Shown: positions 1-64,000 of the stretch, piece by piece
How positions within the stretch are numbered: position 1 is the stretch's first letter
Layout of the letters: every line of letters starts with the position of its first letter
DNA from: a virus
Strand: one strand, 5' to 3'
Length of the DNA: 64,000 nucleotides
IMG/VR virus record: IMGVR_UViG_3300022407_006288
Location: 66,873 to 130,872 of that record
Position numbers and translations under genes: made by a program
The notes under the pieces: generated by a model
Database searches by the model: none
Told to the model about the DNA's origin: nothing
The model's input: only the letters and a program-made list of their open reading frames with translations

Positions 1-1482
1 ACTACCACCCGAAGTTAACGCAGTAGCCGCATTTGCCCCTCTTATAAACATGCCCACCAGGTTGGGTGTGCTATTGGTACCATCACACAACGCCCAACCT
101 GTGGGAATGGTAGCAGCAGTACCATTCCACATGATGATTGCACCGTAAGGTAAAACGTTATGAACAAATGCAGTGGTGGCCAGTGCAGTGCTCTTAGTGT
201 TTGCTGCCATTGTGGCGCCGGTGTTGGCGCTGCCGTCAATACTAACTCCTGTTAAGGTCTGAGATGCACTTACACGAGTCAAAGAAATATCTGTAGTGCC
301 AATATATAGACTGGAGTTACCTAAAACTGTTCTTGGTATTGTGCCTATTAAATTTTCTGCCGGTAAAATTGCATATGCCGGCGCCCAGGTCAATGTTCCT
401 GACCCGTTAGTGGTAAGAACATTCCCGTTTGCACCACCAGTTGCCGGGAATGTATAAGTTTGTGCGTTAAGTGTTACAGCACCAGACACTTTAAAAGTAC
501 CAGTAACATCCAGTGTATTGGTTGCAGTACCACCAATACCAACATTACCGCTAGCATCAATACGCATACGTTGTGTATTATTTGTACCAAATACCAAAGG
601 AAATGCTCCGGGTGTAAACACCGCACCAGCACCACCAGCATCAAACAACACACCACTATTTAATGATAATATAGAACTACCGTTATTGCTAATATTAGCA
701 TATGCGTTTCCAGATCCGGATGTGTTTACAATATCTAAATTGGCCTGCGGTGTAGAAGTCCCAATACCAACTTGTCCGTTACTTTTAATTGTTAATCTTG
801 GTATATTTGTTAAAGCAGAATCTTTAGTTCCAGATACGGAATTAGAAAATTGCCAATCGCCGGTTGTTTTATCAAACCCCAGCTGCCCGGCAAATCCGGT
901 TGATGAATATTTATTGGCACCATCGTTATATCTATTTGCCCATAGCAGTATTTGGTTAACATTACCAGTATACCAATTTACCTGATTTGCTTGAGTACTT
1001 GACCCAATAGCAACTCCGGGCCCATATATTTCAAACTCAGCGCTTGTAGGTGGCAAATCAATCCACTGATTACTATCCCAATAACTTATTTTTTCTTTAG
1101 TTGAGTCATAATATGTTTGACCATCTGCGGGTGCAGTTGGTGCAGTTGCCCTTGGTTCAAAAGTAACACTGCCAAAGGCCACATCCATCCCAACACCAGA
1201 ACCCGCTACCTTAACCCATGTGGGGCTTCCCTTAACATCACTTGTGTTATAATTTAAAAAATTATTATTGGTACCAGGCTGAAACCATATTTGGCCCTTG
1301 ATGGTATTAGCAGGACTAGTTGTGCTTGATGCAAAATTTTCTAACAAATCTACTAAATCCTGATCAACTGGTGATCCATATCCGGAGTAATGTCTTCCCG
1401 GAAGTGACAGACTAGTTTCGGTATTTAGGCTATTATCGAGAACTATAATAGAACCACCGGAATAGTTAATTGTGTATGACAT
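1..1482 (-). CDS. Tail fibre / tail-collar domain protein (runs off window start, >494 aa)
   Basis: Missing from ORF track because truncated. ATG at 1482 with GGAG RBS and a minus-strand GATAAATA upstream. Begins MSYTINYSGGSIIVLDNSLNTETSLSLPGRHYSGYG; contains GNVGIGT fibre repeats and collar motif GAIIMWNG..IPTGWALCDGTNSTPNLVGMFIRG; frame checked at both ends. Confidence 0.85.
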   Translation of the reverse strand, partial: MSYTINYSGGSIIVLDNSLNTETSLSLPGRHYSGYGSPVDQDLVDLLENFASSTTSPANTIKGQIWFQPGTNNNFLNYNTSDVKGSPTWVKVAGSGVGMDVAFGSVTFEPRATAPTAPADGQTYYDSTKEKISYWDSNQWIDLPPTSAEFEIYGPGVAIGSSTQANQVNWYTGNVNQILLWANRYNDGANKYSSTGFAGQLGFDKTTGDWQFSNSVSGTKDSALTNIPRLTIKSNGQVGIGTSTPQANLDIVNTSGSGNAYANISNNGSSILSLNSGVLFDAGGAGAVFTPGAFPLVFGTNNTQRMRIDASGNVGIGGTATNTLDVTGTFKVSGAVTLNAQTYTFPATGGANGNVLTTNGSGTLTWAPAYAILPAENLIGTIPRTVLGNSSLYIGTTDISLTRVSASQTLTGVSIDGSANTGATMAANTKSTALATTAFVHNVLPYGAIIMWNGTAATIPTGWALCDGTNSTPNLVGMFIRGANAATALTSGGS

Positions 1483-1578
1483 AGCAAGTTTTCTCCATTT
1501 TGCTTATTTATCATTTAGTACAAGGATAATAATTTATTAATGTTTGTAGATAAATACTTTTTTAATCAAGGATACGTT

Positions 1579-1968
1579 ATGAGATTAGATGAAATTATTA
1601 ATGAAGCCGGCGAGGTTATTGATCGGCCGCCAGTAAAACAGCAAGAAGAAGTTCCACTTTATGTGCCAGGTGGTGCAACTGTTATGATTTTAAATGATGA
1701 TGTAACTCCTGCCGAAGTTGTTGTTGCAGCCGTAATGTACGGAACAGGACTCAGCGCCGGTGAAGCTGTTCGCAGAATGGAACAGGCACATCAAGGTGGA
1801 TGGGCAGCAGTTGCCAGTTATGCCAATCGCGATGTTGCTGAAACAGTTGCATCAAAAATTGAAAATCATGCACGCAATAATACCAACTATGATCACTATA
1901 GACGTTTTGTAAATTTTCATGGACCTTGGCCGCTAGCAGCAGAAGTTATGGATGCAGATCAAACATAA
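1579..1968 (+). CDS. clpS: ClpS-like N-degron adaptor
   Basis: VMILNDDVTP motif, conserved His (QAHQGG) and PLxxxME end; ATG 1579 with AAGGA RBS; late promoter 1549-1556. Confidence 0.9.
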   Translation: MRLDEIINEAGEVIDRPPVKQQEEVPLYVPGGATVMILNDDVTPAEVVVAAVMYGTGLSAGEAVRRMEQAHQGGWAAVASYANRDVAETVASKIENHARNNTNYDHYRRFVNFHGPWPLAAEVMDADQT

Positions 1969-1977
1969 AATCCATAA

Positions 1978-2005
1978 TTGACAAAGACAACAGTTACTGT
2001 ATACT
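1978..2005 (+). promoter_or_regulatory. sigma70-type promoter upstream of tRNA-Ser
   Basis: TTGACA-16 bp-TATACT. Confidence 0.7.
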
Positions 2006-2013
2006 AGCAGAAC

Positions 2014-2101
2014 GGAGCAATGCGTGAAGGGTTAAACGAACAGATTGCTAATCTGTGACTGCGCAAGCGGTCTGTAGGTTCGAGTCCTACTTGCTCCGCC
2101 A
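2014..2101 (+). tRNA. tRNA-Ser(GCT)
   Basis: Acceptor GGAGCAA/TTGCTCC, anticodon arm ACAGA-TTGCTAA-TCTGT, long variable arm, TTCGAGT T-loop, CCA encoded. Confidence 0.95.
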
Positions 2102-2119
2102 ACCATTTATACTTAATAT

Positions 2120-2389
2120 ATGCAACAGAATAACGATTCATTAAAAGCACACATTACCAATATTCAAAATCACCTTGAGTATGCACTTGATGTTGCAAAG
2201 CGAATGCAGGATGAAGTGCAAACTAGCGAAGGGGATAGCGAATTATTTCGTAAAATTTCTTATTATTTAGCCCCAAATCTCAATCACTGGATCAATGGTG
2301 CACAATCGGGTAGCATCAAGGATCTTGAGTCTCTACTTAAAAGTAGAGACAACCCGACGCCTGATAAAAAGAAAAGCAAAGATAAATAA
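2120..2389 (+). CDS. Hypothetical protein
   Basis: 89-aa ORF in tight operon. Confidence 0.75.
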   Translation: MQQNNDSLKAHITNIQNHLEYALDVAKRMQDEVQTSEGDSELFRKISYYLAPNLNHWINGAQSGSIKDLESLLKSRDNPTPDKKKSKDK

Positions 2390-2409
2390 CCATATAAACA
2401 AGGCATTTT

Positions 2410-2817
2410 ATGCAATTCTTAGCATTTTTAATAAAGTATAAAAATTTTGCAATTACAGGCATTGTGCTATTGTGCACATGCTTGTGCTTTTTGTATGTAA
2501 ATCACCTTTATACACAAAATAAAACACTATCGGCAGAAAATACCGTACTAACACTAAAGTTAGAAACATCAAATGCATCAGTGCAGGTATTACAAACTGC
2601 CATCGACGAGCAAAATACTGCAATAGATAAATTTAAATCAGCAGCAGATGATAGAGTAGCAGCCCATGCAGCCGAAATTGCAGCAGCACATGCAACAGCA
2701 GAAACATATAAGAAAAAAGCATCAGTTATTATGCGCAGTTTGCCCAGTGATGCAAATAAGTGCAAGGCTGCTAATGATTTGATCAATCAGGAGATTTTGA
2801 AAAATGTTAAAAAGTAG
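2410..2817 (+). CDS. Inner-membrane spanin (Rz-like)
   Basis: N-terminal TM segment followed by Ala-rich coiled coil; overlaps downstream lipoprotein gene. Confidence 0.8.
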   Translation: MQFLAFLIKYKNFAITGIVLLCTCLCFLYVNHLYTQNKTLSAENTVLTLKLETSNASVQVLQTAIDEQNTAIDKFKSAADDRVAAHAAEIAAAHATAETYKKKASVIMRSLPSDANKCKAANDLINQEILKNVKK

Positions 2818-3076
2818 TTTTTCTCTCGTGCTTGTATTAGTATTATCGGCCTGCGCAACTCCCGCACCGGGAATTAAAGTTGTTGTACAAAAAGTAGAAG
2901 TGCCCATTGCAACACCGTGCAAAGCAGCCGTACCCGGCCTACCTAAGTATAATTTTGATTCATTAACAGTGGATGATGATATTTTTATTAAAAATAAAGC
3001 ATTGCTTGCAGACAGATTATTGCATTTGGGGTATGAAAATGAACTTTTGGTTGCTTTAATTTCCTGTATTGAGTGA
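2804..3076 (+). CDS. Outer-membrane spanin lipoprotein (Rz1-like)
   Basis: Lipobox LVLVLVLSA-C followed by Pro-rich segment (VEVPIATPCKAAVPGLP). Confidence 0.8.
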   Translation: MLKSSFSLVLVLVLSACATPAPGIKVVVQKVEVPIATPCKAAVPGLPKYNFDSLTVDDDIFIKNKALLADRLLHLGYENELLVALISCIE

Positions 3077-3254
3077 ATTAGTTTCACAAACATCAAATAT
3101 GAATAAACATTTGCAAGAAAACAACCAAACATATATTGAACATTTGGTATTTTCGTGGAAAATAGCACTAGCATTAATTGTTCACGGATTAATGCCTTGG
3201 TCATTGACCACATATGCCTCAGATAAATTATGCAACAAAACTGATACAGAGTAA
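3069..3254 (+). CDS. Small conserved protein (DUF6356-like)
   Basis: HLxENxxTYxEH...ALIVHGLxPW pattern; TTG start. Confidence 0.55.
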   Translation: MSELVSQTSNMNKHLQENNQTYIEHLVFSWKIALALIVHGLMPWSLTTYASDKLCNKTDTE

Positions 3255-3266
3255 AAGGAGATACAC

Positions 3267-3497
3267 ATGCTTCACGAATCAATTGCACACACTAGAAAAG
3301 AAGTCACAATCAAGGAAAGTCAAAGTTTTAGACTAAGAATGGTAAAGCACGAAGTTGTCAGTCCTAAAGGACTGTTCAATGTTGATATAATTCAGGAAGA
3401 ATTAAAGCAAGACGGCACAATTATTCAGTCCAATACATACAATTTCTTTATGACTGCGCAAGAATTGCAAACATTGTCAACTGGTCTAACAGTATAA
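3267..3497 (+). CDS. Hypothetical protein
   Basis: AAGGAG RBS, 76 aa. Confidence 0.75.
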   Translation: MLHESIAHTRKEVTIKESQSFRLRMVKHEVVSPKGLFNVDIIQEELKQDGTIIQSNTYNFFMTAQELQTLSTGLTV

Positions 3498-3530
3498 ATC
3501 AAGTTTCTTAAAATTTTTATATAATAATCA

Positions 3531-4028
3531 ATGAATTCTGAGCGCGACGAAAAATCCAACCTGGCCAAAGGCCAAAATAGTTACGATGCCAATATTGATG
3601 GCGCTATGGTAGAATTCTTTAACAAAAATGTCAGCCCTTACCCCACCGATATAGGCAGTCCTGCATTTGATTTAGTACCTGTTACTAAACAAAAAGACAT
3701 TATGTTAAATGTTGCTAGACTGTATGCACAGCAAGAGTACACTAGAATAATGGACATGGTGCGTGTTTTAGAAAAACAAGCTCTTCAAATTAAGCGACGT
3801 TTATCTATCACAGATCAAGTACACGCTGCCGAGTACCAGTTTCAGGTATACCACGGTCAAATATATTGGTTGGTATTTGATTCTAGAAAAAATATTACTA
3901 GACTGGTACGTACTGGGCCAACTGCTTGGTTTTGTGGAAAACCCGAAGAGTACGAGTACATAGCACAGGTTAAATGGCTAGGTGACTACACTTGGATTGA
4001 ACTTGACAATGACGGAAATCCAGTATAA
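3531..4028 (+). CDS. DUF2452-like protein
   Basis: SPYPTDIGSPAF...coiled coil...YQFQVYHGQIYWL pattern. Confidence 0.65.
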   Translation: MNSERDEKSNLAKGQNSYDANIDGAMVEFFNKNVSPYPTDIGSPAFDLVPVTKQKDIMLNVARLYAQQEYTRIMDMVRVLEKQALQIKRRLSITDQVHAAEYQFQVYHGQIYWLVFDSRKNITRLVRTGPTAWFCGKPEEYEYIAQVKWLGDYTWIELDNDGNPV

Positions 4029-4058
4029 ACTGTATAAATACTTGAATAGGATAATATC

Positions 4059-4157
4059 ATAGCAATAAAAGGACCAAAATTAACCAAGACACGAGCCAAA
4101 AAAGTTAAAACTATGGCAACACGTGCCGCAAAGAAATCTCTTCGTATGAAGAAGTAA
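4059..4157 (+). CDS. Small Lys/Arg-rich peptide, putative ATA start (32 aa)
   Basis: TATAAATA (4033-4040), AGGA RBS, then ATA GCA ATA AAA...: (M)AIKGPKLTKTRAKKVKTMATRAAKKSLRMKK*. Confidence 0.55.
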   Translation: MAIKGPKLTKTRAKKVKTMATRAAKKSLRMKK

Positions 4158-4530
4158 GGAATTGTTGTAATTCCGGCAAAACAAAGGCGGGCAAGACGGC
4201 GGTTCGATTCCGCCCAGCTCCACCAAAAGCATATTGTAGAAACACACGAGCAGGTTTCACACTACCGCTGGTTACGTATAGAATCGTAAGTGGGTGTAGG
4301 CAGTATGCTTTTGATGGGGCTGACCAGGTTTTCGATTGCGCGAGATAGTGGAGCAGGCAACACAGTAGGCGATGACTGTCAATCAAGCAAAACTCGTAAA
4401 TGCAAACGCAAATACAACCGAGTCTCGCGTCGTGTTAGATCTTTCAGCTTTGGAAGACTCTGATATGATGATCGCTGCTTAAGAACCAGCAACTCTGAGG
4501 TTTGATCTAACCTTATAACCAAACTAGATC
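4158..4530 (+). ncRNA. ssrA: Circularly permuted two-piece tmRNA
   Basis: Acceptor piece first (T-arm GGCGG-TTCGATT-CCGCC, CAGCTCC-ACCA ending 4225), then a 90-nt intervening segment. Coding piece starts GGGGCTG at 4316 (G3:U70 Ala determinant); resume context TAAAT-GCA at 4402; tag ORF ends ...MMIAA-TAA at 4482. Outer boundaries approximate. Confidence 0.92.
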
Positions 4531-4532
4531 AA

Positions 4533-4556
4533 GCAGGAGCTTCGGCTCCTGCTTTT
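4533..4556 (+). terminator. Intrinsic terminator after tmRNA
   Basis: GCAGGAGC-TTCG-GCTCCTGC followed by TTTT. Confidence 0.85.
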
Positions 4557-4588
4557 ATGATAAATACAAAATAATAACGGGGGTAGGA

Positions 4589-4747
4589 ATGAAACAACGT
4601 AAATTAATTGCAAAAGTTTATCAGGCCTGTATTGAACACAACGATCACAAACTTGCAGAGCTACAGCGCAAAGAATTTGAAAAGATTTTTAAGCGTAAAG
4701 TCGAGGGCAAGCCATTTACTACCCGATGGATGATGATTAATTTGTAA
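4589..4747 (+). CDS. Small hypothetical protein (52 aa)
   Basis: GATAAATA at 4559, ATG 4589: MKQRKLIAKVYQACIEHNDHKL...; below ORF-track cutoff. Confidence 0.65.
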   Translation: MKQRKLIAKVYQACIEHNDHKLAELQRKEFEKIFKRKVEGKPFTTRWMMINL

Positions 4748-4849
4748 AATTTATCATGCTTGGCTAGTTGACAAATTGTAAAAACTTTATTAAACTAGTA
4801 TAGATAGGTAAATAAGTACCTAATCTTTTATAACTAATAAGGAAATATT

Positions 4850-5293
4850 ATGAAGAAACTAGCAATTATTGCTGCTCTAATGGCGGTTACCGGAGTTGCA
4901 TCAGCAACTGATCTAGGCGTTCGTGGCGGTCGTAACTTTGGAAGCGACACCAACAACTTTGGCGTTATTCTTGGCCAACAATTTGGTAAGTTTGGCGCCG
5001 AGCTTGCATTTGATCGTGGTACTTCCCCTGTTTCGGGTAACCGTTACAGTCTCGTTGGTTCATATGATGTTGTCAAGTATCGCAACGTGACATTTACTGT
5101 TAAGGCAGGTGCTGCAATTGTTGAGCCATCAGACACAGAAAGCAGCTATGCAGGCATTGTGGGTGTTGGTATTTCTTATCCAATATACAAGAATGTCAGC
5201 CTTGTTGCTGACTACTCATACCAACATGGTCAGAATCGCGTAAGTCAATTTGACGGCAATGCACTGACTGCAGGTATCAAGTATTCATTCTAA
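4850..5293 (+). CDS. Outer-membrane beta-barrel protein (Ail/Lom/OmpA-barrel-like)
   Basis: Signal peptide MKKLAIIAALMAVTGVASA, alternating beta strands, C-terminal GIKYSF BAM signal. Confidence 0.9.
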   Translation: MKKLAIIAALMAVTGVASATDLGVRGGRNFGSDTNNFGVILGQQFGKFGAELAFDRGTSPVSGNRYSLVGSYDVVKYRNVTFTVKAGAAIVEPSDTESSYAGIVGVGISYPIYKNVSLVADYSYQHGQNRVSQFDGNALTAGIKYSF

Positions 5294-5349
5294 AAAGTAG
5301 ATAAACATAAAAGGGGTACATGCCCCTTTTATTTTGCATGGAGCATTAC

Positions 5350-5535
5350 ATGACAGATAAATGGACTGTGTTGACCGAAGAAGATCCCGAAACGGGTGAT
5401 GTTATCTTGCCTTTTCCCGATGACATGATGGAACAACTGGGTTGGCTAGAAGGCGATGTACTGGACTTCGACATCAAGGATGACTGTGTCACAGTAATTA
5501 ACATTAGCCACAACAAAAGAACAAATAACTTGTAA
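5350..5535 (+). CDS. AbrB/MazE-like DNA-binding protein
   Basis: GDVILPFPDDMMEQLGWLEGDVLDF swapped-hairpin motif; ATG 5350 with GGAG. Confidence 0.7.
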   Translation: MTDKWTVLTEEDPETGDVILPFPDDMMEQLGWLEGDVLDFDIKDDCVTVINISHNKRTNNL

Positions 5536-5581
5536 ATTTATGAAAATTTACAAGTTATTATAACAACAAGACAAGTAATCA

Positions 5582-6286
5582 ATGCTAACAGCACTATATA
5601 TCCTTTTAATGACGCACGTAACAATTGTGTGTGTAACACTCTTTTTACATAGAGGACAAGCTCATCGAGGGATAGTATTTCACCCTGTTCTTTCTCACTT
5701 TATGAGATTTTGGTTGTGGCTTACAACAGGTATGGTTACTAAACAATGGGTTGCAATTCATAGAAAACATCATCAAAAAACCGATGTCAAAGGTGACCCG
5801 CATAGTCCGCACATATTTGGCATATGGACAGTACTTTTTAAAGGTGCTTTTTTGTACACATCGGCCGCCAAAGATGCAAACTTAATTAAACAGTACGGTG
5901 CCGGTACGCCCGATGACTGGATTGAACGCAAGATATATACTCCTTATAATTTTGCCGGTATCATACTCATGCTGACTATAGATCTATTGCTATTTGGCGC
6001 ATTTGGACTCGCAGTCTGGGCGATACAAATGATTTGGATACCGTTTTGGGCAGCTGGCGTTGTGAACGGTGTAGGGCATTGGGCCGGATATCGTAATAGT
6101 GAAACAAAAGATCGTAGCACAAATATAGTGCCGTGGGGTATCCTAATTGGCGGAGAAGAGCTTCACAATAATCACCACGACATGCCATCAAGGGTCAAGT
6201 TGAGTGTAAAGTGGTTTGAGTTTGATTTGGGTTGGGCATGGTTTAAACTTTTTAATTTCACAAAATTAGCCAGCCTAACAAAATAA
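5582..6286 (+). CDS. desA: Membrane-bound fatty acid (delta-9) desaturase
   Basis: Three His boxes HRGQAH, HRKHH, HNNHH; GEELHNNHH motif; TM segments. Confidence 0.92.
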   Translation: MLTALYILLMTHVTIVCVTLFLHRGQAHRGIVFHPVLSHFMRFWLWLTTGMVTKQWVAIHRKHHQKTDVKGDPHSPHIFGIWTVLFKGAFLYTSAAKDANLIKQYGAGTPDDWIERKIYTPYNFAGIILMLTIDLLLFGAFGLAVWAIQMIWIPFWAAGVVNGVGHWAGYRNSETKDRSTNIVPWGILIGGEELHNNHHDMPSRVKLSVKWFEFDLGWAWFKLFNFTKLASLTK

Positions 6287-6319
6287 CATAAATATTTAAA
6301 ACATAAACAGGGGAACATA

Positions 6320-7111
6320 ATGGATCTTTCAGTTAAAATTGAAGAACTTCAAAAGAAAAGCATATTCATAGCAACACCCATGTATGGTGGTATGAATCAC
6401 GGATCATATATGCGTGCATGCCTTGATCTACAACAAGTGTGTATGCAGCACGGGATTAAGATTAAGTTTTCTTTTCTCTTTAACGAGTCCTTGATTACTC
6501 GTGCTAGAAATTATCTAGTTGACGACTTTTTAAAGTCAGATTTTACACACATGCTGTTTTTAGATTCCGATATTAGTTTTAACGCAATGGATGTGCTTAC
6601 ACTATTGGCTTTAGATTACGATATCGTGGGTGGCCCATATCCCAAGAAAGCAATCAAGTGGGGTGCTGTAAAACTTGCTGTTGAAAAAAATCCAGATGTT
6701 GATCCACAACTACTAGAAACAGTTGCCGGCGATTATGTTTTTAACATGGTAGAAAATACCAAACAGTTTCAAGTTGGTGAACCACTTGAAGTTAGAGAAA
6801 TTGGTACCGGATACATGATGATCAAACGAGATGTATTTGATCGGTTTAGAGAAGCATATCCCAATACAAGATATAAGCCCGATCATGCACTTTACAACAA
6901 AGACGGCAATACATATATTCATGCATATTTTGATACCATTATTGATCCGGAAACTGAAAGATACTTGTCAGAAGATTATATGTTTTGTCAAAGCTGGAGA
7001 AAAATTGGCGGCAAGATTTATCTGTGTCCGTGGATGCAAACAGAGCACGTGGGTACATATGCATTCAAGGGTGATATGTCATCTACAGCAAAGTTGGTTG
7101 GCACACTATAA
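6320..7111 (+). CDS. GT-A fold glycosyltransferase-like protein
   Basis: IATPMYGG, SLITRARN, FLDSD (DxD), IGTGYMMIKR, LSEDYMFC motifs. Confidence 0.7.
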   Translation: MDLSVKIEELQKKSIFIATPMYGGMNHGSYMRACLDLQQVCMQHGIKIKFSFLFNESLITRARNYLVDDFLKSDFTHMLFLDSDISFNAMDVLTLLALDYDIVGGPYPKKAIKWGAVKLAVEKNPDVDPQLLETVAGDYVFNMVENTKQFQVGEPLEVREIGTGYMMIKRDVFDRFREAYPNTRYKPDHALYNKDGNTYIHAYFDTIIDPETERYLSEDYMFCQSWRKIGGKIYLCPWMQTEHVGTYAFKGDMSSTAKLVGTL

Positions 7112-7125
7112 ATACGAATACAAAT

Positions 7126-7202
7126 GCGGGAGTGGCGAAATTGGTAAACGCAGCGGTCTTAGAAGCCGTAAGCTGAGAGTTCGAGTCTCTCCTTCCGCAC
7201 CA
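7126..7202 (+). tRNA. tRNA-Leu(TAG), short variable loop
   Basis: GCGGGAG/CTTCCGC acceptor, GCGGT-CTTAGAA-GCCGT anticodon arm, 5-nt variable loop, CCA; 77 nt. Confidence 0.9.
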
Positions 7203-7233
7203 TAAAACAAATAAATTTTTATAAAGAGTAAAT

Positions 7234-7770
7234 ATGTCCCATCCACAACAGTTAGCTTTTATTCGATCAGTAAAAGATCAATTTCCCAGTAATTTTACTG
7301 ATGTAAAGGTATTAGAAGTGGGCAGTTTAGATATTAATGGTTCAATTAGGCAGTTTTTTAATAATTGTGATTATTTGGGCATTGATGTTGGTGCAGGCCG
7401 ACATGTTGATGTGGTTTGTGCAGGACAAGATCTAGATCATGCCGATGCCACATATGATACTGTGGCATCCTGTGAGTGTTTTGAGCATAATCCCGAGTGG
7501 CTTAAAACATTCAGCAACATGCATCGGCTTGCTAAACCAGGGGGCCTTGTTTTTGTAACATGTGCTACCACAGGCCGCCCGGAACACGGCACAACTAAGA
7601 CATCTCCAAACGACAGTCCATTGACAATTGGTATAGGATGGGATTATTATAAGAACCTAACAGAGCATGATTTTAAAACCGCGTTTGAGTTAGATGAAAT
7701 GTTCAGTTTGTGGAATATAAGAACAGATATGTCACATCGTGATCTATACTTTTATGGAGTGAAACGATAA
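7234..7770 (+). CDS. Class I SAM-dependent methyltransferase
   Basis: VLEVGSLDING motif I; CECFEHNP. Confidence 0.88.
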   Translation: MSHPQQLAFIRSVKDQFPSNFTDVKVLEVGSLDINGSIRQFFNNCDYLGIDVGAGRHVDVVCAGQDLDHADATYDTVASCECFEHNPEWLKTFSNMHRLAKPGGLVFVTCATTGRPEHGTTKTSPNDSPLTIGIGWDYYKNLTEHDFKTAFELDEMFSLWNIRTDMSHRDLYFYGVKR

Positions 7771-7785
7771 TATTTTAAAGTTTCT

Positions 7786-8042
7786 TGAATGACAGCTTAC
7801 GGCGGCTACCGATACCAAGAGCATATTGTAATACCTTCTACCCAAAATAATATCGGTTATCGACCGAGGTAGATATTGCATAGTGAATAATTTGTCTTTT
7901 TCTTGTCTGTACAAAAGAATAAACAATTAGAATGAGGGAATAATTGGCCCTTAATTAACGGGTAGAATTTATGCGTACATCATAAAGTCCTAAGATGCCT
8001 GTTAAATTATCAGTTTGGTGAAAAAGCGGTTTAAGTCATTCA
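7786..8042. ncRNA. Candidate structured non-coding RNA
   Basis: No credible ORF; ends pair (TGAATGAC/GTCATTCA); several internal 5-7 bp complementary pairs. Confidence 0.35.
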
Positions 8043-8058
8043 TTTTTATTTGATAGAC

Positions 8059-8134
8059 GCCTGGGTGCGTAGAGAGGTCATACGTCTCCTTTACACGGAG
8101 AGCGATACTGGTTCGAGTCCAGTCCCAGGTACCA
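8059..8134 (+). tRNA. tRNA-Val(TAC)
   Basis: TCTCC-TTTACAC-GGAGA anticodon arm, T-loop TTCGAGT, CCA. Confidence 0.93.
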
Positions 8135-8186
8135 GTTTTAATCATGTAGAGATATTATTAGATAAATATAGTTTTAAATATATATG

Positions 8187-8262
8187 GGGGGATTAGCTCA
8201 GTTGGGAGAGCGTATGCTTTGCAAGCATAATGTCGTCGGTTCGATCCCGTCATCCTCCACCA
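8187..8262 (+). tRNA. tRNA-Ala(TGC)
   Basis: GGGGGAT/ATCCTCC acceptor with G3:U70, anticodon TGC, CCA. Confidence 0.95.
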
Positions 8263-8277
8263 TAGTTAGAAAACAAT

Positions 8278-8353
8278 TCCTCAATAGCTCAGTCGGTAGA
8301 GTAGGTGACTGTTAATCACTTGGTCGGAGGTTCAAGTCCTTCTTGAGGAGCCA
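8278..8353 (+). tRNA. tRNA-Asn(GTT)
   Basis: TCCTCAA/TTGAGGA acceptor, GGTGA-CTGTTAA-TCACT arm, CCA. Confidence 0.95.
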
Positions 8354-8375
8354 CCTTATATGGTAGAACAACAAA

Positions 8376-8711
8376 ATGAAAATATACTATCAAGATGAAT
8401 ACGGTGTTGTTATATATACTGCCACAGCTACATTAGTTCCACAAGCAGGCAACACAGTAATTTTTCAACAAGATACTTATCGTGTTAGTTCTGTTGCCTG
8501 GGCAATTGAACTTGATCAAATAATAGTATCCGTAACACAAAATCAAACAAAATTATCCGAAAAGGATAACACCAGCAATAGACTTCAGGACATAAACACA
8601 GCTATAATTGCTGTAGGTAGAAGAGTTGATCAACAAGAAAAGAAAGGTCGATTACTTTCCGAACAACTTGTTTCAGTTAGAACTCAATTAAAGCAAAAGG
8701 CACAAAAATGA
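8376..8711 (+). CDS. Hypothetical protein with C-terminal coiled coil
   Basis: 111-aa ORF. Confidence 0.7.
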   Translation: MKIYYQDEYGVVIYTATATLVPQAGNTVIFQQDTYRVSSVAWAIELDQIIVSVTQNQTKLSEKDNTSNRLQDINTAIIAVGRRVDQQEKKGRLLSEQLVSVRTQLKQKAQK

Positions 8712-8911
8712 TAATGATACCAGATAAAAACTTTAGGATGAAGAGAAGCACCAAGTGCATGATAGCACTAATGCGAGGAGAATCTCAACAAGGTCGAAAT
8801 CAATTTAAGAAAATGATGATTCAGGCAGAAATTCACGAAGAAGCAGCAAAACGCGCCGCACTCAAATCACGAGATAATGCACCTGGTAAAACAGCCAAAG
8901 ATCCAGAATAA
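8708..8911 (+). CDS. Hypothetical protein
   Basis: ATGA overlap with upstream stop. Confidence 0.7.
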   Translation: MIMIPDKNFRMKRSTKCMIALMRGESQQGRNQFKKMMIQAEIHEEAAKRAALKSRDNAPGKTAKDPE

Positions 8912-8932
8912 CTATATTAGCCCTGTACTATC

Positions 8933-8970
8933 AATCCGCAATTGTGTGCATCGCAGTTGCGGATTTTTTT
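8933..8970 (+). terminator. Intrinsic terminator
   Basis: AATCCGCAATTG/CAGTTGCGGATT stem plus T-run. Confidence 0.75.
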
Positions 8971-9071
8971 ATTTATAGTATCTTGATTAAACATACTTAT
9001 TTAGAATCCAATTTAAGTAATAAATAATATCTAGTAATAGGACTAGGCCAAACTATTTTATTTGAGGTACT

Positions 9072-9731
9072 ATGGATTCTTTTATAGAAAGACTATCAGA
9101 ATTACAACAATTTCTATCTAAACTGTCATGGAAGAAAATTTTTCAGTTATTTGCGCTCCTGTTAATAATTTCAGTTGCATGGTTTTCCTATGCAATTAGC
9201 GATCAATTGTTCACTTATATAAGAACAGAAAAAATACAGCACATAGTTTCTCCAACCAAGCAGTTGTCCCAAACAACAATAGAGAAAATAACCGCAGCAA
9301 CCAGCAGATCTGATCTTGTGTTGGGATCAGGCGTTACCATATTTAACTTTCAAAAAAATGTTAGGCATGTTATATATCTAGGTGCAAATTCGTATGATTT
9401 AAACGCTGATTTTAACAAGTATAATCATCTATTGAATACAGAATCCCCCATATTTGGACAGAATGATTTTTATAATCGCAAAATAGTTGACATTATCAAT
9501 GGCGATTTTATATGCGTACCTTATGAAAATACACCATTTGCACAAGAAATGCCCGATTCAATACGTCATGCACAAACACTTTGCGTACATGGTATGCCAC
9601 CGGTTTTTGGAAAACTTACCGGTACTGTTATGTTTTTCTTAAACAAGCCGCCCTCACTGGCAGAAACAGATCAGTTAAGAATCATAGCCAGAGATTTGTC
9701 TACATACATCTATGATCGTGAATTAAAATAA
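9072..9731 (+). CDS. Single-TM protein with C-terminal GAF-like domain (T4 holin T-like), paralog 1
   Basis: Amphipathic N-terminus, TM at about aa 23-42, FICVPY...LCVHGMPPVFGKLTGTVMFFL. Confidence 0.5.
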   Translation: MDSFIERLSELQQFLSKLSWKKIFQLFALLLIISVAWFSYAISDQLFTYIRTEKIQHIVSPTKQLSQTTIEKITAATSRSDLVLGSGVTIFNFQKNVRHVIYLGANSYDLNADFNKYNHLLNTESPIFGQNDFYNRKIVDIINGDFICVPYENTPFAQEMPDSIRHAQTLCVHGMPPVFGKLTGTVMFFLNKPPSLAETDQLRIIARDLSTYIYDRELK

Positions 9732-9782
9732 ATTAGGGCATTATTGAAGCATAATGGAAGCACACACTCGCAGGATAGCAGC

Positions 9783-10373
9783 ATGACTAAATTTAGATTT
9801 ACTACTAGTAAAATTCTTATAATTACGATTATATGTTTACTTTTACTGTTTGTGAGGTTATATTTTTCTCATGCTGCTAACGATCAATCTCGTGTTATTA
9901 TAAAGCCGGAATTGTCGGAATATGTTGTCAACAATGTGCAGAGAATTCCCGATTTGGTTGGTGTACAGATTATTTCTATTAATCTACAAAAAAACACAAG
10001 ATATGTAATGTACAGCTATTTTAAAGATAGCAATGTTGACAAAATGTATTCGAATTTTTTTGAAAAAAGTCTCAGTGACGACATTCCTTTTTTCACCCGA
10101 GACAATGATAAAGTAAATTCATATCTTGTTAAATTAATTAATCATGAGTTTACATGTGTGCCTTATACAAGCACAGTCATGCACGAGTATGTTCCGGCAG
10201 CAGAAAAAAATATCAAATCAGTGTGTGCTGTTGCAATACCTCCGTCATATGGTTCTTTAACCGGCGCAATAGAGATATATCTAAGTAAAGAACCCGAAAA
10301 TAAAGATGTACTAATAACAATTTCTAAAAATATTTCTAATCGCCTTATTACCGAAATAAACATCCGCCCCTGA
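9783..10373 (+). CDS. Single-TM protein with GAF-like domain, paralog 2
   Basis: TM then FTCVPY...VCAVAIPPSYGSLTGAIEIYL; clearly homologous to 9072-9731. Start may be TTG 9744. Confidence 0.5.
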   Translation: MTKFRFTTSKILIITIICLLLLFVRLYFSHAANDQSRVIIKPELSEYVVNNVQRIPDLVGVQIISINLQKNTRYVMYSYFKDSNVDKMYSNFFEKSLSDDIPFFTRDNDKVNSYLVKLINHEFTCVPYTSTVMHEYVPAAEKNIKSVCAVAIPPSYGSLTGAIEIYLSKEPENKDVLITISKNISNRLITEINIRP

Positions 10374-10391
10374 GTCTATCACTCATACCAG

Positions 10392-10420
10392 TTGACATTT
10401 TTTTAAGATTTTTGTATAAT
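10392..10420 (+). promoter_or_regulatory. Consensus sigma70 (early) promoter
   Basis: TTGACA-17 bp-TATAAT. Confidence 0.88.
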
Positions 10421-10445
10421 AGCAAAAATCTACCACACGTGTCTT

Positions 10446-11516
10446 ATGCGAAAACTGGCCACTATTCGTCAAGTTAAAGAAATACTGCCAATTGCTGATG
10501 CAGATGCCATTGTCTTGGTCAAAATTGATGGATGGAATTGTGTAGCACTAAAGGACGAATTTTCGATAGGCGACCGGTGTGTTTATTTTGAAATTGATAG
10601 TTTTATTCCCTTATGCCCACAAGTTGAGCACATTCGTGCCCGTGCATACAAACGTATGGGAGAAAAAGAAGGTGTGCGTATTAAAACTATTAAATTGCGT
10701 GGCGTTATTAGTCAAGGACTGGCACTGCCTTTAAGTAAATTTCCCAATGCTGTAGATGCGTATAATAATACCGCTCATGATTCGCAAGATGGCTATTTTG
10801 ATGTATCGGACATACTGGGTGTGGAAAAGTATGAAATACCCGTTCCTGCATCCTTAAACGGTCAAATTTTTGGTAATTTCCCCACTTGTATTAAAAAGAC
10901 TGATCAAGAGCGTTGTCAAAATCTGGGTGCGGATATTTTTGTTAAAAATCAAGATTCCCGATACGAAGTTACCATGAAACTTGATGGCACTTCCTTTACT
11001 GCATTTTACGTTAACGGAGATAGCGGAGTTTGTGGTCGCAACTGGCAATTGCAAATAAACGAAGAAAATCAACACAATAGCTTAATTCGTATGTACGTTG
11101 ACAGTGATTTGCAACAAGTTTTAAGCAAATTTGACAGAAATTTTGCACTACAGGGCGAGCTAATGGGTCCGGCTATACAAAAAAATCGTGAAGGCCTATC
11201 CGCACATAAACTGTTTATCTTTGACATCTATGACATTGATCGTGGTTGTTATTTAACGCCTGTTGATAGACACAGTGTCATGACTGAACTATGGCATCTT
11301 GGACTAAAGAAAAATATGGTACAACATGTGCCTGTACTACACGCTGATACAACACTTGGCAGTTTAGGCATCCACACAGTAGACGAACTTTTAAGGTTTG
11401 CAGAAGGCGTCAGTATTAATCATCCCGTACGTGAAGGGCTGGTATTTAAGCGTGTCGATGGCGCTTTTAGTTTCAAAGCCATATCCAACATATTCTTGCT
11501 TAAATTTGAAGATTAA
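10446..11516 (+). CDS. RNA ligase, DRB0094 family
   Basis: MRKLATIRQV N-terminus, motif I TMKLDGTS, QGELMG, FDIYDI, REGLVFK, FKAIS. Confidence 0.9.
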   Translation: MRKLATIRQVKEILPIADADAIVLVKIDGWNCVALKDEFSIGDRCVYFEIDSFIPLCPQVEHIRARAYKRMGEKEGVRIKTIKLRGVISQGLALPLSKFPNAVDAYNNTAHDSQDGYFDVSDILGVEKYEIPVPASLNGQIFGNFPTCIKKTDQERCQNLGADIFVKNQDSRYEVTMKLDGTSFTAFYVNGDSGVCGRNWQLQINEENQHNSLIRMYVDSDLQQVLSKFDRNFALQGELMGPAIQKNREGLSAHKLFIFDIYDIDRGCYLTPVDRHSVMTELWHLGLKKNMVQHVPVLHADTTLGSLGIHTVDELLRFAEGVSINHPVREGLVFKRVDGAFSFKAISNIFLLKFED

Positions 11517-11557
11517 TTTTAAAAATTTCTTGATAAATAGTATATGGAACATATACT

Positions 11558-12391
11558 ATGAAATTATTTGAACTATTTTTAACGGAAACTACAGAGGAAG
11601 AAAGAGCAATACTTTCTTTATCTTCTGCTATTTCTAATCATATCAACAAGTATAAGGATATTGAGCCCGAACAGCTCAATTACGATGATTATGACTCCGA
11701 TTACGACGACGATTTGGATATACACGGGGATGAAGATCAGCCACAAGATATAGGTACAATTGGTCAGTTATTTGACACACCTTTAGATATATTAAATCCC
11801 GTCAGACTTGAATTACAATCCGATTATGGAATTAGACAACGCATAAAAAGAGAAGACGAATCAGACAAGCAAATACTAAAACCTGGGTCAGATGATATAT
11901 TGGGACTATGGTATTCTGATGGCAAGACCATTGTGCTTAATAAAGATTATTTAGGATCACCGTCTTTAAAGTCAGCAGTATCCCATGAACTGAGACATGC
12001 TTTAGATGACTTTAAGTCTGATTTTAGAGCAAACACGCCCAATACCAAATATACAAAGTCCAAGATTAAATCTATTCGCAAGTTATCTGACAAGGATGAT
12101 CCGCACGGGTTAAAAATATTATCTGAACCTGCAGAAATAAATGCTAGATTTTCACAAGTACTTCATGCCATGACACCTGTTATAGCAAGATCAGTTAAAC
12201 TTGAACCATACTATGCAGATAGACTTATTAAAAATCAATTAAACAATGAGCTTGAACGTTATTTAATTGCAGATTTTTTCCCGCATAAACAAAATTCAAG
12301 AGAATATAAAAGATTTATAAAACGTGCAATGGATTTTGTACAAAAAGAAAAGAAATATCAAGAAGACTTGTTAAAGTCAAAAAAAGATTAA
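11558..12391 (+). CDS. Putative HExxH metallopeptidase-like late protein
   Basis: SHELRHALD plus downstream EINAR; late promoter 11532-11539. Confidence 0.5.
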   Translation: MKLFELFLTETTEEERAILSLSSAISNHINKYKDIEPEQLNYDDYDSDYDDDLDIHGDEDQPQDIGTIGQLFDTPLDILNPVRLELQSDYGIRQRIKREDESDKQILKPGSDDILGLWYSDGKTIVLNKDYLGSPSLKSAVSHELRHALDDFKSDFRANTPNTKYTKSKIKSIRKLSDKDDPHGLKILSEPAEINARFSQVLHAMTPVIARSVKLEPYYADRLIKNQLNNELERYLIADFFPHKQNSREYKRFIKRAMDFVQKEKKYQEDLLKSKKD

Positions 12392-12405
12392 ACAAAAGGC
12401 ATGGT

Positions 12406-12834
12406 ATGTGGATTGAAAATGTAGCTGCCGCCGATGTTTTGTCGAGAAATCATCGAGATGCCGGGCACAACAGTATGCTGATTAGTATTGCTGACCCAGG
12501 CGGGTGGCATCCTACGCCCTCGCATAATTTTAAAGAAATTCACGATTTTGAATTTTCCGATTTGGAAAAAGATCAGAAAATTATGGGTTCTGCAGTTAAG
12601 ATTTTGGATGAAGATGCAGAAAGACTTGTGCGTTTATTGCAGCGTGCTTTTGAAAATCAAATGAATGTTGTGGTACATTGTGTGGCAGGTATATGCAGGT
12701 CAGGTGCAGTTTGCGAAGTAGGCATCATGATGGGCTTTGAAGATACAGGCAGATTTCGTAATCCAAATCTACTGGTCAAACACAAAATGATGCAAGTGCT
12801 AGGGTGGAGTTACAACGAGGAAAACAATGCATAA
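12406..12834 (+). CDS. Protein-tyrosine/dual-specificity phosphatase-like protein
   Basis: CX5R motif VHCVAGICRSGAV. Confidence 0.85.
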   Translation: MWIENVAAADVLSRNHRDAGHNSMLISIADPGGWHPTPSHNFKEIHDFEFSDLEKDQKIMGSAVKILDEDAERLVRLLQRAFENQMNVVVHCVAGICRSGAVCEVGIMMGFEDTGRFRNPNLLVKHKMMQVLGWSYNEENNA

Positions 12835-13252
12835 TATGAAAAAGTTTTTATTTATTGCACTACTATTTACAAATATTTGCTGTTATGCTGCAGAGATGAC
12901 GTTGCCTATTCGCGGAGTGGCCGATGGCGACACAATTAAAACTAAATTAGATTTACCGTGCCCGTTGTGTTATGTGTCCATTAGAATTTTGGGAATAGAT
13001 ACCCCCGAATCAACCCGCCTGGCCAAATGTCCGGCAGAATTGGCAAAAGGACTTGAAGCAAAGGCATTCCTTACCAATTTAGTCAAAGGACATGGTACCA
13101 TGACAGTACGACATGTCAAGTGGGATAAATATGGTGGCAGAATTGATGCAACCGTAGAAATTGATAATAAGAATGTTGCCGATTTGTTACTTGCAGCAGG
13201 TCTTGCAAAACCATATACCGGTCAAGGACCAAAACCCAATTGGTGCTCTTAA
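12827..13252 (+). CDS. Thermonuclease (SNase-like) with signal peptide
   Basis: DGDT, IRILGIDTPE, WDKYGGR motifs. Confidence 0.9.
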   Translation: MHNMKKFLFIALLFTNICCYAAEMTLPIRGVADGDTIKTKLDLPCPLCYVSIRILGIDTPESTRLAKCPAELAKGLEAKAFLTNLVKGHGTMTVRHVKWDKYGGRIDATVEIDNKNVADLLLAAGLAKPYTGQGPKPNWCS

Positions 13253-13311
13253 CCAGAATTACAATTGATATTATAATAAGACTACTAAATAAGTACGTAA
13301 TAAAAAAATTT

Positions 13312-13386
13312 GCCCCTTTAGCATAGTGGTACTGCACCCGCCTTGTAAGCGGAAGATCGTCTGTTCGATTCAGACAAGGGGCACCA
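13312..13386 (+). tRNA. tRNA-Thr(TGT)
   Basis: GCCCCTT/AAGGGGC acceptor, CTTGTAA loop, CCA. Confidence 0.92.
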
Positions 13387-13426
13387 ATAAAACATGTAAA
13401 GGATAATTAAAATAATAAAAAGCAAT

Positions 13427-13828
13427 ATGCATAAAAATTTTAATTGTCTAAATTGTGATAAAGAACATAACTTTAAAGGTTATAGTTATACTAATAAGTA
13501 TTGCAATAATCAGTGTCAACAAGATTTCGAATATAAGGCAGCAATAAAAAATTGGGAAATTATTACACCCGGTAAAAGTAGAATTAAAAGATATCTTGCA
13601 GAATTATTTGGCAACAAATGTTCAATATGTAATATTCAAACATGGTGTAATAAAGAAATTATTTTTGAATTAGAACATAGAGATGGTAATAGCGAAAATA
13701 ATAATGCGGATAATTTGTGTTTAATTTGTCCAAATTGCCATAGTCAAACAAGTACATATAAAAATAAAAATATGGGCAATGGACGGCATATTAGGCGGCA
13801 GAGATACGCAGAAGGTAAAAGTTTTTAG
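13427..13828 (+). CDS. HNH endonuclease (free-standing, between tRNA genes)
   Basis: Zn-finger CxxC...YC-x3-C; ELEHRDGNSENN...LCLICPNCHSQT. Confidence 0.9.
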   Translation: MHKNFNCLNCDKEHNFKGYSYTNKYCNNQCQQDFEYKAAIKNWEIITPGKSRIKRYLAELFGNKCSICNIQTWCNKEIIFELEHRDGNSENNNADNLCLICPNCHSQTSTYKNKNMGNGRHIRRQRYAEGKSF

Positions 13829-13856
13829 CAGTATATAAGTAATAAAGATATATTTG

Positions 13857-13930
13857 GCGAAATTAGTTTAATGGTAAAACCGTAGATTTCCAATCTTCTG
13901 TCATCAGTTCGATTCTGATATTTCGCTCCA
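13857..13930 (+). tRNA. tRNA-Gly(TCC)
   Basis: GCGAAAT/ATTTCGC acceptor, TTTCCAA loop, CCA. Confidence 0.9.
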
Positions 13931-13962
13931 TCTAATACACAACAAAAAACAAGGACTCAATT

Positions 13963-14523
13963 ATGTCATTACGTGAATTTGCAAAAAATCATCATCCCAG
14001 GACTGACAAGTACGATCTAGGATACATAGAAACATTTTACGATGAATTGTTTACTCCTAGGTCTGCCGACGTAAAAAATTTACTCGAGATTGGTATTTAC
14101 AAAGGTGATTCTATTTTGCTATGGAGAGACTTTTTTCCTAACGCTATAATCACTGGTGCTGATATTACCCAGTGCCCACGTCTCCACTCAGAATCTCGTG
14201 TAGAAGTTTTTTATGAAAATGCATACACACACAATTTTGTGGACAAGTTCCCCAAGAATCACTTTGATATCATTATTGATGATGGCCCGCATACGTTTGA
14301 ATCCATGCAGTTTTTCTTAAAGAATTATTTAGAATTGGTGCAGCCCGGAGGTCTTTTAATTCTCGAGGATATTATTAACCCTGCGTGGACTCCGGAATTG
14401 GTAAAATTAATCGACCCTGCTGTCAGCAAGATAACTGCAGTGGACCTGCGAGGCAAACAACACACTGATAAATTATTACAAGATTGGAAAAACGGACTAG
14501 ATGTGATCATTGTAGAAAAGTAA
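13963..14523 (+). CDS. Class I SAM-dependent methyltransferase
   Basis: LLEIGIYKGDS, DIIIDDGPH, GGLLILED. Confidence 0.88.
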   Translation: MSLREFAKNHHPRTDKYDLGYIETFYDELFTPRSADVKNLLEIGIYKGDSILLWRDFFPNAIITGADITQCPRLHSESRVEVFYENAYTHNFVDKFPKNHFDIIIDDGPHTFESMQFFLKNYLELVQPGGLLILEDIINPAWTPELVKLIDPAVSKITAVDLRGKQHTDKLLQDWKNGLDVIIVEK

Positions 14524-14549
14524 TCAACTGTTTGATTTGTTTTTAAAAT

Positions 14550-14735
14550 ATGAGTAATTGCACATGTGGCAGAACAACTCGTAAGCCCATGTGCGATAAG
14601 AGCTGCAGCCTAACCGAAGCCGAGTATGTTGCACGTACAGCAAGACTGTCTCAACTACAAGCTAATTCTAAAATTCAAAATACCATAGTTCCCCCAATTG
14701 CCAATACTGCTAGTTCTGATAACAATAAAGCATAA
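14550..14735 (+). CDS. CDGSH-type Fe-S domain protein, His-to-Cys variant
   Basis: CTCGRTTRKPMCDKSC matches CxCxx[ST]xxxPxCDG[SAT]H spacing with Cys in place of His. Confidence 0.7.
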   Translation: MSNCTCGRTTRKPMCDKSCSLTEAEYVARTARLSQLQANSKIQNTIVPPIANTASSDNNKA

Positions 14736-14773
14736 ATACTGTTCTAGCACATTCAAGTGCACAAGGAGAAAAC

Positions 14774-14893
14774 ATGGACTTAATCAGCATAGTACTTGGT
14801 ATTGCAATCGGCGCCGCATTTTCACCATTTTGGGTGTCAGTTTGGGCTAAAATTAAAAAGTCAATTAAATCAGCTACACCGCCTGCACCCTAA
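14774..14893 (+). CDS. Small membrane peptide (39 aa)
   Basis: AGGAG RBS; MDLISIVLGIAIGAAFSPFWVSVWAKIKK... Confidence 0.7.
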   Translation: MDLISIVLGIAIGAAFSPFWVSVWAKIKKSIKSATPPAP

Positions 14894-14955
14894 GCAGTAC
14901 GTGATCTTTATATGATAACCGCCTGAACTATACTAATATAGTTCGGGTCAATAAT

Positions 14956-15043
14956 GGAAGATTGGCAGAGTGGCCGATTGCGTCAGTCTTGAAAACTGAA
15001 GGCCCGAAAGGGTCCGTGAGTTCGAATCTCACATCTTCCTCCA
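14956..15043 (+). tRNA. tRNA-Ser(TGA)
   Basis: GGAAGAT/ATCTTCC acceptor, TCAGT-CTTGAAA-ACTGA arm, long variable arm, CCA. Confidence 0.95.
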
Positions 15044-15111
15044 TCAAATCTCTTCAACACAATCAAGATCCTTTTGCAAATTATAATAGTTTTATAATTT
15101 GGTAAATCCGC

Positions 15112-15140
15112 TTGACAACTTGATAATATCTCTATACACT
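15112..15140 (+). promoter_or_regulatory. sigma70 promoter upstream of LuxR-type gene
   Basis: TTGACA-17 bp-TACACT. Confidence 0.65.
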
Positions 15141-15284
15141 GCGTATTGTGGTAAATAAATAATTTAACACACATCAAAAACTATAGGTGAAGCAGTATTA
15201 CTATAAAGTACTAGTACAGCTGATTATTTAAATAATTAGCAGTAGTACCATGTAAATAAACTTATAATAATATGCGAGGAATCT

Positions 15285-16433
15285 ATGATACACACAGACT
15301 TGGAAACAGACTCACTCGGTACTAAGTTACCCACAATTGTTTATTTCAGTTATGATCATTCACACTCAACTGAGTGTACCGACCGAATAAGTAGCACAGC
15401 CACTTGTACATTTAAATTTCCCAGCACATGGAGTGAACTGGCAACCCATTTAGAGTCGGGTGAACATATAGTTGCAATTCATATCAGCATGATAAAAAGA
15501 TCTGATTCATCTATTTTGAATTTTTTAGGTGCAATTAGGGGATTATGCAAATGCATGCCTGTATCTGACAGCTTAAAAATTGCAGTGATCATTGATCAAG
15601 ATACCGCTCAACATGAAATTGCCGAATTACACAAACACAAAGTATTTGGTTTACTGCTAGATATTGAATGCTATCCCATTGATGACGTGTGTGCATCAAT
15701 TGACTCGCTGATAGCAGGCATACCCCATTGGCCCGAGCATATTACTAGTCAGCTGCCCAATCCACTGGCCACACTGGTAACTGTGTATTTTCGAAAAGAT
15801 TGGGCTAAACATATAACTCCTCTCATGGCAGAAACTCTCAGTGGACAGATAACTTTAAATGTACGTTACTGTACCAGCTGGGAGGACTTGGATACAGCAC
15901 TTTTGGAAAATCCTCATCAGCTGATAATACACGCTGATACCATCCGAGAGTTAAGTACCACCATACCAGAAATTATTTCAATGATCGAAACACGGTTAAG
16001 ACTTTATGGACCACGTATACCCGTAGCAATTGAAATTGAACCCACTACTGCCTTGCATGTCATAAAAGAATTAAAAAAATGCGGAGTATTTGGTATTGTG
16101 CCCAGTACAGCCACATGGGGAATTAATGAAACAATTACTGCTATTCGCGCACTGGTCAAACGTGTTCCCTATTGGCCCAAGCATATTATTGATCAGCTGC
16201 CCGGCAACAAACTGGTTATAAAAAACAAAAAATCCGGAATTAGTGTAACACCACGACAACGTCAAGTTTTGGATCTTATATGCAATCGCGGATTAAGCAA
16301 TAAACAAATTGCCAAATCATTAAGTATTTCCGAAAGTACTGTAAAAATACATATTGGGTGCATACTCAAAGAGTACGGTGTAAGAAATAGAACACAGCTG
16401 GTTTTGGCTGCAGCTTGTCTCCTGAAAGCATAA
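15285..16433 (+). CDS. LuxR/NarL-type regulator with two tandem atypical receiver-like domains
   Basis: C-terminal HTH TPRQRQVLDLICNRGLSNKQIAKSLSISESTVKIHIG...RNRTQLV; internal duplication ending IPHWPEHITSQLP / VPYWPKHIIDQLP. Confidence 0.88.
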   Translation: MIHTDLETDSLGTKLPTIVYFSYDHSHSTECTDRISSTATCTFKFPSTWSELATHLESGEHIVAIHISMIKRSDSSILNFLGAIRGLCKCMPVSDSLKIAVIIDQDTAQHEIAELHKHKVFGLLLDIECYPIDDVCASIDSLIAGIPHWPEHITSQLPNPLATLVTVYFRKDWAKHITPLMAETLSGQITLNVRYCTSWEDLDTALLENPHQLIIHADTIRELSTTIPEIISMIETRLRLYGPRIPVAIEIEPTTALHVIKELKKCGVFGIVPSTATWGINETITAIRALVKRVPYWPKHIIDQLPGNKLVIKNKKSGISVTPRQRQVLDLICNRGLSNKQIAKSLSISESTVKIHIGCILKEYGVRNRTQLVLAAACLLKA

Positions 16434-16530
16434 TAGCCCACGCCCTCGTGGCATATTTTTTTAAATAAAAATCTATAACGCTGAAGTGCTATTCCTGCTA
16501 AAGTACTTGGTATAATACCTGTTTAATCTT

Positions 16531-16574
16531 TAAATAAATGCATACTACAAATGGAAATTGGTTCTGTCTGTAGT
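16531..16574 (+). repeat. Duplicated promoter/leader hairpin, copy 1 (copy 2 at 17326-17369)
   Basis: 39/44 identical; TAAATA element followed by ACTACA/TGTAGT stem. Confidence 0.85.
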
Positions 16575-16642
16575 ACAAGATCGACTAAACTGTGTTTGCG
16601 TAATTTATGCAGTTAGTCTTATTTAATTAAGGAATTATTATC

Positions 16643-17206
16643 ATGGCCGATATGACAGGACTAACAACTGATCCATTTTTCTCATTACTTGCTCAAGTGC
16701 AAGACGTCAAGACCAAAGTTTCAGACAGCATTTTTGAAAACTACAAGCTACAAATAGCACAATCAAACGACATCAACAACCGTGCAATGCAAGTTGCATT
16801 GCATGACACAGCCGCATTTGCTGATTTGAAAAATGCGGTTTCTAATGGTACATTGCAGACCATGCTTGCTGCTGCACGCACTGATGCTGCTATTGCCGCA
16901 ACTGCAATGAGCACACAACGTGTTGTCATGGAACAGGGCGAAGCTACTCGTGGATTAATTGCTGCACTAAACACACAAAACTTGAATACTGCATTGATCA
17001 ACACAAACACAGCTCTTTACAGTCTAAACGGACAGTATTCCGGATTAGGTCTTGCATATGGCGGCGCTGTTGCTGCTGTTCAAAGCGCAAATTCTGTTAG
17101 CTCAGTGAATGCACTACACAGTGCTGTATCCGGTCAGAGATTGATCAATACAGGTAGCATGGCTTCTACATCACAGACATCTACACCGACATCTATTGGC
17201 GGCTAA
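16643..17206 (+). CDS. Ala/Thr/Asn/Gln-rich coiled-coil protein, paralog A1 (unknown function)
   Basis: AAGGA RBS; about 80% identical to 17424-17984. Confidence 0.9.
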   Translation: MADMTGLTTDPFFSLLAQVQDVKTKVSDSIFENYKLQIAQSNDINNRAMQVALHDTAAFADLKNAVSNGTLQTMLAAARTDAAIAATAMSTQRVVMEQGEATRGLIAALNTQNLNTALINTNTALYSLNGQYSGLGLAYGGAVAAVQSANSVSSVNALHSAVSGQRLINTGSMASTSQTSTPTSIGG

Positions 17207-17226
17207 AAGTACACTTGTACTTTACA

Positions 17227-17254
17227 AAATACCTTCCTTCCGGGAGGTATTTTT
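17227..17254 (+). terminator. Intrinsic terminator between paralogs
   Basis: AATACCTTCC/GGGAGGTATT stem plus T-run. Confidence 0.75.
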
Positions 17255-17325
17255 ATGGCTAAAATTTACATAATATTGAAGTTGTAGTTGTACTAATGCA
17301 TGTATTAAATCCCCAGTCTATCCAT

Positions 17326-17369
17326 TAAATAAATGCATACTACAAATAGAAATTGGTTTTACTTGTAGT
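17326..17369 (+). repeat. Duplicated promoter/leader hairpin, copy 2
   Basis: See 16531-16574. Confidence 0.85.
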
Positions 17370-17423
17370 TATTATAACTGAAGCTACAAAAGTTTTGGTA
17401 TTTTTAATTAAGGAATTATTATC

Positions 17424-17984
17424 ATGGCCGATATGACAGGACTAACAACTGATCCATTCTTTTCATTACTTGCCCAAGTGCAAGATGTCAAGACCAAAGT
17501 TTCAGACAGCATTTTTGAAAACTACAAGCTACAAGTAGCACAAGCAAATGACATCAACAATCGCGCAATGCAAGTAGCATTAAGCAACGCAACTGCACTC
17601 ACCGACTTGAAGCAGGCAACTACTGAAAGCACACTACAAACCATGCTTGCTGCTGCACGCACTGATGCTGCTATTGGCGCAACTGCAATGAGCACACAAA
17701 GTGTTATTATGCAGCAAGGTGAAGCAACTCGTGGATTAGTTGGCGGATTGAACACACAAAACTTGAATACCGCATTGATCAACACAAACACAGCTCTTTC
17801 TAGCCTAAACGGTCAATACTCTGGCTTAGGTCTTGCATATGGCGGCGCTGTTGCTGCTGTTCAAAGCGCAAATTCTGTTAACGCAGTAAATGCTCTTAAT
17901 AGCGCAATTGCAACACAAGGCCTGGTTAACACAGGTACTATGACTGGAACTACACAAACCGCAACACCAACATCTATTCGTTAA
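17424..17984 (+). CDS. Ala/Thr/Asn/Gln-rich coiled-coil protein, paralog A2
   Basis: First 37 aa identical to A1. Confidence 0.9.
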   Translation: MADMTGLTTDPFFSLLAQVQDVKTKVSDSIFENYKLQVAQANDINNRAMQVALSNATALTDLKQATTESTLQTMLAAARTDAAIGATAMSTQSVIMQQGEATRGLVGGLNTQNLNTALINTNTALSSLNGQYSGLGLAYGGAVAAVQSANSVNAVNALNSAIATQGLVNTGTMTGTTQTATPTSIR

Positions 17985-18001
17985 TAGATAAGGAGGTTAT
18001 T

Positions 18002-18175
18002 ATGTTTGGATCTAACATTGGATACGGGGCCTGGTCGCCACGTGGATATTTAGGTGCCGGCATAGGATATCCATATTATGGATATTCTGGATGTGGATAC
18101 CCGTACGGCGGATGCCCATACGGTGGATATCCAGGATGGGGATTTTACAATTCTCCCTATCTTCCGTTAATTTAA
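18002..18175 (+). CDS. Gly/Tyr/Pro-rich micropeptide (57 aa)
   Basis: AAGGAGG RBS; MFGSNIGYGAWSPRGYLGAGIGYPYYGYSGCGYPYGGCPYGGYPGWGFYNSPYLPLI; not in ORF track. Confidence 0.85.
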   Translation: MFGSNIGYGAWSPRGYLGAGIGYPYYGYSGCGYPYGGCPYGGYPGWGFYNSPYLPLI

Positions 18176-18193
18176 GTTATAGATAAGTGGATC

Positions 18194-18221
18194 ATAGACT
18201 GACTCACGTGAGTCAGTCTAT
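18194..18221. repeat. Perfect 28-bp palindrome
   Basis: ATAGACTGACTCAC|GTGAGTCAGTCTAT. Confidence 0.95.
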
Positions 18222-18238
18222 TTTAAAGGAGAACAAAA

Positions 18239-18442
18239 ATGTACCCAGGATACTTATATCCCTATTACAGAAGCTATGCATATCCTTACCCAAGTTGGGT
18301 GTATGGTGGTTATACAGGTTATGGTGGCTACGGTGGTTATGGATCAAATATTATAGGCAGCGCAATTGCCAATCAAAGTGTTATAAACACCGGCAACATT
18401 GCAGGATTTACACAAACAGCCACACCCACAGTTATTTGGTAA
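18239..18442 (+). CDS. Tyr/Gly-rich micropeptide with shared C-terminal motif (67 aa)
   Basis: AAGGAG RBS; YPY/GGY repeats then SAIANQSVINTGNIAGFTQTATPTVIW. Confidence 0.88.
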   Translation: MYPGYLYPYYRSYAYPYPSWVYGGYTGYGGYGGYGSNIIGSAIANQSVINTGNIAGFTQTATPTVIW

Positions 18443-18459
18443 TAACAGAAAGGTCTTAT

Positions 18460-18642
18460 ATGTATAAAAAAATATCACATAACATATTAAAAGAACACTT
18501 TGATAGTCCGGCATTTATGCCAACATCTAGTTTACCTAAATTAGGTGATAATTTTATACATCCCGGTAATGGATCGTTATCTATTAACAATCCATTACTT
18601 TATTATGTGATAAATGAAGACATTATGCAATTTAGGAAATAA
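18460..18642 (+). CDS. Small hypothetical protein (60 aa)
   Basis: AAGG RBS; MYKKISHNILKEHF... Confidence 0.7.
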   Translation: MYKKISHNILKEHFDSPAFMPTSSLPKLGDNFIHPGNGSLSINNPLLYYVINEDIMQFRK

Positions 18643-18643
18643 T

Positions 18644-19150
18644 ATGACTGATTTTGAAGATAACAAACATAGGTTAGAATTAATTAAAATGTCAAGGGAA
18701 CTGCTTAATGAGGAATACATTAATCGACGTGCTCAAGATCATAATAGATGGTTGGCAGAAAGTGACGTAATGTGGAAAGCAAAGCGAGTAAAACTTCCAT
18801 ATCCGCCCTTTGCTGCATATCCTACAGATGAAGAAATTGTTGCAAAAGCAACTGTTCTTTATAATTTTGTAAACACAAAACCTGCGGTTGAGCCCGCTCC
18901 TGCACCAATTGATGTGATACCAACCCCGGTGGAGATAGCAGCAACTAACAAAATTTTATCAACACCTATAGCAGAGCCCTTGCAATCTCCATGGGACAAA
19001 TATTTAACACCCGAACAAGAGCCTATATTGAACGAACCAGTTGCTGACATATCAGTCCCTCAAACACCGGTCGAAGAAACTCAATCAACACAGTCGTCGT
19101 TAGTACAGAATTTATTACCGGGCTGGATTAGAAGAAATCAATCAGCCTAA
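18644..19150 (+). CDS. Conserved phage protein with Pro/Glu-rich tail
   Basis: RLELIKMSRELLNEEY...PYPP..YPTDEEIVAKATVLYNFV pattern; ATG 18644 with AGGA. Confidence 0.75.
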   Translation: MTDFEDNKHRLELIKMSRELLNEEYINRRAQDHNRWLAESDVMWKAKRVKLPYPPFAAYPTDEEIVAKATVLYNFVNTKPAVEPAPAPIDVIPTPVEIAATNKILSTPIAEPLQSPWDKYLTPEQEPILNEPVADISVPQTPVEETQSTQSSLVQNLLPGWIRRNQSA

Positions 19151-19158
19151 GGAGTGTT

Positions 19159-19650
19159 ATGTTTAACAATTTAGGTATATTTAGCAATAATTTAATCACC
19201 CCTATTATACTTCGTGGTGCCACATCGCCGTGTCTAGCACCACGTATTCCTGTATGTCCGAGTCCGGCTTCCGATGCCATAGAAATCGGCGGCATTGGTA
19301 ACGATATTATTAACATCGGCGGCGGGGGTGTAGGACCACCCGGCCCCCCAGGACCACCCGGTACTATTGGACTGGTACCAGTGACTGATGTAGCAACACC
19401 CACATACACGGCATTAAGCACTGACTATTTTTTATGTGTATTAACCAATGGATTAGTTACTATTACATTACCAACAGGTATATTAGGGACAGTATACATT
19501 GTTAAAGATTGTTTTGGTGATGCAGCAAACAACCCAATTACTATTCAGGGTACAGGCGGGCAGTTAGTCGATGGCAGTACAGCCACTATTAACACCAATT
19601 TTGGTAGCTTACAATTCGTATTCAATGGATTTGATTGGAGCATAGTATGA
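19159..19650 (+). CDS. Short collagen-like protein with C-terminal beta-domain
   Basis: GVGPPGPPGPPG; C-terminal domain homologous to 20926-21327. Confidence 0.8.
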   Translation: MFNNLGIFSNNLITPIILRGATSPCLAPRIPVCPSPASDAIEIGGIGNDIINIGGGGVGPPGPPGPPGTIGLVPVTDVATPTYTALSTDYFLCVLTNGLVTITLPTGILGTVYIVKDCFGDAANNPITIQGTGGQLVDGSTATINTNFGSLQFVFNGFDWSIV

Positions 19651-19692
19651 TTTATTTGATAAAATTAACAATAGACTTTAAGGAGAATTAAT

Positions 19693-20850
19693 ATGTTAGG
19701 TATATTTTCAGCAAACTTTCCTCAAGGACCTCTGCGTCCGGGAATTAACTTACGTAGACCGGTTCGGGTGTTTGCAGGACAAATTGCAAATTATAACCGC
19801 GGATATGGTTCAGTAAACACCAACTCAATGAGTGGTACAAATCTACTTCGTTTAACTGTTACTAGTACAACACCGCAAACAATTCCTCAAGGACCCGGTA
19901 TTGTGCCTCTTAATGACATGTTATTGACCAGTACAATTAATGGAAACTTTGTGTCAACATTTGACGCTGACTACGGTATTGTCGGCGACTTAATCGATAT
20001 TACTGCCGCAGGTGCCGCCGCTAATACAGCGTTAGCTGCACAGTTAGCCGCATTACCCGGTGGCGTTCCACACGGTGCTGTATTTGGCAACGGCGAAGTT
20101 TTAACACCCGGTATTTACGATGTAGTAACTCCTGCTGCTATTCAAGGCATTTTGACATTGAACGGTGGCGGTGATCCCAATGCATTGTTTGTGATCAGAG
20201 TTGCCGGCGCATTAACCAGTGTGGCCGCAAGTCAGGTGTTATTAACAAATGGTGCCACAGCCAACAATGTGTTCTGGGTAAGTCAAGGTGCCACAGCACT
20301 AGGTGCTAATACCATCTTTCGTGGCACAGCATTGGCAGTAGGGGGAGCCGCTGGCATAGGTGCCGGCAGCATAGTTAATGGTAGATTGTTATCGACACTT
20401 GGCGCAGTTACTACTGACACCAGTATAGTAACACAACCAGGTGCTACAACAACTGCTATTGCATTGGGTGTGCTTGAAAACTTTGCTCTATTCACCAATA
20501 GCGGTGCGGTAGCCAATACAGGGACAAGCATCATAACTGGGAACATTGGAACCAATCTAGGACTTATTACTGGATACGGACTCCCAACTATAGTAAATGG
20601 CAACGTATATATTCCGGGAAGTTTGGCTGCTGGTCCAGTAGCCGCTGACTTTGGTATCTATAAGAATGGAGTATTGATTCCGGGTACATTAGTTTCAGTA
20701 TCCGGTCCAACAACAATTACTGCCGCTCACGTGACATCAACGGGTCCTGTGGTATTGTTAGTGGGTGATGTAGTTACTGCTAGAGCAACTGCTGTACTAG
20801 GCACATTAACAGTGAATACAAGAACATTAACTTTACAACAGGTACCGTAA
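19693..20850 (+). CDS. Ice-binding (DUF3494-like) domain protein with BclA-CTD-like flanks
   Basis: LTPGIY...LTLNGGGDPNALFVIRVAGAL...LTNGATANNVFWV...FRGTAL...NGRLLS; flanks QTIPQGPGIVPLN and FGIYKNGVLIPGT...LLVGDVVT. Confidence 0.85.
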   Translation: MLGIFSANFPQGPLRPGINLRRPVRVFAGQIANYNRGYGSVNTNSMSGTNLLRLTVTSTTPQTIPQGPGIVPLNDMLLTSTINGNFVSTFDADYGIVGDLIDITAAGAAANTALAAQLAALPGGVPHGAVFGNGEVLTPGIYDVVTPAAIQGILTLNGGGDPNALFVIRVAGALTSVAASQVLLTNGATANNVFWVSQGATALGANTIFRGTALAVGGAAGIGAGSIVNGRLLSTLGAVTTDTSIVTQPGATTTAIALGVLENFALFTNSGAVANTGTSIITGNIGTNLGLITGYGLPTIVNGNVYIPGSLAAGPVAADFGIYKNGVLIPGTLVSVSGPTTITAAHVTSTGPVVLLVGDVVTARATAVLGTLTVNTRTLTLQQVP

Positions 20851-20925
20851 TATAGTTTATTTATAGAGCCTACCCGAATTAAAGAGAGACAAAATTTAAC
20901 TAACAACATCACAAGGAAAATTAAA

Positions 20926-21327
20926 ATGTCATATACAAACAATCCAACTTCGATACTTGCCGGACCAGGTATCACCGTTGTACCAACAACAGGTACCGGT
21001 GCAGAAGTAGTTACCATCAGTGCTAGCGGCGGCGGATTCGTAGATATTAGAACTGCTGTTGCAACTCCTGTTACGGTAGTGGCTGCAACTGATAATATCA
21101 TTGATGTAGCTGTTCCAGGTCCAGTTGCCGTAGCAGTAACATTACCTGCTGGTGTACTAGGCCAAGAGTTCACAATCAAAGATGGATTAGGTTTAGCAGC
21201 ACCTGCAACTCCAATCACTATCACACCAACTGCTGGTACAATTGATGGTGCAGCAACTGCAGTTATCGATGCACCATATGGTTCATTAACATTTGTGTAC
21301 AATGGTACGCAATGGTTGATTCTATAA
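20926..21327 (+). CDS. Small beta-rich fibre-type protein
   Basis: VTLPAGVLGQEFTIKDGLG...ITI...IDG...YGSLTFVYNGTQW; paralogous to C-terminus of 19159-19650. Confidence 0.8.
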   Translation: MSYTNNPTSILAGPGITVVPTTGTGAEVVTISASGGGFVDIRTAVATPVTVVAATDNIIDVAVPGPVAVAVTLPAGVLGQEFTIKDGLGLAAPATPITITPTAGTIDGAATAVIDAPYGSLTFVYNGTQWLIL

Positions 21328-21345
21328 ATTTAATAAGGCAATATC

Positions 21346-21876
21346 ATGTACACACGAGTAAATGTATATCCAAACGGGGCACCGATTCCTTCGGTGCTCC
21401 CTGATAGTTATCAATCTTCAATGTATGGTAATACCCCAGCCGGCCAGAGTTGTTCCAACTGTAAAAATTTTAATACAACTAACTTCTATTGCGAAGCATG
21501 GAAAGCCCCGGTTAAACCGCGCTGGTGGTGCGCTGGCTGGGCTCCCGTAGCCAAACTAACACGCCACGGTACAGTAGCTGTGCTATCAAAAAAGATAACA
21601 ACTAGCATGGTAGAAGAGCACTTTGCCGAGGTCCCGAAATTGGCATCAAGTCAATTAAGTTATGGTAACGAAAACGAAGAAGATGTTATCAGGCTTAATG
21701 TTCCCCTAATGATTCGTTTGTTAGAGTGGGCTAGAGAAGGCGCCAGCAAAGATGCCGAATTGCACATTATTGCCGAACGATTAATTGATCTCAGCGATGA
21801 GGGCGACACACTCACAATGAGTGATTATCCTGATATAGTTGTCCAAGAGACTACAGTAGATAGAAAGGAAAATTAA
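21346..21876 (+). CDS. HiPIP-like [4Fe-4S] domain fused to a small helical domain
   Basis: GQSCSNCKNF...YCEAWKAPVKPRWWCAGW (Cx2Cx9Cx12CxxW). Confidence 0.7.
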   Translation: MYTRVNVYPNGAPIPSVLPDSYQSSMYGNTPAGQSCSNCKNFNTTNFYCEAWKAPVKPRWWCAGWAPVAKLTRHGTVAVLSKKITTSMVEEHFAEVPKLASSQLSYGNENEEDVIRLNVPLMIRLLEWAREGASKDAELHIIAERLIDLSDEGDTLTMSDYPDIVVQETTVDRKEN

Positions 21877-21879
21877 ATC

Positions 21880-22488
21880 ATGAATAAAGTGATTATAATA
21901 CATTACGAAGAAGATCCTGAAGCAATCTCAAAATTTAAAATTTTGTCACAGCGATTATGGAGCGAACATAATAGTTATACAAGAAATGGCATAATTAGTG
22001 CATTAGCAGGATTGCCCGATCTTGGCGATGTAATGAATAGATTAATGAGAAATCAAGAAGATATTGGTCAATTTATTGCTCCGTATTATGGTGCGGAAGC
22101 TGCTACTTCATTAACTAATTTGCTAAAAGAACATATTAATATTGCAGCTAACATAGTTGTTGCAGCAAGTCAAAATAAAAGTACGGCTGATCTCGAAGCC
22201 ACATGGCAGGCTAATGCAGTGTCTATAGCTGATCTCTTAGCTTCGCTTGATCCAGTCTATTGGTCTAAAAATATTGTACTGCCTGTGCTTCAACAACATT
22301 TAGCATGTACATTAAAAGAAATTGTATCTAGGTCAAAAAAAGATTGGTTAACAGATATTGCTGCCTATGATGACTGTTCTGCAGTAGTTGCAGTCCTTGC
22401 TGAAGTAATAGCCTACGGTATTGTGTATAACTTTCCGGAAGAATTTATTATACAATATAAATCAAAGTCTTTTAAAAAAGTATACTAA
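21880..22488 (+). CDS. Four-helix bundle protein (Bacillota family often mislabelled 'acetylglutamate kinase')
   Basis: RLWSEHNSYTR..II....LPD...V..RL.RN..DIG..IAPYYG......L..LLKEHI.IA; no kinase motifs. Confidence 0.7.
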   Translation: MNKVIIIHYEEDPEAISKFKILSQRLWSEHNSYTRNGIISALAGLPDLGDVMNRLMRNQEDIGQFIAPYYGAEAATSLTNLLKEHINIAANIVVAASQNKSTADLEATWQANAVSIADLLASLDPVYWSKNIVLPVLQQHLACTLKEIVSRSKKDWLTDIAAYDDCSAVVAVLAEVIAYGIVYNFPEEFIIQYKSKSFKKVY

Positions 22489-23240
22489 AAGCAAAGCCCT
22501 TTTGGTCGGGCTATAAATTACAAAAGGATGTCAGCGATGATCGAGATTTTGTATATACGCCCACCAATAAGCCCCTACGGGATGTTGTTGACCTGCGAAA
22601 ATGGGCAAGCCCCATTGAAGATCAAAAATATCTAGGAAGTTGTACAGCAAATGCAATTGTGGGTGCACATGAGTTATTGACAATTAAAGAATTTCCAAAA
22701 CAATTTGTTGACCTCAGTAGACTATTTGTGTACTATAACGAGCGATTAATAGAAGGCACAATTAGCGAAGATTCCGGTGCATACCTAAGAACAGGAATTA
22801 AAGCAGTAAAGACTTATGGAATATCTACTGAAGCACTGTGGCCTTATAATATAAGTAAGTTTTCAACTACACCATCTCCAGAAAGTTACCAAGATGCAAA
22901 GTATAGAAACATTAAAAATTATTATCGTGTAGATAGCAATGATAAAATGCTTGATGCACTAAATAATGATATACCTGTGGTTGTAGGCGTGTTGCTTTAT
23001 GAAGCATTTGATTCACTGGATAAAAATAATTACGTACTTGGTTTACCAGCTGACACAGAATCATTTACAGGAGGGCATGCCATGGTGCTAGTTGGATATG
23101 ATTTACCAAAAAAATTATTTTTAGTTAGAAATAGTTTTGGCATTGATTGGTGTATTGATGGATATTGCTGGATTACATTTGCATACATGGAAGAAAAATT
23201 ATTAGATGCTTGGATATTTGATATTGATTTAATTACTTAA
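22482..23240 (+). CDS. Papain-like cysteine peptidase (C1A)
   Basis: Frame upstream of the track ORF contains VDLRKWASPIEDQKYLGSCTANA (Gln/Cys); GGHAMVLVGY and VRNSFG complete the triad. No ATG/GTG/TTG before the Cys; ATA at 22482 assumed. Confidence 0.88.
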   Translation: MLKAKPFWSGYKLQKDVSDDRDFVYTPTNKPLRDVVDLRKWASPIEDQKYLGSCTANAIVGAHELLTIKEFPKQFVDLSRLFVYYNERLIEGTISEDSGAYLRTGIKAVKTYGISTEALWPYNISKFSTTPSPESYQDAKYRNIKNYYRVDSNDKMLDALNNDIPVVVGVLLYEAFDSLDKNNYVLGLPADTESFTGGHAMVLVGYDLPKKLFLVRNSFGIDWCIDGYCWITFAYMEEKLLDAWIFDIDLIT

Positions 23241-23308
23241 ATAAGGGCCATTTTCGTCCATATTACTGATCGTATAGATAAATAAGTGTTAATACTAGTG
23301 AGATTACT

Positions 23309-23539
23309 ATGCGTGCCGCAGAATTTCTTATTGAAAAAGCAGTTGAGTCAAGTTGGATTACAGACCTTGTCTATAATCGACCAAATAGAGTGCTAACAAT
23401 GAGAATGTCGGATGGTAAATCATATTCGGTACCCGGTATTACTCGCACACTATTTGAAAGATGGCTTAATTCCCCGTCAAAGGGTGAGTTTTTTCATAAA
23501 TATATAAAAGATATATATCAAGTTAAACGAATATCCTAG
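23309..23539 (+). CDS. KTSC domain protein
   Basis: VESSWITDLVYN...YSVPG...WLNSPSKGEFFHKYIKDIY. Confidence 0.85.
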   Translation: MRAAEFLIEKAVESSWITDLVYNRPNRVLTMRMSDGKSYSVPGITRTLFERWLNSPSKGEFFHKYIKDIYQVKRIS

Positions 23540-23550
23540 GTGTACCAAAT

Positions 23551-23763
23551 ATGCACTTTAATAAACTTAATTCTGATGATAGTTGTAACATTATAGAAAT
23601 GTCTAGGTTCTGTGAAGTTGCGGCTCCACAAGATAAAGAATTAATGAATCAATTACTTGCCGAAAATAAAGTCAATGAGGCATGGGAATTATTAAAAACA
23701 GTATCAAAGAAAATATATAGTAAAAAATCTACTAAAACTATTTATAATGCGAAGCTTTTATAA
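23551..23763 (+). CDS. Hypothetical protein
   Basis: 70-aa ORF in operon. Confidence 0.6.
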   Translation: MHFNKLNSDDSCNIIEMSRFCEVAAPQDKELMNQLLAENKVNEAWELLKTVSKKIYSKKSTKTIYNAKLL

Positions 23764-23992
23764 TACTGATAAATTTTTTCAAAAAATGAAAAAAAAGCCT
23801 GCATTACAACAGGTATTGGATAATTTGACACAGTATACCGCAGACGATATTGAAGCCTTAACAGGTCCTCATTTTCCTCTCTGGATAAAAGATCAGTTGT
23901 TAGAATTAAAAAAACGAAACGGAAAAACATCTGAAGATATAGCAAACGAACTTGCAGAAAAAATGATAGCTGCAAGTCAACGGAGCAAATAA
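23747..23992 (+). CDS. Hypothetical protein
   Basis: 81-aa ORF, overlapping neighbours. Confidence 0.6.
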   Translation: MRSFYNTDKFFQKMKKKPALQQVLDNLTQYTADDIEALTGPHFPLWIKDQLLELKKRNGKTSEDIANELAEKMIAASQRSK

Positions 23993-24246
23993 TGACTTGG
24001 AATTATAGACTGTGTAAACAAACATATAAAAACGATATCGGGTATGATGAGTGCTTTTATGAAATAAAAGAAGCATACTACAATAAAAATGGCGAGATTT
24101 GGGCAGTTACAGAAAGAGCACAATCTGTATACAGCGAAACAGTTGACGGTGTTAAATATTGTCTCGAAAGGATGCAATTAGCACTTCAAAAAGACATAGT
24201 TGATCTAGACACATTTGTTTTTGCAAAACAAGATCCGCCAAATTAA
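23992..24246 (+). CDS. Conserved phage hypothetical protein
   Basis: MTWNYRL...YEIKEAYYNKNG pattern; TAATG coupling. Confidence 0.75.
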   Translation: MTWNYRLCKQTYKNDIGYDECFYEIKEAYYNKNGEIWAVTERAQSVYSETVDGVKYCLERMQLALQKDIVDLDTFVFAKQDPPN

Positions 24247-24310
24247 AAATAAAATTACCACAACTAGTGGTGCAGTGAGTTTTAAATCACTGATTAATGG
24301 CAAAACAATT

Positions 24311-24523
24311 ATGGCATCATTTTTTAAAGAAGGTAATAAACTTAACTTTAACGGCTTCAAGGGCACAATTATTAAAATAACAGAAACATATAGAAAAAAT
24401 GTTCTTGTTTTAAAAGTTACAGAATCACCCAAAAAAAATTCTTACACGCACGGCAAGGTAGACACAATTGGTATTTTTGAATATCCAGACGGAACTTTAG
24501 AATTTATGTCGGTGATTGATTAG
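24311..24523 (+). CDS. Hypothetical protein
   Basis: ATG 24311 preferred over track start. Confidence 0.6.
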   Translation: MASFFKEGNKLNFNGFKGTIIKITETYRKNVLVLKVTESPKKNSYTHGKVDTIGIFEYPDGTLEFMSVID

Positions 24524-24595
24524 ACTAATTTTAACATATTTGTAACACAATCGTACAGAAGTATGATAAGTAACATTACTCAAAGGAGTAATGCA

Positions 24596-24829
24596 ATGAC
24601 AGTTGAAATTTTTGGAGCCGAATGGTGTACTTTTTGTAAACAAGCAGTTATACTCTGTGAAAGTAAAAATATGCAATATGATTATATTGACATAGACGAA
24701 ACTTCAAATTTGAAAATTTTAGAAGAAAAACTCGGAAATAAAGTTAAATCCATACCACAAATTTTCATAAATGGCACACTTATTCCGGGCGGATATAGTG
24801 GACTTAAACAGGAATTAGAAAAAGATTGA
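24596..24829 (+). CDS. Glutaredoxin
   Basis: WCTFC active site, SIPQIFING; AGGAG RBS. Confidence 0.92.
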   Translation: MTVEIFGAEWCTFCKQAVILCESKNMQYDYIDIDETSNLKILEEKLGNKVKSIPQIFINGTLIPGGYSGLKQELEKD

Positions 24830-24838
24830 GAGTGTTAT

Positions 24839-25009
24839 ATGCCAAGAAAACCAAGTAACGAAGATCACCACGATGCTGACGATTCTTACGAAGATGTAAA
24901 ACGTGGCGATTATCAATATAAACCTTCACCCGAAGTAGAAAAAAAGAAAAGTTGGGATCGTGAAACCATGTACGATAATAGTAGCGACGATTACGACGAC
25001 TACAGGTAA
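24839..25009 (+). CDS. Small acidic hypothetical protein (56 aa)
   Basis: MPRKPSNEDHHDADDSYED...; below track cutoff. Confidence 0.6.
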   Translation: MPRKPSNEDHHDADDSYEDVKRGDYQYKPSPEVEKKKSWDRETMYDNSSDDYDDYR

Positions 25010-25024
25010 AATGTTTTACCAAAT

Positions 25025-25052
25025 AAAAAGGAGCCCTAGGGCTCCTTTTTTT
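25025..25052. terminator. Bidirectional terminator between convergent genes
   Basis: AAAAAGGAGCCC-TA-GGGCTCCTTTTTTT. Confidence 0.88.
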
Positions 25053-25066
25053 CTTGCTTGTAACTT

Positions 25067-25933
25067 TTAAGAAACAATTGGTATAGCTGTTGCTGTTACA
25101 CTTGCAGGAGGTGCTGCAAAAGTAATTGTAGCTGATACATAACCAGTACCGCCAACTATGTTGGTAATTCCTGTTACTGCTCCGCTGGCGTTTATTACTG
25201 CTGTAGCAGAAGCACCTGTACCCGGACCACCAATAGTCACTATTGGTGCAACTGAGTAATAGTTGCCGCCAACAAGACTGGTAATACTAGTAAATGCTCC
25301 AGCATTAACGACAGCAGTAGCTGTTGCTGTAACCGCTGCGGCTGGCGCAGCAATTGTGGCTGTTGCGTTTGTTGCATATCCCGAACCTGGATTTCCAACA
25401 GTGATAGCAGTTACAACGCCACCAACAACTGTTGTTGTCAATATAGCACCTGTACCCGGCGGGCTTGAAATAGTAATTGATGGTACAGATGTATATCCGC
25501 GACCGCCATTAGTAATTTGAAAGCTAAGAATTTGTCCAGCCACACCCATATTAATTAGGTCAGCTTGCCCCAATGCAACAGCCGGCCGTGTTGACCAGGT
25601 ATAGCTGACAACTGTACCATTTTCAAAAACATCAACACGATATTGTGCTATCTTTGAGCAAGGTACTGGTGAACCTCCAAACGGAGTTGCAAGAATAAAA
25701 CATTCTCCCGTATTTAGCGCACTAATACTTGATGCATTAACCATGAATACAATTTCAGGTGCATGTATTTGTGCTGAATCTTGAACCATATAAGCACTTG
25801 AACCTGTTTGTTTTACAATGAATGCATCCGAGTATGATACGCCATCAGCAAATTTAACACCGTTTACTCTTATATGATTTGATCCAGGACCAACTGGTTC
25901 TCCGAACCATTTTTTCTGAATTGGTTTTCCCAT
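25067..25933 (-). CDS. Virion structural protein with repeated beta-sandwich units
   Basis: ITNGGRGYT / VGNPGSGY / VGGNYY / VGGTGY repeats; minus-strand GATAAATA at 26013-26020. Confidence 0.7.
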   Translation of the reverse strand: MGKPIQKKWFGEPVGPGSNHIRVNGVKFADGVSYSDAFIVKQTGSSAYMVQDSAQIHAPEIVFMVNASSISALNTGECFILATPFGGSPVPCSKIAQYRVDVFENGTVVSYTWSTRPAVALGQADLINMGVAGQILSFQITNGGRGYTSVPSITISSPPGTGAILTTTVVGGVVTAITVGNPGSGYATNATATIAAPAAAVTATATAVVNAGAFTSITSLVGGNYYSVAPIVTIGGPGTGASATAVINASGAVTGITNIVGGTGYVSATITFAAPPASVTATAIPIVS

Positions 25934-26033
25934 GTTATTTTCCTTTTGAATGGGTACTCCTCGATTGAGGGATCTCCATCATTCAGGGTGGAACTATTTC
26001 CACCATGTACGTTATTTATCAAATAATTTCCAC

Positions 26034-26062
26034 TTGACACACTTTACTAGCCACAATACAAT
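26034..26062 (+). promoter_or_regulatory. sigma70 promoter of rIIA/rIIB
   Basis: TTGACA-17 bp-TACAAT. Confidence 0.85.
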
Positions 26063-26097
26063 GAATGTACATTTTTAAACTATAGAAAGACTTTAAA

Positions 26098-28227
26098 ATG
26101 AAACTTGATGTCGCAGTAAAAGAAGTTACACTTTCAAATGTGGGAACGACTGGCGAATTTCGTATTCGCAATTCAGCAAAGGCATTTTCAATTCTTAGTT
26201 CGGGACTGTATTCTAACAAGATACGGGCAATTGTTAGGGAACTATCGTGCAATGCAGTCGATAGTCATGTTGCTGCCGGTAAAAAAGATCTGCCCTTTGA
26301 GGTACACCTGCCATCCATGTTTGAACCATGGTTTTCTGTAAAAGATTTTGGAACCGGACTTAGCGGTGATCAAATTGTGGGCATTTACACTACCTACTTT
26401 GAATCCTCAAAAACTGATTCCAATGACTTTATTGGCGCACTTGGACTTGGATCAAAGTCTCCATTTAGTTACACAGATAATTTTACTGTAACAGCAGTTA
26501 AAAATAACATTAAGGTTATTTATAGTGCCTACATTAATGATGCGGGCATTCCGTGTGTTGCCGAAATGGGTGCAGAAACTACTGATGAACCAAACGGTGT
26601 AGAAGTTAAATTTGCTGTTACCAATCGCAATGATTATTATAGTTTTCAACGCGAAGCAGCTTATGTTTTTACATGGTTTAAAAATAAACCCACTATCACG
26701 GGTATAACTGATTTTGTTCACAGTTCACCGGAATACAGCGAAGAAAATATTATTCCCGGAGTACATGTAAAGAAACAAGAAGGATATTATTCGCATTGTG
26801 CTGTGTTGATGGGCAACATTTGTTATCCATTGTCTGCCATGCCGCACCCAGAAAAAACGCTAGGAGATCTTGCACATTTGCTTGATTGCAACCTAGTCAT
26901 GGAGTTTGGCATTGGCGAACTTGATTTTGCAGCTTCTCGGGAAGAGCTAAGTTATGTACCGCTGACAATTAACAGCATTAAGGCCAAACTTGAGCAGTTA
27001 AATGAAAATTTGGCAGCACACTTGGCAACACAAGCAAGTGCCATTACAGGTGATTGGCAACGTGCATTTTTCCTGCATGAACGTGCCCAGACCAAACTAT
27101 ATAAATCTGCCGTTAAAAAGTATGTGCTTGATACAAATTTTAAATTATTTGATACAACTTCTGCATACGGTAAGACCGGTTTTAAATTTACCGAGTCCAA
27201 CTTAATTTCTCGCAAGCTTGATATTAAGGCATTTCGTGTTCGCACAAATACCACAAGTAATGTTGATGGTTCAATTAGTTATGTTGGTAATGTCAGTCAC
27301 TACACAATAGAAATTCCTGTTGAAAAAGATGTTGTCATTGTTCTAAATGATTTGAAGACTGGATGCTTGTCACGCGCTCGCCGGCATATGATTGCCAACC
27401 ATAAAAGCGGTGCACTTGTATTTTGCATTTCTCATGCGAACACAGATCCTGCTGTTCGATCTGCCGAATATGACAAGTTGATCAAAGAACTGGCTCATCC
27501 ACCCATTGTTATCAAGGCAAGTGAACTAGACAATGCGCCACGTGCTAAAAATGGCCCTGTATCCGGTGTTATGGAACTCGAATACGACTCCAGCAGAAAA
27601 CGATCGGGGCAACCCAACTATCGTTGGGTAACACACTCACAAGATATTGACGAAGATCAAATTTACTATTATGTATCTTTGAATGGTAATACAGCAAGCG
27701 ATCAGTCATGTAATATCATTGATATCATTGATATCAATAACACAATGAACAAATGCAAAATTTCTGCTATTTCTAATATTAAAATCTTTGGTGTTAGGAA
27801 AGCCTGTTACAAGCAAATTAAAGATCTAGAAAATTGGATACCGCTTGAAGACAAACTCAAAGAAGAAACTACTAAAATTATAGATCATGACATTATGTCG
27901 TATGTTGCAGCGGAGGAACTTGACTCTTATTACAATCGAGTTTACACTAATGCAGATGTTGCATCACTTGTGGGCACTAATTCAAACTACTATAAATATG
28001 TCACTGAAATGGCAAAAATTAAAAAAGCAACAGGTGATGTAAATGCAATTGTAAAACTTTGCAGTATGTATGGTAATGTTGTTTCGGTTGATGCAGCAAA
28101 ACGTAAGTTAACTAATGCAACAGCCTTTATAAAGAAGCAATACCCGTTGTTAAAGTATCTGCATAACGCCCCTGAAGCAGATGCAGCTGAATATATTAAA
28201 CTAATTGATAACCAGGAGAAAATTTAA
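26098..28227 (+). CDS. rIIA: RIIA-like protein (GHKL ATPase N-terminus)
   Basis: LYSNKIRAIVRELSCNAVDSH, VKDFGTGLS, GALGLGSKSPFSY. Confidence 0.92.
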   Translation: MKLDVAVKEVTLSNVGTTGEFRIRNSAKAFSILSSGLYSNKIRAIVRELSCNAVDSHVAAGKKDLPFEVHLPSMFEPWFSVKDFGTGLSGDQIVGIYTTYFESSKTDSNDFIGALGLGSKSPFSYTDNFTVTAVKNNIKVIYSAYINDAGIPCVAEMGAETTDEPNGVEVKFAVTNRNDYYSFQREAAYVFTWFKNKPTITGITDFVHSSPEYSEENIIPGVHVKKQEGYYSHCAVLMGNICYPLSAMPHPEKTLGDLAHLLDCNLVMEFGIGELDFAASREELSYVPLTINSIKAKLEQLNENLAAHLATQASAITGDWQRAFFLHERAQTKLYKSAVKKYVLDTNFKLFDTTSAYGKTGFKFTESNLISRKLDIKAFRVRTNTTSNVDGSISYVGNVSHYTIEIPVEKDVVIVLNDLKTGCLSRARRHMIANHKSGALVFCISHANTDPAVRSAEYDKLIKELAHPPIVIKASELDNAPRAKNGPVSGVMELEYDSSRKRSGQPNYRWVTHSQDIDEDQIYYYVSLNGNTASDQSCNIIDIIDINNTMNKCKISAISNIKIFGVRKACYKQIKDLENWIPLEDKLKEETTKIIDHDIMSYVAAEELDSYYNRVYTNADVASLVGTNSNYYKYVTEMAKIKKATGDVNAIVKLCSMYGNVVSVDAAKRKLTNATAFIKKQYPLLKYLHNAPEADAAEYIKLIDNQEKI

Positions 28228-29336
28228 TGACTAAGGCAATTCCGTATATTAAGCAGGGTGATAACATTACCCTTGTTGTTGATAGCAAAAGTTATACTGT
28301 CAACAAAAGCACCCATATCGGTTACAATAAAATTGTAGATGCACTAAAAGCCGGCGAATGGGAATCAGTTCGAGATCTACTTGATCCAAAAACAACACTT
28401 GAATTTTATGGTTCTGGTTATGTATCCATTAAAGGCAATCAGGTATTTTGGAATAACAAACCATTTCATAATGCATTGGCACACCGTATGGTTGAAATGC
28501 TTCAAGAAGGATTTTCAATTGATCCCATGGTTGCATTTATGGAAAATTTGATGGAAAATCCCTCAAAGCGATCAGTAGATCAAGTTTATACTTTTCTAGA
28601 AAAGAACAACTTGCCTATTACCGAAGACGGGCATTTTCTTGCATATAAGCGTGTTACTGAAGATTATATGGATTGTCATACCAGAAGCATTGACAATAGC
28701 ATTGGGCAGACAGTGGAAATGAATCGCAACATGGTGGATGATAATCCAAACTCATATTGTTCTTCTGGACTACATTTTTGCAGCGAAAGTTATCTAGAGC
28801 ACTTTGGCGGTAACAATCAGCCTGTTATGATTTTAAAAATTAATCCAGCTGATGTTGTCAGTGTACCAACAGACTACAATGGCGCCAAAGGTCGCTGCTG
28901 TAAGTACACCGTGATTGCACAGGTGGAAGGTGATCCAAAGAATGCATTTTCGGAAGCAGTAGATCAGACTTATGATCCGGTACGTACCAAGCTTCAAGAA
29001 TCAGCACCCTGGCCGTTTGATACAAAAACTGATGATTATACAACCGACTACAGTTTTAATGCAGATTCATTGATTGAAGATGATGACTTTGATGATATCG
29101 ACGAAGATGATGAAGATGATCTTATTGAAGATTCTTGGGCATCTAATTTGCCGTCTAATGCAGATTATGATTCAGAAGATGAACTATACGATTTAGTTCG
29201 TGTGTCAAATCCATACATATGTGAATATGAAGGTATGACCATTGAAGAAGCACGAGATCGACTTGATAAGAATGTTCGAAATAAAAAAGCTGCATTAAAG
29301 ATTGTGAGAGCCGGAACGCTTGATGAAGTTTATTAA
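28227..29336 (+). CDS. rIIB: RIIB-like protein
   Basis: LPITEDGHFLAYK, CSSGLHFC, KINPADVVSVPTDYN..KGRCCKY. Confidence 0.92.
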   Translation: MTKAIPYIKQGDNITLVVDSKSYTVNKSTHIGYNKIVDALKAGEWESVRDLLDPKTTLEFYGSGYVSIKGNQVFWNNKPFHNALAHRMVEMLQEGFSIDPMVAFMENLMENPSKRSVDQVYTFLEKNNLPITEDGHFLAYKRVTEDYMDCHTRSIDNSIGQTVEMNRNMVDDNPNSYCSSGLHFCSESYLEHFGGNNQPVMILKINPADVVSVPTDYNGAKGRCCKYTVIAQVEGDPKNAFSEAVDQTYDPVRTKLQESAPWPFDTKTDDYTTDYSFNADSLIEDDDFDDIDEDDEDDLIEDSWASNLPSNADYDSEDELYDLVRVSNPYICEYEGMTIEEARDRLDKNVRNKKAALKIVRAGTLDEVY

Positions 29337-29377
29337 TAAATAAACAAACGAGATTGTATTAATTTTATTGTATTTTA

Positions 29378-29770
29378 ATGAGAAAAGTACTACTTTCAAT
29401 ATTAATATTTTATTCTCTAAATATATCGGCTAAGGATATTGACACATATCCTGCTGCCGATATTTTGCCATTACCTATATATCAAATATTTGATGATAAC
29501 ATAATCTTAAATATATCTAATTTTCAGGATCTTGCAATTAAAGAAGAAAAAATTAATAGATGTATTTCTACATATATTGAAAAACAAACAAAATACTTTT
29601 CTAAAATTACTCAAAACAATCTTTATGATTTAATGAATAGTTTTGATAGAATTATTTCTAAAATATACGGTAAAAAACCTGATGTTGACAATACTCCTTA
29701 CAGTGAAAAAATAGAATCACTTGCAAAAACACAATGTGAAACATATTTCCATATGGGGATACTAAAATAA
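29378..29770 (+). CDS. Hypothetical exported protein
   Basis: Signal-peptide-like N-terminus; very AT-rich. Confidence 0.6.
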   Translation: MRKVLLSILIFYSLNISAKDIDTYPAADILPLPIYQIFDDNIILNISNFQDLAIKEEKINRCISTYIEKQTKYFSKITQNNLYDLMNSFDRIISKIYGKKPDVDNTPYSEKIESLAKTQCETYFHMGILK

Positions 29771-29822
29771 ATTATAAATTAATCGTGTATCTTGAATTCT
29801 TTTTATCCATTAATGATAAATA

Positions 29823-29910
29823 ATAGTAACATACTACCTTAGGACCGTATGTGGCTACTGCCGTAAAATGCAGGCGTCGTGGGAAAGTGATTCGCTACCA
29901 CTTTCCCACA
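29823..29910 (+). ncRNA. Candidate late-promoter-driven structured RNA/leader
   Basis: GC-rich island after GATAAATA (29815-29822); perfect 11-bp stem GTGGGAAAGTG/CACTTTCCCAC. Confidence 0.4.
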
Positions 29911-29929
29911 TTATTTTATAGAAGATAAT

Positions 29930-30109
29930 ATGAAAATATACGAATTATTTGAAAAAACAGCAGCTACAGTAAAAAAGCTTGTAGAGCCTTCTAAACCTCG
30001 AAATTTTGTTGCCAAAAACGCCAAGATGGGCGGCGCCGGCGCGCATAAAGATAGAAAGAAAGCTCAAAAGCAAGGCGATACCAAACATAAGAACACAGAT
30101 CAGGATTAA
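29930..30109 (+). CDS. Small basic protein (59 aa)
   Basis: MKIYELFE...PRNFVAKNAKMGGAGAHKDRKK; not in track. Confidence 0.75.
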   Translation: MKIYELFEKTAATVKKLVEPSKPRNFVAKNAKMGGAGAHKDRKKAQKQGDTKHKNTDQD

Positions 30110-30192
30110 TTGATTTTACCATAATCAACTCAAGATTATTTGTATTCTTTGATATAATCAGCTAAAATAGTTAAGTACAATAAGGCACTACT

Positions 30193-31341
30193 ATGGCAGC
30201 AAAACAACAAACAATTTCCTATTCAATGTGGCCAAAACCAGATTTTGCAAATGTGGTTTTGACTAAAAAAGATTATAGATCCGCGCTTAACGGTGCATTG
30301 CTATATGCTCACTATGAAATGTCCGCTTCAGAATTAAAAAAAGAAGTTGTAAAATATTTAAAATCTGTGGATGTAAAACATCCTCTGATAGATAGAATCA
30401 AAGATATTAACGAAAATCGTTTTATCACTTACGGCAAGTATATGTATATCTTAAACCATAAAGGTGATGTACCGGAAGATGTTGTTGTAAAACTTTTGCC
30501 ATCCATGGAAAAAACAATTGAAGAGGAAGAAGCACGCCTTGCAGCTAAAGAAAAAGAGGCTGGGTCAGCAAGCGTCGATAGCGTTGACGAAGTGCCCAAG
30601 ACAGTTATTTCAATTCAGGACAGGCTTCGCGAAAAATCTAGAGAAGTTGCAGGAGAAATTGAAGGTTGGATTGATGATTTTTGTGCAAATAAAAAAGCAT
30701 CATCAAAGACTGTAGAGGATTTTGTAAATTTATTTAAGACTTACGAATTAAAAGCACCGCATATGCGACATATGCAATCTCTATTTGAACGGCGTGCAAC
30801 TGAAGTATATGACGCAGTGGGTGGTGAAGATAAAGAGTTAACCGATGGGTATTCAAATTTTACAAAACCAGAATTAAAAAAATACGAGTTATTTCACAGG
30901 AATTTGTTTAAGGCATGCGAGATGTTGCAGGAAGCAGCCAAGATTGAACGCGCACCACGTAAAAAGAAACCAGTGTCCCAGGAAAAGCTTGTTGCCAAAC
31001 TCAAATACAAAAAAGACGATAGCACACTGGGTATTGTTAGTATGAATCCTGTACATATCATTGGGGCAAAAGAGGTTTGGGTATACAACACCAAAACTAA
31101 AAAACTTGCACAATATAAAGCCATGGATGAACGAGGGCTACTTGTTAAAGGGGCTAGTTTAGAAAATTATTCGTCTGAATCTGCAGAAAAAACACTCCGT
31201 AAACCTGCAGACACTCTCGCTGAATTTAAAAAAGCAAGTAAGGTAAAACTTAGAACTTTTTTAAAGGAATTAACAACAGTAGATGTACCCTGCGGCGGAA
31301 AGCTAAATGAGAATCATGTTATTTTGAGAATTGACAAATAA
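30193..31341 (+). CDS. Conserved phage hypothetical protein
   Basis: 382-aa ORF with RBS. Confidence 0.8.
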   Translation: MAAKQQTISYSMWPKPDFANVVLTKKDYRSALNGALLYAHYEMSASELKKEVVKYLKSVDVKHPLIDRIKDINENRFITYGKYMYILNHKGDVPEDVVVKLLPSMEKTIEEEEARLAAKEKEAGSASVDSVDEVPKTVISIQDRLREKSREVAGEIEGWIDDFCANKKASSKTVEDFVNLFKTYELKAPHMRHMQSLFERRATEVYDAVGGEDKELTDGYSNFTKPELKKYELFHRNLFKACEMLQEAAKIERAPRKKKPVSQEKLVAKLKYKKDDSTLGIVSMNPVHIIGAKEVWVYNTKTKKLAQYKAMDERGLLVKGASLENYSSESAEKTLRKPADTLAEFKKASKVKLRTFLKELTTVDVPCGGKLNENHVILRIDK

Positions 31342-31407
31342 CCAGCGACTAATGTACAACTATGTAACATAAACGATAAATAATGTATCACTGGAGTTGA
31401 TACCTTT

Positions 31408-32160
31408 ATGTCTTCACAAGTTACACCAAAAGTTTTATTAATGAAGCGAATCGAGCTTGGTCTCGGTGCGCAAATGGTCGATATTGAGCTTGACGTTGAA
31501 CATTATAATCTTGCAATTGCGTTAGCAATTCAAAAATTGCGACAGCAATCAGATGGATCCATGATAGAAAAAGATATATTTTTACACATTACACGAGATG
31601 TAACAGAGTATACGCTCCCTGAAGAAGTGCAAGAAATTAGACGTCTTTATCGTCGTGGTGTCGGTGCATATACCAATGGCGGTATCAATTTTGACCCTGT
31701 AGATGCTGCATTTTATAATATATATTTATTGCAACCAAATAGATCTGGTGGTTTAGCAACCTGGGACTTTTATAACGAATTTTTAGAAACAACCGAACGA
31801 CTTTTTGCAAGTCAGTATAACTTTACATGGGATGTTAATTCGCATAAACTAACAATTATTCGTCGACCAACTGCTGACGAAGAAGTTGTTGTGCGAGTAT
31901 ATGTTAGAAAATCCGAAGATGATATGATTAACGATCCGTATACTGGTCCCTGGTTGATATCCTATGCTACTGCCAAAGCAAAATATATATTAGGTGAGGC
32001 TCGAGATAAATTTCCCGGAGGTTTCCCAGGACCAAACGGAAGTGTTACACTAAATGGATCAGCACTTAAACAAGAAGCACAAGCCGAAATTGAAAAACTT
32101 GAAACACAGTTATTGAATCTTGTAACAAGTGGCGATGGATACTCCTTCGTTATTGGCTAA
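31408..32160 (+). CDS. Neck protein (T4 gp13-like)
   Basis: LGAQMVDIELD, YATAKAKYILGEARDKF...GPNGSVTLNG..LKQEAQAEIEKLE. Confidence 0.85.
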   Translation: MSSQVTPKVLLMKRIELGLGAQMVDIELDVEHYNLAIALAIQKLRQQSDGSMIEKDIFLHITRDVTEYTLPEEVQEIRRLYRRGVGAYTNGGINFDPVDAAFYNIYLLQPNRSGGLATWDFYNEFLETTERLFASQYNFTWDVNSHKLTIIRRPTADEEVVVRVYVRKSEDDMINDPYTGPWLISYATAKAKYILGEARDKFPGGFPGPNGSVTLNGSALKQEAQAEIEKLETQLLNLVTSGDGYSFVIG

Positions 32161-32187
32161 ATTGAATAAAAATTTAGAAAGTAGTCT

Positions 32188-32826
32188 ATGATTCGACTTA
32201 TCGGTGTTATCGGTTTCATCAATGGTGGTAAAGGCACAGTTGCATCACATCTTGTAAACGAATATGATTTTAAGCAAGAAAGTTTTGCATCTAGTTTAAA
32301 AGACGCATGTGCCTGTATTTTTGATTGGCCCAGAGATATGCTGGAAGGAGACACTAGAAAATCCAGAGAGTGGAGAGAGATTGTTGATCCGTGGTGGTCT
32401 GAAAAACTAGGTATTCCTGATTTTAGTCCACGACTTGCACTACAGGTAATTGGGACAAATGTACTGCGATCACATTTTCATGAGGACTTGTGGTTCTTAA
32501 CATTACAAAATAGGATCAGAAAAAATCCCAATCAGTGTGTGGTAATTAGCGATGTACGTTTTCCAAATGAGATTAAATTTATACAAGATCAGGGCGGTAT
32601 ATTGGTTAGGGTCCGACGTGGCCCTGAGCCTGAGTGGTACAATACCGCATTATTGGCAAACAAAGGTGATCAATCAGCATTAGATATAATGTATAATACC
32701 TATTCGTCAATACATTTTAGCGAATGGGCATGGATAGGTGCTAATATAAATTATGAATTGAATAATAACAGAGACATTGAGTCTCTTCATGCACAAATAA
32801 AAGATCTAGTAGATAGTATATCATAA
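32188..32826 (+). CDS. Deoxynucleoside monophosphate kinase (T4 gp1-like)
   Basis: GFINGGKGT P-loop variant, FASSLKD, PRLALQVIGT, SDVRFPNE. Confidence 0.9.
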   Translation: MIRLIGVIGFINGGKGTVASHLVNEYDFKQESFASSLKDACACIFDWPRDMLEGDTRKSREWREIVDPWWSEKLGIPDFSPRLALQVIGTNVLRSHFHEDLWFLTLQNRIRKNPNQCVVISDVRFPNEIKFIQDQGGILVRVRRGPEPEWYNTALLANKGDQSALDIMYNTYSSIHFSEWAWIGANINYELNNNRDIESLHAQIKDLVDSIS

Positions 32827-32865
32827 TTTCATCTCTTTGTTTGCCGTGTATTTAACACTTGCCTT

Positions 32866-32873
32866 GATAAATA
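32866..32873 (+). promoter_or_regulatory. T4-like late promoter (representative GATAAATA)
   Basis: Same octamer precedes many structural genes, e.g. 31375, 35810, 36676, 39369, 43584, 58655, 59364, 60071, 62959. Confidence 0.8.
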
Positions 32874-32914
32874 CTATTAACAAGAAACATAATTCTTTAA
32901 GGAGTTAAATTACA

Positions 32915-35698
32915 ATGTCAACACTCGTATCACCTGGCGTAAGCATATCAGTTATCGATCAAAGTATCAATGTTGGTGCTGGGCCCGGTACCGTACCACT
33001 AATTTTTATTGCAACAAAGCAGGATAAACTTGACCCAACTGGTTCAAGTGTTATTGCACCGGGCACAACACAGGCCAATGCCGGAAAGGTTTGGTCCATC
33101 ACCTCACAAAGAGATTTGGTATCAACATTTGGCGATCCGTACTTTTATGAAGTTAGCGGAACATCATTAAACGGATATCCACTAAATGAATACGGGCTAT
33201 TAGCAGCCTATTCATATCTGGGCTTATCAACTCTAACAAGAGTTGTTCGTGCAGATATTGATACTTCACAACTGGAACCTACGCCTGTAACACCAACTAG
33301 CCCTGCTGAAATTGGCACATATTGGTTAGATGAATCTGCTACTGGATCTGCTTATGGTTTGTTTGTACGTAGCGGAACTGATTGGGTTGCAGTAACCACC
33401 GAATATAACGAAAATGCCGCAACCGGAACTGCAAATACGCCTAATTCAGCTATTGGCATCAATGGCGATTATGCAACTTTGTTCCAAACAGCATCCGGAA
33501 CACTTTCATACTGGGTTAAAAATAACGGCGCCTGGTCACAAATAGGCACTGTTGCTTATACATCAGCACCAACATCGTGTTCATCAGCTGGTACAACTGT
33601 TACAACAACATCTACAGCAGGTTTAAGTGTAGGCATGATTCCAGCCGTTACAGTCGGTACTGGGGCTTTTGCAGCAAATACTAGAATTACATCAATAGAT
33701 AGCTCAACACAGTTTACAGTATCAGTTGCTCCTTCAGTTGCATTATTAACTGCCACAGTTACAGCAAAGTTTGGAATTGTAATACAAGAGGTATGGCCGG
33801 ATTTAACAAGTGCTGCAACCACACAACAGTATTGGGTCAAAACAACCCCACCAGCACAAGGTGCAAATATTGTTTTACGTAAAATGGATGCAACCACAGG
33901 CTCATTCTTGCAAGTCGAGGCACCGATACAGGCAAATGATGCTGATGCTGATACATATTACAGTAACGATTCATTAAAATCACTAGGACAAATTTACATT
34001 GAGCCCGTCCCATCAGGCGCTACAGCCATTGCTCTCCAATTTCAGATATGTACTGAGATGGTTGGTACAGTAGGCACCTGGGCACCCTTAGCTGATATCA
34101 TTGGTTCAGCATCTGTACCAACACAAGGGCCTGCAAATGGTCAGCTATGGTTTAATGCGCTATTGGGGCTTAACAACGACGGCGAGTCCACAATTGATAT
34201 TTTAATCAATAATGGTGAAGGGAACTGGGAAAATTGCATATTGCCGGGATTTACTCTTCCGGGCAGCACGGGCAATCCTAGACTATATCCGCAATCTCAG
34301 GATCCAAGAAGTAATGTTCCAGCACCGTCACTTAACTCCGGCGATATTTGGGTACAAACTGATGCATTACCTTATCCAGTAATTAGTCGCTGGAGTGGAT
34401 CAGCCTGGACATTAGTAGACAATGGCGATCAAACAACACCAAATGGTATTGTTTTTATGGACTGCCGACCAAATCCCGAGTACAATTTATCAACCGATCC
34501 ACTTAATCCGGTTGGAACCGGTGCCTATAACGACGGCGGCAATAATCCGGACTTAGATCCAGATGCACCAGATGCTTCTCTTTATCCAAGGGGCTTTTTA
34601 CTTTGGAATACACGTTATTCAACAAATAATGTAAAAGTATGGCAATCACCATATGTTTATAATGATGTAACTGCAAGTCCGGATAATACAAATTATGATT
34701 CTACCGGGCGTTGGGTCAACGAGTCTGGAAATAATCCAGGCGGCATACCTTACATGGGCGCAGATGCACAGCGTATCATGATTGTTCGTGCAATTCAAGC
34801 ACAGGTCATATCAAATGAGGAAATTCGCGCAGAAGATTTATATTTTAACTTAATTGCAGCACCTGGTTTTGTTGAAGCAATTGACGAAATGTTGGTACTA
34901 AATGAAGATCGTAAGGCCACAGCATTTGTACTCGGTGACACACCATTTACGCTAAGTGCTACTGGTACTGCGTTGCAAAACTGGGCTACAAACACATCTA
35001 ATGCATTTGGTAACGGATCTGATGGACTTGTATCAGCAAGCAAGTATTTTGCTACGTGGTATCCAAGCGGTTTGAGTACAAACGTTGATGGCACTGATGT
35101 TGTCGTACCGCCAACACACATGGCACTCAGAACAATTGCGTATAACGACCAAGTTGCATACCCGTGGTTTGCTCCTGCTGGTTTACAGCGCGGTATTGTT
35201 AACAATGCAGCAACTGTTGGTTATGTTAATGAAGAAGGGCAGTTTGTACCAGTCAAGCTAAATGAAGGACAGCGCGATATTTTATACCAAAATGGTATTA
35301 ACCCAATTCGCGTAATGCCAGCCGGCGGTATCGTGATATTTGGACAAAAGACACGACAGCCATATTCAAGTGCAACTGATCGTATCAACGTGGTTCGTTT
35401 AGAAAACTATCTACGTTATCAATTCGACCAACTTGCACAGCCGTTCTTGTTTGAACCCAATGATACAACTACACGTAAGGCAGTACTCGATGCATTTGAT
35501 CGTTTCTTATCTGAGCTTATTACATTACGTGCGTTATATGACTTCTTGGTCGTTTGCGATTTAAGTAATAATACTCCTGCCAGAATTGACAGAAATGAGT
35601 TATGGATTGACGTTGCAATTCAGCCAGTTAAGGCAATTGAATTCATCTATATCCCAATTCGTATTAAGAATACTGGATCAAGTTTATCAGCAGTTTAA
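32915..35698 (+). CDS. Tail sheath protein (T4 gp18-like)
   Basis: LVSPGVSISVID start; WFAPAG..RG, LYQNGINPI, FGQKT, RINVVRL, FLFEPND, IQPVKAIEFIYIP. Confidence 0.95.
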   Translation: MSTLVSPGVSISVIDQSINVGAGPGTVPLIFIATKQDKLDPTGSSVIAPGTTQANAGKVWSITSQRDLVSTFGDPYFYEVSGTSLNGYPLNEYGLLAAYSYLGLSTLTRVVRADIDTSQLEPTPVTPTSPAEIGTYWLDESATGSAYGLFVRSGTDWVAVTTEYNENAATGTANTPNSAIGINGDYATLFQTASGTLSYWVKNNGAWSQIGTVAYTSAPTSCSSAGTTVTTTSTAGLSVGMIPAVTVGTGAFAANTRITSIDSSTQFTVSVAPSVALLTATVTAKFGIVIQEVWPDLTSAATTQQYWVKTTPPAQGANIVLRKMDATTGSFLQVEAPIQANDADADTYYSNDSLKSLGQIYIEPVPSGATAIALQFQICTEMVGTVGTWAPLADIIGSASVPTQGPANGQLWFNALLGLNNDGESTIDILINNGEGNWENCILPGFTLPGSTGNPRLYPQSQDPRSNVPAPSLNSGDIWVQTDALPYPVISRWSGSAWTLVDNGDQTTPNGIVFMDCRPNPEYNLSTDPLNPVGTGAYNDGGNNPDLDPDAPDASLYPRGFLLWNTRYSTNNVKVWQSPYVYNDVTASPDNTNYDSTGRWVNESGNNPGGIPYMGADAQRIMIVRAIQAQVISNEEIRAEDLYFNLIAAPGFVEAIDEMLVLNEDRKATAFVLGDTPFTLSATGTALQNWATNTSNAFGNGSDGLVSASKYFATWYPSGLSTNVDGTDVVVPPTHMALRTIAYNDQVAYPWFAPAGLQRGIVNNAATVGYVNEEGQFVPVKLNEGQRDILYQNGINPIRVMPAGGIVIFGQKTRQPYSSATDRINVVRLENYLRYQFDQLAQPFLFEPNDTTTRKAVLDAFDRFLSELITLRALYDFLVVCDLSNNTPARIDRNELWIDVAIQPVKAIEFIYIPIRIKNTGSSLSAV

Positions 35699-35846
35699 TA
35701 CTGGTTTAACACAAGTATCAATAAAGGGCCGATTAATTTTAGCCCTTTATTTTTATCTAAACATAACCCTGTCTTACAATTTGCCAAGGATAAAAAAATT
35801 CCTAAAATTGATAAATAGTATTAGCTTTTAAGGCAGGAGAATAAAA

Positions 35847-36464
35847 ATGGCAAGCACACTATCTAAATTTGGAGTCCCGTTAAATGGTAGTCCATTGGGT
35901 ATTTTACAACCAAAACAAAAATATCGTTTTAGAGTAACATTTCAGAATTTTGGCGAAAACAATGGATTGAGAGAAATGACTGCAAACGTGGTTACATGTA
36001 CACGTCCTAAAGTTACATATGCTGAAGTACAACTCGATTCCTACAACTCCGTTGCATGGATTCAGGGCAAACATACCTGGGAAGTTCTTGAACTATCATT
36101 ACGTGATGATATTACCAATTCTGTAATTTCTTCAGTTGGTGCTCAGGTTCAAAAGCAAATGAATCACTTTGAACAAACAAGTGCAGTTGCAGGTATTAAT
36201 TACAAGTTCTCAATGACCATTGATTCACTGGATGGCACTGATAACGATGCATTAGAATCCTGGAACCTAGAAGGTTGCTTTTTAACCGCTGCAGCTTACG
36301 ATGGTGGTGATTATGCTGATGACAAGTCTCAAATGGTTACACTATCGATAAGATTTGATAATGCCACAAACGTATCTGGTCCAAATACAAACGAAGGCAC
36401 CACAGTTGGCGGAAACCCATTCCCGAATATTGCAAGCCCTACTGGTGGAACTACTTTCGCTTAA
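35847..36464 (+). CDS. Tail tube protein (T4 gp19-like)
   Basis: QPKQKYRFRV, GKHTWE..L.LRDD, W.LEGCFL, IRFDNA; follows sheath. Confidence 0.9.
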   Translation: MASTLSKFGVPLNGSPLGILQPKQKYRFRVTFQNFGENNGLREMTANVVTCTRPKVTYAEVQLDSYNSVAWIQGKHTWEVLELSLRDDITNSVISSVGAQVQKQMNHFEQTSAVAGINYKFSMTIDSLDGTDNDALESWNLEGCFLTAAAYDGGDYADDKSQMVTLSIRFDNATNVSGPNTNEGTTVGGNPFPNIASPTGGTTFA

Positions 36465-36573
36465 TGCCATCATTTAGTCATTATAAAGGCCTTATACAAC
36501 TTGTTAAAGGTATTTTATGGCAACTATTAAAAAGCATAATAAGAAAGATTTTGACACGCTAGTTATTGAGCCC

Positions 36574-36616
36574 TGCAAGAGCATGAACAAATTAAAATAT
36601 TGTTCATGCTCTTGCA
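36574..36616. repeat. Perfect 17-bp inverted repeat
   Basis: TGCAAGAGCATGAACAA-9 nt-TTGTTCATGCTCTTGCA. Confidence 0.95.
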
Positions 36617-36688
36617 TTCTTTTGAGTACTATAAATAGTTGCAACTGCTCTTAAAAATAAGTAGATTATTAGGAAGATAAATAGTATT

Positions 36689-37960
36689 ATGCCATCATTC
36701 TCAAGTCTATTTACATCTCTAACAGGGGCAGGATTCTATTACGAAAAAAGCTCCCGTCATGCTACGTATAACTTTAATCAAGAAGCACGATCACTTTATC
36801 GAAATCAGCCACGATTTCCGTTTGAGTATTATATTAATATATCATTAAATCAAGTAGGTACAGCAAAAAGTTATATTCAGCAATACTTTAATACGGTAGA
36901 TTGGCAGCAAATGGCACCACTTGTTAAAAGTATTGACATGCCATCCTTTAAAATAGAAACCACTCCACTTAATCAATATAATAGAAAAAGATTAAGCCAA
37001 ACAAAAGTTACATTTGATCCAATCAAGGTTGTTTTCCATGATGTAGCAGATGGAAAAACTTTAAAATTTTGGGAAATGTATTATAGATATTATTTTGCTG
37101 ACGGTAATGAACCTGGTAAAAATGAACCAAAACTATCACAAAATAAAAAAAGTACCTATTCAGTCGAATCGTTAATAAAAAATATCACCCCTGCAATAAA
37201 TCCCAATTTAGCTAGTTTACCATCAAGCATTAAAAACATGTTTGGCGGGGGAAATACACCCGGCTCAGTTTCGCCTACAAATAGTGTTGGGGTCAAATCA
37301 GGTATACAAAATATCGTAGCCGATACCTTAGATAACCATAAATTTGGTTTTAATTTACCAACAGTAGAAAATATAAGAAATTTAATTCAAACCATTGACA
37401 TTTATCAAGTTCATGCTGGTCGGTTTAATCAAGTTACTTTAGTTAATCCGCGAATTTCCGCGTTTACACACGATGTGCTAAATTACGGAGATACTAGCAA
37501 AACACTTGAATTAACATTTACTTTTGAATATGAGTATGCATATTACACAATTCAAAACATGAAATTAGGTAATCCGGATAACCAAACAAATAACAATTCA
37601 ACAATTGATCAATTTGAACACGGGGAATTTTTGGAGTTACCTGCATTAGCATTTAATGCAACCTTACTAGATTTTATTGAATCTAATAATCCTCTATTAC
37701 AATCTGATAACCCTATACTTCAGCGAATTGGTAAAAATACTCAGGCCAGTATTGGTGCTGTCACAGGTGCATTTGCATCAGACAAAGTTGTAAGAAGAGT
37801 CAGTGCAAGTGCTTTAGACGGATTAGCAAAAATTTCCCCTACACCATATAATCCAACAAGTTCTCCGGTAATTCAAACTAGGCCGTTTACATCAACAGCT
37901 AAAAAAACCAGCGCCGCTTATCAAGATGTTAATAGAACAGGAGTTAAACCAAATGGCTAA
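36689..37960 (+). CDS. Tail tube-like baseplate/initiator protein
   Basis: VKSIDMPSFKIET..NQYNRKR..QT...FDPIKVVFHD; tube-fold motifs. Confidence 0.7.
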   Translation: MPSFSSLFTSLTGAGFYYEKSSRHATYNFNQEARSLYRNQPRFPFEYYINISLNQVGTAKSYIQQYFNTVDWQQMAPLVKSIDMPSFKIETTPLNQYNRKRLSQTKVTFDPIKVVFHDVADGKTLKFWEMYYRYYFADGNEPGKNEPKLSQNKKSTYSVESLIKNITPAINPNLASLPSSIKNMFGGGNTPGSVSPTNSVGVKSGIQNIVADTLDNHKFGFNLPTVENIRNLIQTIDIYQVHAGRFNQVTLVNPRISAFTHDVLNYGDTSKTLELTFTFEYEYAYYTIQNMKLGNPDNQTNNNSTIDQFEHGEFLELPALAFNATLLDFIESNNPLLQSDNPILQRIGKNTQASIGAVTGAFASDKVVRRVSASALDGLAKISPTPYNPTSSPVIQTRPFTSTAKKTSAAYQDVNRTGVKPNG

Positions 37961-38426
37961 TCCTAATATTGCTACAGTTGGTCGATTTAGTTCGTTCATG
38001 CTCACCTATTTGGGTACGCAAAAAACTGTTAAAAATTTAAATGGTGTACCCACAAATACATTTAAGTATAATCAAGGTTATACTACTTTTCCAAGTGCTG
38101 GATCTATTTCCCAGGCAGATTTAGGAGGCGGCGTTGTTGGTAATTATTCTTCTTCGTCTTTTAATTCCACACAGTCGTATTTTTTATCTCGCAACGCCGG
38201 CGCATTATATGCCGACGCTATGACCGGACTAACAATTGATATGGCGGCAATGACAGGAACATCTCCTCAAGCCTTGCTCGAAACAGTAGATGCTAGTGGT
38301 AAATTATATTTCACAGAAAATTCATACAGAGCATTTAACAATTTAAGAGACCCCGGTAATCAAGCGGGTACTGTTACATCTGTAAACAACAGAAATAGCC
38401 TACAAGCAAGACAGATAAGATCATAA
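37953..38426 (+). CDS. Hypothetical virion protein
   Basis: ATG 37953 with AGGAG; late operon. Confidence 0.7.
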   Translation: MANPNIATVGRFSSFMLTYLGTQKTVKNLNGVPTNTFKYNQGYTTFPSAGSISQADLGGGVVGNYSSSSFNSTQSYFLSRNAGALYADAMTGLTIDMAAMTGTSPQALLETVDASGKLYFTENSYRAFNNLRDPGNQAGTVTSVNNRNSLQARQIRS

Positions 38427-38427
38427 A

Positions 38428-38862
38428 ATGGCAAGCAAATATGTGCAAGGGTATTATACTGTACTCAATCCCGACAAATATGTAGGCAAAGGTAAGCCGA
38501 TGTTTCGTAGCAGCTGGGAATTTAAAGTAATGCAAATGTTTGATACAAACCCCAACATTACAAATTGGGCAAGTGAATCCCTTAAAATTCCATATCAGAA
38601 TCCATTTACAGGTAAATATACCGTGTATGTGCCGGATTTTGTTGTCACTTATGTGGACGCTAAAGGTAATCGAAAAGCTGAGATTATTGAAGTAAAGCCA
38701 GCCAAAGAAACTTTCTTAGAACAAGCAAAGAGTCAAAGGGCTAAGGCAGCAGTTGCATTGAATACTTACAAATGGGCCGCAGCACACGCATTTGCTAAAC
38801 AACACGGGATGACATTTAGAGTTTTAACCGAACAGAATTTATTTAATAAACCGGGGAGATAA
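38428..38862 (+). CDS. Head completion nuclease (T4 gp4 / TnsA-like)
   Basis: FRSSWE, WASE...IPY, YVPDF, IIEVKP, KWAAA. Confidence 0.92.
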   Translation: MASKYVQGYYTVLNPDKYVGKGKPMFRSSWEFKVMQMFDTNPNITNWASESLKIPYQNPFTGKYTVYVPDFVVTYVDAKGNRKAEIIEVKPAKETFLEQAKSQRAKAAVALNTYKWAAAHAFAKQHGMTFRVLTEQNLFNKPGR

Positions 38863-38864
38863 GA

Positions 38865-39377
38865 ATTACAAAACGCCTCGAAGATTTTTTTAATTTATCG
38901 CCGCAGTCTAGCGAAGAAGAGACAGTGGAAGAATTGCCACCGTCTAAAACCAAAGAACAACTCATGGTTGAAGCTAAGGAAATTTATTCATCACTCTCTA
39001 CAGCTGAAAAAGTAGACTTTGCTTTACCCACAGTAGTTGGATTAGATTCTCACGACGATGAAATGGATTCAATTGCTGCAAAGGCAGTAAGAACATTTGA
39101 AGATCTTATATCCCTCGGTAGTAACGTGCCCGATATGCATGCCGGGAAAATCTATGAAGTGGCCGGCCAAATGCTCAAAACTGCACTTGAAGCAAAAAAT
39201 GCAAAAGCTGATAAAAAATTGCGAATGATTGAATTACAGCTTAAAAAGGTACGTGCAGAACAAATTGACTTGGATCAGGGAAATGGGGAGCGGCGTAGTG
39301 CAACTGGCGTAGAATTTGATCGAAATGATCTACTCAAGCACATTGTTTCCAGTAAAATAGAAAATTCTGATAAATAG
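38865..39377 (+). CDS. Putative terminase small subunit-like protein (non-AUG start)
   Basis: Open frame extends 20 codons upstream of track GTG to ATT after GGAG: (M)TKRLEDFFNL; helical core KIYEVAGQML..AL.AK..KADKKLRMIELQLKK. Confidence 0.55.
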   Translation: MTKRLEDFFNLSPQSSEEETVEELPPSKTKEQLMVEAKEIYSSLSTAEKVDFALPTVVGLDSHDDEMDSIAAKAVRTFEDLISLGSNVPDMHAGKIYEVAGQMLKTALEAKNAKADKKLRMIELQLKKVRAEQIDLDQGNGERRSATGVEFDRNDLLKHIVSSKIENSDK

Positions 39378-39399
39378 TCTTGATACTGGAGTTACTGTA

Positions 39400-40074
39400 A
39401 TGGCAGAAAAAAAATCATTTATTAATTATATTGCTGAAGTTAAAACAGAATATAAGTACGTCTTAAAATTTGCTGTAAACGAAATGACTGATGTAATGAT
39501 CGATCAGTTAGAATCTTCACTGACAAAGTATGATCTTAAACAGGCATCGTCATTTAGAAAAACACCTATACAGGAAAGTCCACTAGATTTCCCCAATGTA
39601 AAAAATATGCCGGTGTTTATTTGCGATTTAACACTGGGCTATCCTGGTTCACTTGATTTTCTTAGAACTTACATTTGCAATAATTTGGGCATATCACCTG
39701 CTCAAGTTGCTGTATATTCTGAAAATGATCCTAGACAAATAGAAACAGATTTATACATTGACAGAAATTCACCCGAATATAGAAAAAATTACAAGGCAAG
39801 ATTAGGCAGCGATTATGAAGAAGTTGCCGGTGCCGGGGCGGAAACATACGGTGAAAAGTATAATACAAGTTTTTTAAAAGAACTTGAGCAAGTACGTAAA
39901 GAAAGAAAAGTTGTAACAGTTGAAAATCCTTTAAGTCACGCAGAAGATATTGATCATTCTACACTACCTGCCGGATACGACGGATTCAATGATCCAAAAA
40001 ATTTAAAGAAGGACGATGTTGGACTATTCGGTCGCATCAAAAGACCTAATTTATTCAAGCCAGGTGTACTATGA
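39400..40074 (+). CDS. Conserved hypothetical (head module)
   Basis: Late promoter 39369-39376; 224 aa. Confidence 0.75.
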   Translation: MAEKKSFINYIAEVKTEYKYVLKFAVNEMTDVMIDQLESSLTKYDLKQASSFRKTPIQESPLDFPNVKNMPVFICDLTLGYPGSLDFLRTYICNNLGISPAQVAVYSENDPRQIETDLYIDRNSPEYRKNYKARLGSDYEEVAGAGAETYGEKYNTSFLKELEQVRKERKVVTVENPLSHAEDIDHSTLPAGYDGFNDPKNLKKDDVGLFGRIKRPNLFKPGVL

Positions 40075-41972
40075 ACTTACAAAGAATTAAACAATTAGCC
40101 GGTATTAAACTTAACGAAAGTATTGAAGCTGTTCCTGCAATAGGTGGATCAGAGTCTGATATGCAAACTGCCGGTACGGTAGGTCGCGATCAGGCATATG
40201 CTGCCTACGACGCATCACAGACTCCTGCAACAGAAGAACTTGAACTGGGCAATGATGACGATACAGTGCTTGGGTGGTATATTATTAGGGCAAATGACGG
40301 TGTAATAGCAGCCGGCCCTTATGTGTCCAAACCACATGCACGTAGTGATCGTGAAGGCAAAGCCTGGTATCTTGCCGATAGAAATAATTTTGATATTGCA
40401 TACGGATTTGGCGACAATGGATATTTTGTAGATGCAGAGTTAAACAAAACTGAAAATAATGACGAAGACGATTGGGCCGAAAGGTTAACTCAAGAGTACG
40501 AAAAGAATAGAGGTCTAGAAGACGGTTCTGAATTTGATCCAAAACTAGATCCGGCATTAAATGAAATGGCTCCTCCGGGTATGGAAGACATGGTATTGAA
40601 ACTTAAGAAGCAATATCCGGGACACCCCGAAAAAGCCTTTGCGACAGCTTGGTCAATTTACAATAAAGAACACGGTAAGACTGACGAAAGTACGTGCATA
40701 GACGAAAGCTCTCCACATCGAGCGATTGTTCAACAATGTATGGCTAGATTGCAAGAGTTAAGCGATTCTTTTGTTGATGAAGAAAAAGCATACGAAATAG
40801 TAGAACAAGAATTAATTGAACAAGGGTACGATGATGAGGATGTTGAATACATCAAGTATGCTATTGATCAAGAAATGAATTCAGACATGCACAATGATTC
40901 TGATCACTCCGACGATGCTTATGCATTAGCATCGGCGGGACACGGAAGTGATGAGGATTATGGGTACTACGGTGGCGAGGACGGTATGTATGAAGAAAGA
41001 GATACTTCGCGATTACCTCAAATTTTAAAGGCTGAAGAAATTAATGATCTCTTAACTTTACCGGTAGATTCTGCTAAAGCCAAAGCAATTGAATTAATTA
41101 ATAAAACCAATACAAGGCAGGAAAAGAAAGATTATTTAATACGTCAAGTTGAATCTGGGCTAAGTTCCAGGGCAGTTGTTAAATTATTATATGACATGTT
41201 ACTTGCCGGTGAAGGACAGCGTGTTCAAGGAAGCAGTTATTCAAGAAGATTTAGCGAAGATTTCGACTTAAATAACGGATACGACGATATTAATGATGCT
41301 AACGGCGATGATTACTTCCCCGACGGTGCCGATAGTCCTGTTGTTGACGCAACCGGTGCTGCCGGTGCACGCCAGGGCGATAATCCAGAACAGAAAAAAA
41401 TGCAAATTGCAGAGTTACATAAAGAACTTGTATATGGATATAGAAAATTTTTAAACGAGTCCGCAACAGAATCGAAAAAAAAGTTAACTGAAAATCAGCA
41501 ATTAGTTTCTAAAATTACAGCAATCGAATTTCATGGAACAGTGGGAGTTGATACCAAGAACGATACAATGGACTATGCAGACGAGATTACAGTGCGTGCA
41601 ACAGTTTTAGATAAAAACAACAAGCCTGTTGATATTCAGTATACTATTAATCTTAGCGCAGAAGCAGAAATTAGTTGGGAAGACTATGACGAACCGACCA
41701 GCTGGAATTATGGCTCTGACGAACCACAGCACGAAACATTTGCTGGCGCAAGTGTTGGTAATGGCGATATTTCCGACGTAGATTTTGTCGATGATAGTTT
41801 TTCTATCAACGGCCAGACCGGGCTATCAGTAGAAGATGTGGCACAATATATTAATCCGGAATCTTTGCAACAGTTATTAGATCCTAATAGCTATGCAGAT
41901 ATCATGGAAGATAAATTTACAGAAGAAGCCCAAGATTTACAACCGGACGAATTTGACGGACACTACGATTAA
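40071..41972 (+). CDS. Acidic mosaic head-associated protein
   Basis: RIKQLAGI motif; repeated LNE/LTE sites resembling prohead-protease cleavage sites. Confidence 0.6.
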   Translation: MNLQRIKQLAGIKLNESIEAVPAIGGSESDMQTAGTVGRDQAYAAYDASQTPATEELELGNDDDTVLGWYIIRANDGVIAAGPYVSKPHARSDREGKAWYLADRNNFDIAYGFGDNGYFVDAELNKTENNDEDDWAERLTQEYEKNRGLEDGSEFDPKLDPALNEMAPPGMEDMVLKLKKQYPGHPEKAFATAWSIYNKEHGKTDESTCIDESSPHRAIVQQCMARLQELSDSFVDEEKAYEIVEQELIEQGYDDEDVEYIKYAIDQEMNSDMHNDSDHSDDAYALASAGHGSDEDYGYYGGEDGMYEERDTSRLPQILKAEEINDLLTLPVDSAKAKAIELINKTNTRQEKKDYLIRQVESGLSSRAVVKLLYDMLLAGEGQRVQGSSYSRRFSEDFDLNNGYDDINDANGDDYFPDGADSPVVDATGAAGARQGDNPEQKKMQIAELHKELVYGYRKFLNESATESKKKLTENQQLVSKITAIEFHGTVGVDTKNDTMDYADEITVRATVLDKNNKPVDIQYTINLSAEAEISWEDYDEPTSWNYGSDEPQHETFAGASVGNGDISDVDFVDDSFSINGQTGLSVEDVAQYINPESLQQLLDPNSYADIMEDKFTEEAQDLQPDEFDGHYD

Positions 41973-41975
41973 TGT

Positions 41976-43550
41976 ATGGCAATTTACCAAGATGATAAAC
42001 TTGTAAAACGTGCTTATAGAAAGATAACATATACAAAAGAACAGATTGATGAATTAAAAGCATGTATGGACCCGGAAACAGGTCCTACATATTTTATCAA
42101 AAATTTCATGTATATTCAGACCACTACAGAAGGTCGACAAAAATTACAATTATTTGATTTTCAATACGAATTAATTAATAACTATAATAGATATAGGCGT
42201 TCTGTAAATATGCTATCTAGGCAATTAGGAAAAACCACTATTGCCGCCGGATATCTACTATGGTATGCCATGTTTCGGGAAGATGCAACAATATTAATTG
42301 CATCTAACAAGTACGATGGCGCCCAAGAAATTATGCACAGAGTTCGTTATGCATATGAATCTGTACCCGATCATATTCGGGCAGGTGTAAAAACATACAA
42401 TAAACGTTCCATGGACTTTGATAACGGTTCTAGAATTGTTGCAACAACCACTACAGAAAACACCGGCCGTGGTATGTCACTATCTTTAGTTTATCTTGAC
42501 GAGTTTGCGTTCGTTGAACCAAATATTGCAAAAGAATTCTGGACTTCTTTATCCCCGACCTTGTCAACAGGCGGTAAATGTATTATTACATCAACCCCTA
42601 ATACTGACGAAGATCAGTTTGCTGATATTTGGTTCGGAGCAAATAAAATGGTAGACTCTCACGGTAACGAAACAGAACTAGGGGTAAATGGATTTAAACC
42701 ATTTATACGTACCTGGAATGCCAGACCAGATAGAGATCAAGCCTGGGCCGATGCAGAACTGGCTGCACTACAAGAAGATCGTTTCCTTAGAGAACACATG
42801 TGTCAATTCATCACATTTGAAGAGACACTTATTAATCCTGTTAAATTGGCCAATTTGGAATCTATTCAGCCAATACGAAAAACCGGACAAGTGCGTTGGT
42901 ATGCACCAATTAATCCAAGTTTAACATATGTAGTTTCTCTTGATCCTTCAATGGGTACAGGCGGCGACAATGCAGCAATTCAGATACTTGAATTGCCTAC
43001 TCTTGTGCAGGTGGGAGAGTGGAGCAATAATAAAGCTCCAATTGAAGAACAAATTAGAACAATGAAAAAAATTCTAGAGGAATTATACCTAAGCGGTAAA
43101 CCAGAAATTTACTGGTCAGTTGAAAGTAATTCACTAGGAGAAGCTGCTTTAGTTGTTATCAGGGATACCGGCGAGGAAAACTTCCCGGGCACAATGTTGC
43201 ATGATCCAAAGAACAAATTACAAGGTAGACACGGTCGACGCGGCGGGTTTATTACAACTAATAAATCAAAACTTGAGGCATGTGCTAAATTAAAATTTTT
43301 AATTGAATCGGGAAAAATGCGAGTAAATTCCAAGGGATTATTATCGGAACTTAAAGTTTTTGTTTCCAGGGGCAATACATTTGAGGCCAGAATTGGGCAA
43401 ACAGATGACTTAATCATGGCAATGGTTTTAGCAGTTCGCATGACAGATTACATATCTACATGGGATGATAAATCACAGGCTGCAATTAATAGCAATATAT
43501 CATCGGACGATGATATGTCTTTTGATGGTCCAATGCCGATATTTATTTAA
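41976..43550 (+). CDS. terL: Terminase large subunit (T4 gp17-like)
   Basis: SRQLGKTT Walker A, VYLDEFAFV Walker B, ITSTPN, SLDPS nuclease, DDLIMA. Confidence 0.96.
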   Translation: MAIYQDDKLVKRAYRKITYTKEQIDELKACMDPETGPTYFIKNFMYIQTTTEGRQKLQLFDFQYELINNYNRYRRSVNMLSRQLGKTTIAAGYLLWYAMFREDATILIASNKYDGAQEIMHRVRYAYESVPDHIRAGVKTYNKRSMDFDNGSRIVATTTTENTGRGMSLSLVYLDEFAFVEPNIAKEFWTSLSPTLSTGGKCIITSTPNTDEDQFADIWFGANKMVDSHGNETELGVNGFKPFIRTWNARPDRDQAWADAELAALQEDRFLREHMCQFITFEETLINPVKLANLESIQPIRKTGQVRWYAPINPSLTYVVSLDPSMGTGGDNAAIQILELPTLVQVGEWSNNKAPIEEQIRTMKKILEELYLSGKPEIYWSVESNSLGEAALVVIRDTGEENFPGTMLHDPKNKLQGRHGRRGGFITTNKSKLEACAKLKFLIESGKMRVNSKGLLSELKVFVSRGNTFEARIGQTDDLIMAMVLAVRMTDYISTWDDKSQAAINSNISSDDDMSFDGPMPIFI

Positions 43551-43612
43551 TAGATAAAAATCCTAATTAAAATTCAGTTATTAGATAAATAACTAAAATA
43601 AGGAAATTTGTA

Positions 43613-45412
43613 ATGACCGATACGGCCGATTTATCTAACAAAGTCTTTTCTCTATTAAAGGGCAACGGACTAAAAATTAAAATTTTTGATGTAAAAGGCT
43701 CAGAGACAACCAACCCTAATGCAGGTAAACGATTTTTTGTAACCGACCCTAATATTATGGTAACTATTAACGATGACGATAATTTAATTGAGTTCAGTAA
43801 AGGCAAAAATGTCGATGATAGTTCTGTTTTGGCATTACAAAAAAATATTCGAAGATTGGGTGATAATTCTGTACCACCTATGAATTTTAAGATTAGAGTG
43901 TTTGGTAAATCAATTCAACCGAGAGATTATTCTTATCAGGCAAAAATGAATAAAGGTGAGGAAACAATGATGGAAGAAGCCCCAATTAATAGTCACATAC
44001 TTTCAAAAGTTTTTCAAAAATTGGATTATTCCGCAGGCATGACCGCCAAAGCATTATCGGCAAATATTGCGGGAAGTGACCTAAAGCATGTTCAACGAGC
44101 ACTTAACAAATTGTTACAAGATGGCGAAGTAGACATTATTGATCAACAATACGGCGAAAATGTTTATGTTAAAAAAATGGAAGAAGCAATTACGGGCGAC
44201 AATTCGGAGACTCCTGCTCCTCCGCAACAGCGTCGTCGTAGCGACAGAGAGCAACAATCAGAGAAGCCAATGCAACCACAGCGTCGTCGTACTGATACGT
44301 TACCGGGATTAACTGAAAGTTTTAGTAAAATGTTTGGATCATTACGCACTTCTAGGCAAACTCTTGAAAATGTAAAGATTTTAATCAAGCATAAAACACC
44401 TATAGATGAAAACGTTCGTGGTGCAAGATCGAGACAAATTAGTGCAATTTTCCTAGAATGCAATGGAGAACGTTTCCGCTTACCGCACGCATACTTGCCC
44501 GGTGCAAGAGCAATGGCTCAACACGTGGCACATGGTGGTTCATTAAATGACAAGATTGGCTCATACATTTCCGAAAGTACAGGCAACTTATTAAAGTTGC
44601 AATCATTCAACCGTTATGTTACTACTAACAAATTAATTAACGAAGACAGTTCTACAATTATCGATACAATAAAAGAAAATATTGAAACAATTCGCACAGA
44701 ACTTAAAAAGCTAACTGGCGCAAAAACCTACGAAACAGTAAAAGCACGTATTGAAACATTTGAACGTGAATCACTAGTAGAAGATGACATAAGCCAATTA
44801 AAAGATCTTTTTACCATTCGTAGATTTGATGAAAAATTTGAAGAAGTACTGCCCATTGTCAAGCAATTGGTGCAGGAAAAAGATACATTCTACAAGCGCA
44901 TTGAAGAAGCAGCATCAAAGTCAGTTGTATTGCGTAATGAATTAATAAATACCACTCCCATGTTTGAGTTTGCAAGCGAACATGCTCGTTTAGGATTTAA
45001 GATTAACGAACTAGCATTACGCATTGTTGAAAATGAAGAACTAGCCGGATTTATTAACAAAATTGGTACAAAATTATGCAAAGAAGGCACGGTGAATGAT
45101 TTTGAACGTGCTGTACTTTCTCAAGTATTCGAAAACATTAAATTAGAAGAAAAAAAGACTAAACAAAGAACTGAAATTAAGGAATCTGTAGGATTAGAAG
45201 CATACTTTGATCGCTTTGATTATACTTTTACATCTGAAAAATTAAACGAATCAAAGTACGATGTAACCTTTCACCTAAAACCAAACGGTTCTGAAACAAT
45301 GACAGGGGTTGAAGCATCATCCAAGGACGAGGCAATTCAAAAAGCAAAGACATTATGGAGACCCAGTAGAGGATATACAGCCAAGAAAATTACGGCTAAA
45401 GAAATAAAATAA
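43613..45412 (+). CDS. Large conserved virion/head protein
   Basis: Late promoter 43584-43591; GERF.LP...L.GARAMAQHV..GG motif. Confidence 0.65.
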   Translation: MTDTADLSNKVFSLLKGNGLKIKIFDVKGSETTNPNAGKRFFVTDPNIMVTINDDDNLIEFSKGKNVDDSSVLALQKNIRRLGDNSVPPMNFKIRVFGKSIQPRDYSYQAKMNKGEETMMEEAPINSHILSKVFQKLDYSAGMTAKALSANIAGSDLKHVQRALNKLLQDGEVDIIDQQYGENVYVKKMEEAITGDNSETPAPPQQRRRSDREQQSEKPMQPQRRRTDTLPGLTESFSKMFGSLRTSRQTLENVKILIKHKTPIDENVRGARSRQISAIFLECNGERFRLPHAYLPGARAMAQHVAHGGSLNDKIGSYISESTGNLLKLQSFNRYVTTNKLINEDSSTIIDTIKENIETIRTELKKLTGAKTYETVKARIETFERESLVEDDISQLKDLFTIRRFDEKFEEVLPIVKQLVQEKDTFYKRIEEAASKSVVLRNELINTTPMFEFASEHARLGFKINELALRIVENEELAGFINKIGTKLCKEGTVNDFERAVLSQVFENIKLEEKKTKQRTEIKESVGLEAYFDRFDYTFTSEKLNESKYDVTFHLKPNGSETMTGVEASSKDEAIQKAKTLWRPSRGYTAKKITAKEIK

Positions 45413-45440
45413 AAATAGATAAATAATTATTTGACATGTC

Positions 45441-45469
45441 TTGACAGGCATGCAAAGATAACGTATACT
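45441..45469 (+). promoter_or_regulatory. sigma70 promoter of SSB/recombination operon
   Basis: TTGACA-17 bp-TATACT. Confidence 0.82.
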
Positions 45470-45584
45470 AGTTGATGTACGTTATGAATGTTATAAAAAG
45501 TGTAGATAGGCGTAACGCGACCTGTTTAACTTCAACTCAAGTAATAGCGTTTAACTTTAACCCAAGCATAGGAAATATAAAATC

Positions 45585-46619
45585 ATGTCAAAAACACTAG
45601 ACGAAATTCGTAAAAAGCTACAAGCACTAGACACACGCAAGGGCCCAGCAGGCCAAGGTTCCGGAGATAAGGCAACTTATGCACACTGGAACATCCCCGA
45701 AGGTACATCCGCAATCCTTCGATTCTTACCCGACGCAAATGAAGATAACACTTTTTTCTGGACTGAACGTCAAAACTTCAAGTTCACCTTCCCCGGAATT
45801 AAGGGGCAAGATGAAAACAAGCAAGTTATCGTTCAGGCCCCATGTATCGAAATGTGGGACGGCAAGAATACCTGCCCGGTATTGAATGAGGTCCGCCCGT
45901 GGTGGAAGGATGATTCGCTAAAGACAACTGCAAGTAAATACTGGGTCAAGCGCACATACTATATGCAAGGCATTGTCAAGCAAGATCCTCTTAACGAAGC
46001 AGAATCTCCAGAAAATCCAATCCGCAAGTTGATTATAGGCCCGCAAATTTTTGCAATTATCAAGGCTGCACTAATGGATCCCGATATGGAAAATAGTCCT
46101 GTTGATTATATCAACGGTACAGATTTTATTGTGTCAAAGACCAGCAAGGGTGGTTATGCTGATTACGGTACTTCAAAGTGGGCTAGAAAAGAATCTAGCA
46201 TTGATGAAAGAACACAGGCTGCAATTGAGCAGTACGGTTTGGTGGATCTTGCTTCATATCTTCCAAAGAAGCCAAATGCAGAACAACTTGCAGTTATCTT
46301 TGATATGTTCCAGGCATCGCTAGATGGCGAACTATATGATCCAGCCAAGTGGGGTCAGTTCTATAAGCCGTTCGGTTTTGATTCCGCATCTGGCGATGAC
46401 GCAGAAGGTGGCGAAGGTCGTAAGTCAACACCGTCTTATACTCCTAGAGTGCAGCCTGCAAAGCCAGTTGAGGAAGAAAAGTTTGTTGACAACAGCATTG
46501 ACAGCGATCCTCCTTTTGAAGCTGATCCTCCGCGGGAAACAGTCAAGGCAGAAGCAGGCGCAACAGCCGGTAAGTCACCGCAAGAAATTCTTGCCATGCT
46601 GCGCAATCGCAATAAATAA
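45585..46619 (+). CDS. Single-stranded DNA-binding protein (T4 gp32-like)
   Basis: LRFLPD, CPVL.E, YWVKR.YY, INGTDF..SK..KGGYADY..SKW; acidic tail. Confidence 0.92.
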   Translation: MSKTLDEIRKKLQALDTRKGPAGQGSGDKATYAHWNIPEGTSAILRFLPDANEDNTFFWTERQNFKFTFPGIKGQDENKQVIVQAPCIEMWDGKNTCPVLNEVRPWWKDDSLKTTASKYWVKRTYYMQGIVKQDPLNEAESPENPIRKLIIGPQIFAIIKAALMDPDMENSPVDYINGTDFIVSKTSKGGYADYGTSKWARKESSIDERTQAAIEQYGLVDLASYLPKKPNAEQLAVIFDMFQASLDGELYDPAKWGQFYKPFGFDSASGDDAEGGEGRKSTPSYTPRVQPAKPVEEEKFVDNSIDSDPPFEADPPRETVKAEAGATAGKSPQEILAMLRNRNK

Positions 46620-46699
46620 TCCCTAAATTTAATAGTTTAGTATAAAGAAATAAGCAACGGCTGTTGCTTATTTCACTTTAAATAATTTTTAGGAAACAT

Positions 46700-47767
46700 A
46701 TGACAAAACCAATCGATATTTCGAAATTTAGAAAGAGCATCACAAAAAGCATTGAAGGAATTAGTGCAGGATTTCATGATCCCGATACCTGGATTAGCAC
46801 AGGCAATTACGCACTTAATTATTTAATTAGCAGCGACTTTAACAGGGGTATTCCGTTAGGCAAGGTATCAATGTTTTCTGGTCAATCTGGTGCAGGTAAA
46901 AGTTACATTGTATCAGGCAATATTGTAAAAAATGCACAAGAACAGGGCATTTACTGTATTGTGATGGATACAGAAAACGCACTAGACGAAGCATGGCTAC
47001 ACGCACTGGGTGTTGATACATCTGAAGAAAAGTTGTTAAAATTGAACGTATCGCAAATTAGTGATGCAGCACAAATTATCAATGACTTTGTGAAAGAATA
47101 TAAAACACAAGCACCAGAAGATAGGCAAAAGATTTTATTTGTTATTGATTCTATTGGCATGATGTCATCTGCCATTGGTGCACAGCAATTTGCCGATAAT
47201 GTGCTCAAGGGTGACTTTGGTTCTAAGCCAAAGGAACTAATGGCACTGGTTCGCAATTGTTTAAACATGTTTGGAGACCTAAACATTGGACTGGTGTGTA
47301 CCAATCACTCTTATAGCTCACAAGATCCCTATTCTCCCGATGATAAAATCAGCGGCGGCGCCGGCCCAGTATATGCCTCTAGTATTGTTGTTGCAATGAA
47401 ACAATTAAAACTAAAGGAAGATGCCGAGGGTAATAAAGTGTCTGAAGTGCAAGGTATTCGTGCAGGATGCAAGGTAATGAAAACACGCTTTAACAAGCCG
47501 TTTGAGGACATTGAGCTTCAGATTCCATATGATACAGGTATGTCTCCTTATAGTGGATTTTTTGATTTGCTTGAAAAGAAGAAATTTATTACCAAAGACG
47601 GTAATCGATATTTGTATATCAGCCTTAGTGGCGAAATTCACAAGTATTTTAGAAAAGAGTGGAACAGAAACGAAAACGGCATTATGGATTTGGTCATGTC
47701 CGAATTTGCAGAAAAAATAAAAGCCGGCGAAACTGCTGATAAAATTACTGAAGACGAAATAATTTAA
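46700..47767 (+). CDS. uvsX: RecA-like recombinase
   Basis: STGNYALNY, GQSGAGKS, DTENAL, FVIDSIG, TNH, GG.GP.YASS. Confidence 0.95.
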   Translation: MTKPIDISKFRKSITKSIEGISAGFHDPDTWISTGNYALNYLISSDFNRGIPLGKVSMFSGQSGAGKSYIVSGNIVKNAQEQGIYCIVMDTENALDEAWLHALGVDTSEEKLLKLNVSQISDAAQIINDFVKEYKTQAPEDRQKILFVIDSIGMMSSAIGAQQFADNVLKGDFGSKPKELMALVRNCLNMFGDLNIGLVCTNHSYSSQDPYSPDDKISGGAGPVYASSIVVAMKQLKLKEDAEGNKVSEVQGIRAGCKVMKTRFNKPFEDIELQIPYDTGMSPYSGFFDLLEKKKFITKDGNRYLYISLSGEIHKYFRKEWNRNENGIMDLVMSEFAEKIKAGETADKITEDEII

Positions 47768-47789
47768 CATACAATAAAGGGAATTAAAA

Positions 47790-48032
47790 ATGGTAAACGA
47801 TAATCATGAATTACTAATTGAACTATGGAGTAGAATCAAGTCTCATGTAACACCAAAAGAACGTCTAGAAGTTGCTGATATTCTTGTAGTGGTATTTGAT
47901 GAATTTGGTTTAATTGATGACGAATTACTCGATTATGATCTAGATAAAGAAATGCGTGCTGCGGTAAGAAGCCATCTAGTTGAAATTGAAGATGATGAAG
48001 ATAAGGAAAAGTACGAAGATGACAGCTTCTGA
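47790..48032 (+). CDS. Hypothetical protein
   Basis: 80 aa, AGGGA RBS. Confidence 0.75.
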   Translation: MVNDNHELLIELWSRIKSHVTPKERLEVADILVVVFDEFGLIDDELLDYDLDKEMRAAVRSHLVEIEDDEDKEKYEDDSF

Positions 48033-48321
48033 ATTTGGCGAGTTGTTACTCAAAACAATCAAAAGTAAAGATGCTCGGAAATCCGTTGAAGGAGTTCAGA
48101 AATTTAAAGAATGTATGCGGGATGCAGAAATAGGTGCTTCGTATGTTACATGGATTTCTGAACCAGTTAATTTAACTAAAATCCATAAAGCATTAACAGA
48201 AGAACTTGATATTCCGTCTCGAGCCATGGCAATTAAACGAGTGCTAATGTCCAGAACTCAAAAAGCAGTCCTGCTGGTTCAGGCAATGGAAATTGCGATC
48301 AAAAGAGTACATAAATTATAA
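48019..48321 (+). CDS. Hypothetical protein
   Basis: ATG 48019 preferred. Confidence 0.7.
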   Translation: MTASEFGELLLKTIKSKDARKSVEGVQKFKECMRDAEIGASYVTWISEPVNLTKIHKALTEELDIPSRAMAIKRVLMSRTQKAVLLVQAMEIAIKRVHKL

Positions 48322-48379
48322 AATCCAGTATTTACTTTGTATCATGTACGTGTTAAACTAAACAACAACATAAGGAATT

Positions 48380-48844
48380 TTGATGGCAGGATGGTATTAT
48401 AAAGTTACAGGAGATATGAGTTTAATCCCCGACTTTATCGACTATTTTGAAAACGAATTAGCAGATGCTCGAACTGAATTATCTTTAAAGGGTAAGTCTT
48501 TAGAAAAGCACGCTGCTGAACTTCCTGGTTTGGTAGAGCATAGATATACACAGCTTCAAGAAATTGAAGCTGTACTTGAGTTCTTAAATATACAGTTACG
48601 TAAGGATAGGTCGGGAGAATTTAAAAAATTTCTTGAAGCATATAATAAAACACTCAGTTCTAGAGATGCAGAAAAATATGTTGATGGTGTACAAGTAATT
48701 GTAGATTCTTCCTTGCTTATAAATGAAATAGCATTGTTAAGAAACAAGTATCTAAGTATAACAAAGGGCATGGAAGCAAAAAACTTTATGTTGGGACACA
48801 TATCTAAGTTGCGAGTTGCAGGCCTAGATGATGCTAGTATTTAA
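48380..48844 (+). CDS. uvsY: Recombination mediator UvsY-like
   Basis: Helical; LSSRDAEKYVDG...ALLRNKYL.I.KG.E.K...LG.I.KLRVAG.DD. Confidence 0.8.
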   Translation: MMAGWYYKVTGDMSLIPDFIDYFENELADARTELSLKGKSLEKHAAELPGLVEHRYTQLQEIEAVLEFLNIQLRKDRSGEFKKFLEAYNKTLSSRDAEKYVDGVQVIVDSSLLINEIALLRNKYLSITKGMEAKNFMLGHISKLRVAGLDDASI

Positions 48845-48870
48845 TATCACACACTTAAAAGGAGAAATGT

Positions 48871-49185
48871 ATGAGAGACTATGATCTTGCCGAAATTGAC
48901 GGCATTTATGAAAATGTTGAAGACACTGAAGAAAAGACCCGGATGAGAACTGTGCTGCAAAAGGGTATCCATACAGTAACATGGAACTCCTCAGCCGGTG
49001 AAAAAACCATGCAGGCTACACTAGATACAAATTATATTCCTGCTGACAAGCAGAATTTTAGCAATAAGCCAAAGACACAAGGCGAAAAAGGTTCACAAGT
49101 TATTGCTGTGTATTCAGTTGATCGAGAAGGCTGGAGAAGCTTTAATGTTAACAGCGTAATTAGTATTGGCAAGGCTAATACTTGA
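48871..49185 (+). CDS. SH3-like (WYL_2) domain protein
   Basis: MQATLD...IAVYSVDREGWRSF. Confidence 0.7.
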   Translation: MRDYDLAEIDGIYENVEDTEEKTRMRTVLQKGIHTVTWNSSAGEKTMQATLDTNYIPADKQNFSNKPKTQGEKGSQVIAVYSVDREGWRSFNVNSVISIGKANT

Positions 49186-49196
49186 TATCTATTTAA

Positions 49197-50657
49197 ATGT
49201 CAAAAGCCACCCTGGTAATATTGGACGAATGCAACATCAAGATTGATGGACTTGATGTTGTAACACGCCGTAAATTAGTTGATTCGTTAAAATTTGTATT
49301 ACCTTACGCCAGGCATACACCGGCATATAAATTAGGCCGATGGGATGGTACCATGTCCTTTTGTGACATTGGTGCCCGCTCATATTTAAACTTGCTTGAT
49401 ATTTTACTACCTATTGTTCAATCACAGGGCTATGAGATTGAAGTAGATGATTTAAGAACTTCCACACGTACTTTTGAATTTACTGAGGTAGATAGCAACA
49501 GTTATTCACATATTTGTTGGCCTAAAGGTCATCCTCTTGCAGGAGCCCCAATCTCTCTAAAAGAGCATCAGATAGAAGTAATTAATTCTTATCTCAATAA
49601 TATTACAGGTATTAATATTGCTCCAACAGGTGCAGGTAAGACCATAATTACCTCTATTTTAAGCCATAAAATTGAACCATACGGCCGAAGTATAGTCATT
49701 GTGCCTACTAAAGATTTAGTTACGCAAACCGAAGAAGATTACATTAATTTAGGTCTAGATGTAGGTGTCTTTTTTGGCGACAGAAAAGAATATGGTAAGA
49801 CGCACACAATATGTACCTGGCAAAGTTTAGAGAGTCTCTCAAAACGCTCAAAAGAAAAAGAATTAGAAATTGATATTACTGATTTTTTTAAAGATGTTGT
49901 TTGCGTCATTGTCGACGAGGTTCATAAAGCCAAGGCTGATATTCTAAGAAAACTGCTGTCATCGCATTTGGCTAATGCGCCCATTAGATGGGGATTGACT
50001 GGCACAATGCCCGAAGAAGAGGCAGACAAAGTAGGTGTAGTAGCATGTATTGGTCCTTTATTGGGTAAAATTAACACAAAGGAATTACAAGACTTGGGCA
50101 TACTAGCTCAGTTACATGTAAATATATGGCAGTTGCAAGACCTCAACGAATCAGCATTTGGTAATTATCAAGCAGAATTAAAATGGCTAACAACAAGTCA
50201 AGCCAGATTAGAGTTTCTTGCTAATTCAATTATTACCATGTCAGATAGCGGAAACACGTTGGTATTAGTTGATCGTGTACAAACTGGCGAAATGCTACAA
50301 GCTCTTATACCCGATTCTATATTTGTGTCCGGCAAGATGAAATCAAAAGATCGTAAGGACGAATATAAAGAAGTACAGGAAGTTGATGGCAAAGTTATTA
50401 TAGCCACATATGGTGTAGCATCAACAGGTATTAACATTGTTCGTATTTTCAACCTTGTTCTTTTTGAGGCTGGCAAGAGTTTTGTAAGAGTAATTCAAAG
50501 TATTGGCAGAGGAATTAGAGTTGCTCCTGATAAGGATTTTGTAAATGTATATGATGTATGCTCTAATTGTAAATATAGTAAAAAGCACTTGACCAAAAGA
50601 AAATCTTTCTATAAAGAGGCTGACTACCCCTTTACAGTACAGAAAATTATATACTGA
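49197..50657 (+). CDS. uvsW: SF2 DNA helicase UvsW-like
   Basis: APTGAGKT, VIVDEVH, GLTGT, VIQSIGRG.R. Confidence 0.93.
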   Translation: MSKATLVILDECNIKIDGLDVVTRRKLVDSLKFVLPYARHTPAYKLGRWDGTMSFCDIGARSYLNLLDILLPIVQSQGYEIEVDDLRTSTRTFEFTEVDSNSYSHICWPKGHPLAGAPISLKEHQIEVINSYLNNITGINIAPTGAGKTIITSILSHKIEPYGRSIVIVPTKDLVTQTEEDYINLGLDVGVFFGDRKEYGKTHTICTWQSLESLSKRSKEKELEIDITDFFKDVVCVIVDEVHKAKADILRKLLSSHLANAPIRWGLTGTMPEEEADKVGVVACIGPLLGKINTKELQDLGILAQLHVNIWQLQDLNESAFGNYQAELKWLTTSQARLEFLANSIITMSDSGNTLVLVDRVQTGEMLQALIPDSIFVSGKMKSKDRKDEYKEVQEVDGKVIIATYGVASTGINIVRIFNLVLFEAGKSFVRVIQSIGRGIRVAPDKDFVNVYDVCSNCKYSKKHLTKRKSFYKEADYPFTVQKIIY

Positions 50658-50661
50658 TAGT

Positions 50662-50964
50662 ATGAAAATAATCGAAACTGAAATACCGGCCGATCATCTA
50701 GAACTCATTACTATATTTTTAAAAGCCAATGAACTTGATGCTGATATTTTCTGTGAGATAGATCGTAATTTAAATCGGCAAACAATTAAGATATCTTATA
50801 ATGAAAAAAATGAAGATTTATGCTCTAAGATTACCTATATGTCGTTAAGACACTTAGGATTTCTTAACATGTTAGACGATTTTCTGTTAAAATGCGGGGT
50901 TGAACCATATAGACTTAGGCACTCAGTATCGAAAAATATTGATCTCTTTGATAGTGAATTTTAA
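50662..50964 (+). CDS. Hypothetical protein
   Basis: 100-aa ORF. Confidence 0.65.
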   Translation: MKIIETEIPADHLELITIFLKANELDADIFCEIDRNLNRQTIKISYNEKNEDLCSKITYMSLRHLGFLNMLDDFLLKCGVEPYRLRHSVSKNIDLFDSEF

Positions 50965-50990
50965 AATACTTATAAAAATAAAGGCAATTA

Positions 50991-51494
50991 ATGAAAATAT
51001 TAACAGAAAACAATCGTGCATATGATCTTGATAAAATACCAAATGAGGTCGAAGATATAAGATATTGTGTCTTAGATTATTCAGATCCAAAAAATCCAGA
51101 CTATTTTTTTATTCCACTTATCTTTTTAGAAAGTTTTTATGCACCAGCGGTGGTTTTAAAAATTGGCAAGTATAATGTTCAAATGCCTTTAGATTGGTCC
51201 ATACTTGTATGTGATGAAAATTATAGTGACCTTGAAGTTATGCCATTGACAAGTTTAAATGATCGCGGATTTCACACAATGGTATACAATCCCCTAAGGC
51301 ACATGGTACCTCGACCACAGGAAATTAATATCACCAATGTATATGCAGAAGTTAAATGGTTTTTTCCAAAACTAAAAAATGGTAATATTTTAGTTGTTCC
51401 AGTCGAAGACACGCCGTTCCCCAATTGTGTGCTATTTGTAAAAGAAATAACCAAGTTGCCGGATGTAATTGATATTGGGGCACTTTTTGAGTAA
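50991..51494 (+). CDS. Conserved hypothetical (possibly Hint-fold-like)
   Basis: 167 aa, beta-rich; AAGG RBS. Confidence 0.65.
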   Translation: MKILTENNRAYDLDKIPNEVEDIRYCVLDYSDPKNPDYFFIPLIFLESFYAPAVVLKIGKYNVQMPLDWSILVCDENYSDLEVMPLTSLNDRGFHTMVYNPLRHMVPRPQEINITNVYAEVKWFFPKLKNGNILVVPVEDTPFPNCVLFVKEITKLPDVIDIGALFE

Positions 51495-52038
51495 CGAAGT
51501 AGGAAATTGGTTAGAGGGTTTCTTTGATTTAAATCCGGATGCAGTCGCAGAAGAAGAAATTAAGAAACCAAAGAGTACTCTTCTTCTTAATGACGAACTT
51601 ACAGCAATGGATTTTTGTAATAAGACTTTTTATAGAAATCTCTCCGACGTACATAAAAAAGAAATTAGTCTATGGCTTCTTATGCGATACATGAGTTCAT
51701 CGTGCTCAGATTCTGAACATCATTTATTATTGGTAAATAAATTAGTCAATCATGAATTTAACACTTTAAGAAAACATCCTGAATTACAATGGATGCTACT
51801 TTCACTATGCGGGACAGGCAAAAAACAAAAACATACATGGATCAAGCCTCCAAAAGGTACTAAGAAAAATCCATTAGAACAAGCAATACTAAATTATTAT
51901 CCTTTGTTAAAAGATGATGAAATAGATATGTTACTTAACATAAATACAAAAAAAGATTTTGAACAATTTTTTAAAGATAACGGCTACGATGATAAAGCAA
52001 TTAAGGAATTATTTAAGGGCAGCATCAAGGAAGATTAA
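51487..52038 (+). CDS. Putative clamp-loader small subunit-like protein
   Basis: WLLMRYMS...NHEF..L.KHPELQW.LL...G.GKKQ.H.WI; TTG start assumed. Confidence 0.45.
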   Translation: MSNEVGNWLEGFFDLNPDAVAEEEIKKPKSTLLLNDELTAMDFCNKTFYRNLSDVHKKEISLWLLMRYMSSSCSDSEHHLLLVNKLVNHEFNTLRKHPELQWMLLSLCGTGKKQKHTWIKPPKGTKKNPLEQAILNYYPLLKDDEIDMLLNINTKKDFEQFFKDNGYDDKAIKELFKGSIKED

Positions 52039-52041
52039 GTC

Positions 52042-52740
52042 TTGTTACTAAATAAAATAATGGAACAAAAATTCGAGTGCAGATTTTGTAAAACAAAGTT
52101 TCATAAAGAAGGCACACTCACTACTCATATTTGTGTCAAAAAACGTCGGCACATGGAATTAGACACGGCTGGTTCTAGATTTGGATTTAGGACATTTCAG
52201 CGATTTTATGAATTAACAGTAAATTTAAAAAAATCAAAAACACACGAAGAGTTTATCAATAGTCCATATTATATTGACTTTGTTAAATTTGGAAATCATC
52301 TTGCTTTATTAAAACCACTCTACCCCGATCAGTATACTGACTTTATTATTATGGGCGGTATAAAACTCAAAGATTGGACACGTGACGATATATATTATTT
52401 GTATATAGATGATTTAATAAAGAAAGAACCTGCAACTAGCGCAGTAGAAAGAACCATTACCAATATCATGACTTGGTGCGAAAAGAATTCTGTAGAGTTC
52501 AAAGACTTTTTTATTAATCTATCGGAAAACGAGGGTGCATACATGATACAAACTGGTAAAATTAGCCCATGGGTGCTATATCTATGTTCAACAGGCGGGC
52601 AATTGGTAAGTCGATTTAGTGAAGAACACGGGAAAATAATTGGTTCTATTATTGATCCCGGGTTTTGGATGAAAAAATTCAAAAAAAATGACGAAGAAGT
52701 GGAGTATATTAAAACTTTGCTAGCGGAATCCGGACTATAA
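52042..52740 (+). CDS. C2H2-type zinc-finger protein
   Basis: FECRFCKTKFHKEGTLTTHIC. Confidence 0.7.
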   Translation: MLLNKIMEQKFECRFCKTKFHKEGTLTTHICVKKRRHMELDTAGSRFGFRTFQRFYELTVNLKKSKTHEEFINSPYYIDFVKFGNHLALLKPLYPDQYTDFIIMGGIKLKDWTRDDIYYLYIDDLIKKEPATSAVERTITNIMTWCEKNSVEFKDFFINLSENEGAYMIQTGKISPWVLYLCSTGGQLVSRFSEEHGKIIGSIIDPGFWMKKFKKNDEEVEYIKTLLAESGL

Positions 52741-52741
52741 T

Positions 52742-53335
52742 ATGGTTACAAAAGTATCAACTGACGTAGATATTGACGTTTTTGGAAGAGAAAATATCTT
52801 AAAAGGTATTGAATGTATCTTTGGCCGCATAGATCGTGTAGGGGATAAAGTTGAAAGACACCCCACAGGTGTATATTTTCAAAATATACCACGTGACCCA
52901 ACCACAAATATTTCTACTTTAGATCATAGAATTGCAAAAGACTATGGGTATTTTAAGATTGACTTTCTTAATGTGAACATGTATGAACATGTTCGTAGTG
53001 AAGAACATTTGCTGGCATTACGAGACAGAGAGCCCCCCTGGGACTTTTTTGAATTTGAAGAAATAACCGATCAGCTATTTCATTTAAAGGGATACAGTCA
53101 TCTATTAAAGAAATATAAACCACAATCTGTGGAAGATGTAGCAATGATACTGGCAATGATTCGACCGGCCAAATCATATTTACAAAATTCGGACTGGAAT
53201 AAGGTACGTGCAGAGATATGGGATAAGAGCTTAGATCGGGGAGACTATGGGTTTAAACGCAGCCATGCTATATCTTACAGCCTGGCTATTATTGTAAATC
53301 TTAACTTTCTTATAGAACAGATGTCACGAGAATAA
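52742..53335 (+). CDS. Minimal DnaE (Pol III alpha) catalytic-core protein
   Basis: DVDID, HPTGV, FKIDFL, IRP and YGFKRSHA.SY motifs in only 197 aa. Confidence 0.85.
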   Translation: MVTKVSTDVDIDVFGRENILKGIECIFGRIDRVGDKVERHPTGVYFQNIPRDPTTNISTLDHRIAKDYGYFKIDFLNVNMYEHVRSEEHLLALRDREPPWDFFEFEEITDQLFHLKGYSHLLKKYKPQSVEDVAMILAMIRPAKSYLQNSDWNKVRAEIWDKSLDRGDYGFKRSHAISYSLAIIVNLNFLIEQMSRE

Positions 53336-53348
53336 TCTTTGAGCAGAG

Positions 53349-53720
53349 TTAATTTGAACGTCTAATAAGTTGTATTTGACGCTTTTTGATGCGCTTTTTC
53401 ATGATATTGTTTAGGCTTGTCATTGATCCAAACATAATTTCAACATCTTTGTTTACTATTGTTCTTATGCAATATCTAAAATCTGTCATCTGACCTTGCA
53501 TAAAAATATTAATTGGTAATATTCTATTGCTTTCCCACCACCATGTTTCACCATATTCAAGGAAAGTTACTCTTTCGTCCGCTGTTCGTATAGATTCGTA
53601 ATCGTAAAAGCTGATGATTTTATCATCGGAATTTTGTATAATACCGATAAATTCCCGATTCTGATATTTAATACCAGTCAAAAACGGAAATTTGTCTTGA
53701 ATTTGAGTTAAATTAATCAT
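53349..53720 (-). CDS. Conserved hypothetical protein
   Basis: 123 aa; minus-strand TATAAATA just upstream. Confidence 0.75.
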   Translation of the reverse strand: MINLTQIQDKFPFLTGIKYQNREFIGIIQNSDDKIISFYDYESIRTADERVTFLEYGETWWWESNRILPINIFMQGQMTDFRYCIRTIVNKDVEIMFGSMTSLNNIMKKRIKKRQIQLIRRSN

Positions 53721-53789
53721 ATAGTGTATTTATATTATTTTCTATAGGATGAAATTTTTTTTGGCATAACAGATAAATATAGAAAAGGA

Positions 53790-54674
53790 GTGTGTAATGT
53801 GGATGTCTCATATCATAAAATGTATCTTTATAGCCATGTTTGGGAATTGCTGGCACTCGATGATAATCCATGCTTTTGCAGAGGCGATAACGGACCAATG
53901 AATAATAGTACACCACTCAAAGCACATAAAGGCTTGGATAATAAATTAATTTTTAGAGTTCTAAGTCCCGATAGAGCACCAGTTGATATTGCGTTTAATC
54001 AACAGGTATACGGGAGAATCATTGATCCCGAGAACAGAATGGTAGTATTAGAAAAACTATGTAGACTTGGTCCGGCAAAAGGCATCATTACTCTCGAACT
54101 TGATTCAGGAGATATTACCGATATACATGCAGGATTATACGAAATAGTTTTAATTAGAACCGAAGACTTTGTGGAAAATATTCCGGGCTATTATATTGAG
54201 AAGCCTTTATACAGTGACATGGACGATAATGTTGCAATGCAACTTGAAATTACGGAGCAGGCATTTAAGGCACCCTTAGATAGTATTACTATACTACCAG
54301 AAAATTGGACACCGGATATTATTGTTTCGACATTTGGTGCACCTGCTCCATGCTTTTATACATCACGTATACCTGGTGCAAGAGTATTAAATCATAAAGA
54401 ATCTGTACATTCTTTTTCAACATATACCTTAAATGCTACGGGTATCTTGGAAATATGGGGCACTCTGGAAGAAACCCCAGATGCTTATTTAAATGACACA
54501 CGTTGGTTCAAGATATATCCGTCATCCATGTCCGTGGATATTGAATATGTGGGATATACTGGTACACAAGCATGGACCTTCAGTGCAAACGTGATGTGGC
54601 TCAAATTCCGTTGGTTCCCTTCTCAACAGGTTCTAGATCCCGGAATATTACAGAAACTTATTGTAAGAACATAA
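53790..54674 (+). CDS. Hypothetical late/structural protein
   Basis: GATAAATA and AAGGAG upstream; beta-rich. Confidence 0.65.
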   Translation: MCNVDVSYHKMYLYSHVWELLALDDNPCFCRGDNGPMNNSTPLKAHKGLDNKLIFRVLSPDRAPVDIAFNQQVYGRIIDPENRMVVLEKLCRLGPAKGIITLELDSGDITDIHAGLYEIVLIRTEDFVENIPGYYIEKPLYSDMDDNVAMQLEITEQAFKAPLDSITILPENWTPDIIVSTFGAPAPCFYTSRIPGARVLNHKESVHSFSTYTLNATGILEIWGTLEETPDAYLNDTRWFKIYPSSMSVDIEYVGYTGTQAWTFSANVMWLKFRWFPSQQVLDPGILQKLIVRT

Positions 54675-54721
54675 TATAGATAAAATTTGATTTTTATCAA
54701 CATTTCAGTTATACTCGCTAA

Positions 54722-55786
54722 ATGATTATAGATATCATTACTGAAGCAATAAGATCAAACATTGGCAGTTTAAAAAGCGCACCCAAAGGTTGGCAAAAAA
54801 GAAATTGTCCACTATGCCCAACTCAAGGGCATAGCGTGGACACACGCGGCCGATTCGGTATTCAGTTTAATGCCACATCCGTTGCAATGAACTGCTTTAA
54901 TTGTGGCTTCAGTTCAGGATACACAGAGGGTAAAGAACTTTCAAAATCATTTAAATTTTTCTTACATCAACTTCATGTCAATGAACGACTTGTTGAGCAA
55001 ATTGAATTTGAAATATTTAAAGCACAAAATAAGATTCATTCCGTTAGAGAAGGCGACGAAGATCGTCCCGAAGATAAAGAAACAAGACTTAAGAAATTAT
55101 TTCAAAAATGGCAACCGCTAGAATTACCGGATGAATCATTATCAATACAACAATGGTTAGAACATGGATTAACTGATGCAGATTTTTTAAAAGTTGTTGA
55201 GTATGCCTTAAGTAGAAAAATATTTGATTTAGATAAGTTTTATTGGTCGCCAAATACACAGCATAATTTGCATCAGCGTATACTTATACCATACTATTAT
55301 AAAAATAAAATTGTGGGATTTACAGCTAGATTATGTTATGATCCACCCAATAAATCCGTACCCAAATACTTTCAACAATGCCCCACAGACTTTGTCTATA
55401 ATTTAGATAATCAGCAGGAATGGGCACGTAAATATGTTATAGTTAACGAAGGCGTACTGGATGCATGGGCAGTAGACGGTGTGGGTATTTTGGGTGAAAT
55501 AGGCCAATCAAAAATAGATATTATTAATCGATTACAAAAACAAGTAATTGTTTGTCCGGATAGAGACAAAAAGGGGTGGGATTTAGTTGATATTGCAATT
55601 AAAAACAATTGGGCAGTATCATTCCCAAGGTGGGACATAAATATCAAGGATGCAGCAAAGGCAGCTGAAAAGTATGGTAGATTATTAACCACACATTCTA
55701 TTATTTCATCAGCAGTATCGGGTAAAGAAAAAATACAATTAAAATGGGAAATTGAAGCTAATGTCAGACAACGCAAGCGAAATTAA
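54722..55786 (+). CDS. DNA primase (zinc finger + TOPRIM)
   Basis: CPLC...CFNC zinc finger; EGVLDA, PDRD..G, KDAA. Confidence 0.92.
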   Translation: MIIDIITEAIRSNIGSLKSAPKGWQKRNCPLCPTQGHSVDTRGRFGIQFNATSVAMNCFNCGFSSGYTEGKELSKSFKFFLHQLHVNERLVEQIEFEIFKAQNKIHSVREGDEDRPEDKETRLKKLFQKWQPLELPDESLSIQQWLEHGLTDADFLKVVEYALSRKIFDLDKFYWSPNTQHNLHQRILIPYYYKNKIVGFTARLCYDPPNKSVPKYFQQCPTDFVYNLDNQQEWARKYVIVNEGVLDAWAVDGVGILGEIGQSKIDIINRLQKQVIVCPDRDKKGWDLVDIAIKNNWAVSFPRWDINIKDAAKAAEKYGRLLTTHSIISSAVSGKEKIQLKWEIEANVRQRKRN

Positions 55787-57194
55787 AGATTATAACAAAG
55801 AAGTAGAAGACCTGTTCATTAGTTTTATGATGAGCAAACAGGACTTGTTTGTTCGATGCAAAGGTATTTTGAAATCTCAGTATTTTGATGACAAGCAAAA
55901 TAGGGACACAGTTGCCTTTATAGAAAGTTATAGCAGTGATTTTGCTAAAATTCCATCCCTTGATGAAATCAAGGCAATAACCGGTAAAGAAATTAAAATC
56001 ATGGAAGTTGAGGCAGCTCAACATGATTTATGGTTCTTGAGGGAATTTGAAAGTTTTTGTCAGCACAAAGCCCTGCGTGATGCAATTTTGGCATCCCCGC
56101 AAAAACTTGACGAAGGAAAATACGGTGAAGTATTGGCAGAAATTAAGACTGCTGTTGAGATTGCATTGGTAAAAGACCTAGGACTAGATTATTATGCGGA
56201 TCCCAAGTCTAGACTGGAATCTCTAAAAGAAAACAAGGGACAGATTCCCACTTATTGGAAAATTGTAGATGAAAAACTTTTTGGTGGGCTAAATCGGGGA
56301 GAAATTACAATTTTTGCAGGCCAGTCCGGCGCAGGCAAAAGTTTATTCTTGCAAAATCTTGCAGTTAACTGGGCATTGGCGGGATTGAATGTTGTGTATC
56401 TTTCACTTGAACTTAGCGAAAAACTTTGTGCGTTACGAGTTGATGCAATGCATACCAATTATGAAACAAGAGATGTTATGAAAAATATTGACGATGTGCA
56501 TATGAAAATTCGTGCATCACAGCAAAAGAGTCATGGGTCACTTCGTATCAAACAGTTGCCCAATGGCTGTACATCAAATGATATACGTGCTTATATCAAA
56601 GAATATGAAATTTTTGCCAATAGAAAAGTAGATGCAATTCTAGTTGATTATCTGGATCTTATGTTTCCCATGTCAAAGAAAATCTCAGCAGAAAATTTAT
56701 TCGTCAAGGACAAGTATGTGACTGAAGAATTGCGTAACCTTGCAGTTGAACTTGATATATTGTGTGTGTCAGCATCTCAGTTAAATCGTGGATCGTATGA
56801 AGAAAGTGATTATGATCCCAGTCACATTGCAGGCGGTATTTCAAAAGTCAATACCGCTGACAATGTAATTGGCATTTTTACCAGTGCTGCAATGAAGGAA
56901 AGTGGCAGATATCAAATTCAGTTTATGAAAACACGTTCAAGTTCTGGGGTTGGATCAAGAGTTGATTTGGCATTTAACAACAGGACTTTGAAAATTTATG
57001 ATCTTGATGAAAACAGTGACAATGCTGTAACAGCAACAACAAGAAATATCTACGAACAGTTAAAGAACAAAAGTGTTGTTAAATCTGGTGAAAATGGGGA
57101 ACCCGGTGCAGCCACAAAAATGACGGGATATGAGCGAAAAGTCAATCCCCTGGAAGGTGCTACTGCATTATTGGATTTAATTAAGAAAAGATAG
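55761..57194 (+). CDS. dnaB: Replicative DnaB-like helicase (T4 gp41-like)
   Basis: GQSGAGKS, SLELSE, LVDYLDL, ASQLNR, QFMKTR. Confidence 0.95.
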   Translation: MSDNASEIKDYNKEVEDLFISFMMSKQDLFVRCKGILKSQYFDDKQNRDTVAFIESYSSDFAKIPSLDEIKAITGKEIKIMEVEAAQHDLWFLREFESFCQHKALRDAILASPQKLDEGKYGEVLAEIKTAVEIALVKDLGLDYYADPKSRLESLKENKGQIPTYWKIVDEKLFGGLNRGEITIFAGQSGAGKSLFLQNLAVNWALAGLNVVYLSLELSEKLCALRVDAMHTNYETRDVMKNIDDVHMKIRASQQKSHGSLRIKQLPNGCTSNDIRAYIKEYEIFANRKVDAILVDYLDLMFPMSKKISAENLFVKDKYVTEELRNLAVELDILCVSASQLNRGSYEESDYDPSHIAGGISKVNTADNVIGIFTSAAMKESGRYQIQFMKTRSSSGVGSRVDLAFNNRTLKIYDLDENSDNAVTATTRNIYEQLKNKSVVKSGENGEPGAATKMTGYERKVNPLEGATALLDLIKKR

Positions 57195-57225
57195 ATAAAT
57201 ACAAAACATAAACGGAGACTTCAAA

Positions 57226-57507
57226 TTGTCTATTAATCGAAGAAGCAAGTCCATACTAGAAGAAATTAGTTCGTATGTTCCTCAAAAAAGCAAAGAGGAA
57301 CTTATTGAGGCAAGGGCTCAGCATATTATAGTTTCCGCAATCAATTTATTAGAATCAATTGAATATGCATTTACACCCGAAGAGGCAGAATCTTTAAAGA
57401 AGCGATTTATTTCAAGTATTCGTGGTGCCGACCCCAATCGTTTTACTAGAATGCTAAAGCGTGTTAAAAACGGTTGTGAAGACGACGAGGACTTTGATAC
57501 CAACTAA
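57226..57507 (+). CDS. Conserved hypothetical protein
   Basis: TTG start with GGAG; late promoter 57194-57201. Confidence 0.75.
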   Translation: MSINRRSKSILEEISSYVPQKSKEELIEARAQHIIVSAINLLESIEYAFTPEEAESLKKRFISSIRGADPNRFTRMLKRVKNGCEDDEDFDTN

Positions 57508-57545
57508 TATAGGATTATAATCTGTTTTAGATTATTAATAAATTT

Positions 57546-58652
57546 ATGAATTTACATGATATAATATCAGAAGAGCAGTTATCTAATATTTTAGATAAAT
57601 CTACAAAACTGAATGCAGTACTTGGAGAATCCTCTGCACAAGTTATTATGGAAGATGAATTAACTAAAGATCAGATAGAAAAATTGTTTATTTCAATTGA
57701 ACAAATAGTAAATCGGCCAGTTACTGAGGGTATGTGGGGTTCTATTAAGAATGTAGCAGGTAAAGCTGCTGGTGCAGTCTCCAATACAGTAAAAAATATG
57801 ACCACTACGGTCACTGCTGATAAATTAATGAAATTATGGACAAAAAATGGTTCTCCAACAAATAACAACGATATTGCAAAATTATTATACAATAATAAAA
57901 TACCGATTGAGGTAATAAAGCAGTCATTTAATTCACTAAATATTCCACTGCCGTTTAAATCCAAAGATGAAAAATCAGCAGATACTACGAATACATCTAC
58001 AATATCTGCCGGTAGTGGTGCATTTTCCCAAATGGCAGGGCAATTGGGTAATACATCCACTACTAGCACGGGTGGTGAAGTTACAAAAACTCCTACAGGC
58101 ATAAAACATACTTCATCAGCAAATTTACCAATTAAAAAATTAGAAAAAAATTGGATACAATATCTCAAAAGCAGTCAAATTGTTCAGCTAAAATCCGATC
58201 CCGAAACTGGTAAACTTGCGTATAAAAGACCTGTAAAACTTGACGATGTAACACGCTTTTTAAGTAGTGAAGGATACGAGGATGAGCAAATCGAAACAGC
58301 ACTATCTTTTGTTAAACTAGCAGGAAAACCAGTAGCACCAGTAGCACCAGCAGCCGCTACTTCAGCCTCATCTACCACCACGCCACCTGTTACAAAAGGC
58401 AGAGTGGGCAGAAAGCCCGGTGCTGCTCCGAGTCAGACACCCGATGCTATTAGGAAACGAGAAGCCAGGCAAAAAAAGAAAGCAGGAGTTACAGAAGATT
58501 TTACTGACAAGTCAGTTGAAGTAAGCGAGCAAGATGTTGAAAAAATATTTGCAGAATTATTAAAATCAAAGCCTGTATCGGAAAATGCCAAGCAACTTGA
58601 CAGAATTTTGCAGTTAGCAGGCATTTACAAACCAGTTAATAATTCCTTTTAA
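57546..58652 (+). CDS. Hypothetical virion-associated protein
   Basis: Low-complexity T/S/A linkers; RILQLAGI motif. Confidence 0.65.
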   Translation: MNLHDIISEEQLSNILDKSTKLNAVLGESSAQVIMEDELTKDQIEKLFISIEQIVNRPVTEGMWGSIKNVAGKAAGAVSNTVKNMTTTVTADKLMKLWTKNGSPTNNNDIAKLLYNNKIPIEVIKQSFNSLNIPLPFKSKDEKSADTTNTSTISAGSGAFSQMAGQLGNTSTTSTGGEVTKTPTGIKHTSSANLPIKKLEKNWIQYLKSSQIVQLKSDPETGKLAYKRPVKLDDVTRFLSSEGYEDEQIETALSFVKLAGKPVAPVAPAAATSASSTTTPPVTKGRVGRKPGAAPSQTPDAIRKREARQKKKAGVTEDFTDKSVEVSEQDVEKIFAELLKSKPVSENAKQLDRILQLAGIYKPVNNSF

Positions 58653-58710
58653 ATGATAAATAAGTTTGTGAATAGGATTAACCTATCAAAAAACCAAGGA
58701 GATATTTAAA

Positions 58711-59295
58711 ATGACACAAAAAGTAAATGGCGCCGCATATCCAGGCATTTGGGTTGAGAAACAAGTTACATTTGTTAAGCTAACATTCAGCACAAACATT
58801 GCAGCACTTGCAAACACCAGCTTGTATGAGCTAGGCACAACTACGCAAACAAGTACAGGCACAGTTGCAGATTCAACTTTTGCTATTGTTGAGAGCGCAA
58901 TTGTTCAGGCTCTTAAGACTCTAGAAACAACAGCTACTGTTCTTGGCGTTTCCAAGTACAATGTTGCTGCACGTTCTGTTGACGTCATGCTAGGCTATGC
59001 TGAAGGTTGGTTCTCAGACAATGCTGGATCAATTGCAGCAGGTCTTCCAGTTCTAAATGCTGAAGCTATCATTACTGCAGCTGGTTCAGCAGCAGCTGAT
59101 GCTGTTGGTGTATTAGTTAGCGTTAAGCCAAATGCTGTTACGTTCGCTATGGACTTTGCAACCTTTGACGGTACAATGGCAGTTGCTACAGCAGCCAATG
59201 GTGACCTAATGGATGGCCCAGGCGCAACCCCAGGCTCAGCAGCTTACCCGAACGGTCAGCAAGGTTACTACCCAGTTGCACTTTCAGAAGCTTAA
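58711..59295 (+). CDS. Virion structural protein
   Basis: Late promoter 58655-58662, AAGGAG, strong terminator 59316-59340; MTQKVNG start. Confidence 0.7.
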   Translation: MTQKVNGAAYPGIWVEKQVTFVKLTFSTNIAALANTSLYELGTTTQTSTGTVADSTFAIVESAIVQALKTLETTATVLGVSKYNVAARSVDVMLGYAEGWFSDNAGSIAAGLPVLNAEAIITAAGSAAADAVGVLVSVKPNAVTFAMDFATFDGTMAVATAANGDLMDGPGATPGSAAYPNGQQGYYPVALSEA

Positions 59296-59315
59296 TAGCC
59301 ACTGTAGTTCAAATA

Positions 59316-59340
59316 AAAAGACTCTTCGGAGTCTTTTTTT
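59316..59340 (+). terminator. Intrinsic terminator
   Basis: AAAAAGACTC-TTCG-GAGTCTTTTTTT. Confidence 0.88.
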
Positions 59341-59451
59341 ATTGATAAAAAATTTTCTTATATGATAAATAATGTAGTTCGACAAAATACATAATTTTTG
59401 TTTAAAAAACAAATACTGATTCTATTAAAAATCAGACATAAGGAGATCAAA

Positions 59452-60030
59452 ATGGCAGCATTTAAGGTTAATGGCGGAATTATCAATCAACAGACACTGA
59501 CCGGTGGACTTAGATTTTTTAAAATAACTGGTCCTTTTGCATGGACAGTTTCAGACGGTACTGTAAATTTACCAGTTTCTGTATCAGGCGGTGCTGTAAC
59601 AGCAACTACATATTTTGTAGTTGGCAACAATGCTCCAGTACCAAACAGCGCAGCAGAGCTTGCACTACAAGAAATTAGCAAACAGGCCGGCATTGTGTTA
59701 ATTGGTTTGGTTCCAGATTTGTATGCGGATACAACAGCAATACATATTGGAGTTTCAGCATCAGCACTGGGATGGGGTTCAAATTACCCGGATTATCAGA
59801 CGCCTCCTGCTGACACAGACGAAGAACAATTGCCCACTTCCCCTACACACGCAGCAATTGAACTGCAAGCTGCGATTCGTGCATTACCAGATGCAACTGT
59901 GTATGTTTCAGTTGGCGCAGTGCCTGACCAGGCTGCTACGCCGGTTACAGCAACTGCTAGTTTTTCTGCGGTAACAGTAACTGAAGTTTCATTCTCGCTG
60001 GGTTCTTTAACTTACTATAACTTAGCATAA
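59452..60030 (+). CDS. Virion structural protein
   Basis: ATG 59452 with AAGGAG; MAAFKVNGG start resembles 58711. Confidence 0.7.
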   Translation: MAAFKVNGGIINQQTLTGGLRFFKITGPFAWTVSDGTVNLPVSVSGGAVTATTYFVVGNNAPVPNSAAELALQEISKQAGIVLIGLVPDLYADTTAIHIGVSASALGWGSNYPDYQTPPADTDEEQLPTSPTHAAIELQAAIRALPDATVYVSVGAVPDQAATPVTATASFSAVTVTEVSFSLGSLTYYNLA

Positions 60031-60120
60031 TATTTTTTAAAGTATAATTCTGTTAAACTCTCACAAACTAGATAAATATACTGTATATTCTTTTAACCTA
60101 TCAACACAAAGGAAACAACA

Positions 60121-60253
60121 TATGTCAGTTACACTTTCTAATCTAACCATGTCCAGAGTATCTGCTGGTACCAGCGGATCAACACCACCTGCCGGTGATC
60201 CATATTGGAGCAGTGTGAGTCTTTTAACAGAGACCACCAGTACCAATACACAA
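60121..60253 (+). repeat. 133-bp direct repeat (second copy 61520-61652)
   Basis: Identical except 3 nt; encodes shared N-termini of the two LamG proteins. Confidence 0.9.
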
Positions 60254-61495
60254 AATAATAATGTATTTTTAGATAGCAGTACAAATAATTTTACTGTTTC
60301 TGCGGCGGGATCATTGACACAAGGATCATTCAGTCCTTTTGCAGTAGCAAATGGCGCTAGTTATAGCGCAGCAACCAATGGCGGTAGTGCCGGGTCTTTC
60401 GCTAATGGGCAACTAACATTTACTGAACAAACAATATCAGGTGATTTTACAGCCGAGTGTTGGTTTTATAGAACTGGGGATGCGGCAGCGTATTCTATAA
60501 TCTTTGCTGGCAGCAATGTCTTAGCCGGCGGTTCGCAAAATTGCCAATTATATGTTGGAAATGATGGTTCTGTGACGCTTATACTTGCCGCCACGGCAAT
60601 TATATCCAATGCCGGTACAGCGGTTACAGCCGGCGCATGGCATCACATTGTTTGGGTTAAATCAGGAACAAGTGCAGCAATTTTTGTAAATGGTATACGT
60701 GTTGGCACAGGTACTACATCTGCCAATCTTATGTGTGCGGCAATTTCTGGAGGTAATGCAAGCGCAAGTTACTACGCCCAAGGTTACCTGTCAGACTGTA
60801 GAATTGTAAATTCAGCAGTTTATAATCCGTCAAATAGTACTATTACTGTGCCTACTGCACCATTAACTGCAATTACTAACACAAGTTTGCTATTGAACTT
60901 TACCAATGCAGGTATCTATGATGCTGCTGCCGAGAATAATATGCTTACAGTAGCAGATGCACAAGTCAGCACCACACAAGCCAAGTTCGGTACTACTTCA
61001 ATGAAGTTTGATGGCACAGGCGATAATGTAAGTATGCCAAGCTCTAGTAATTTCGACTTTGGGTCCGGTGATTTTACCATTGAGTCATGGATTTATGTTT
61101 CTTCATATGTAACCAGCAGTGCTATTATTAGCAAGGGTTCAAATGGGCCGTTCTTAATTTTTCTGGGTGAACAAAATGAAATTGCATTCTATTCAAGCAC
61201 GAACGGTTCAAGCTGGGCAGTGGCGGATTTAAGAATTGCGACCTCTTACGCAACTAACACATGGCATCATATTGCCGTAACAAGATCTGGGTCTACAGTT
61301 AGAACCTTTTTTAACGGTGTTTTAGCCAATAGCACAACTCTAACTGGTGCAGTATTCAGCAATTCGACTGATGTCTCTGTTGGTAGGTACACTAACACCT
61401 TTGATGGTTATATTCAAGACCTTCGCGTCACCAAGGGTGTAGCTCGTTATACAGCTAATTTTGCAGCACCCACAGAACCTTTCCCTACTAACTAA
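60122..61495 (+). CDS. LamG/concanavalin-like tandem-domain fibre protein, paralog 1
   Basis: GDFTAECWFY, WHHI, FGSGDFTIESWIY, FDGYIQDLRVTKGVARY. Confidence 0.88.
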   Translation: MSVTLSNLTMSRVSAGTSGSTPPAGDPYWSSVSLLTETTSTNTQNNNVFLDSSTNNFTVSAAGSLTQGSFSPFAVANGASYSAATNGGSAGSFANGQLTFTEQTISGDFTAECWFYRTGDAAAYSIIFAGSNVLAGGSQNCQLYVGNDGSVTLILAATAIISNAGTAVTAGAWHHIVWVKSGTSAAIFVNGIRVGTGTTSANLMCAAISGGNASASYYAQGYLSDCRIVNSAVYNPSNSTITVPTAPLTAITNTSLLLNFTNAGIYDAAAENNMLTVADAQVSTTQAKFGTTSMKFDGTGDNVSMPSSSNFDFGSGDFTIESWIYVSSYVTSSAIISKGSNGPFLIFLGEQNEIAFYSSTNGSSWAVADLRIATSYATNTWHHIAVTRSGSTVRTFFNGVLANSTTLTGAVFSNSTDVSVGRYTNTFDGYIQDLRVTKGVARYTANFAAPTEPFPTN

Positions 61496-61520
61496 AATAT
61501 CAACCTAAAGGAAAACAATT

Positions 61521-62888
61521 ATGTCAGTTACACTTTCTAATCTAACCATGTCTAACGTATCTGCTGGTACCAGCGGATCAACACCACCTGCCGGTGATCC
61601 ATATTGGAGCAGTGTGAGTCTTTTAACAGAGACCACCAGTACCAATACACAAGCTAATCTTGAATTTTTAGATTCATCCATAAATAACTTCACAATTACA
61701 AATACCAACGGTGGATATACACAAGGCACATTTAGCCCAGTATCTGGTGGCCATAGTGCCCATGCTGGCGGCAACTTTTGCAGACTGGATCTTGCAAACT
61801 TCACATATGCTACCGGTAACTTCACTATTGAAGCATGGGTATATCCAACCGAAACTAATACCAATATGACTATTTTTGCACAATCTAATGCAAATAATCT
61901 TAACACCGGTGCTTTTAGAATTGAATCAGACAATGCATTAACATATACTTATTATACAGATTCGGGTGGCGGATCCGCGGTTGCGTTCCAGGGAGGCACA
62001 ATTTCCCCAAATGTCTGGACTCACGTTGCTGTTTCACGCAGTGGCACAACAACCAAACTGTTTGTTAATGGTACAGTTGTTAATACTGCCACCATTGCCA
62101 CAATGTATCAAAGTGCTTCCGGATCAGCTGTTGGTAGTTACGCCACCACCAACGTTTCACCGTTTTACGGATACCTATCAGATGTGCGTGTGACCACCGC
62201 AGCAGTTTATACTGGTAACTTCTCAGTGCCAACTGCGCCACTAACTGCAATCTCCGGCACACAGTTACTGTTGAGTTTTGACAATGCAGGTATCTATGAT
62301 GCTGCTGCCAAGAACAATATGTTCACAGCAGGAAACACACAAGTCAGCACAGCACAGGCAAAGTTTGGTACAACATCAATCAATCTCGATGGCACAGGCG
62401 ATACTTTGTATGCTGCTCAACCTAGTAGTAATTTTGCCTTTGGTACAGGTGACTTTACTGTAGAAGGATGGGTTTATGTTTCTGCAGCAACACCTACTGC
62501 GGGAGGCGTATTTCAGCAAGGTACCACTTTGTTCCCTGCCGACACTGTAAACAGCGTGGCATTTGGCACAGTAACTGCCGGGCAGACATGGCAAATATAT
62601 GCAGGCAATGCCCCGTCCACTTCAGCAACTACATGGACTACTGGCACTTGGTATAACTTTGCCGTGGTCAGATCAAGTGGAACCACCAAGCTATACATTG
62701 ATGGTGTATCAGTAATTTCATTAGCAGATACTGTCAATTATACCGGAACTTACATGGGCATGGGTGCAATATATGGTGCAGCACCTTATAACCTAAACGG
62801 TTACATACAGGATTTCCGCGTTACCAAGGGCGTGGCTCGTTACACCGCCAACTTCACTCCTTCAGCACAACCTTTCCCTACTAACTAA
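61521..62888 (+). CDS. LamG/concanavalin-like tandem-domain fibre protein, paralog 2
   Basis: GNFTIEAWVY, WTHVAVSR, GTGDFTVEGWVY, NGYIQDFRVTKGVARY. Confidence 0.88.
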   Translation: MSVTLSNLTMSNVSAGTSGSTPPAGDPYWSSVSLLTETTSTNTQANLEFLDSSINNFTITNTNGGYTQGTFSPVSGGHSAHAGGNFCRLDLANFTYATGNFTIEAWVYPTETNTNMTIFAQSNANNLNTGAFRIESDNALTYTYYTDSGGGSAVAFQGGTISPNVWTHVAVSRSGTTTKLFVNGTVVNTATIATMYQSASGSAVGSYATTNVSPFYGYLSDVRVTTAAVYTGNFSVPTAPLTAISGTQLLLSFDNAGIYDAAAKNNMFTAGNTQVSTAQAKFGTTSINLDGTGDTLYAAQPSSNFAFGTGDFTVEGWVYVSAATPTAGGVFQQGTTLFPADTVNSVAFGTVTAGQTWQIYAGNAPSTSATTWTTGTWYNFAVVRSSGTTKLYIDGVSVISLADTVNYTGTYMGMGAIYGAAPYNLNGYIQDFRVTKGVARYTANFTPSAQPFPTN

Positions 62889-62905
62889 AAATTAGTACAG
62901 GAATC

Positions 62906-62934
62906 AAAAAAAGGGCACCCGGGTGCCCTTTTTT
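62906..62934 (+). terminator. Intrinsic terminator
   Basis: AAAAAAGGGCACCCGGGTGCCCTTTTTT. Confidence 0.88.
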
Positions 62935-63053
62935 ATTGGCACCAATTTTAAATTTAATGATAAATATAAGAATATTTGAAAATTGTATTTAACTGCCGTT
63001 TTGTGCTTGCACACTAACAAATTACCGGTAAATACAAAAAATAAGGATTTACC

Positions 63054-63554
63054 ATGGTTTTAAAAATTCACGGTGCAGCTTCGGCAATGCAAAATCTCAC
63101 CGCAGACTTGCAGTATTATGTCTGCTATGCATCCTCGCCGGGCGCATTTACGGATCCTAATCCCAATCCTCCGCCTAATCAAGAAATAGCCAGACTTGTT
63201 AACATTCAAGTTACGGGCCGCCCATTAGATCAAAGTCAAAAAAACTTTGAAGTATTTTTAATGAGTATTGGCCTACGAGCCATGCCAGTTATTCTTGCAG
63301 ATCCTATTGCCGTATTGCAGCTTGCTGATTATACAACACAACTTTCCGGAGAGGGATTTATGTGGAAGTTCGCAGTCGAACGAGGTGTTCAGTTTTTTAA
63401 TTTTACTCCATACGGCACACCTGGGCCCGTGGGTCTGCTTATTGATGACTTAAATGGGGTTATTATTCCAAGCGGTGTACGTATTACAACAGTTACGGGA
63501 AGTCCGTCCGGTTGGGCGCAGAATGTTGCATTTTATAGAATGGATTCTATATAA
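63054..63554 (+). CDS. Virion structural protein
   Basis: Late promoter 62959-62966, AAGGA; M..KIHG start. Confidence 0.7.
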   Translation: MVLKIHGAASAMQNLTADLQYYVCYASSPGAFTDPNPNPPPNQEIARLVNIQVTGRPLDQSQKNFEVFLMSIGLRAMPVILADPIAVLQLADYTTQLSGEGFMWKFAVERGVQFFNFTPYGTPGPVGLLIDDLNGVIIPSGVRITTVTGSPSGWAQNVAFYRMDSI

Positions 63555-63568
63555 CAGGAGTAGTTATT

Positions 63569-64000
63569 ATGATGCGTAATGATTTAAAAATAAGATCTCT
63601 CATGTACGGGGACATTGTTGACCACTTGGCAAAAAATAAAAACATTAGTATTACTGAGGCAAGAACTCTTGTTTCTAAAATGTCTTTTAGGGAATATACA
63701 GCAATAGTTGAGGTAATTACACCTCCGTCGGGACAGGCAATTGGGCCGGCTGCTTCAACACCTAAACAAGCAACAAAAGCTCCCACACCGGGAACGTCAT
63801 CAATAACATCTATTTGGCCCGGCGGCAATGCTCCGGTTGAAAAAGGCATGACAGTTGGCACAGCCGGCCCCAACAATACACCAGTTCCGGGCACAGTGTC
63901 TCAAGTTGACATGCAAGCTAAGGGTGTTAAAATAAAAAATCCAACAACCGGAAAAGAAGAGTGGCAAAATATTGATACACTTCAACCTTTTGCAGCATTC
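63569..64000 (+). CDS. Hypothetical protein (truncated by window end)
   Basis: AGGAG RBS; MMRNDLKIRSLMYGDIVDHL... open to the end. Confidence 0.7.
   Translation, partial: MMRNDLKIRSLMYGDIVDHLAKNKNISITEARTLVSKMSFREYTAIVEVITPPSGQAIGPAASTPKQATKAPTPGTSSITSIWPGGNAPVEKGMTVGTAGPNNTPVPGTVSQVDMQAKGVKIKNPTTGKEEWQNIDTLQPFAAF

Follow-up and report, generated by a model that had tools for sequence, protein, structure and literature searches.

A conserved, separately regulated gene cassette in uncultured freshwater giant phages, with candidate roles in a virion fibre or decoration system

Gene content and conservation of the cassette

The window analysed here comprises 64,000 nucleotides of a viral genome (IMG/VR record IMGVR_UViG_3300022407_006288, positions 66,873 to 130,872). 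A program check of the window placed the thirteen genes between 15285 and 23240 where the initial annotation had, all of them on the + strand. This cassette of ~8 kb is retained as a unit in dozens of uncultured freshwater giant phages. Among 41 related loci in IMG/VR, the gene order is retained in most, running from a regulator through one or more A rods, GY1, GY2, a helical-bundle protein, p178, fibre paralogs and an optional Cys4 protein to a C1 peptidase, and the regulator adjoins A in ~35 loci. A minimal distant version, adjoining rIIA/rIIB, comprises the regulator, A-like, collagen/knob, Tyr-rich peptide, tagged small protein and p178-like genes, while in a second distant locus a C1 peptidase gene is located three genes 3′ of the A-like gene. 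The co-conservation that had been postulated is thus borne out by the retained order and the distant minimal version, and the sequence comparisons support the view that the cassette forms one co-conserved, separately regulated assembly module.

The TerL protein of the source phage shares 60% identity with that of Pseudomonas phage PA5oct, and its head genes are T4-like. The cassette was not found in cultured relatives such as PA5oct, and a search of 50,697 cultured phage records for the A, p178 and knob proteins recovered no homolog, an observation that counts against a virion-fibre role. As initially noted for signal peptides, neither a signal peptide nor a transmembrane segment was found in the cassette proteins by a crude hydropathy scan, suggesting that the products exit the cell only at lysis.

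The regulator and the cassette promoters

The first gene, g01 (15285..16433, + strand), encodes a NarL/LuxR-family regulator, as judged from a Pfam GerE match, an internal repeat detected by tblastn and a family profile. Two degenerate receiver-like N-terminal repeats are followed by a GerE HTH (PF00196; Bitscore: 55.3, cut-off 23.5; e-value: 5e-15), in agreement with the proposed LuxR regulator. The family profile aligns with NarL (residues 65-209), VraR and VpsT and also matches GerE, which suggests a degenerate receiver domain; the profile alignment reaches into the NarL receiver (residues 65-125), and there is no Pfam Response_reg match. The phospho-acceptor column holds H or N in most close relatives, and D in distant ones only. 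A terminator-like hairpin is located 3′ of g01 at 16438-16451 (terminator scan).

The region upstream of the regulator gene (15100..15284, + strand) contains TAAATAAAT-type elements at 15152 and 15229. This 9-mer, a putative functional element, also precedes A1 and A2. The A1 control region (16470..16642, + strand) harbors TACT-type boxes, TTTAAATAAAT at 16529-16539 and an inverted repeat (ACTACA..TGTAGT) at ~16545-16578, while the A2 control region (17260..17423, + strand) contains a second copy of the promoter-like element and hairpin. A 23-nt element is identical 5′ of both genes (chance expectation: 0), and the overall architecture, with two TA(A/G)TACT boxes, a TAAGTAAT-like element and a 5′ hairpin, is conserved in ~30 loci, the hairpin sequences being variable. 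The late promoter motif GATAAATA is present in 39 copies in the 131-kb contig, including ones 5′ of the sheath and tube genes, and is absent from positions 13125-23276. The dedicated architecture of the A genes and the missing late motif support the claim that the cassette has its own regulation, apart from the late promoter of the phage, and the adjacency of g01 and the conserved boxes suggest that the regulator may act on the cassette promoters. T4-type virion genes are known to use the late promoter, and its absence here is a further observation that runs against a virion-fibre role.

The A rods and the Gly/Tyr-rich peptides

Gene g02 (A1; 16643..17206, + strand) encodes a 187-aa protein rich in Ala, Thr, Asn and Gln, which is predicted to be a long-helix rod and has a conserved tail motif at its C-terminus, and is followed by a terminator-like hairpin at 17233-17247. 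Its paralog g03 (A2; 17424..17984, + strand) heads a tightly packed run of genes that reaches the C1 peptidase gene. The two products share 83% identity and the AlphaFold2 prediction for the rod consists of a single long helix (residues 11-163) with a disordered tail, which fits the duplicated coiled-coil-type proteins described initially. Searches of Pfam and the PDB with A1 returned no match. A proteins share 67-72% identity between phages whose TerL proteins are 56% identical, and in this comparison of two records the rod appears to be more conserved than the large terminase.

The two Gly/Tyr micropeptides were likewise correctly recognised, with G+Y contents of 49% and 37% and conservation as proteins in ~30 loci. 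They comprise the 57-aa Gly/Tyr/Pro-rich GY1 (g04; 18002..18175, + strand; G 28%, Y 21%), conserved in related loci, and the 67-aa Tyr/Gly-rich GY2 (g05; 18239..18442, + strand), and Cys-containing variants occur. GY2 carries the same C-terminal motif as A1 and A2 (INTG..QT.TPT), one of two motifs that had been noted as common to several members, and the motif is encoded by different codons in A and GY2. The tail types of A and GY2 are concordant in 32/32 distinct loci, a count which ignores shared ancestry.

The fibritin (wac) whiskers of T4 consist of a long alpha-helical rod with a short non-helical C-terminal element, a layout that the predicted A rod resembles, also in its T4-like phage context. 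However, A shows no sequence similarity to fibritin, is duplicated, has its own promoter and terminator, and bears a tail motif which is also found, type-matched, on an unrelated Gly/Tyr peptide.

Tagged proteins, p178 and the Cys4 protein

The second common motif, KKI..EEHF, is also present. The N-terminal tag MYKKITHxIVEEHF heads at least three unrelated families, namely the helical-bundle, HiPIP-like and small helical proteins, and is ~12-17 residues long (~17 when counted through HP), with I-V-E-E at its end. The 60-aa product of g06 (18460..18642, + strand) joins the MYKKISHNILKEHF tag to a segment that corresponds to the initial ~50 positions of the helical-bundle family. In relatives, a full gene of ~230 aa occupies this place, and by sequence g06 is a truncated N-terminal remnant of a tagged helical-bundle paralog. 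It is followed by g07 (p178; 18644..19150, + strand), whose product consists of a helical N-domain of ~90 aa that is conserved, a linker rich in Pro and Glu, and a short C-terminus, basic and amphipathic, that is possibly a membrane or docking helix. Both genes were rightly listed in the initial annotation, except that g06 is a remnant and that g07 probably starts at 18644.

In the g11 product (21346..21876, + strand), a mini HiPIP-like Cys4 domain (residues 1-~70) is fused to a degenerate tag (SKKITTSMVEEHF) and to a small helical 'LMIRLLEWAR' domain; relatives encode these parts in separate genes. The pattern C-x2-C-x9-11-C-x12-C with WWC, which agrees with HiPIPs in its Cys spacing and in the aromatic residue preceding the last Cys, is invariant in ten sequences and all four Cys align with those of PioC. 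The best ortholog reaches 15.8 bits against PF01355, below the cut-off of 22 (e-value: 0.017), the window copy has no match to this family, and the top PDB matches are HiPIPs (e-values: 0.14-3). The likeness to HiPIPs is therefore weak but consistent; the invariant Cys and the PDB matches favor the proposed HiPIP fusion. Gene g12 (21880..22488, + strand) encodes an untagged copy of the usually tagged helical-bundle family. A helical bundle is confidently predicted (pLDDT: 92), as had been claimed, but with ~six long helices rather than four. The closest ESM Atlas clusters are Bacillota hypothetical proteins (score: 0.93-0.94), which serves as a lead only.

The internal proteins of T4 bear a targeting sequence that terminates in I-A-E and is cleaved by the prohead protease. 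The cassette tag, which also ends in a hydrophobic-x-Glu pattern and occurs on unrelated proteins of a phage with T4-like head genes, matches this design, and the cassette might accordingly not be a single machine, the tagged products being internal head proteins that are injected with the DNA and just happen to be encoded next to a regulator and ordinary fibre genes. The tag is, however, longer when counted through HP and, when sought across the 131 kb, including the portal, head protease, scaffold-like and major head genes, is confined to the cassette, away from the head genes. Furthermore, the tagged genes lack GATAAATA, are interspersed among those for A, GY and the fibre proteins within a single packed run, and remain linked to these in distant phages with otherwise non-syntenic flanks. 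Capsid targeting is thus a very improbable explanation.

Fibre proteins and the ice-binding-like protein

Two fibre proteins are encoded by g08 (19159..19650, + strand), with a short collagen stretch and a C-terminal XD1-like beta knob, and g10 (20926..21327, + strand), in which an XD1-like beta knob is combined with an MSYTNNP.. N-terminus. The Gly-X-Y repeat is (GPP)3 in g08, consistent with the collagen-GPP protein reported for this locus, and extends from 5 to >30 triplets in relatives. The beta domains of g08 and g10 share 43% identity (e-value: 4e-17) and constitute the paired beta domain described previously. The knob profile matches residues 68-143 of T4 gp10 (PDB 2fl8/5hx2; e-value: 4e-4) and the XD1 region of CBA120 TSP4-N (PDB 7rej; residues 99-168; e-value: 8e-3). 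Pfam T4_gp9_10_N (PF07880) is matched by 4/16 knob members (best e-value: 9.7e-5) and Phage_depo_C by 8/16, while phrog_20556, a 'baseplate protein', is matched by the fibre knob with an e-value of 2.4e-7; the knob-domain matches are modest (1e-4 to 1e-7). Since they carry a T4 gp9/gp10 XD1-like domain, the knobs are assigned by sequence to phage tail-fibre-type parts. The initial annotation had named ordinary tail-fibre parts as the alternative to its coat model, and for the beta-fibre proteins this alternative partly holds. A BclA-type knob was also considered and rejected, as the C1q/TNF-like trimerisation domain was not matched, and gp9/gp10 XD1 and Phage_depo_C were matched instead.

Located between the fibre genes, g09 (19693..20850, + strand) encodes a beta-solenoid protein of the ice-binding-like (DUF3494) family according to its Pfam Ice_binding match (PF11999; Bitscore: 100.2, cut-off 28.7; e-value: 1.6e-28), with putative ice-binding activity. 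It had been described as a BclA-like/ice-binding fusion; the ice-binding part is well founded, but the BclA-like part is unsupported, with neither collagen repeats nor a BclA-like segment in g09. The gene represents variable cargo, occurring in only one of the 41 related loci (L016) and thus, with this locus, in 2/42. The suggested purpose in freeze or desiccation persistence was based on this variable gene.

The fibre genes also bear on the alternative that the cassette product is a structure of the infected cell, for example a condensate, a cytoskeleton-like scaffold or an assembly platform tethered to a membrane, which organises replication or particle assembly and stays behind in the cell. 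The predicted long helical rod, the low-complexity GY peptides, the p178 linker and basic amphipathic C-terminus, which may resemble membrane-targeting helices, and the missing late promoter motif would all suit such a structure, as would the very high conservation of A relative to TerL if it served a core infection function. Several collagen/XD1-knob fibre paralogs and an adhesin-like ice-binding cargo are, however, hard to place inside a cell, and the absence of the cassette from PA5oct-like cultured relatives suggests that its function is not among the core ones of the wider lineage. An intracellular role is considered distinctly unlikely.

The C1 peptidase

The last gene, g13 (22476..23240, + strand), encodes a papain-family C1 peptidase that has Gln, Cys, His and Asn; across TTTTAAAAAAG, its frame is shifted by -1 from that of g12. 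The full frame matches the papain C1 Pfam family (Bitscore: 55, cut-off 20.7; profile positions 4-203) and includes the catalytic motifs DQ..GSC, GGHA and RNSFG. The open frame and the C1 homology begin at ~22476-22482, and the catalytic Cys (GSCTA) lies upstream of the GTG at 22659. The papain match is real, although the start assigned to it earlier, at this GTG, excludes the catalytic Cys; no ATG, GTG or TTG precedes this residue in the source genome.

With the peptidase, the cassette resembles the Bacillus spore coat and exosporium programme, which comprises the GerE regulator, a BclA collagen nap, Gly/Tyr/Pro-rich small coat proteins and a maturation protease. The cassette might by analogy build a body apart from the virion, such as a coat, a matrix or an occlusion-like shell, cross-linked and enclosing virions or the dying cell. 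Its regulation differs from that of virion genes, the micropeptides and the Cys-containing variants may resemble spore-coat proteins in composition, the HiPIP-like domain and cysteine peptidase would suit cross-linking and maturation, the matching A/GY2 tails would suit a co-polymer, and the Bacillota clusters nearest the helical bundle provide a lead in the same direction. However, no cassette protein shows sequence or fold homology to coat or exosporium families, the element is a T4-like phage, the knob is gp9/gp10 XD1-like rather than C1q/TNF-like as in BclA, and the ice-binding gene behind the persistence idea is rare. Domain searches of the cassette, furthermore, found no cross-linking enzyme (laccase, transglutaminase or peroxidase), and no tailed phage is known to make a coat or occlusion-like body. 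The resemblance thus lies at the level of protein types, composition and logic, as an analogy, and a body of this kind appears unlikely.

A proposed accessory fibre or decoration system

The cassette most likely represents a self-contained accessory module in a clade of uncultured freshwater jumbo myophages, whose product would be a fibrous appendage or a surface layer that virions carry or that is set free along with them. It may tentatively be regarded as an accessory system under its own regulation that supplies the virion with fibres or decoration. This proposal builds on the observed gene co-conservation, motifs and matching types, domain identities and promoter architecture, from which we infer all assembly steps, the regulator-promoter link and the location of the products. 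The orphan NarL/LuxR-type regulator with its degenerate receiver would switch on a cassette-specific promoter class, defined by the two TA(A/G)TACT boxes, a TAAGTAAT-like -10 element and a stabilising 5′ hairpin, in place of the general late promoter. The A proteins would then form abundant long alpha-helical rods that co-assemble with GY2 through the matching C-terminal motif of ~28 residues, while GY1 and GY2 would supply sticky low-complexity material. Three to five trimeric fibre paralogs with XD1-like knobs would decorate this scaffold; their stalks would be collagen-like or of other kinds, and their cargo, for instance the ice-binding-like domain, would be exchangeable. The shared tag would recruit the helical-bundle, HiPIP-like and small helical proteins, and the C1 peptidase would process components.

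Against this proposal, phage fibre systems are not known to include a dedicated response-regulator-like activator, a papain-type peptidase, a HiPIP-like domain or Gly/Tyr micropeptides. The closest parallels are branched tail-fibre and tailspike complexes built on T4 gp9/gp10-like domains, as in the T4 baseplate (gp10), CBA120 (TSP4) and the jumbo phages RaK2 and phiKp24. Within branched receptor-binding complexes, domains of the gp10 type serve as parts for assembly (PMC8825819). The cassette shares with these a row of small trimeric-looking fibre paralogs with exchangeable distal parts, the knob matches to gp10 and TSP4-N (PMC8825819), and the jumbo myophage setting. It differs in that the XD1-like domain is C-terminal, the proteins are very short (100-260 aa), enzymatic tailspike bodies and the late promoter motif are absent, and the genes are linked to the regulator, rod, Gly/Tyr peptides, tagged bundles and C1 peptidase.

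A further and distinctly unlikely reading starts from a hetero-polymer, cross-beta or templated in some other way, which A and GY2 would build through their matching motif. Combined with the fibre paralogs and with the redox and bundle proteins that the tag recruits, it would yield a protein coat or matrix that is under the control of the regulator and distinct from the canonical virion. If so, this polymer would be a phage-encoded counterpart of the spore coat or exosporium, helping particles to persist in fresh water. Amyloid signalling motif pairs of fungi and filamentous bacteria (HET-s/NWD2 type, BASS) differ from the A/GY2 pair, in which both motif copies are C-terminal, no NLR-type receptor or pore-forming effector was found, and amyloid is hypothetical. 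The pairs are alike in that a short G/N/Q/T-rich motif is carried by two unrelated proteins of adjacent genes and changes in concert from genome to genome.

Gene content of the cassette

The cassette comprises thirteen genes (g01-g13; 15285-23240), all of which are located on the + strand, as stated in the initial annotation. Pfam recognises only three features among them, namely a GerE helix-turn-helix domain in g01, an Ice_binding domain in g09 and a Peptidase_C1 domain, accompanied by a weaker Peptidase_C39_2 match, in g13. The first of these confirms the predicted LuxR-type regulator. The proposed duplication of the long-helix rod proteins A1 and A2 (g02 and g03) is likewise evident, with the two products sharing 83% amino acid identity, as is the composition of the Gly/Tyr peptides GY1 (g04; 49% Gly+Tyr) and GY2 (g05; 37%) and the paired beta domain of g08 and g10 (43% identity; E-value: 4e-17). 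Two labels could not be retained: g12, described as a four-helix protein, contains about six long helices instead, while the designation of g09 as BclA-like is unsupported. A common N-terminal anchor of g08 and g09 was considered and discarded, the string LGIFS being the sole match (BLAST E-values: 1.3 and 25).

The suggested likeness of the g11 fusion to high-potential iron-sulfur proteins (HiPIPs) is consistent with the profile evidence, but remains below threshold. The four Cys and the aromatic residue preceding the last Cys are invariant in the Cys4 family, one ortholog matches the Pfam HIPIP family (E-value: 0.017), and the best matches among PDB profiles are PioC and other HiPIPs (E-values: 0.14-3). 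Neither whole-length g11 nor g07, which encodes the protein p178, matches a Pfam or PHROGs family. The small protein encoded by g06 (18460-18642; 60 amino acids) is what remains of the N-terminal part of a tagged helical bundle, whose counterpart at this position in relatives is ~230 amino acids in length, implying a deletion of ~500 bp in this phage. The helical bundles themselves have no Pfam match and only a marginal PHROG match; searches with a structural model (Foldseek and VIA) retrieved generic helical bundles only, the best being a designed barrel (Z-score: 9.3), and a profile search returned metagenomic hypothetical proteins only. Matches in the ESM Atlas, to Bacillota hypothetical proteins for g12 and to small phage hypothetical proteins for the N-terminal domain of g07, serve as leads only.

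The start of the papain-type peptidase C1 (g13) was initially placed at GTG 22659. The catalytic Cys (GSCTA), however, lies upstream of this codon, and both homology and the open frame extend from about 22476. This frame opens at 22476 in the -1 position relative to g12, overlapping the end of the latter at TTTTAAAAAAG, and contains no ATG, GTG or TTG before the catalytic Cys in this genome; a canonical start precedes the Cys in all nineteen relatives. Assembly error was ruled out as the cause, since contigs assembled from two other samples carry the same junction sequence. Translation may initiate at ATA, a -1 shift may fuse the bundle to the peptidase, or the product may be truncated and inactive.

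Conservation and distribution of the cassette

A search of IMG/VR with A1 identified 41 loci, most of which display the same gene order by tblastn and ORF-level classification, so that the co-occurrence called for by the initial annotation is borne out. The conserved order consists of the regulator, one to two A genes, GY1, GY2, one to two tagged helical bundles and p178, after which come three to five paralogs of collagen or knob type, an optional Cys4 protein, often another bundle, and the C1 peptidase. The ice-binding gene is found outside the window phage in one locus only (L016; 84% identity), and therefore represents exchangeable cargo outside the core. The initial annotation envisaged one regulated assembly module, and this part of its proposal is supported by the retained gene order and a promoter architecture particular to the cassette. 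The exosporium- or occlusion-like and freeze-protection parts are not supported, the latter having been based on the variable ice-binding gene, and a coat or matrix body separate from the virion, as first proposed, is considered unlikely.

Among 1.8 billion cluster representatives, 106 members of the A family were recovered by profile search, including relatives of 230-450 amino acids in which the match covers the C-terminal half and the tail (..ETRQGMVNFGTMAGVGQTSTSNNVR). All ten members that were looked up are metagenomic and either nameless or annotated as hypothetical protein. One distant A relative forms part of a minimal cassette adjoining rIIA/rIIB, the products of which are a 256-aa regulator, a 331-aa A-like protein, a 192-aa collagen/knob protein, a Tyr-rich peptide of 71 aa, an MYKK-tagged protein of 106 aa and a p178-like protein of 165 aa. 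Another is followed three genes downstream by a C1 peptidase. The flanks of the 41 loci show no synteny with the window, and a search for syntenic relatives based on rIIA returned a single locus, whose contig reaches 4.7 kb beyond rIIA on the upstream side and lacks the cassette there. On the 131-kb contig, all five family profiles matched inside the cassette only. No match for the cassette DNA, A2, the distant A-like protein, g07 or g10 was observed among 50,697 cultured phage records at nucleotide and protein level. Solitary homologs of the C1 peptidase, unaccompanied by the remaining cassette genes, occur in Burkholderia phage FLC9, XacN1 and a 595-kb uncultured phage. Thirteen studies contributed freshwater metagenome runs that contain near-identical DNA. 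The cassette is a widespread, uncharacterised module of freshwater metagenomes with its own regulator and promoter class, in which familiar parts (fibre knobs, regulator and peptidase) are combined with others that lack known relatives.

Promoters and regulation

The 8-mer GATAAATA occurs in 39 copies in the 131-kb contig, with a ~17-fold enrichment in the regions preceding genes. Its copies typically lie 15-50 nt ahead of structural genes, including those for the sheath and tube (for example at 32866, 35810, 36676, 39369, 43584 and 23277, and at 26020 on the - strand). It resembles the T4 late promoter TATAAATA, of which it is probably the variant used by this phage. The motif is absent from 13125-23276, a region which spans the whole cassette, and reappears at 23277, ahead of the first gene past the cassette.

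An identical 23-nt element is located upstream of both A1 and A2, and the architecture upstream of the A genes is common to ~30 distinct loci. It consists of two TA(A/G)TACT-type boxes ~17 bp apart and a -10-like T(T/C)TAA(G/C/A)TAAT element followed a few bases later by a stable hairpin, which varies in sequence among phages while its pairing is kept. A similar -10-like element is found upstream of the regulator gene, as it is in the distant locus L044. The regulator family profile aligns with residues 65 to 209 of NarL and also with VraR and VpsT, suggesting a response-regulator-like protein with a degenerate receiver; no conserved Asp is found at the acceptor position. Terminator-like hairpins after g01 and A1, together with the tight packing of the genes from A2 to C1, indicate that the regulator alone, A1 alone and the A2-to-C1 run are the likely transcription units. 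We infer that the regulator drives the cassette promoters, and the combination of a separate promoter class and a dedicated activator suggests conditional or differently timed expression. In the most distant variants of the cassette (L041-L043), TATAAATATA, identical to the T4 late-promoter core, is found upstream of the first A gene and is followed by a hairpin; the cassette promoter class may therefore derive from the late class.

Rod, knobs and shared terminal motifs

The A rod is predicted by AlphaFold2 (23-sequence alignment) to form one uninterrupted helix across residues 11-163, with a pLDDT above 90 for ~100 residues and a disordered C-terminal tail. No match to the A proteins was obtained in Pfam, PHROGs or PDB profile searches. 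Comparison of the A genes (16643-17984) and the large terminase gene (41976-43550) between phages gave amino acid identities of 67-72% for A versus 56% for TerL, and of 45% versus 36%, so that in the two records compared (L029 and L043) the rod appears more conserved than the large terminase.

The g08 and g10 products belong to a family of knob proteins whose profile matches residues 68-143 of the T4 baseplate protein gp10 (E-value: 4e-4), the XD1 region of CBA120 TSP4-N (PDB 7rej; E-value: 8e-3) and phrog_20556, annotated as baseplate protein (E-value: 2.4e-7). Pfam T4_gp9_10_N is detected in four of the sixteen members (best E-value: 9.7e-5) and Phage_depo_C in eight. Domains of the gp9/gp10 type are building blocks of baseplates and branched tailspike complexes, and the XD1 fold is also encountered in a glycan-binding role (PMC8825819). 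Taken together, these matches identify the knob proteins as phage tail-fibre-type parts. This speaks in part against the initial proposal, which would not hold for ordinary tail-fibre parts.

A tail of ~28 residues (..SAIxxQxx[IV]NTGxxxGxxQTxTPTxI.) is shared by the ends of A1, A2 and GY2. A and GY2 carry the same type of tail in all 32 distinct loci (24 of the NTG type and eight of the V/IG-AGA-xGG type; Fisher p: 4e-7, uncorrected for shared ancestry), and finer sub-variants are likewise concordant. Only 4/14 tail codons are identical between A1 and GY2 in the window, the shared residues being largely specified by different codons, and recent gene conversion is therefore insufficient as an explanation. 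A second motif, the N-terminal tag MYKKITHxIVEEHFxHP, is carried by the helical-bundle paralogs, the HiPIP-like proteins and a family of small helical LIIRL domains; in the window it is kept on g06, with a degenerate copy within the g11 fusion. Tail and tag represent the strongest evidence that the cassette products act jointly. A mixed locus, in which the tag would direct internal head proteins into the capsid in the manner of the T4 targeting sequence, is improbable, being weakened by the confinement of the tag to the cassette and its absence from the head-gene region.

Putative function of the cassette

Our tentative preference is for a virion-associated system of accessory fibres or decoration, a reading based on the fibre-type knobs, the long rod with its short terminal assembly element, the exchangeable cargo and cytoplasmic synthesis with release at lysis only. 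In agreement with the initial annotation, a crude hydropathy scan identified no signal peptide, nor any membrane segment, in the thirteen proteins; under the virion-fibre reading, the products would be made in the cytoplasm and released only at lysis. As an alternative, assembly into an intracellular scaffold or membrane-tethered platform is rather doubtful. Counting against a virion fibre are the lack of homologs in the cultured phage records, the non-use of the late promoter and the presence of several components foreign to known phage fibres. The cassette joins phage fibre domains with protein types that no phage particle is known to contain, among them micropeptides rich in Gly and Tyr, a mini HiPIP-like domain, shared terminal address tags of two kinds and a papain-type peptidase.

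Among the many genes of jumbo phages that lack an assigned role, few fall into a clearly bounded, co-inherited module with its own regulator and promoter class, as the genes of this cassette do. If the product is an optional surface layer under regulation, this would show that phages can run virion decoration as a conditional programme, and should the matching tails drive templated co-polymerisation, they would represent a new principle of viral self-assembly. The short tags and tails are furthermore candidate targeting and assembly tools.

Genomic setting

The parent IMG/VR viral contig is 130,872 bp in size, the window corresponding to its bases 66873-130872, and its CheckV completeness of 33% points to a jumbo phage with a genome of ~400 kb. 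Genes for rIIA/rIIB, a 927-aa tail sheath, the tail tube, large terminase, SSB and helicase are found in the window, while those for the portal, head maturation protease and major head protein are located on the contig upstream of it. The terminase shares 60% amino acid identity with that of the Pseudomonas jumbo phage PA5oct. One further locus, a 10-kb contig with an A gene (CAZXGO010000088.1; 62% identity), is binned in an uncultured Chitinophagales MAG. This assignment may hint at the host or be an artefact of binning, and it is too weak for naming a host.

Upstream of the cassette, ARAGORN identified a tmRNA-like gene whose tag peptide is unusual (4133-4573), and eight tRNA genes are scattered at 2014, 7126, 8059, 8187, 8278, 13312, 13857 and 14956. 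By eye, a small protein whose N-terminus resembles a signal peptide and which contains a GIDTPE motif similar to that of staphylococcal nuclease (12827-13252) and a glutaredoxin/NrdH-like protein with a CTFC motif (24563-24829) could also be discerned. Just beyond the cassette, a late structural gene on the - strand (25067-25933), accompanied by a separate GATAAATA motif at 26020, encodes a 288-aa protein. The repeats of this protein are matched by PHROGs of the head-closure, baseplate-wedge and virion structural categories (E-values down to 2.5e-15).

Follow-up and report, generated by a model that had tools for sequence, protein, structure and literature searches.

Shared tail of neighboring gene products

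Why should long helical proteins and a glycine/tyrosine-rich micropeptide encoded by neighboring phage genes end in the same sequence? The question is raised by a 130,872-bp contig from an uncultured, PA5oct-related freshwater jumbo myophage, in which we analyzed a stretch of 64,000 nucleotides (hereafter, the window) with structural gene content, including sheath and TerL. The genes in question, all on the + strand, encode A1 (16643..17206), a 187-aa helical protein with a tail of the 'QR' subtype; its paralog A2 (17424..17984; 83% identity), a 186-aa helical protein with a tail of the 'QG' subtype; pep1 (18002..18175), a 57-aa Gly/Tyr/Pro/Trp peptide with the core RGYLxAGIGYPY, which lacks the tail; and pep2 (18239..18442), a 67-aa Gly/Tyr peptide with the tail and a terminal Trp. 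As originally predicted, A1, A2 and pep2 share a C-terminal motif that begins at positions 17120, 17901 and 18359, respectively, and ends exactly at the C-terminus of each ORF, and all three genes are preceded by Shine-Dalgarno sequences. A BLASTP comparison of the A2 tail with pep2 gives an E-value of 2e-9 over 31 residues, and profile-profile comparison aligns 34 columns (A2 residues 152-185 with pep2 residues 33-66; probability 97.4%, E-value 1.5e-11), so that the shared part is somewhat longer than the 26 residues initially described. On the + strand, the tail corresponds to 17877..17981 in A2 and 18335..18439 in pep2 (both by BLASTP, HMM and profile comparison) and to 17096..17203 in A1 (the 34-column shared module plus GG, by HMM and profile comparison). 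A six-frame scan of the whole contig detected these three copies only. In particular, the weaker echo of the motif that had been noted in the ice-binding protein (19693-20850) did not hold up: the tail HMM yields no match in this protein at E<=10, a BLASTP comparison of its N-terminus with the neighboring collagen-like protein finds nothing, and an HMM derived from the N-termini of the collagen-like proteins does not match it either.

The tail is nearly free of charged residues (2.2%), with T, G, N, A, S, I, Q and V accounting for 86% of its composition; Ser, Gly and Gln positions are invariant, and Gln, Pro and Thr positions nearly so. In the AlphaFold2 model of A2, residues 11-163 form a helix (pLDDT >90 at residues 30-120; pTM 0.31 for the single helix of about 150 residues) and the tail is unstructured (pLDDT about 45-50). 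The predicted disorder of the tail in the monomer, together with a confidently helical body, fits folding on assembly; a complex prediction for two copies of A2(100-186) with pep2 scored under the mark and carries weight neither way. The hydrophobic periodicity of the A helix is 3.6-3.65 or irregular, not 3.5; the absence of a heptad signal speaks against a coiled-coil reading of A, and hence a simple coiled-coil fiber is not indicated.

Sequence databases offer little guidance on these proteins. A1 has no matches in Pfam, PHROG, NCBIfam or PDB sequences, and searches with A, pep1 and pep2 against Pfam, PHROGs, NCBIfam and PADLOC (with one PADLOC match at E 0.016 ignored), sequence and profile searches against PDB, and tblastn against INPHARED phages returned nothing informative. 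The ESM Atlas search retrieved the family itself alone, a profile search found no A in the genome of PA5oct, the nearest cultured relative, and a search for longer fused forms of A, pep1 or pep2 gave no informative case, which is weak evidence. Direct homologs of A and pep1, in the same gene order, are UFOVP116_300 and UFOVP116_301 from an uncultured Caudovirales phage, annotated only as hypothetical proteins; a literature search found no published description of the module or of the UFOVP116 family. The two Gly/Tyr micropeptide families, pep1 and pep2, are left unnamed by standard annotation.

Gene neighborhood and expression signals

The order LuxR-type regulator, A (one or two copies), pep1, pep2 was found in 42 IMG/VR loci and is part of a conserved cassette of 7-8 kb that additionally includes 2-4 small proteins with collagen-like or gp10-like domains. 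In the window, the regulator is a LuxR/GerE-type HTH protein (15285..16433, +; Pfam GerE, E 5e-15). Such a regulator gene comes first in the cassette of nearly all related loci, and most loci, those of the distant P0160 and P0124 lineages among them, have a homolog directly preceding A. Downstream of pep2 lies a 60-aa remnant (18460..18642, +) of a 237-aa cassette gene that is present in full after pep2 in related phages; the remnant junction is also seen in contigs from other freshwater runs. A 202-aa paralog of the 237-aa protein is encoded further downstream (21880..22488, +), and a papain-like (C1) peptidase (22659..23240, +; Pfam Peptidase_C1, E 7.7e-11) is the product of the last cassette gene in most loci.

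Two cassette members indicate the kind of structure to which the module might belong. A collagen-like protein with GPP repeats (19159..19650, +), a conserved cassette member, has a C-terminal T4 gp10-like beta domain (AlphaFold2 pLDDT >93 at residues 71-163), for which the top Foldseek matches are the KP1 baseplate, CBA120 TSP4 N-terminal domains, the Pa223 capsid spike, T4 gp10 and gp9, with E-values of 1.7e-6 to 3e-4 for the KP1 baseplate, CBA120 TSP4 and T4 gp10. A BclA/C1q-like jelly roll was considered for the collagen-like neighbors and rejected, there being no BclA or C1q chain among the Foldseek matches and gp10-like structures on top. The second member is a 133-aa protein with a gp10-like domain (20926..21327, +; phrog_15797, E 8e-8). 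Small fiber-type proteins of the gp10-like kind build attachments of phage baseplates, tailspikes and capsid spikes; the gp10-type beta domain is found in these neighbors and is not claimed for A or pep2.

Several candidate expression signals punctuate the module on the + strand. A 23-nt box, a candidate promoter or operator, is located upstream of A1 (16530..16552) and in a second, identical copy upstream of A2 (17325..17347); these are the only two matches in the window, with 0 expected by chance. A1 is followed by a terminator-like hairpin with a T-run (17233..17257), and pep1, which starts 17 nt after the A2 stop codon, has a strong Shine-Dalgarno sequence (AAGGAGG). Between pep1 and pep2 there is a perfect 12-bp hairpin with a T-run, a putative terminator or attenuator (18194..18226), that recurs in 32 of the 32 distinct sequences of this intergenic region from related loci, with differing stems and compensatory changes; this conserved hairpin suggests a reduced output of pep2. 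Scanning the window for late promoters (TATAAATA or TTAARTAAWT) revealed few, scattered sites, from which no promoter class can be assigned. Upstream of A in three related loci (L041, L042 and L044), TATAAATA is present.

Distribution and co-variation of the tail

A search with the tail against 1.84 billion protein representatives identified 44 clusters, all in this phage clade; nine of these were fetched, and each is A-type or pep2-type. In the related loci and in the contig itself, the tail HMM likewise detects A-type and pep2-type ORFs only. The motif is accordingly present well beyond the three original ORFs, being conserved in the 42 related loci. The prediction of a portable tag is borne out insofar as the tail is a discrete module that is found on differing carriers, but the range of 'different cargo' is narrow, with two carrier classes. 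One comprises the usual A proteins and the A-like proteins P0124 (244 aa) and P0160 (307 aa), which have different helical N-terminal parts; the other consists of Gly/Tyr peptides of 55-90 aa, including those of the L038 type with another tail subtype. A2 has 766 homologs in metagenomes, at about 75-90% identity, and the A proteins of some lineages are merely 42-46% identical to A2. For pep1, there are 33 distinct orthologs in the loci and at least 159 metagenome clusters; kinship of pep1 to A, suggested by an apparent YxGxG[LI]xY echo, was dismissed (hhalign probability 0.09%).

The layout of pep2 consists of a conserved N-terminus, M[FY]xGYxYPxYRS, a Gly/Tyr middle that is free in length and sequence, and the tail, which is the best-conserved part of the peptide across all loci. 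The description of the carriers as otherwise unrelated applies to pep2 compared with the helical part of A, and in most lineages the tail is, according to the tail HMM, the only part that A and pep2 have in common; in the L038-L040 clade, however, pep2 shares about 45 residues with the C-terminus of A, in another tail subtype. In the P0160 lineage, the tail is present on the A-like protein and the next 4 kb or so downstream encode no Gly/Tyr peptide; pep2 is thus not a universal requirement.

Three variants of the tail, namely Q to N (Q13N), SA to SQ, and NTG to xIGxG (with one additional residue), are informative because the A tail and the pep2 tail have the same state of each in 38 of 38 genomes. 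A tree of the A core, built with the tail excluded, requires 3 changes for Q13N, 1 for SA to SQ and 6 for NTG to xIGxG; for every independent pair, the state of pep2 goes with that of A (6/6 on supported branches, 10/10 on all branches). A further lineage, L048, also matches (NAFQSQ vs NSFQSQ), and where a locus has two copies of A, the variant class is present on both. Such co-variation across carriers within a genome is expected if the tails are in contact with one another or with a shared partner. Where A and pep2 have the same residue, codon identity amounts to 0.47 within and 0.42 between genomes; with just 42-47% of the codons identical, the conservation of the tail is at the protein level, and the differing codons argue against recent gene conversion. 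Linkage could partly explain the co-variation, given that a segment of about 1 kb contains the A tail together with pep1 and pep2 and might be exchanged as a unit by recombination, and ancient gene conversion is a possible alternative source of the matching tails.

A tentative model and the alternatives

Based on the conservation and co-variation of the tail sequences, we propose, with a little less than even confidence, that the uncharged 34-residue tail serves as a co-assembly element, through which the A proteins and pep2 become parts of a single supramolecular structure. We infer that this structure would be a virion-associated fiber or matrix; the filament or lattice of the original prediction is hypothetical, as is its beta-hairpin or amyloid-like fold. 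Under this model, A would be the major building block, elongated and largely helical, with a flexible tail that becomes ordered only upon oligomerization by packing on like tails, probably as in-register beta strands. Because of such packing, a change in one tail would select for the same change in the others. pep2, presumably made in smaller amounts, could be a two-part adaptor that connects a Gly/Tyr matrix to the helical A proteins: its tail would join the A tails and its Gly/Tyr N-terminal part would associate with pep1, the putatively abundant Gly/Tyr peptide, in the manner of high-Gly/Tyr matrix proteins with helical keratin filaments. Alternatively, pep2 might resemble a minor nucleator or anchor subunit that carries the polymerization motif of the major subunit. 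A more specific version, in which the phage structure is joined by a matched, amyloid-like cross-beta motif in register, with sub-stoichiometric pep2 nucleating or anchoring A and the second Gly/Tyr micropeptide serving as matrix, seems to us conceivable, albeit unlikely.

The observed co-variation is equally expected if all clients of a single receptor or enzyme evolve in step with it, and it is therefore a real, although rather doubtful, possibility that the tail is a shared address tag read by a third component as opposed to a site of tail-to-tail contact. Such a component could be a docking site on the capsid, the virion tail or another cassette protein, and the cassette contains several gp10-like domains, a type with an attachment function in the solved structures of phage baseplates and tailspikes; the retention of the tail without pep2 in the P0160 lineage also agrees with this scheme. 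However, a shallow look revealed no candidate receptor with matching class changes, and the QR, QG and QS subtypes present in one genome differ at many positions, which makes recognition by a single pocket less easy. The third component could also be an enzyme or a chaperone, e.g., the papain-like peptidase, which is encoded at the end of the cassette in most loci that have sufficient flank and could trim or attach both carriers, but the peptidase is missing in some loci with ample flank (L004, L023 and L018) and a cleavage motif is not evident.

Two further explanations appear far less probable. In A, the motif is located C-terminal to a helical body, the same order of parts as in the Bab, Bell and HET-S effectors, and a short, uncharged, G/N/Q-containing motif that is common to the products of neighboring genes and matched in each genome is the very criterion by which BASS motifs are found. 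Thus, the tails might form an amyloid-signaling-type switch resembling the BASS/FASS pairs and Bab/Agp, in which one carrier templates the cross-beta fold of the other and triggers an activity, for example lysis or a membrane effect of A, or decoy interference with an amyloid-based host defense. We regard this as very unlikely: no NLR, sensor or Bell/HeLo domain was found, the motif is C-terminal on both carriers, and no membrane-targeting segment was predicted in A by informal assessment. Moreover, A is duplicated, well conserved in its closest metagenome homologs and embedded among fiber-type structural genes, which is more in line with a building block than with a switch. Descent without joint function, whereby a Gly/Tyr peptide was fused to a duplicated 3' end of A and the variants would be matched through occasional gene conversion or linkage, is in our judgment likewise very unlikely. 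The A-like pep2 of the L038-L040 clade shows that such fusions happen, the genes are close to one another, and codon identity is slightly higher within than between genomes; on the other side, it is the tail that is best conserved in pep2, next to a variable middle, more than half of the conserved residues have different codons, and the invariant Ser, Gly and Gln are retained in both carriers even across the lineages in which A has 42-46% identity to A2.

Implications

A short terminal motif in the products of neighboring genes is a signature of amyloid signaling and of nucleator/subunit pairs. To our knowledge, such signatures have so far been described in systems of cellular immunity and of biofilms; in this case, the signature belongs to a conserved cassette, headed by a regulator, in an abundant clade of uncultured freshwater jumbo phages that, judging by the metagenome homologs of A, is widespread. 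If the tails indeed co-assemble, they would represent a simple natural tag of about 34 residues for heterologous co-assembly, phage micropeptides would gain a function, and the specificity classes that occur in nature (NTG, xIGxG, Q to N, and SQ) would provide a case of co-evolving self-complementary motifs.

Comparison with known systems

A parallel among phage proteins is T4 fibritin, an elongated helical protein with a C-terminal foldon, to which A is similar in its shape and in the possession of a terminal module, about 30 residues long, by which oligomerization and register could be set. Unlike fibritin, A has no heptad periodicity and no sequence match to a solved structure, with PDB profile searches empty, and the foldon does not occur on a separate micropeptide. 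By analogy only, the micropeptides resemble the high glycine-tyrosine keratin-associated proteins, which act with long alpha-helical keratin filaments: in both cases, small (about 50-90 aa), Gly/Tyr-rich, Cys-containing proteins are encoded beside long alpha-helical ones, with which they presumably act. The keratin-associated proteins are eukaryotic and not homologous, and their contact with keratin does not involve a shared terminal motif.

In curli, the minor nucleator CsgB has the polymerization motif of the major subunit CsgA, and pep2, as a minor protein with the motif of A, could similarly nucleate or anchor. The spacing Ser...Gln...Asn-x-Gly...Ala...Gln in the tail loosely recalls the curlin repeat, and the upstream regulator is of the LuxR/CsgD class, CsgD being one among many LuxR-type matches. 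In contrast to curli, each protein here has one copy of the motif instead of five repeats, Curlin_rpt has no Pfam match at E<0.1, there are no CsgG/E/F-type secretion genes, and the N-termini of A and pep2 (MADMTGL... and MYPGY...) are not signal-peptide-like.

There is also a similarity to the amyloid motif pairs (FASS such as HET-s/NWD2, BASS1-11 and Bab/Agp), in which short (about 20-25 aa), largely uncharged terminal motifs rich in G/N/Q and hydrophobic residues are encoded in adjacent genes and matched within each genome, and one carrier is small and helical with the motif at its C-terminus. BASS motifs were identified as short motifs that are common to adjacent gene products and matched per genome (bioRxiv 10.1101/2020.01.06.895854), and in the E. 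coli Bab/Agp pair, Bab consists of a helical body and a C-terminal amyloid signaling motif (bioRxiv 10.1101/2024.11.07.622273). The 34-column tail conforms to this pattern, with only pep1 between the carrier genes and recurrence in 38 loci. It departs from the pattern in that there is no sequence similarity to the Pfam amyloid-motif families, no match to Bell, HeLo, NB-ARC, NACHT, TPR or WD domains in Pfam, NCBIfam and PADLOC, and both motifs are C-terminal, as opposed to C-terminal in the effector and N-terminal in the NLR or sensor. Furthermore, the partner is a Gly/Tyr peptide, not an NLR or sensor, and the setting is a phage cassette with fiber-type genes. Should the cross-beta reading be true, this would be, as far as we could find, the first phage gene pair with an amyloid motif, employed moreover in building rather than in signaling.

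A C-terminal tail shared by helical proteins and a micropeptide

The paralogous helical proteins A1 (16643-17206, 187 aa) and A2 (17424-17984, 186 aa), which are 83% identical, carry the same uncharged C-terminal tail as pep2 (18239-18442, 67 aa), one of the two micropeptides rich in Gly, Tyr, Pro and Trp that are encoded in the same cassette. The shared terminal motif of the original prediction is recovered by BLASTP (A2 against pep2, E-value 2e-9), and when a profile of 34 A sequences was compared with one of 29 pep2 sequences, 34 columns aligned (probability 97.4%, E-value 1.5e-11). The residues of the tail include Thr (15.5%), Gly (11.6%), Asn (11.4%), Ala (11.2%), Ser (11.0%), Ile (9.9%), Gln (8.1%) and Val (7.6%), whereas charged residues account for 2.2%. 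One Ser, one Gly and one Gln are invariant; another Gln and a Pro-Thr pair are nearly so. The other micropeptide, pep1 (18002-18175, 57 aa), shows no significant similarity to A, and no fourth copy of the tail was found on the contig; the weak echo once suggested for the ice-binding-like protein (Pfam Ice_binding) was undetected by all three tests.

In the AlphaFold2 model of A2 (34 sequences), residues 11-163 are predicted to form a helix (pLDDT >90 for residues 30-120) and the last 23 residues are unstructured; with a pTM of 0.31, the model does not fix the tertiary or quaternary arrangement. A lacks heptad periodicity: its hydrophobic pattern repeats at 3.6-3.65 in the N-terminal part and becomes irregular thereafter. 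The helix is probably interrupted by Gly clusters near residues 104-108 and 130-141.

A collection of 5.8 billion proteins contains 766 homologs of A. Among the best 120 of these, which share 76-100% identity with A2 and come from contigs as long as 357 kb, just one protein is named, UFOVP116_300 ('hypothetical protein'); family libraries provided no name for homologs of A or the micropeptides, and named homologs are called only hypothetical. A search of 1.84 billion representatives with the tail profile (E ≤ 1e-3) matched only 44 clusters, nearly all within the length range of pep2 or of A, and each of the nine tail-bearing cluster sequences inspected, a set that leaves out two long repetitive matches (1178 and 1966 aa), is of the pep2 type or the A type. 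The tail also follows different helical N-terminal parts, in the A-like proteins P0124 (244 aa) and P0160 (307 aa; L046:3567-4490), the latter combining charged 11-residue repeats (EADVRxDIxK) with the same tail. The P0160 gene sits behind a LuxR-type gene and is followed by genes for small membrane proteins, without Gly/Tyr peptides. Thus, the tag is portable, but across the 1.84 billion representatives its range is limited to this clade and to two kinds of carrier.

Cassette organization and expression signals

We compared 42 loci from IMG/VR and three further contigs. Where the flanks suffice, the cassette begins with a LuxR/GerE regulator, continues with one or two copies of A and then pep1 and pep2, and goes on with genes for proteins of 237 aa and of 178-250 aa. 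Next come two to four small proteins that have a C-terminal domain in common, some of them with G-P-P collagen repeats, and the order ends with a paralog of the 237-aa gene product followed by a papain-like peptidase. Orthologs of pep1 retain the core RGYLxAGIGYPY and those of pep2 retain M[FY]xGYxYPxYRS and the tail; the Gly/Tyr stretches of both vary freely. In this phage, only the first 60 codons of the 237-aa gene are left (18460-18642); the same junction recurs in contigs of three other freshwater runs, which rules out an assembly error and indicates a real deletion in the phage population. A related locus contains an in-frame fusion of pep1 with the C-terminal end of the papain-like peptidase (L029:3213-3437); the cassette interior, from pep2 through the 202-aa paralog of the 237-aa protein, is wholly deleted there.

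A1 and A2 each have, about 95 nt upstream, the same 23-nt box, TTAAATAAATGCATACTACAAAT (16530-16552 and 17325-17347, respectively), which is otherwise absent from the window; the related TTTAAATAAT (15226-15240) is located upstream of the LuxR-type gene, and TATAAATA, the consensus of T4 late promoters, precedes the A genes of three relatives (L041, L042 and L044). A1 is followed by a putative terminator of its own, and pep1 starts 17 nt 3' of A2, behind AAGGAGG. The gap between pep1 and pep2 contains a terminator-like hairpin (18194-18226): in 32/32 distinct related sequences, an 11-13-bp stem precedes a T-run, beyond which lies the pep2 ribosome-binding site. Stem sequences vary, with pairing kept through compensatory changes, and the loop is often CTCACAAGG-like. 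Given this arrangement, pep2 is probably made by read-through, in amounts below those of A and pep1, and the hairpin may set the pep1:pep2 ratio.

The C-terminal 90 residues of the collagen-like protein (19159-19650) are predicted with high confidence to fold into a domain whose structural matches are the gp10-type domains of the Klebsiella KP1 baseplate, the CBA120 tailspike TSP4, the Pa223 capsid spike, T4 gp10 and T4 gp9. Domains of this type are modules that fix fibers and spikes to virions. A C1q/BclA-like domain is not supported by this fold search, whose matches instead support a set of small proteins of appendage type. Ahead of the G-P-P repeats, the collagen-like/gp10-like proteins (19159-19650; homologs, e.g., L013:14214-14684 and L028:5454-5978) have an N-terminal module, MFNNLGxxS, an Arg/Pro-rich stretch and QxGGxGxDxFxNxG, which may be a second shared anchoring element in the cassette.

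Phage setting and possible host

The window, which makes up the second half of a contig of 130,872 bp, encodes a tail sheath, a large terminase of the T4 type, a tmRNA (4133-4573) and eight tRNAs (2014-15043), nearly all of it on a single strand; the RNA genes lie upstream of the cassette. The sole large minus-strand gene close by (25067-25933) encodes a 288-aa protein whose repeats match PHROG families of virion structural, baseplate-wedge and head-closure proteins. The large terminase is 60% identical to that of the Pseudomonas jumbo phage PA5oct (Arenbergviridae), other listed phages being less similar; A was found neither in PA5oct nor among the cultured phages of INPHARED. Several freshwater metagenome studies contain near-identical DNA. 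A search of 185,579 species genomes matched A only on a 10.5-kb contig (CAZXGO010000088.1) binned with an uncultured Chitinophagales MAG; either this contig is phage DNA that was mis-binned, or it gives a weak hint of a Chitinophagales host.

Matching of the tails and possible function

Three discrete tail variants agree between A and pep2 in all 38 genomes with both tails: replacement of the conserved Gln by Asn, of Ser-Ala by Ser-Gln, and of Asn-Thr-Gly by x-Ile-Gly-x-Gly, the last with one residue added. The tails with the rarer 'TYTG' variant (L023) and those of the separate P0124 lineage match likewise. A maximum likelihood tree built from the A core without the tail columns requires 3, 1 and 6 changes for these variants, respectively. 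In phylogenetically independent pairs, pep2 changes with A in 6/6 cases on well-supported branches and in 10/10 on all branches, the pairs per single trait being too few for significance. Where the two tails have the same residue, 47% of codons are identical within genomes, against 42% between genomes, so recent gene conversion does not account for the match; older conversion events, or linkage of the three genes, which lie within about 1 kb, may contribute to it. Tails within one genome also differ: x-Gln-Arg in the A1 type, x-Gln-Gly in the A2 type and Asn-Gln-Ser/Asn in pep2. In L038-L040, pep2 instead bears about 45 residues of the Gln-Arg type.

The tail is best explained as a co-assembly tag, given that it is a conserved terminal module, predicted to be disordered in isolation and matched within genomes, that its carriers are a helical protein, presumably major, and a presumably minor, bifunctional micropeptide, and that the cassette around it combines appendage-type genes with a dedicated regulator. 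The tails would pack against one another, probably as in-register strands, which would explain the selection of like residues in all carriers, and pep2, together with pep1, would form a Gly/Tyr matrix and link it to the A proteins. The main alternative is that a third component, a docking site or the cassette peptidase, reads all the tails. Similarity due to descent alone, without a shared function, is unlikely because the tail is selectively conserved.

An amyloid-signaling switch of the BASS or Bab/Agp type could also be considered: these motif pairs and the present module have a common genomic signature, but their defining domain partners are absent here. We found no description of the module in the literature. 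The principle, that neighboring genes share a short self-complementary terminal motif, is known; what is new is the setting, a phage cassette with fiber-type genes, and the carriers, Gly/Tyr micropeptides.
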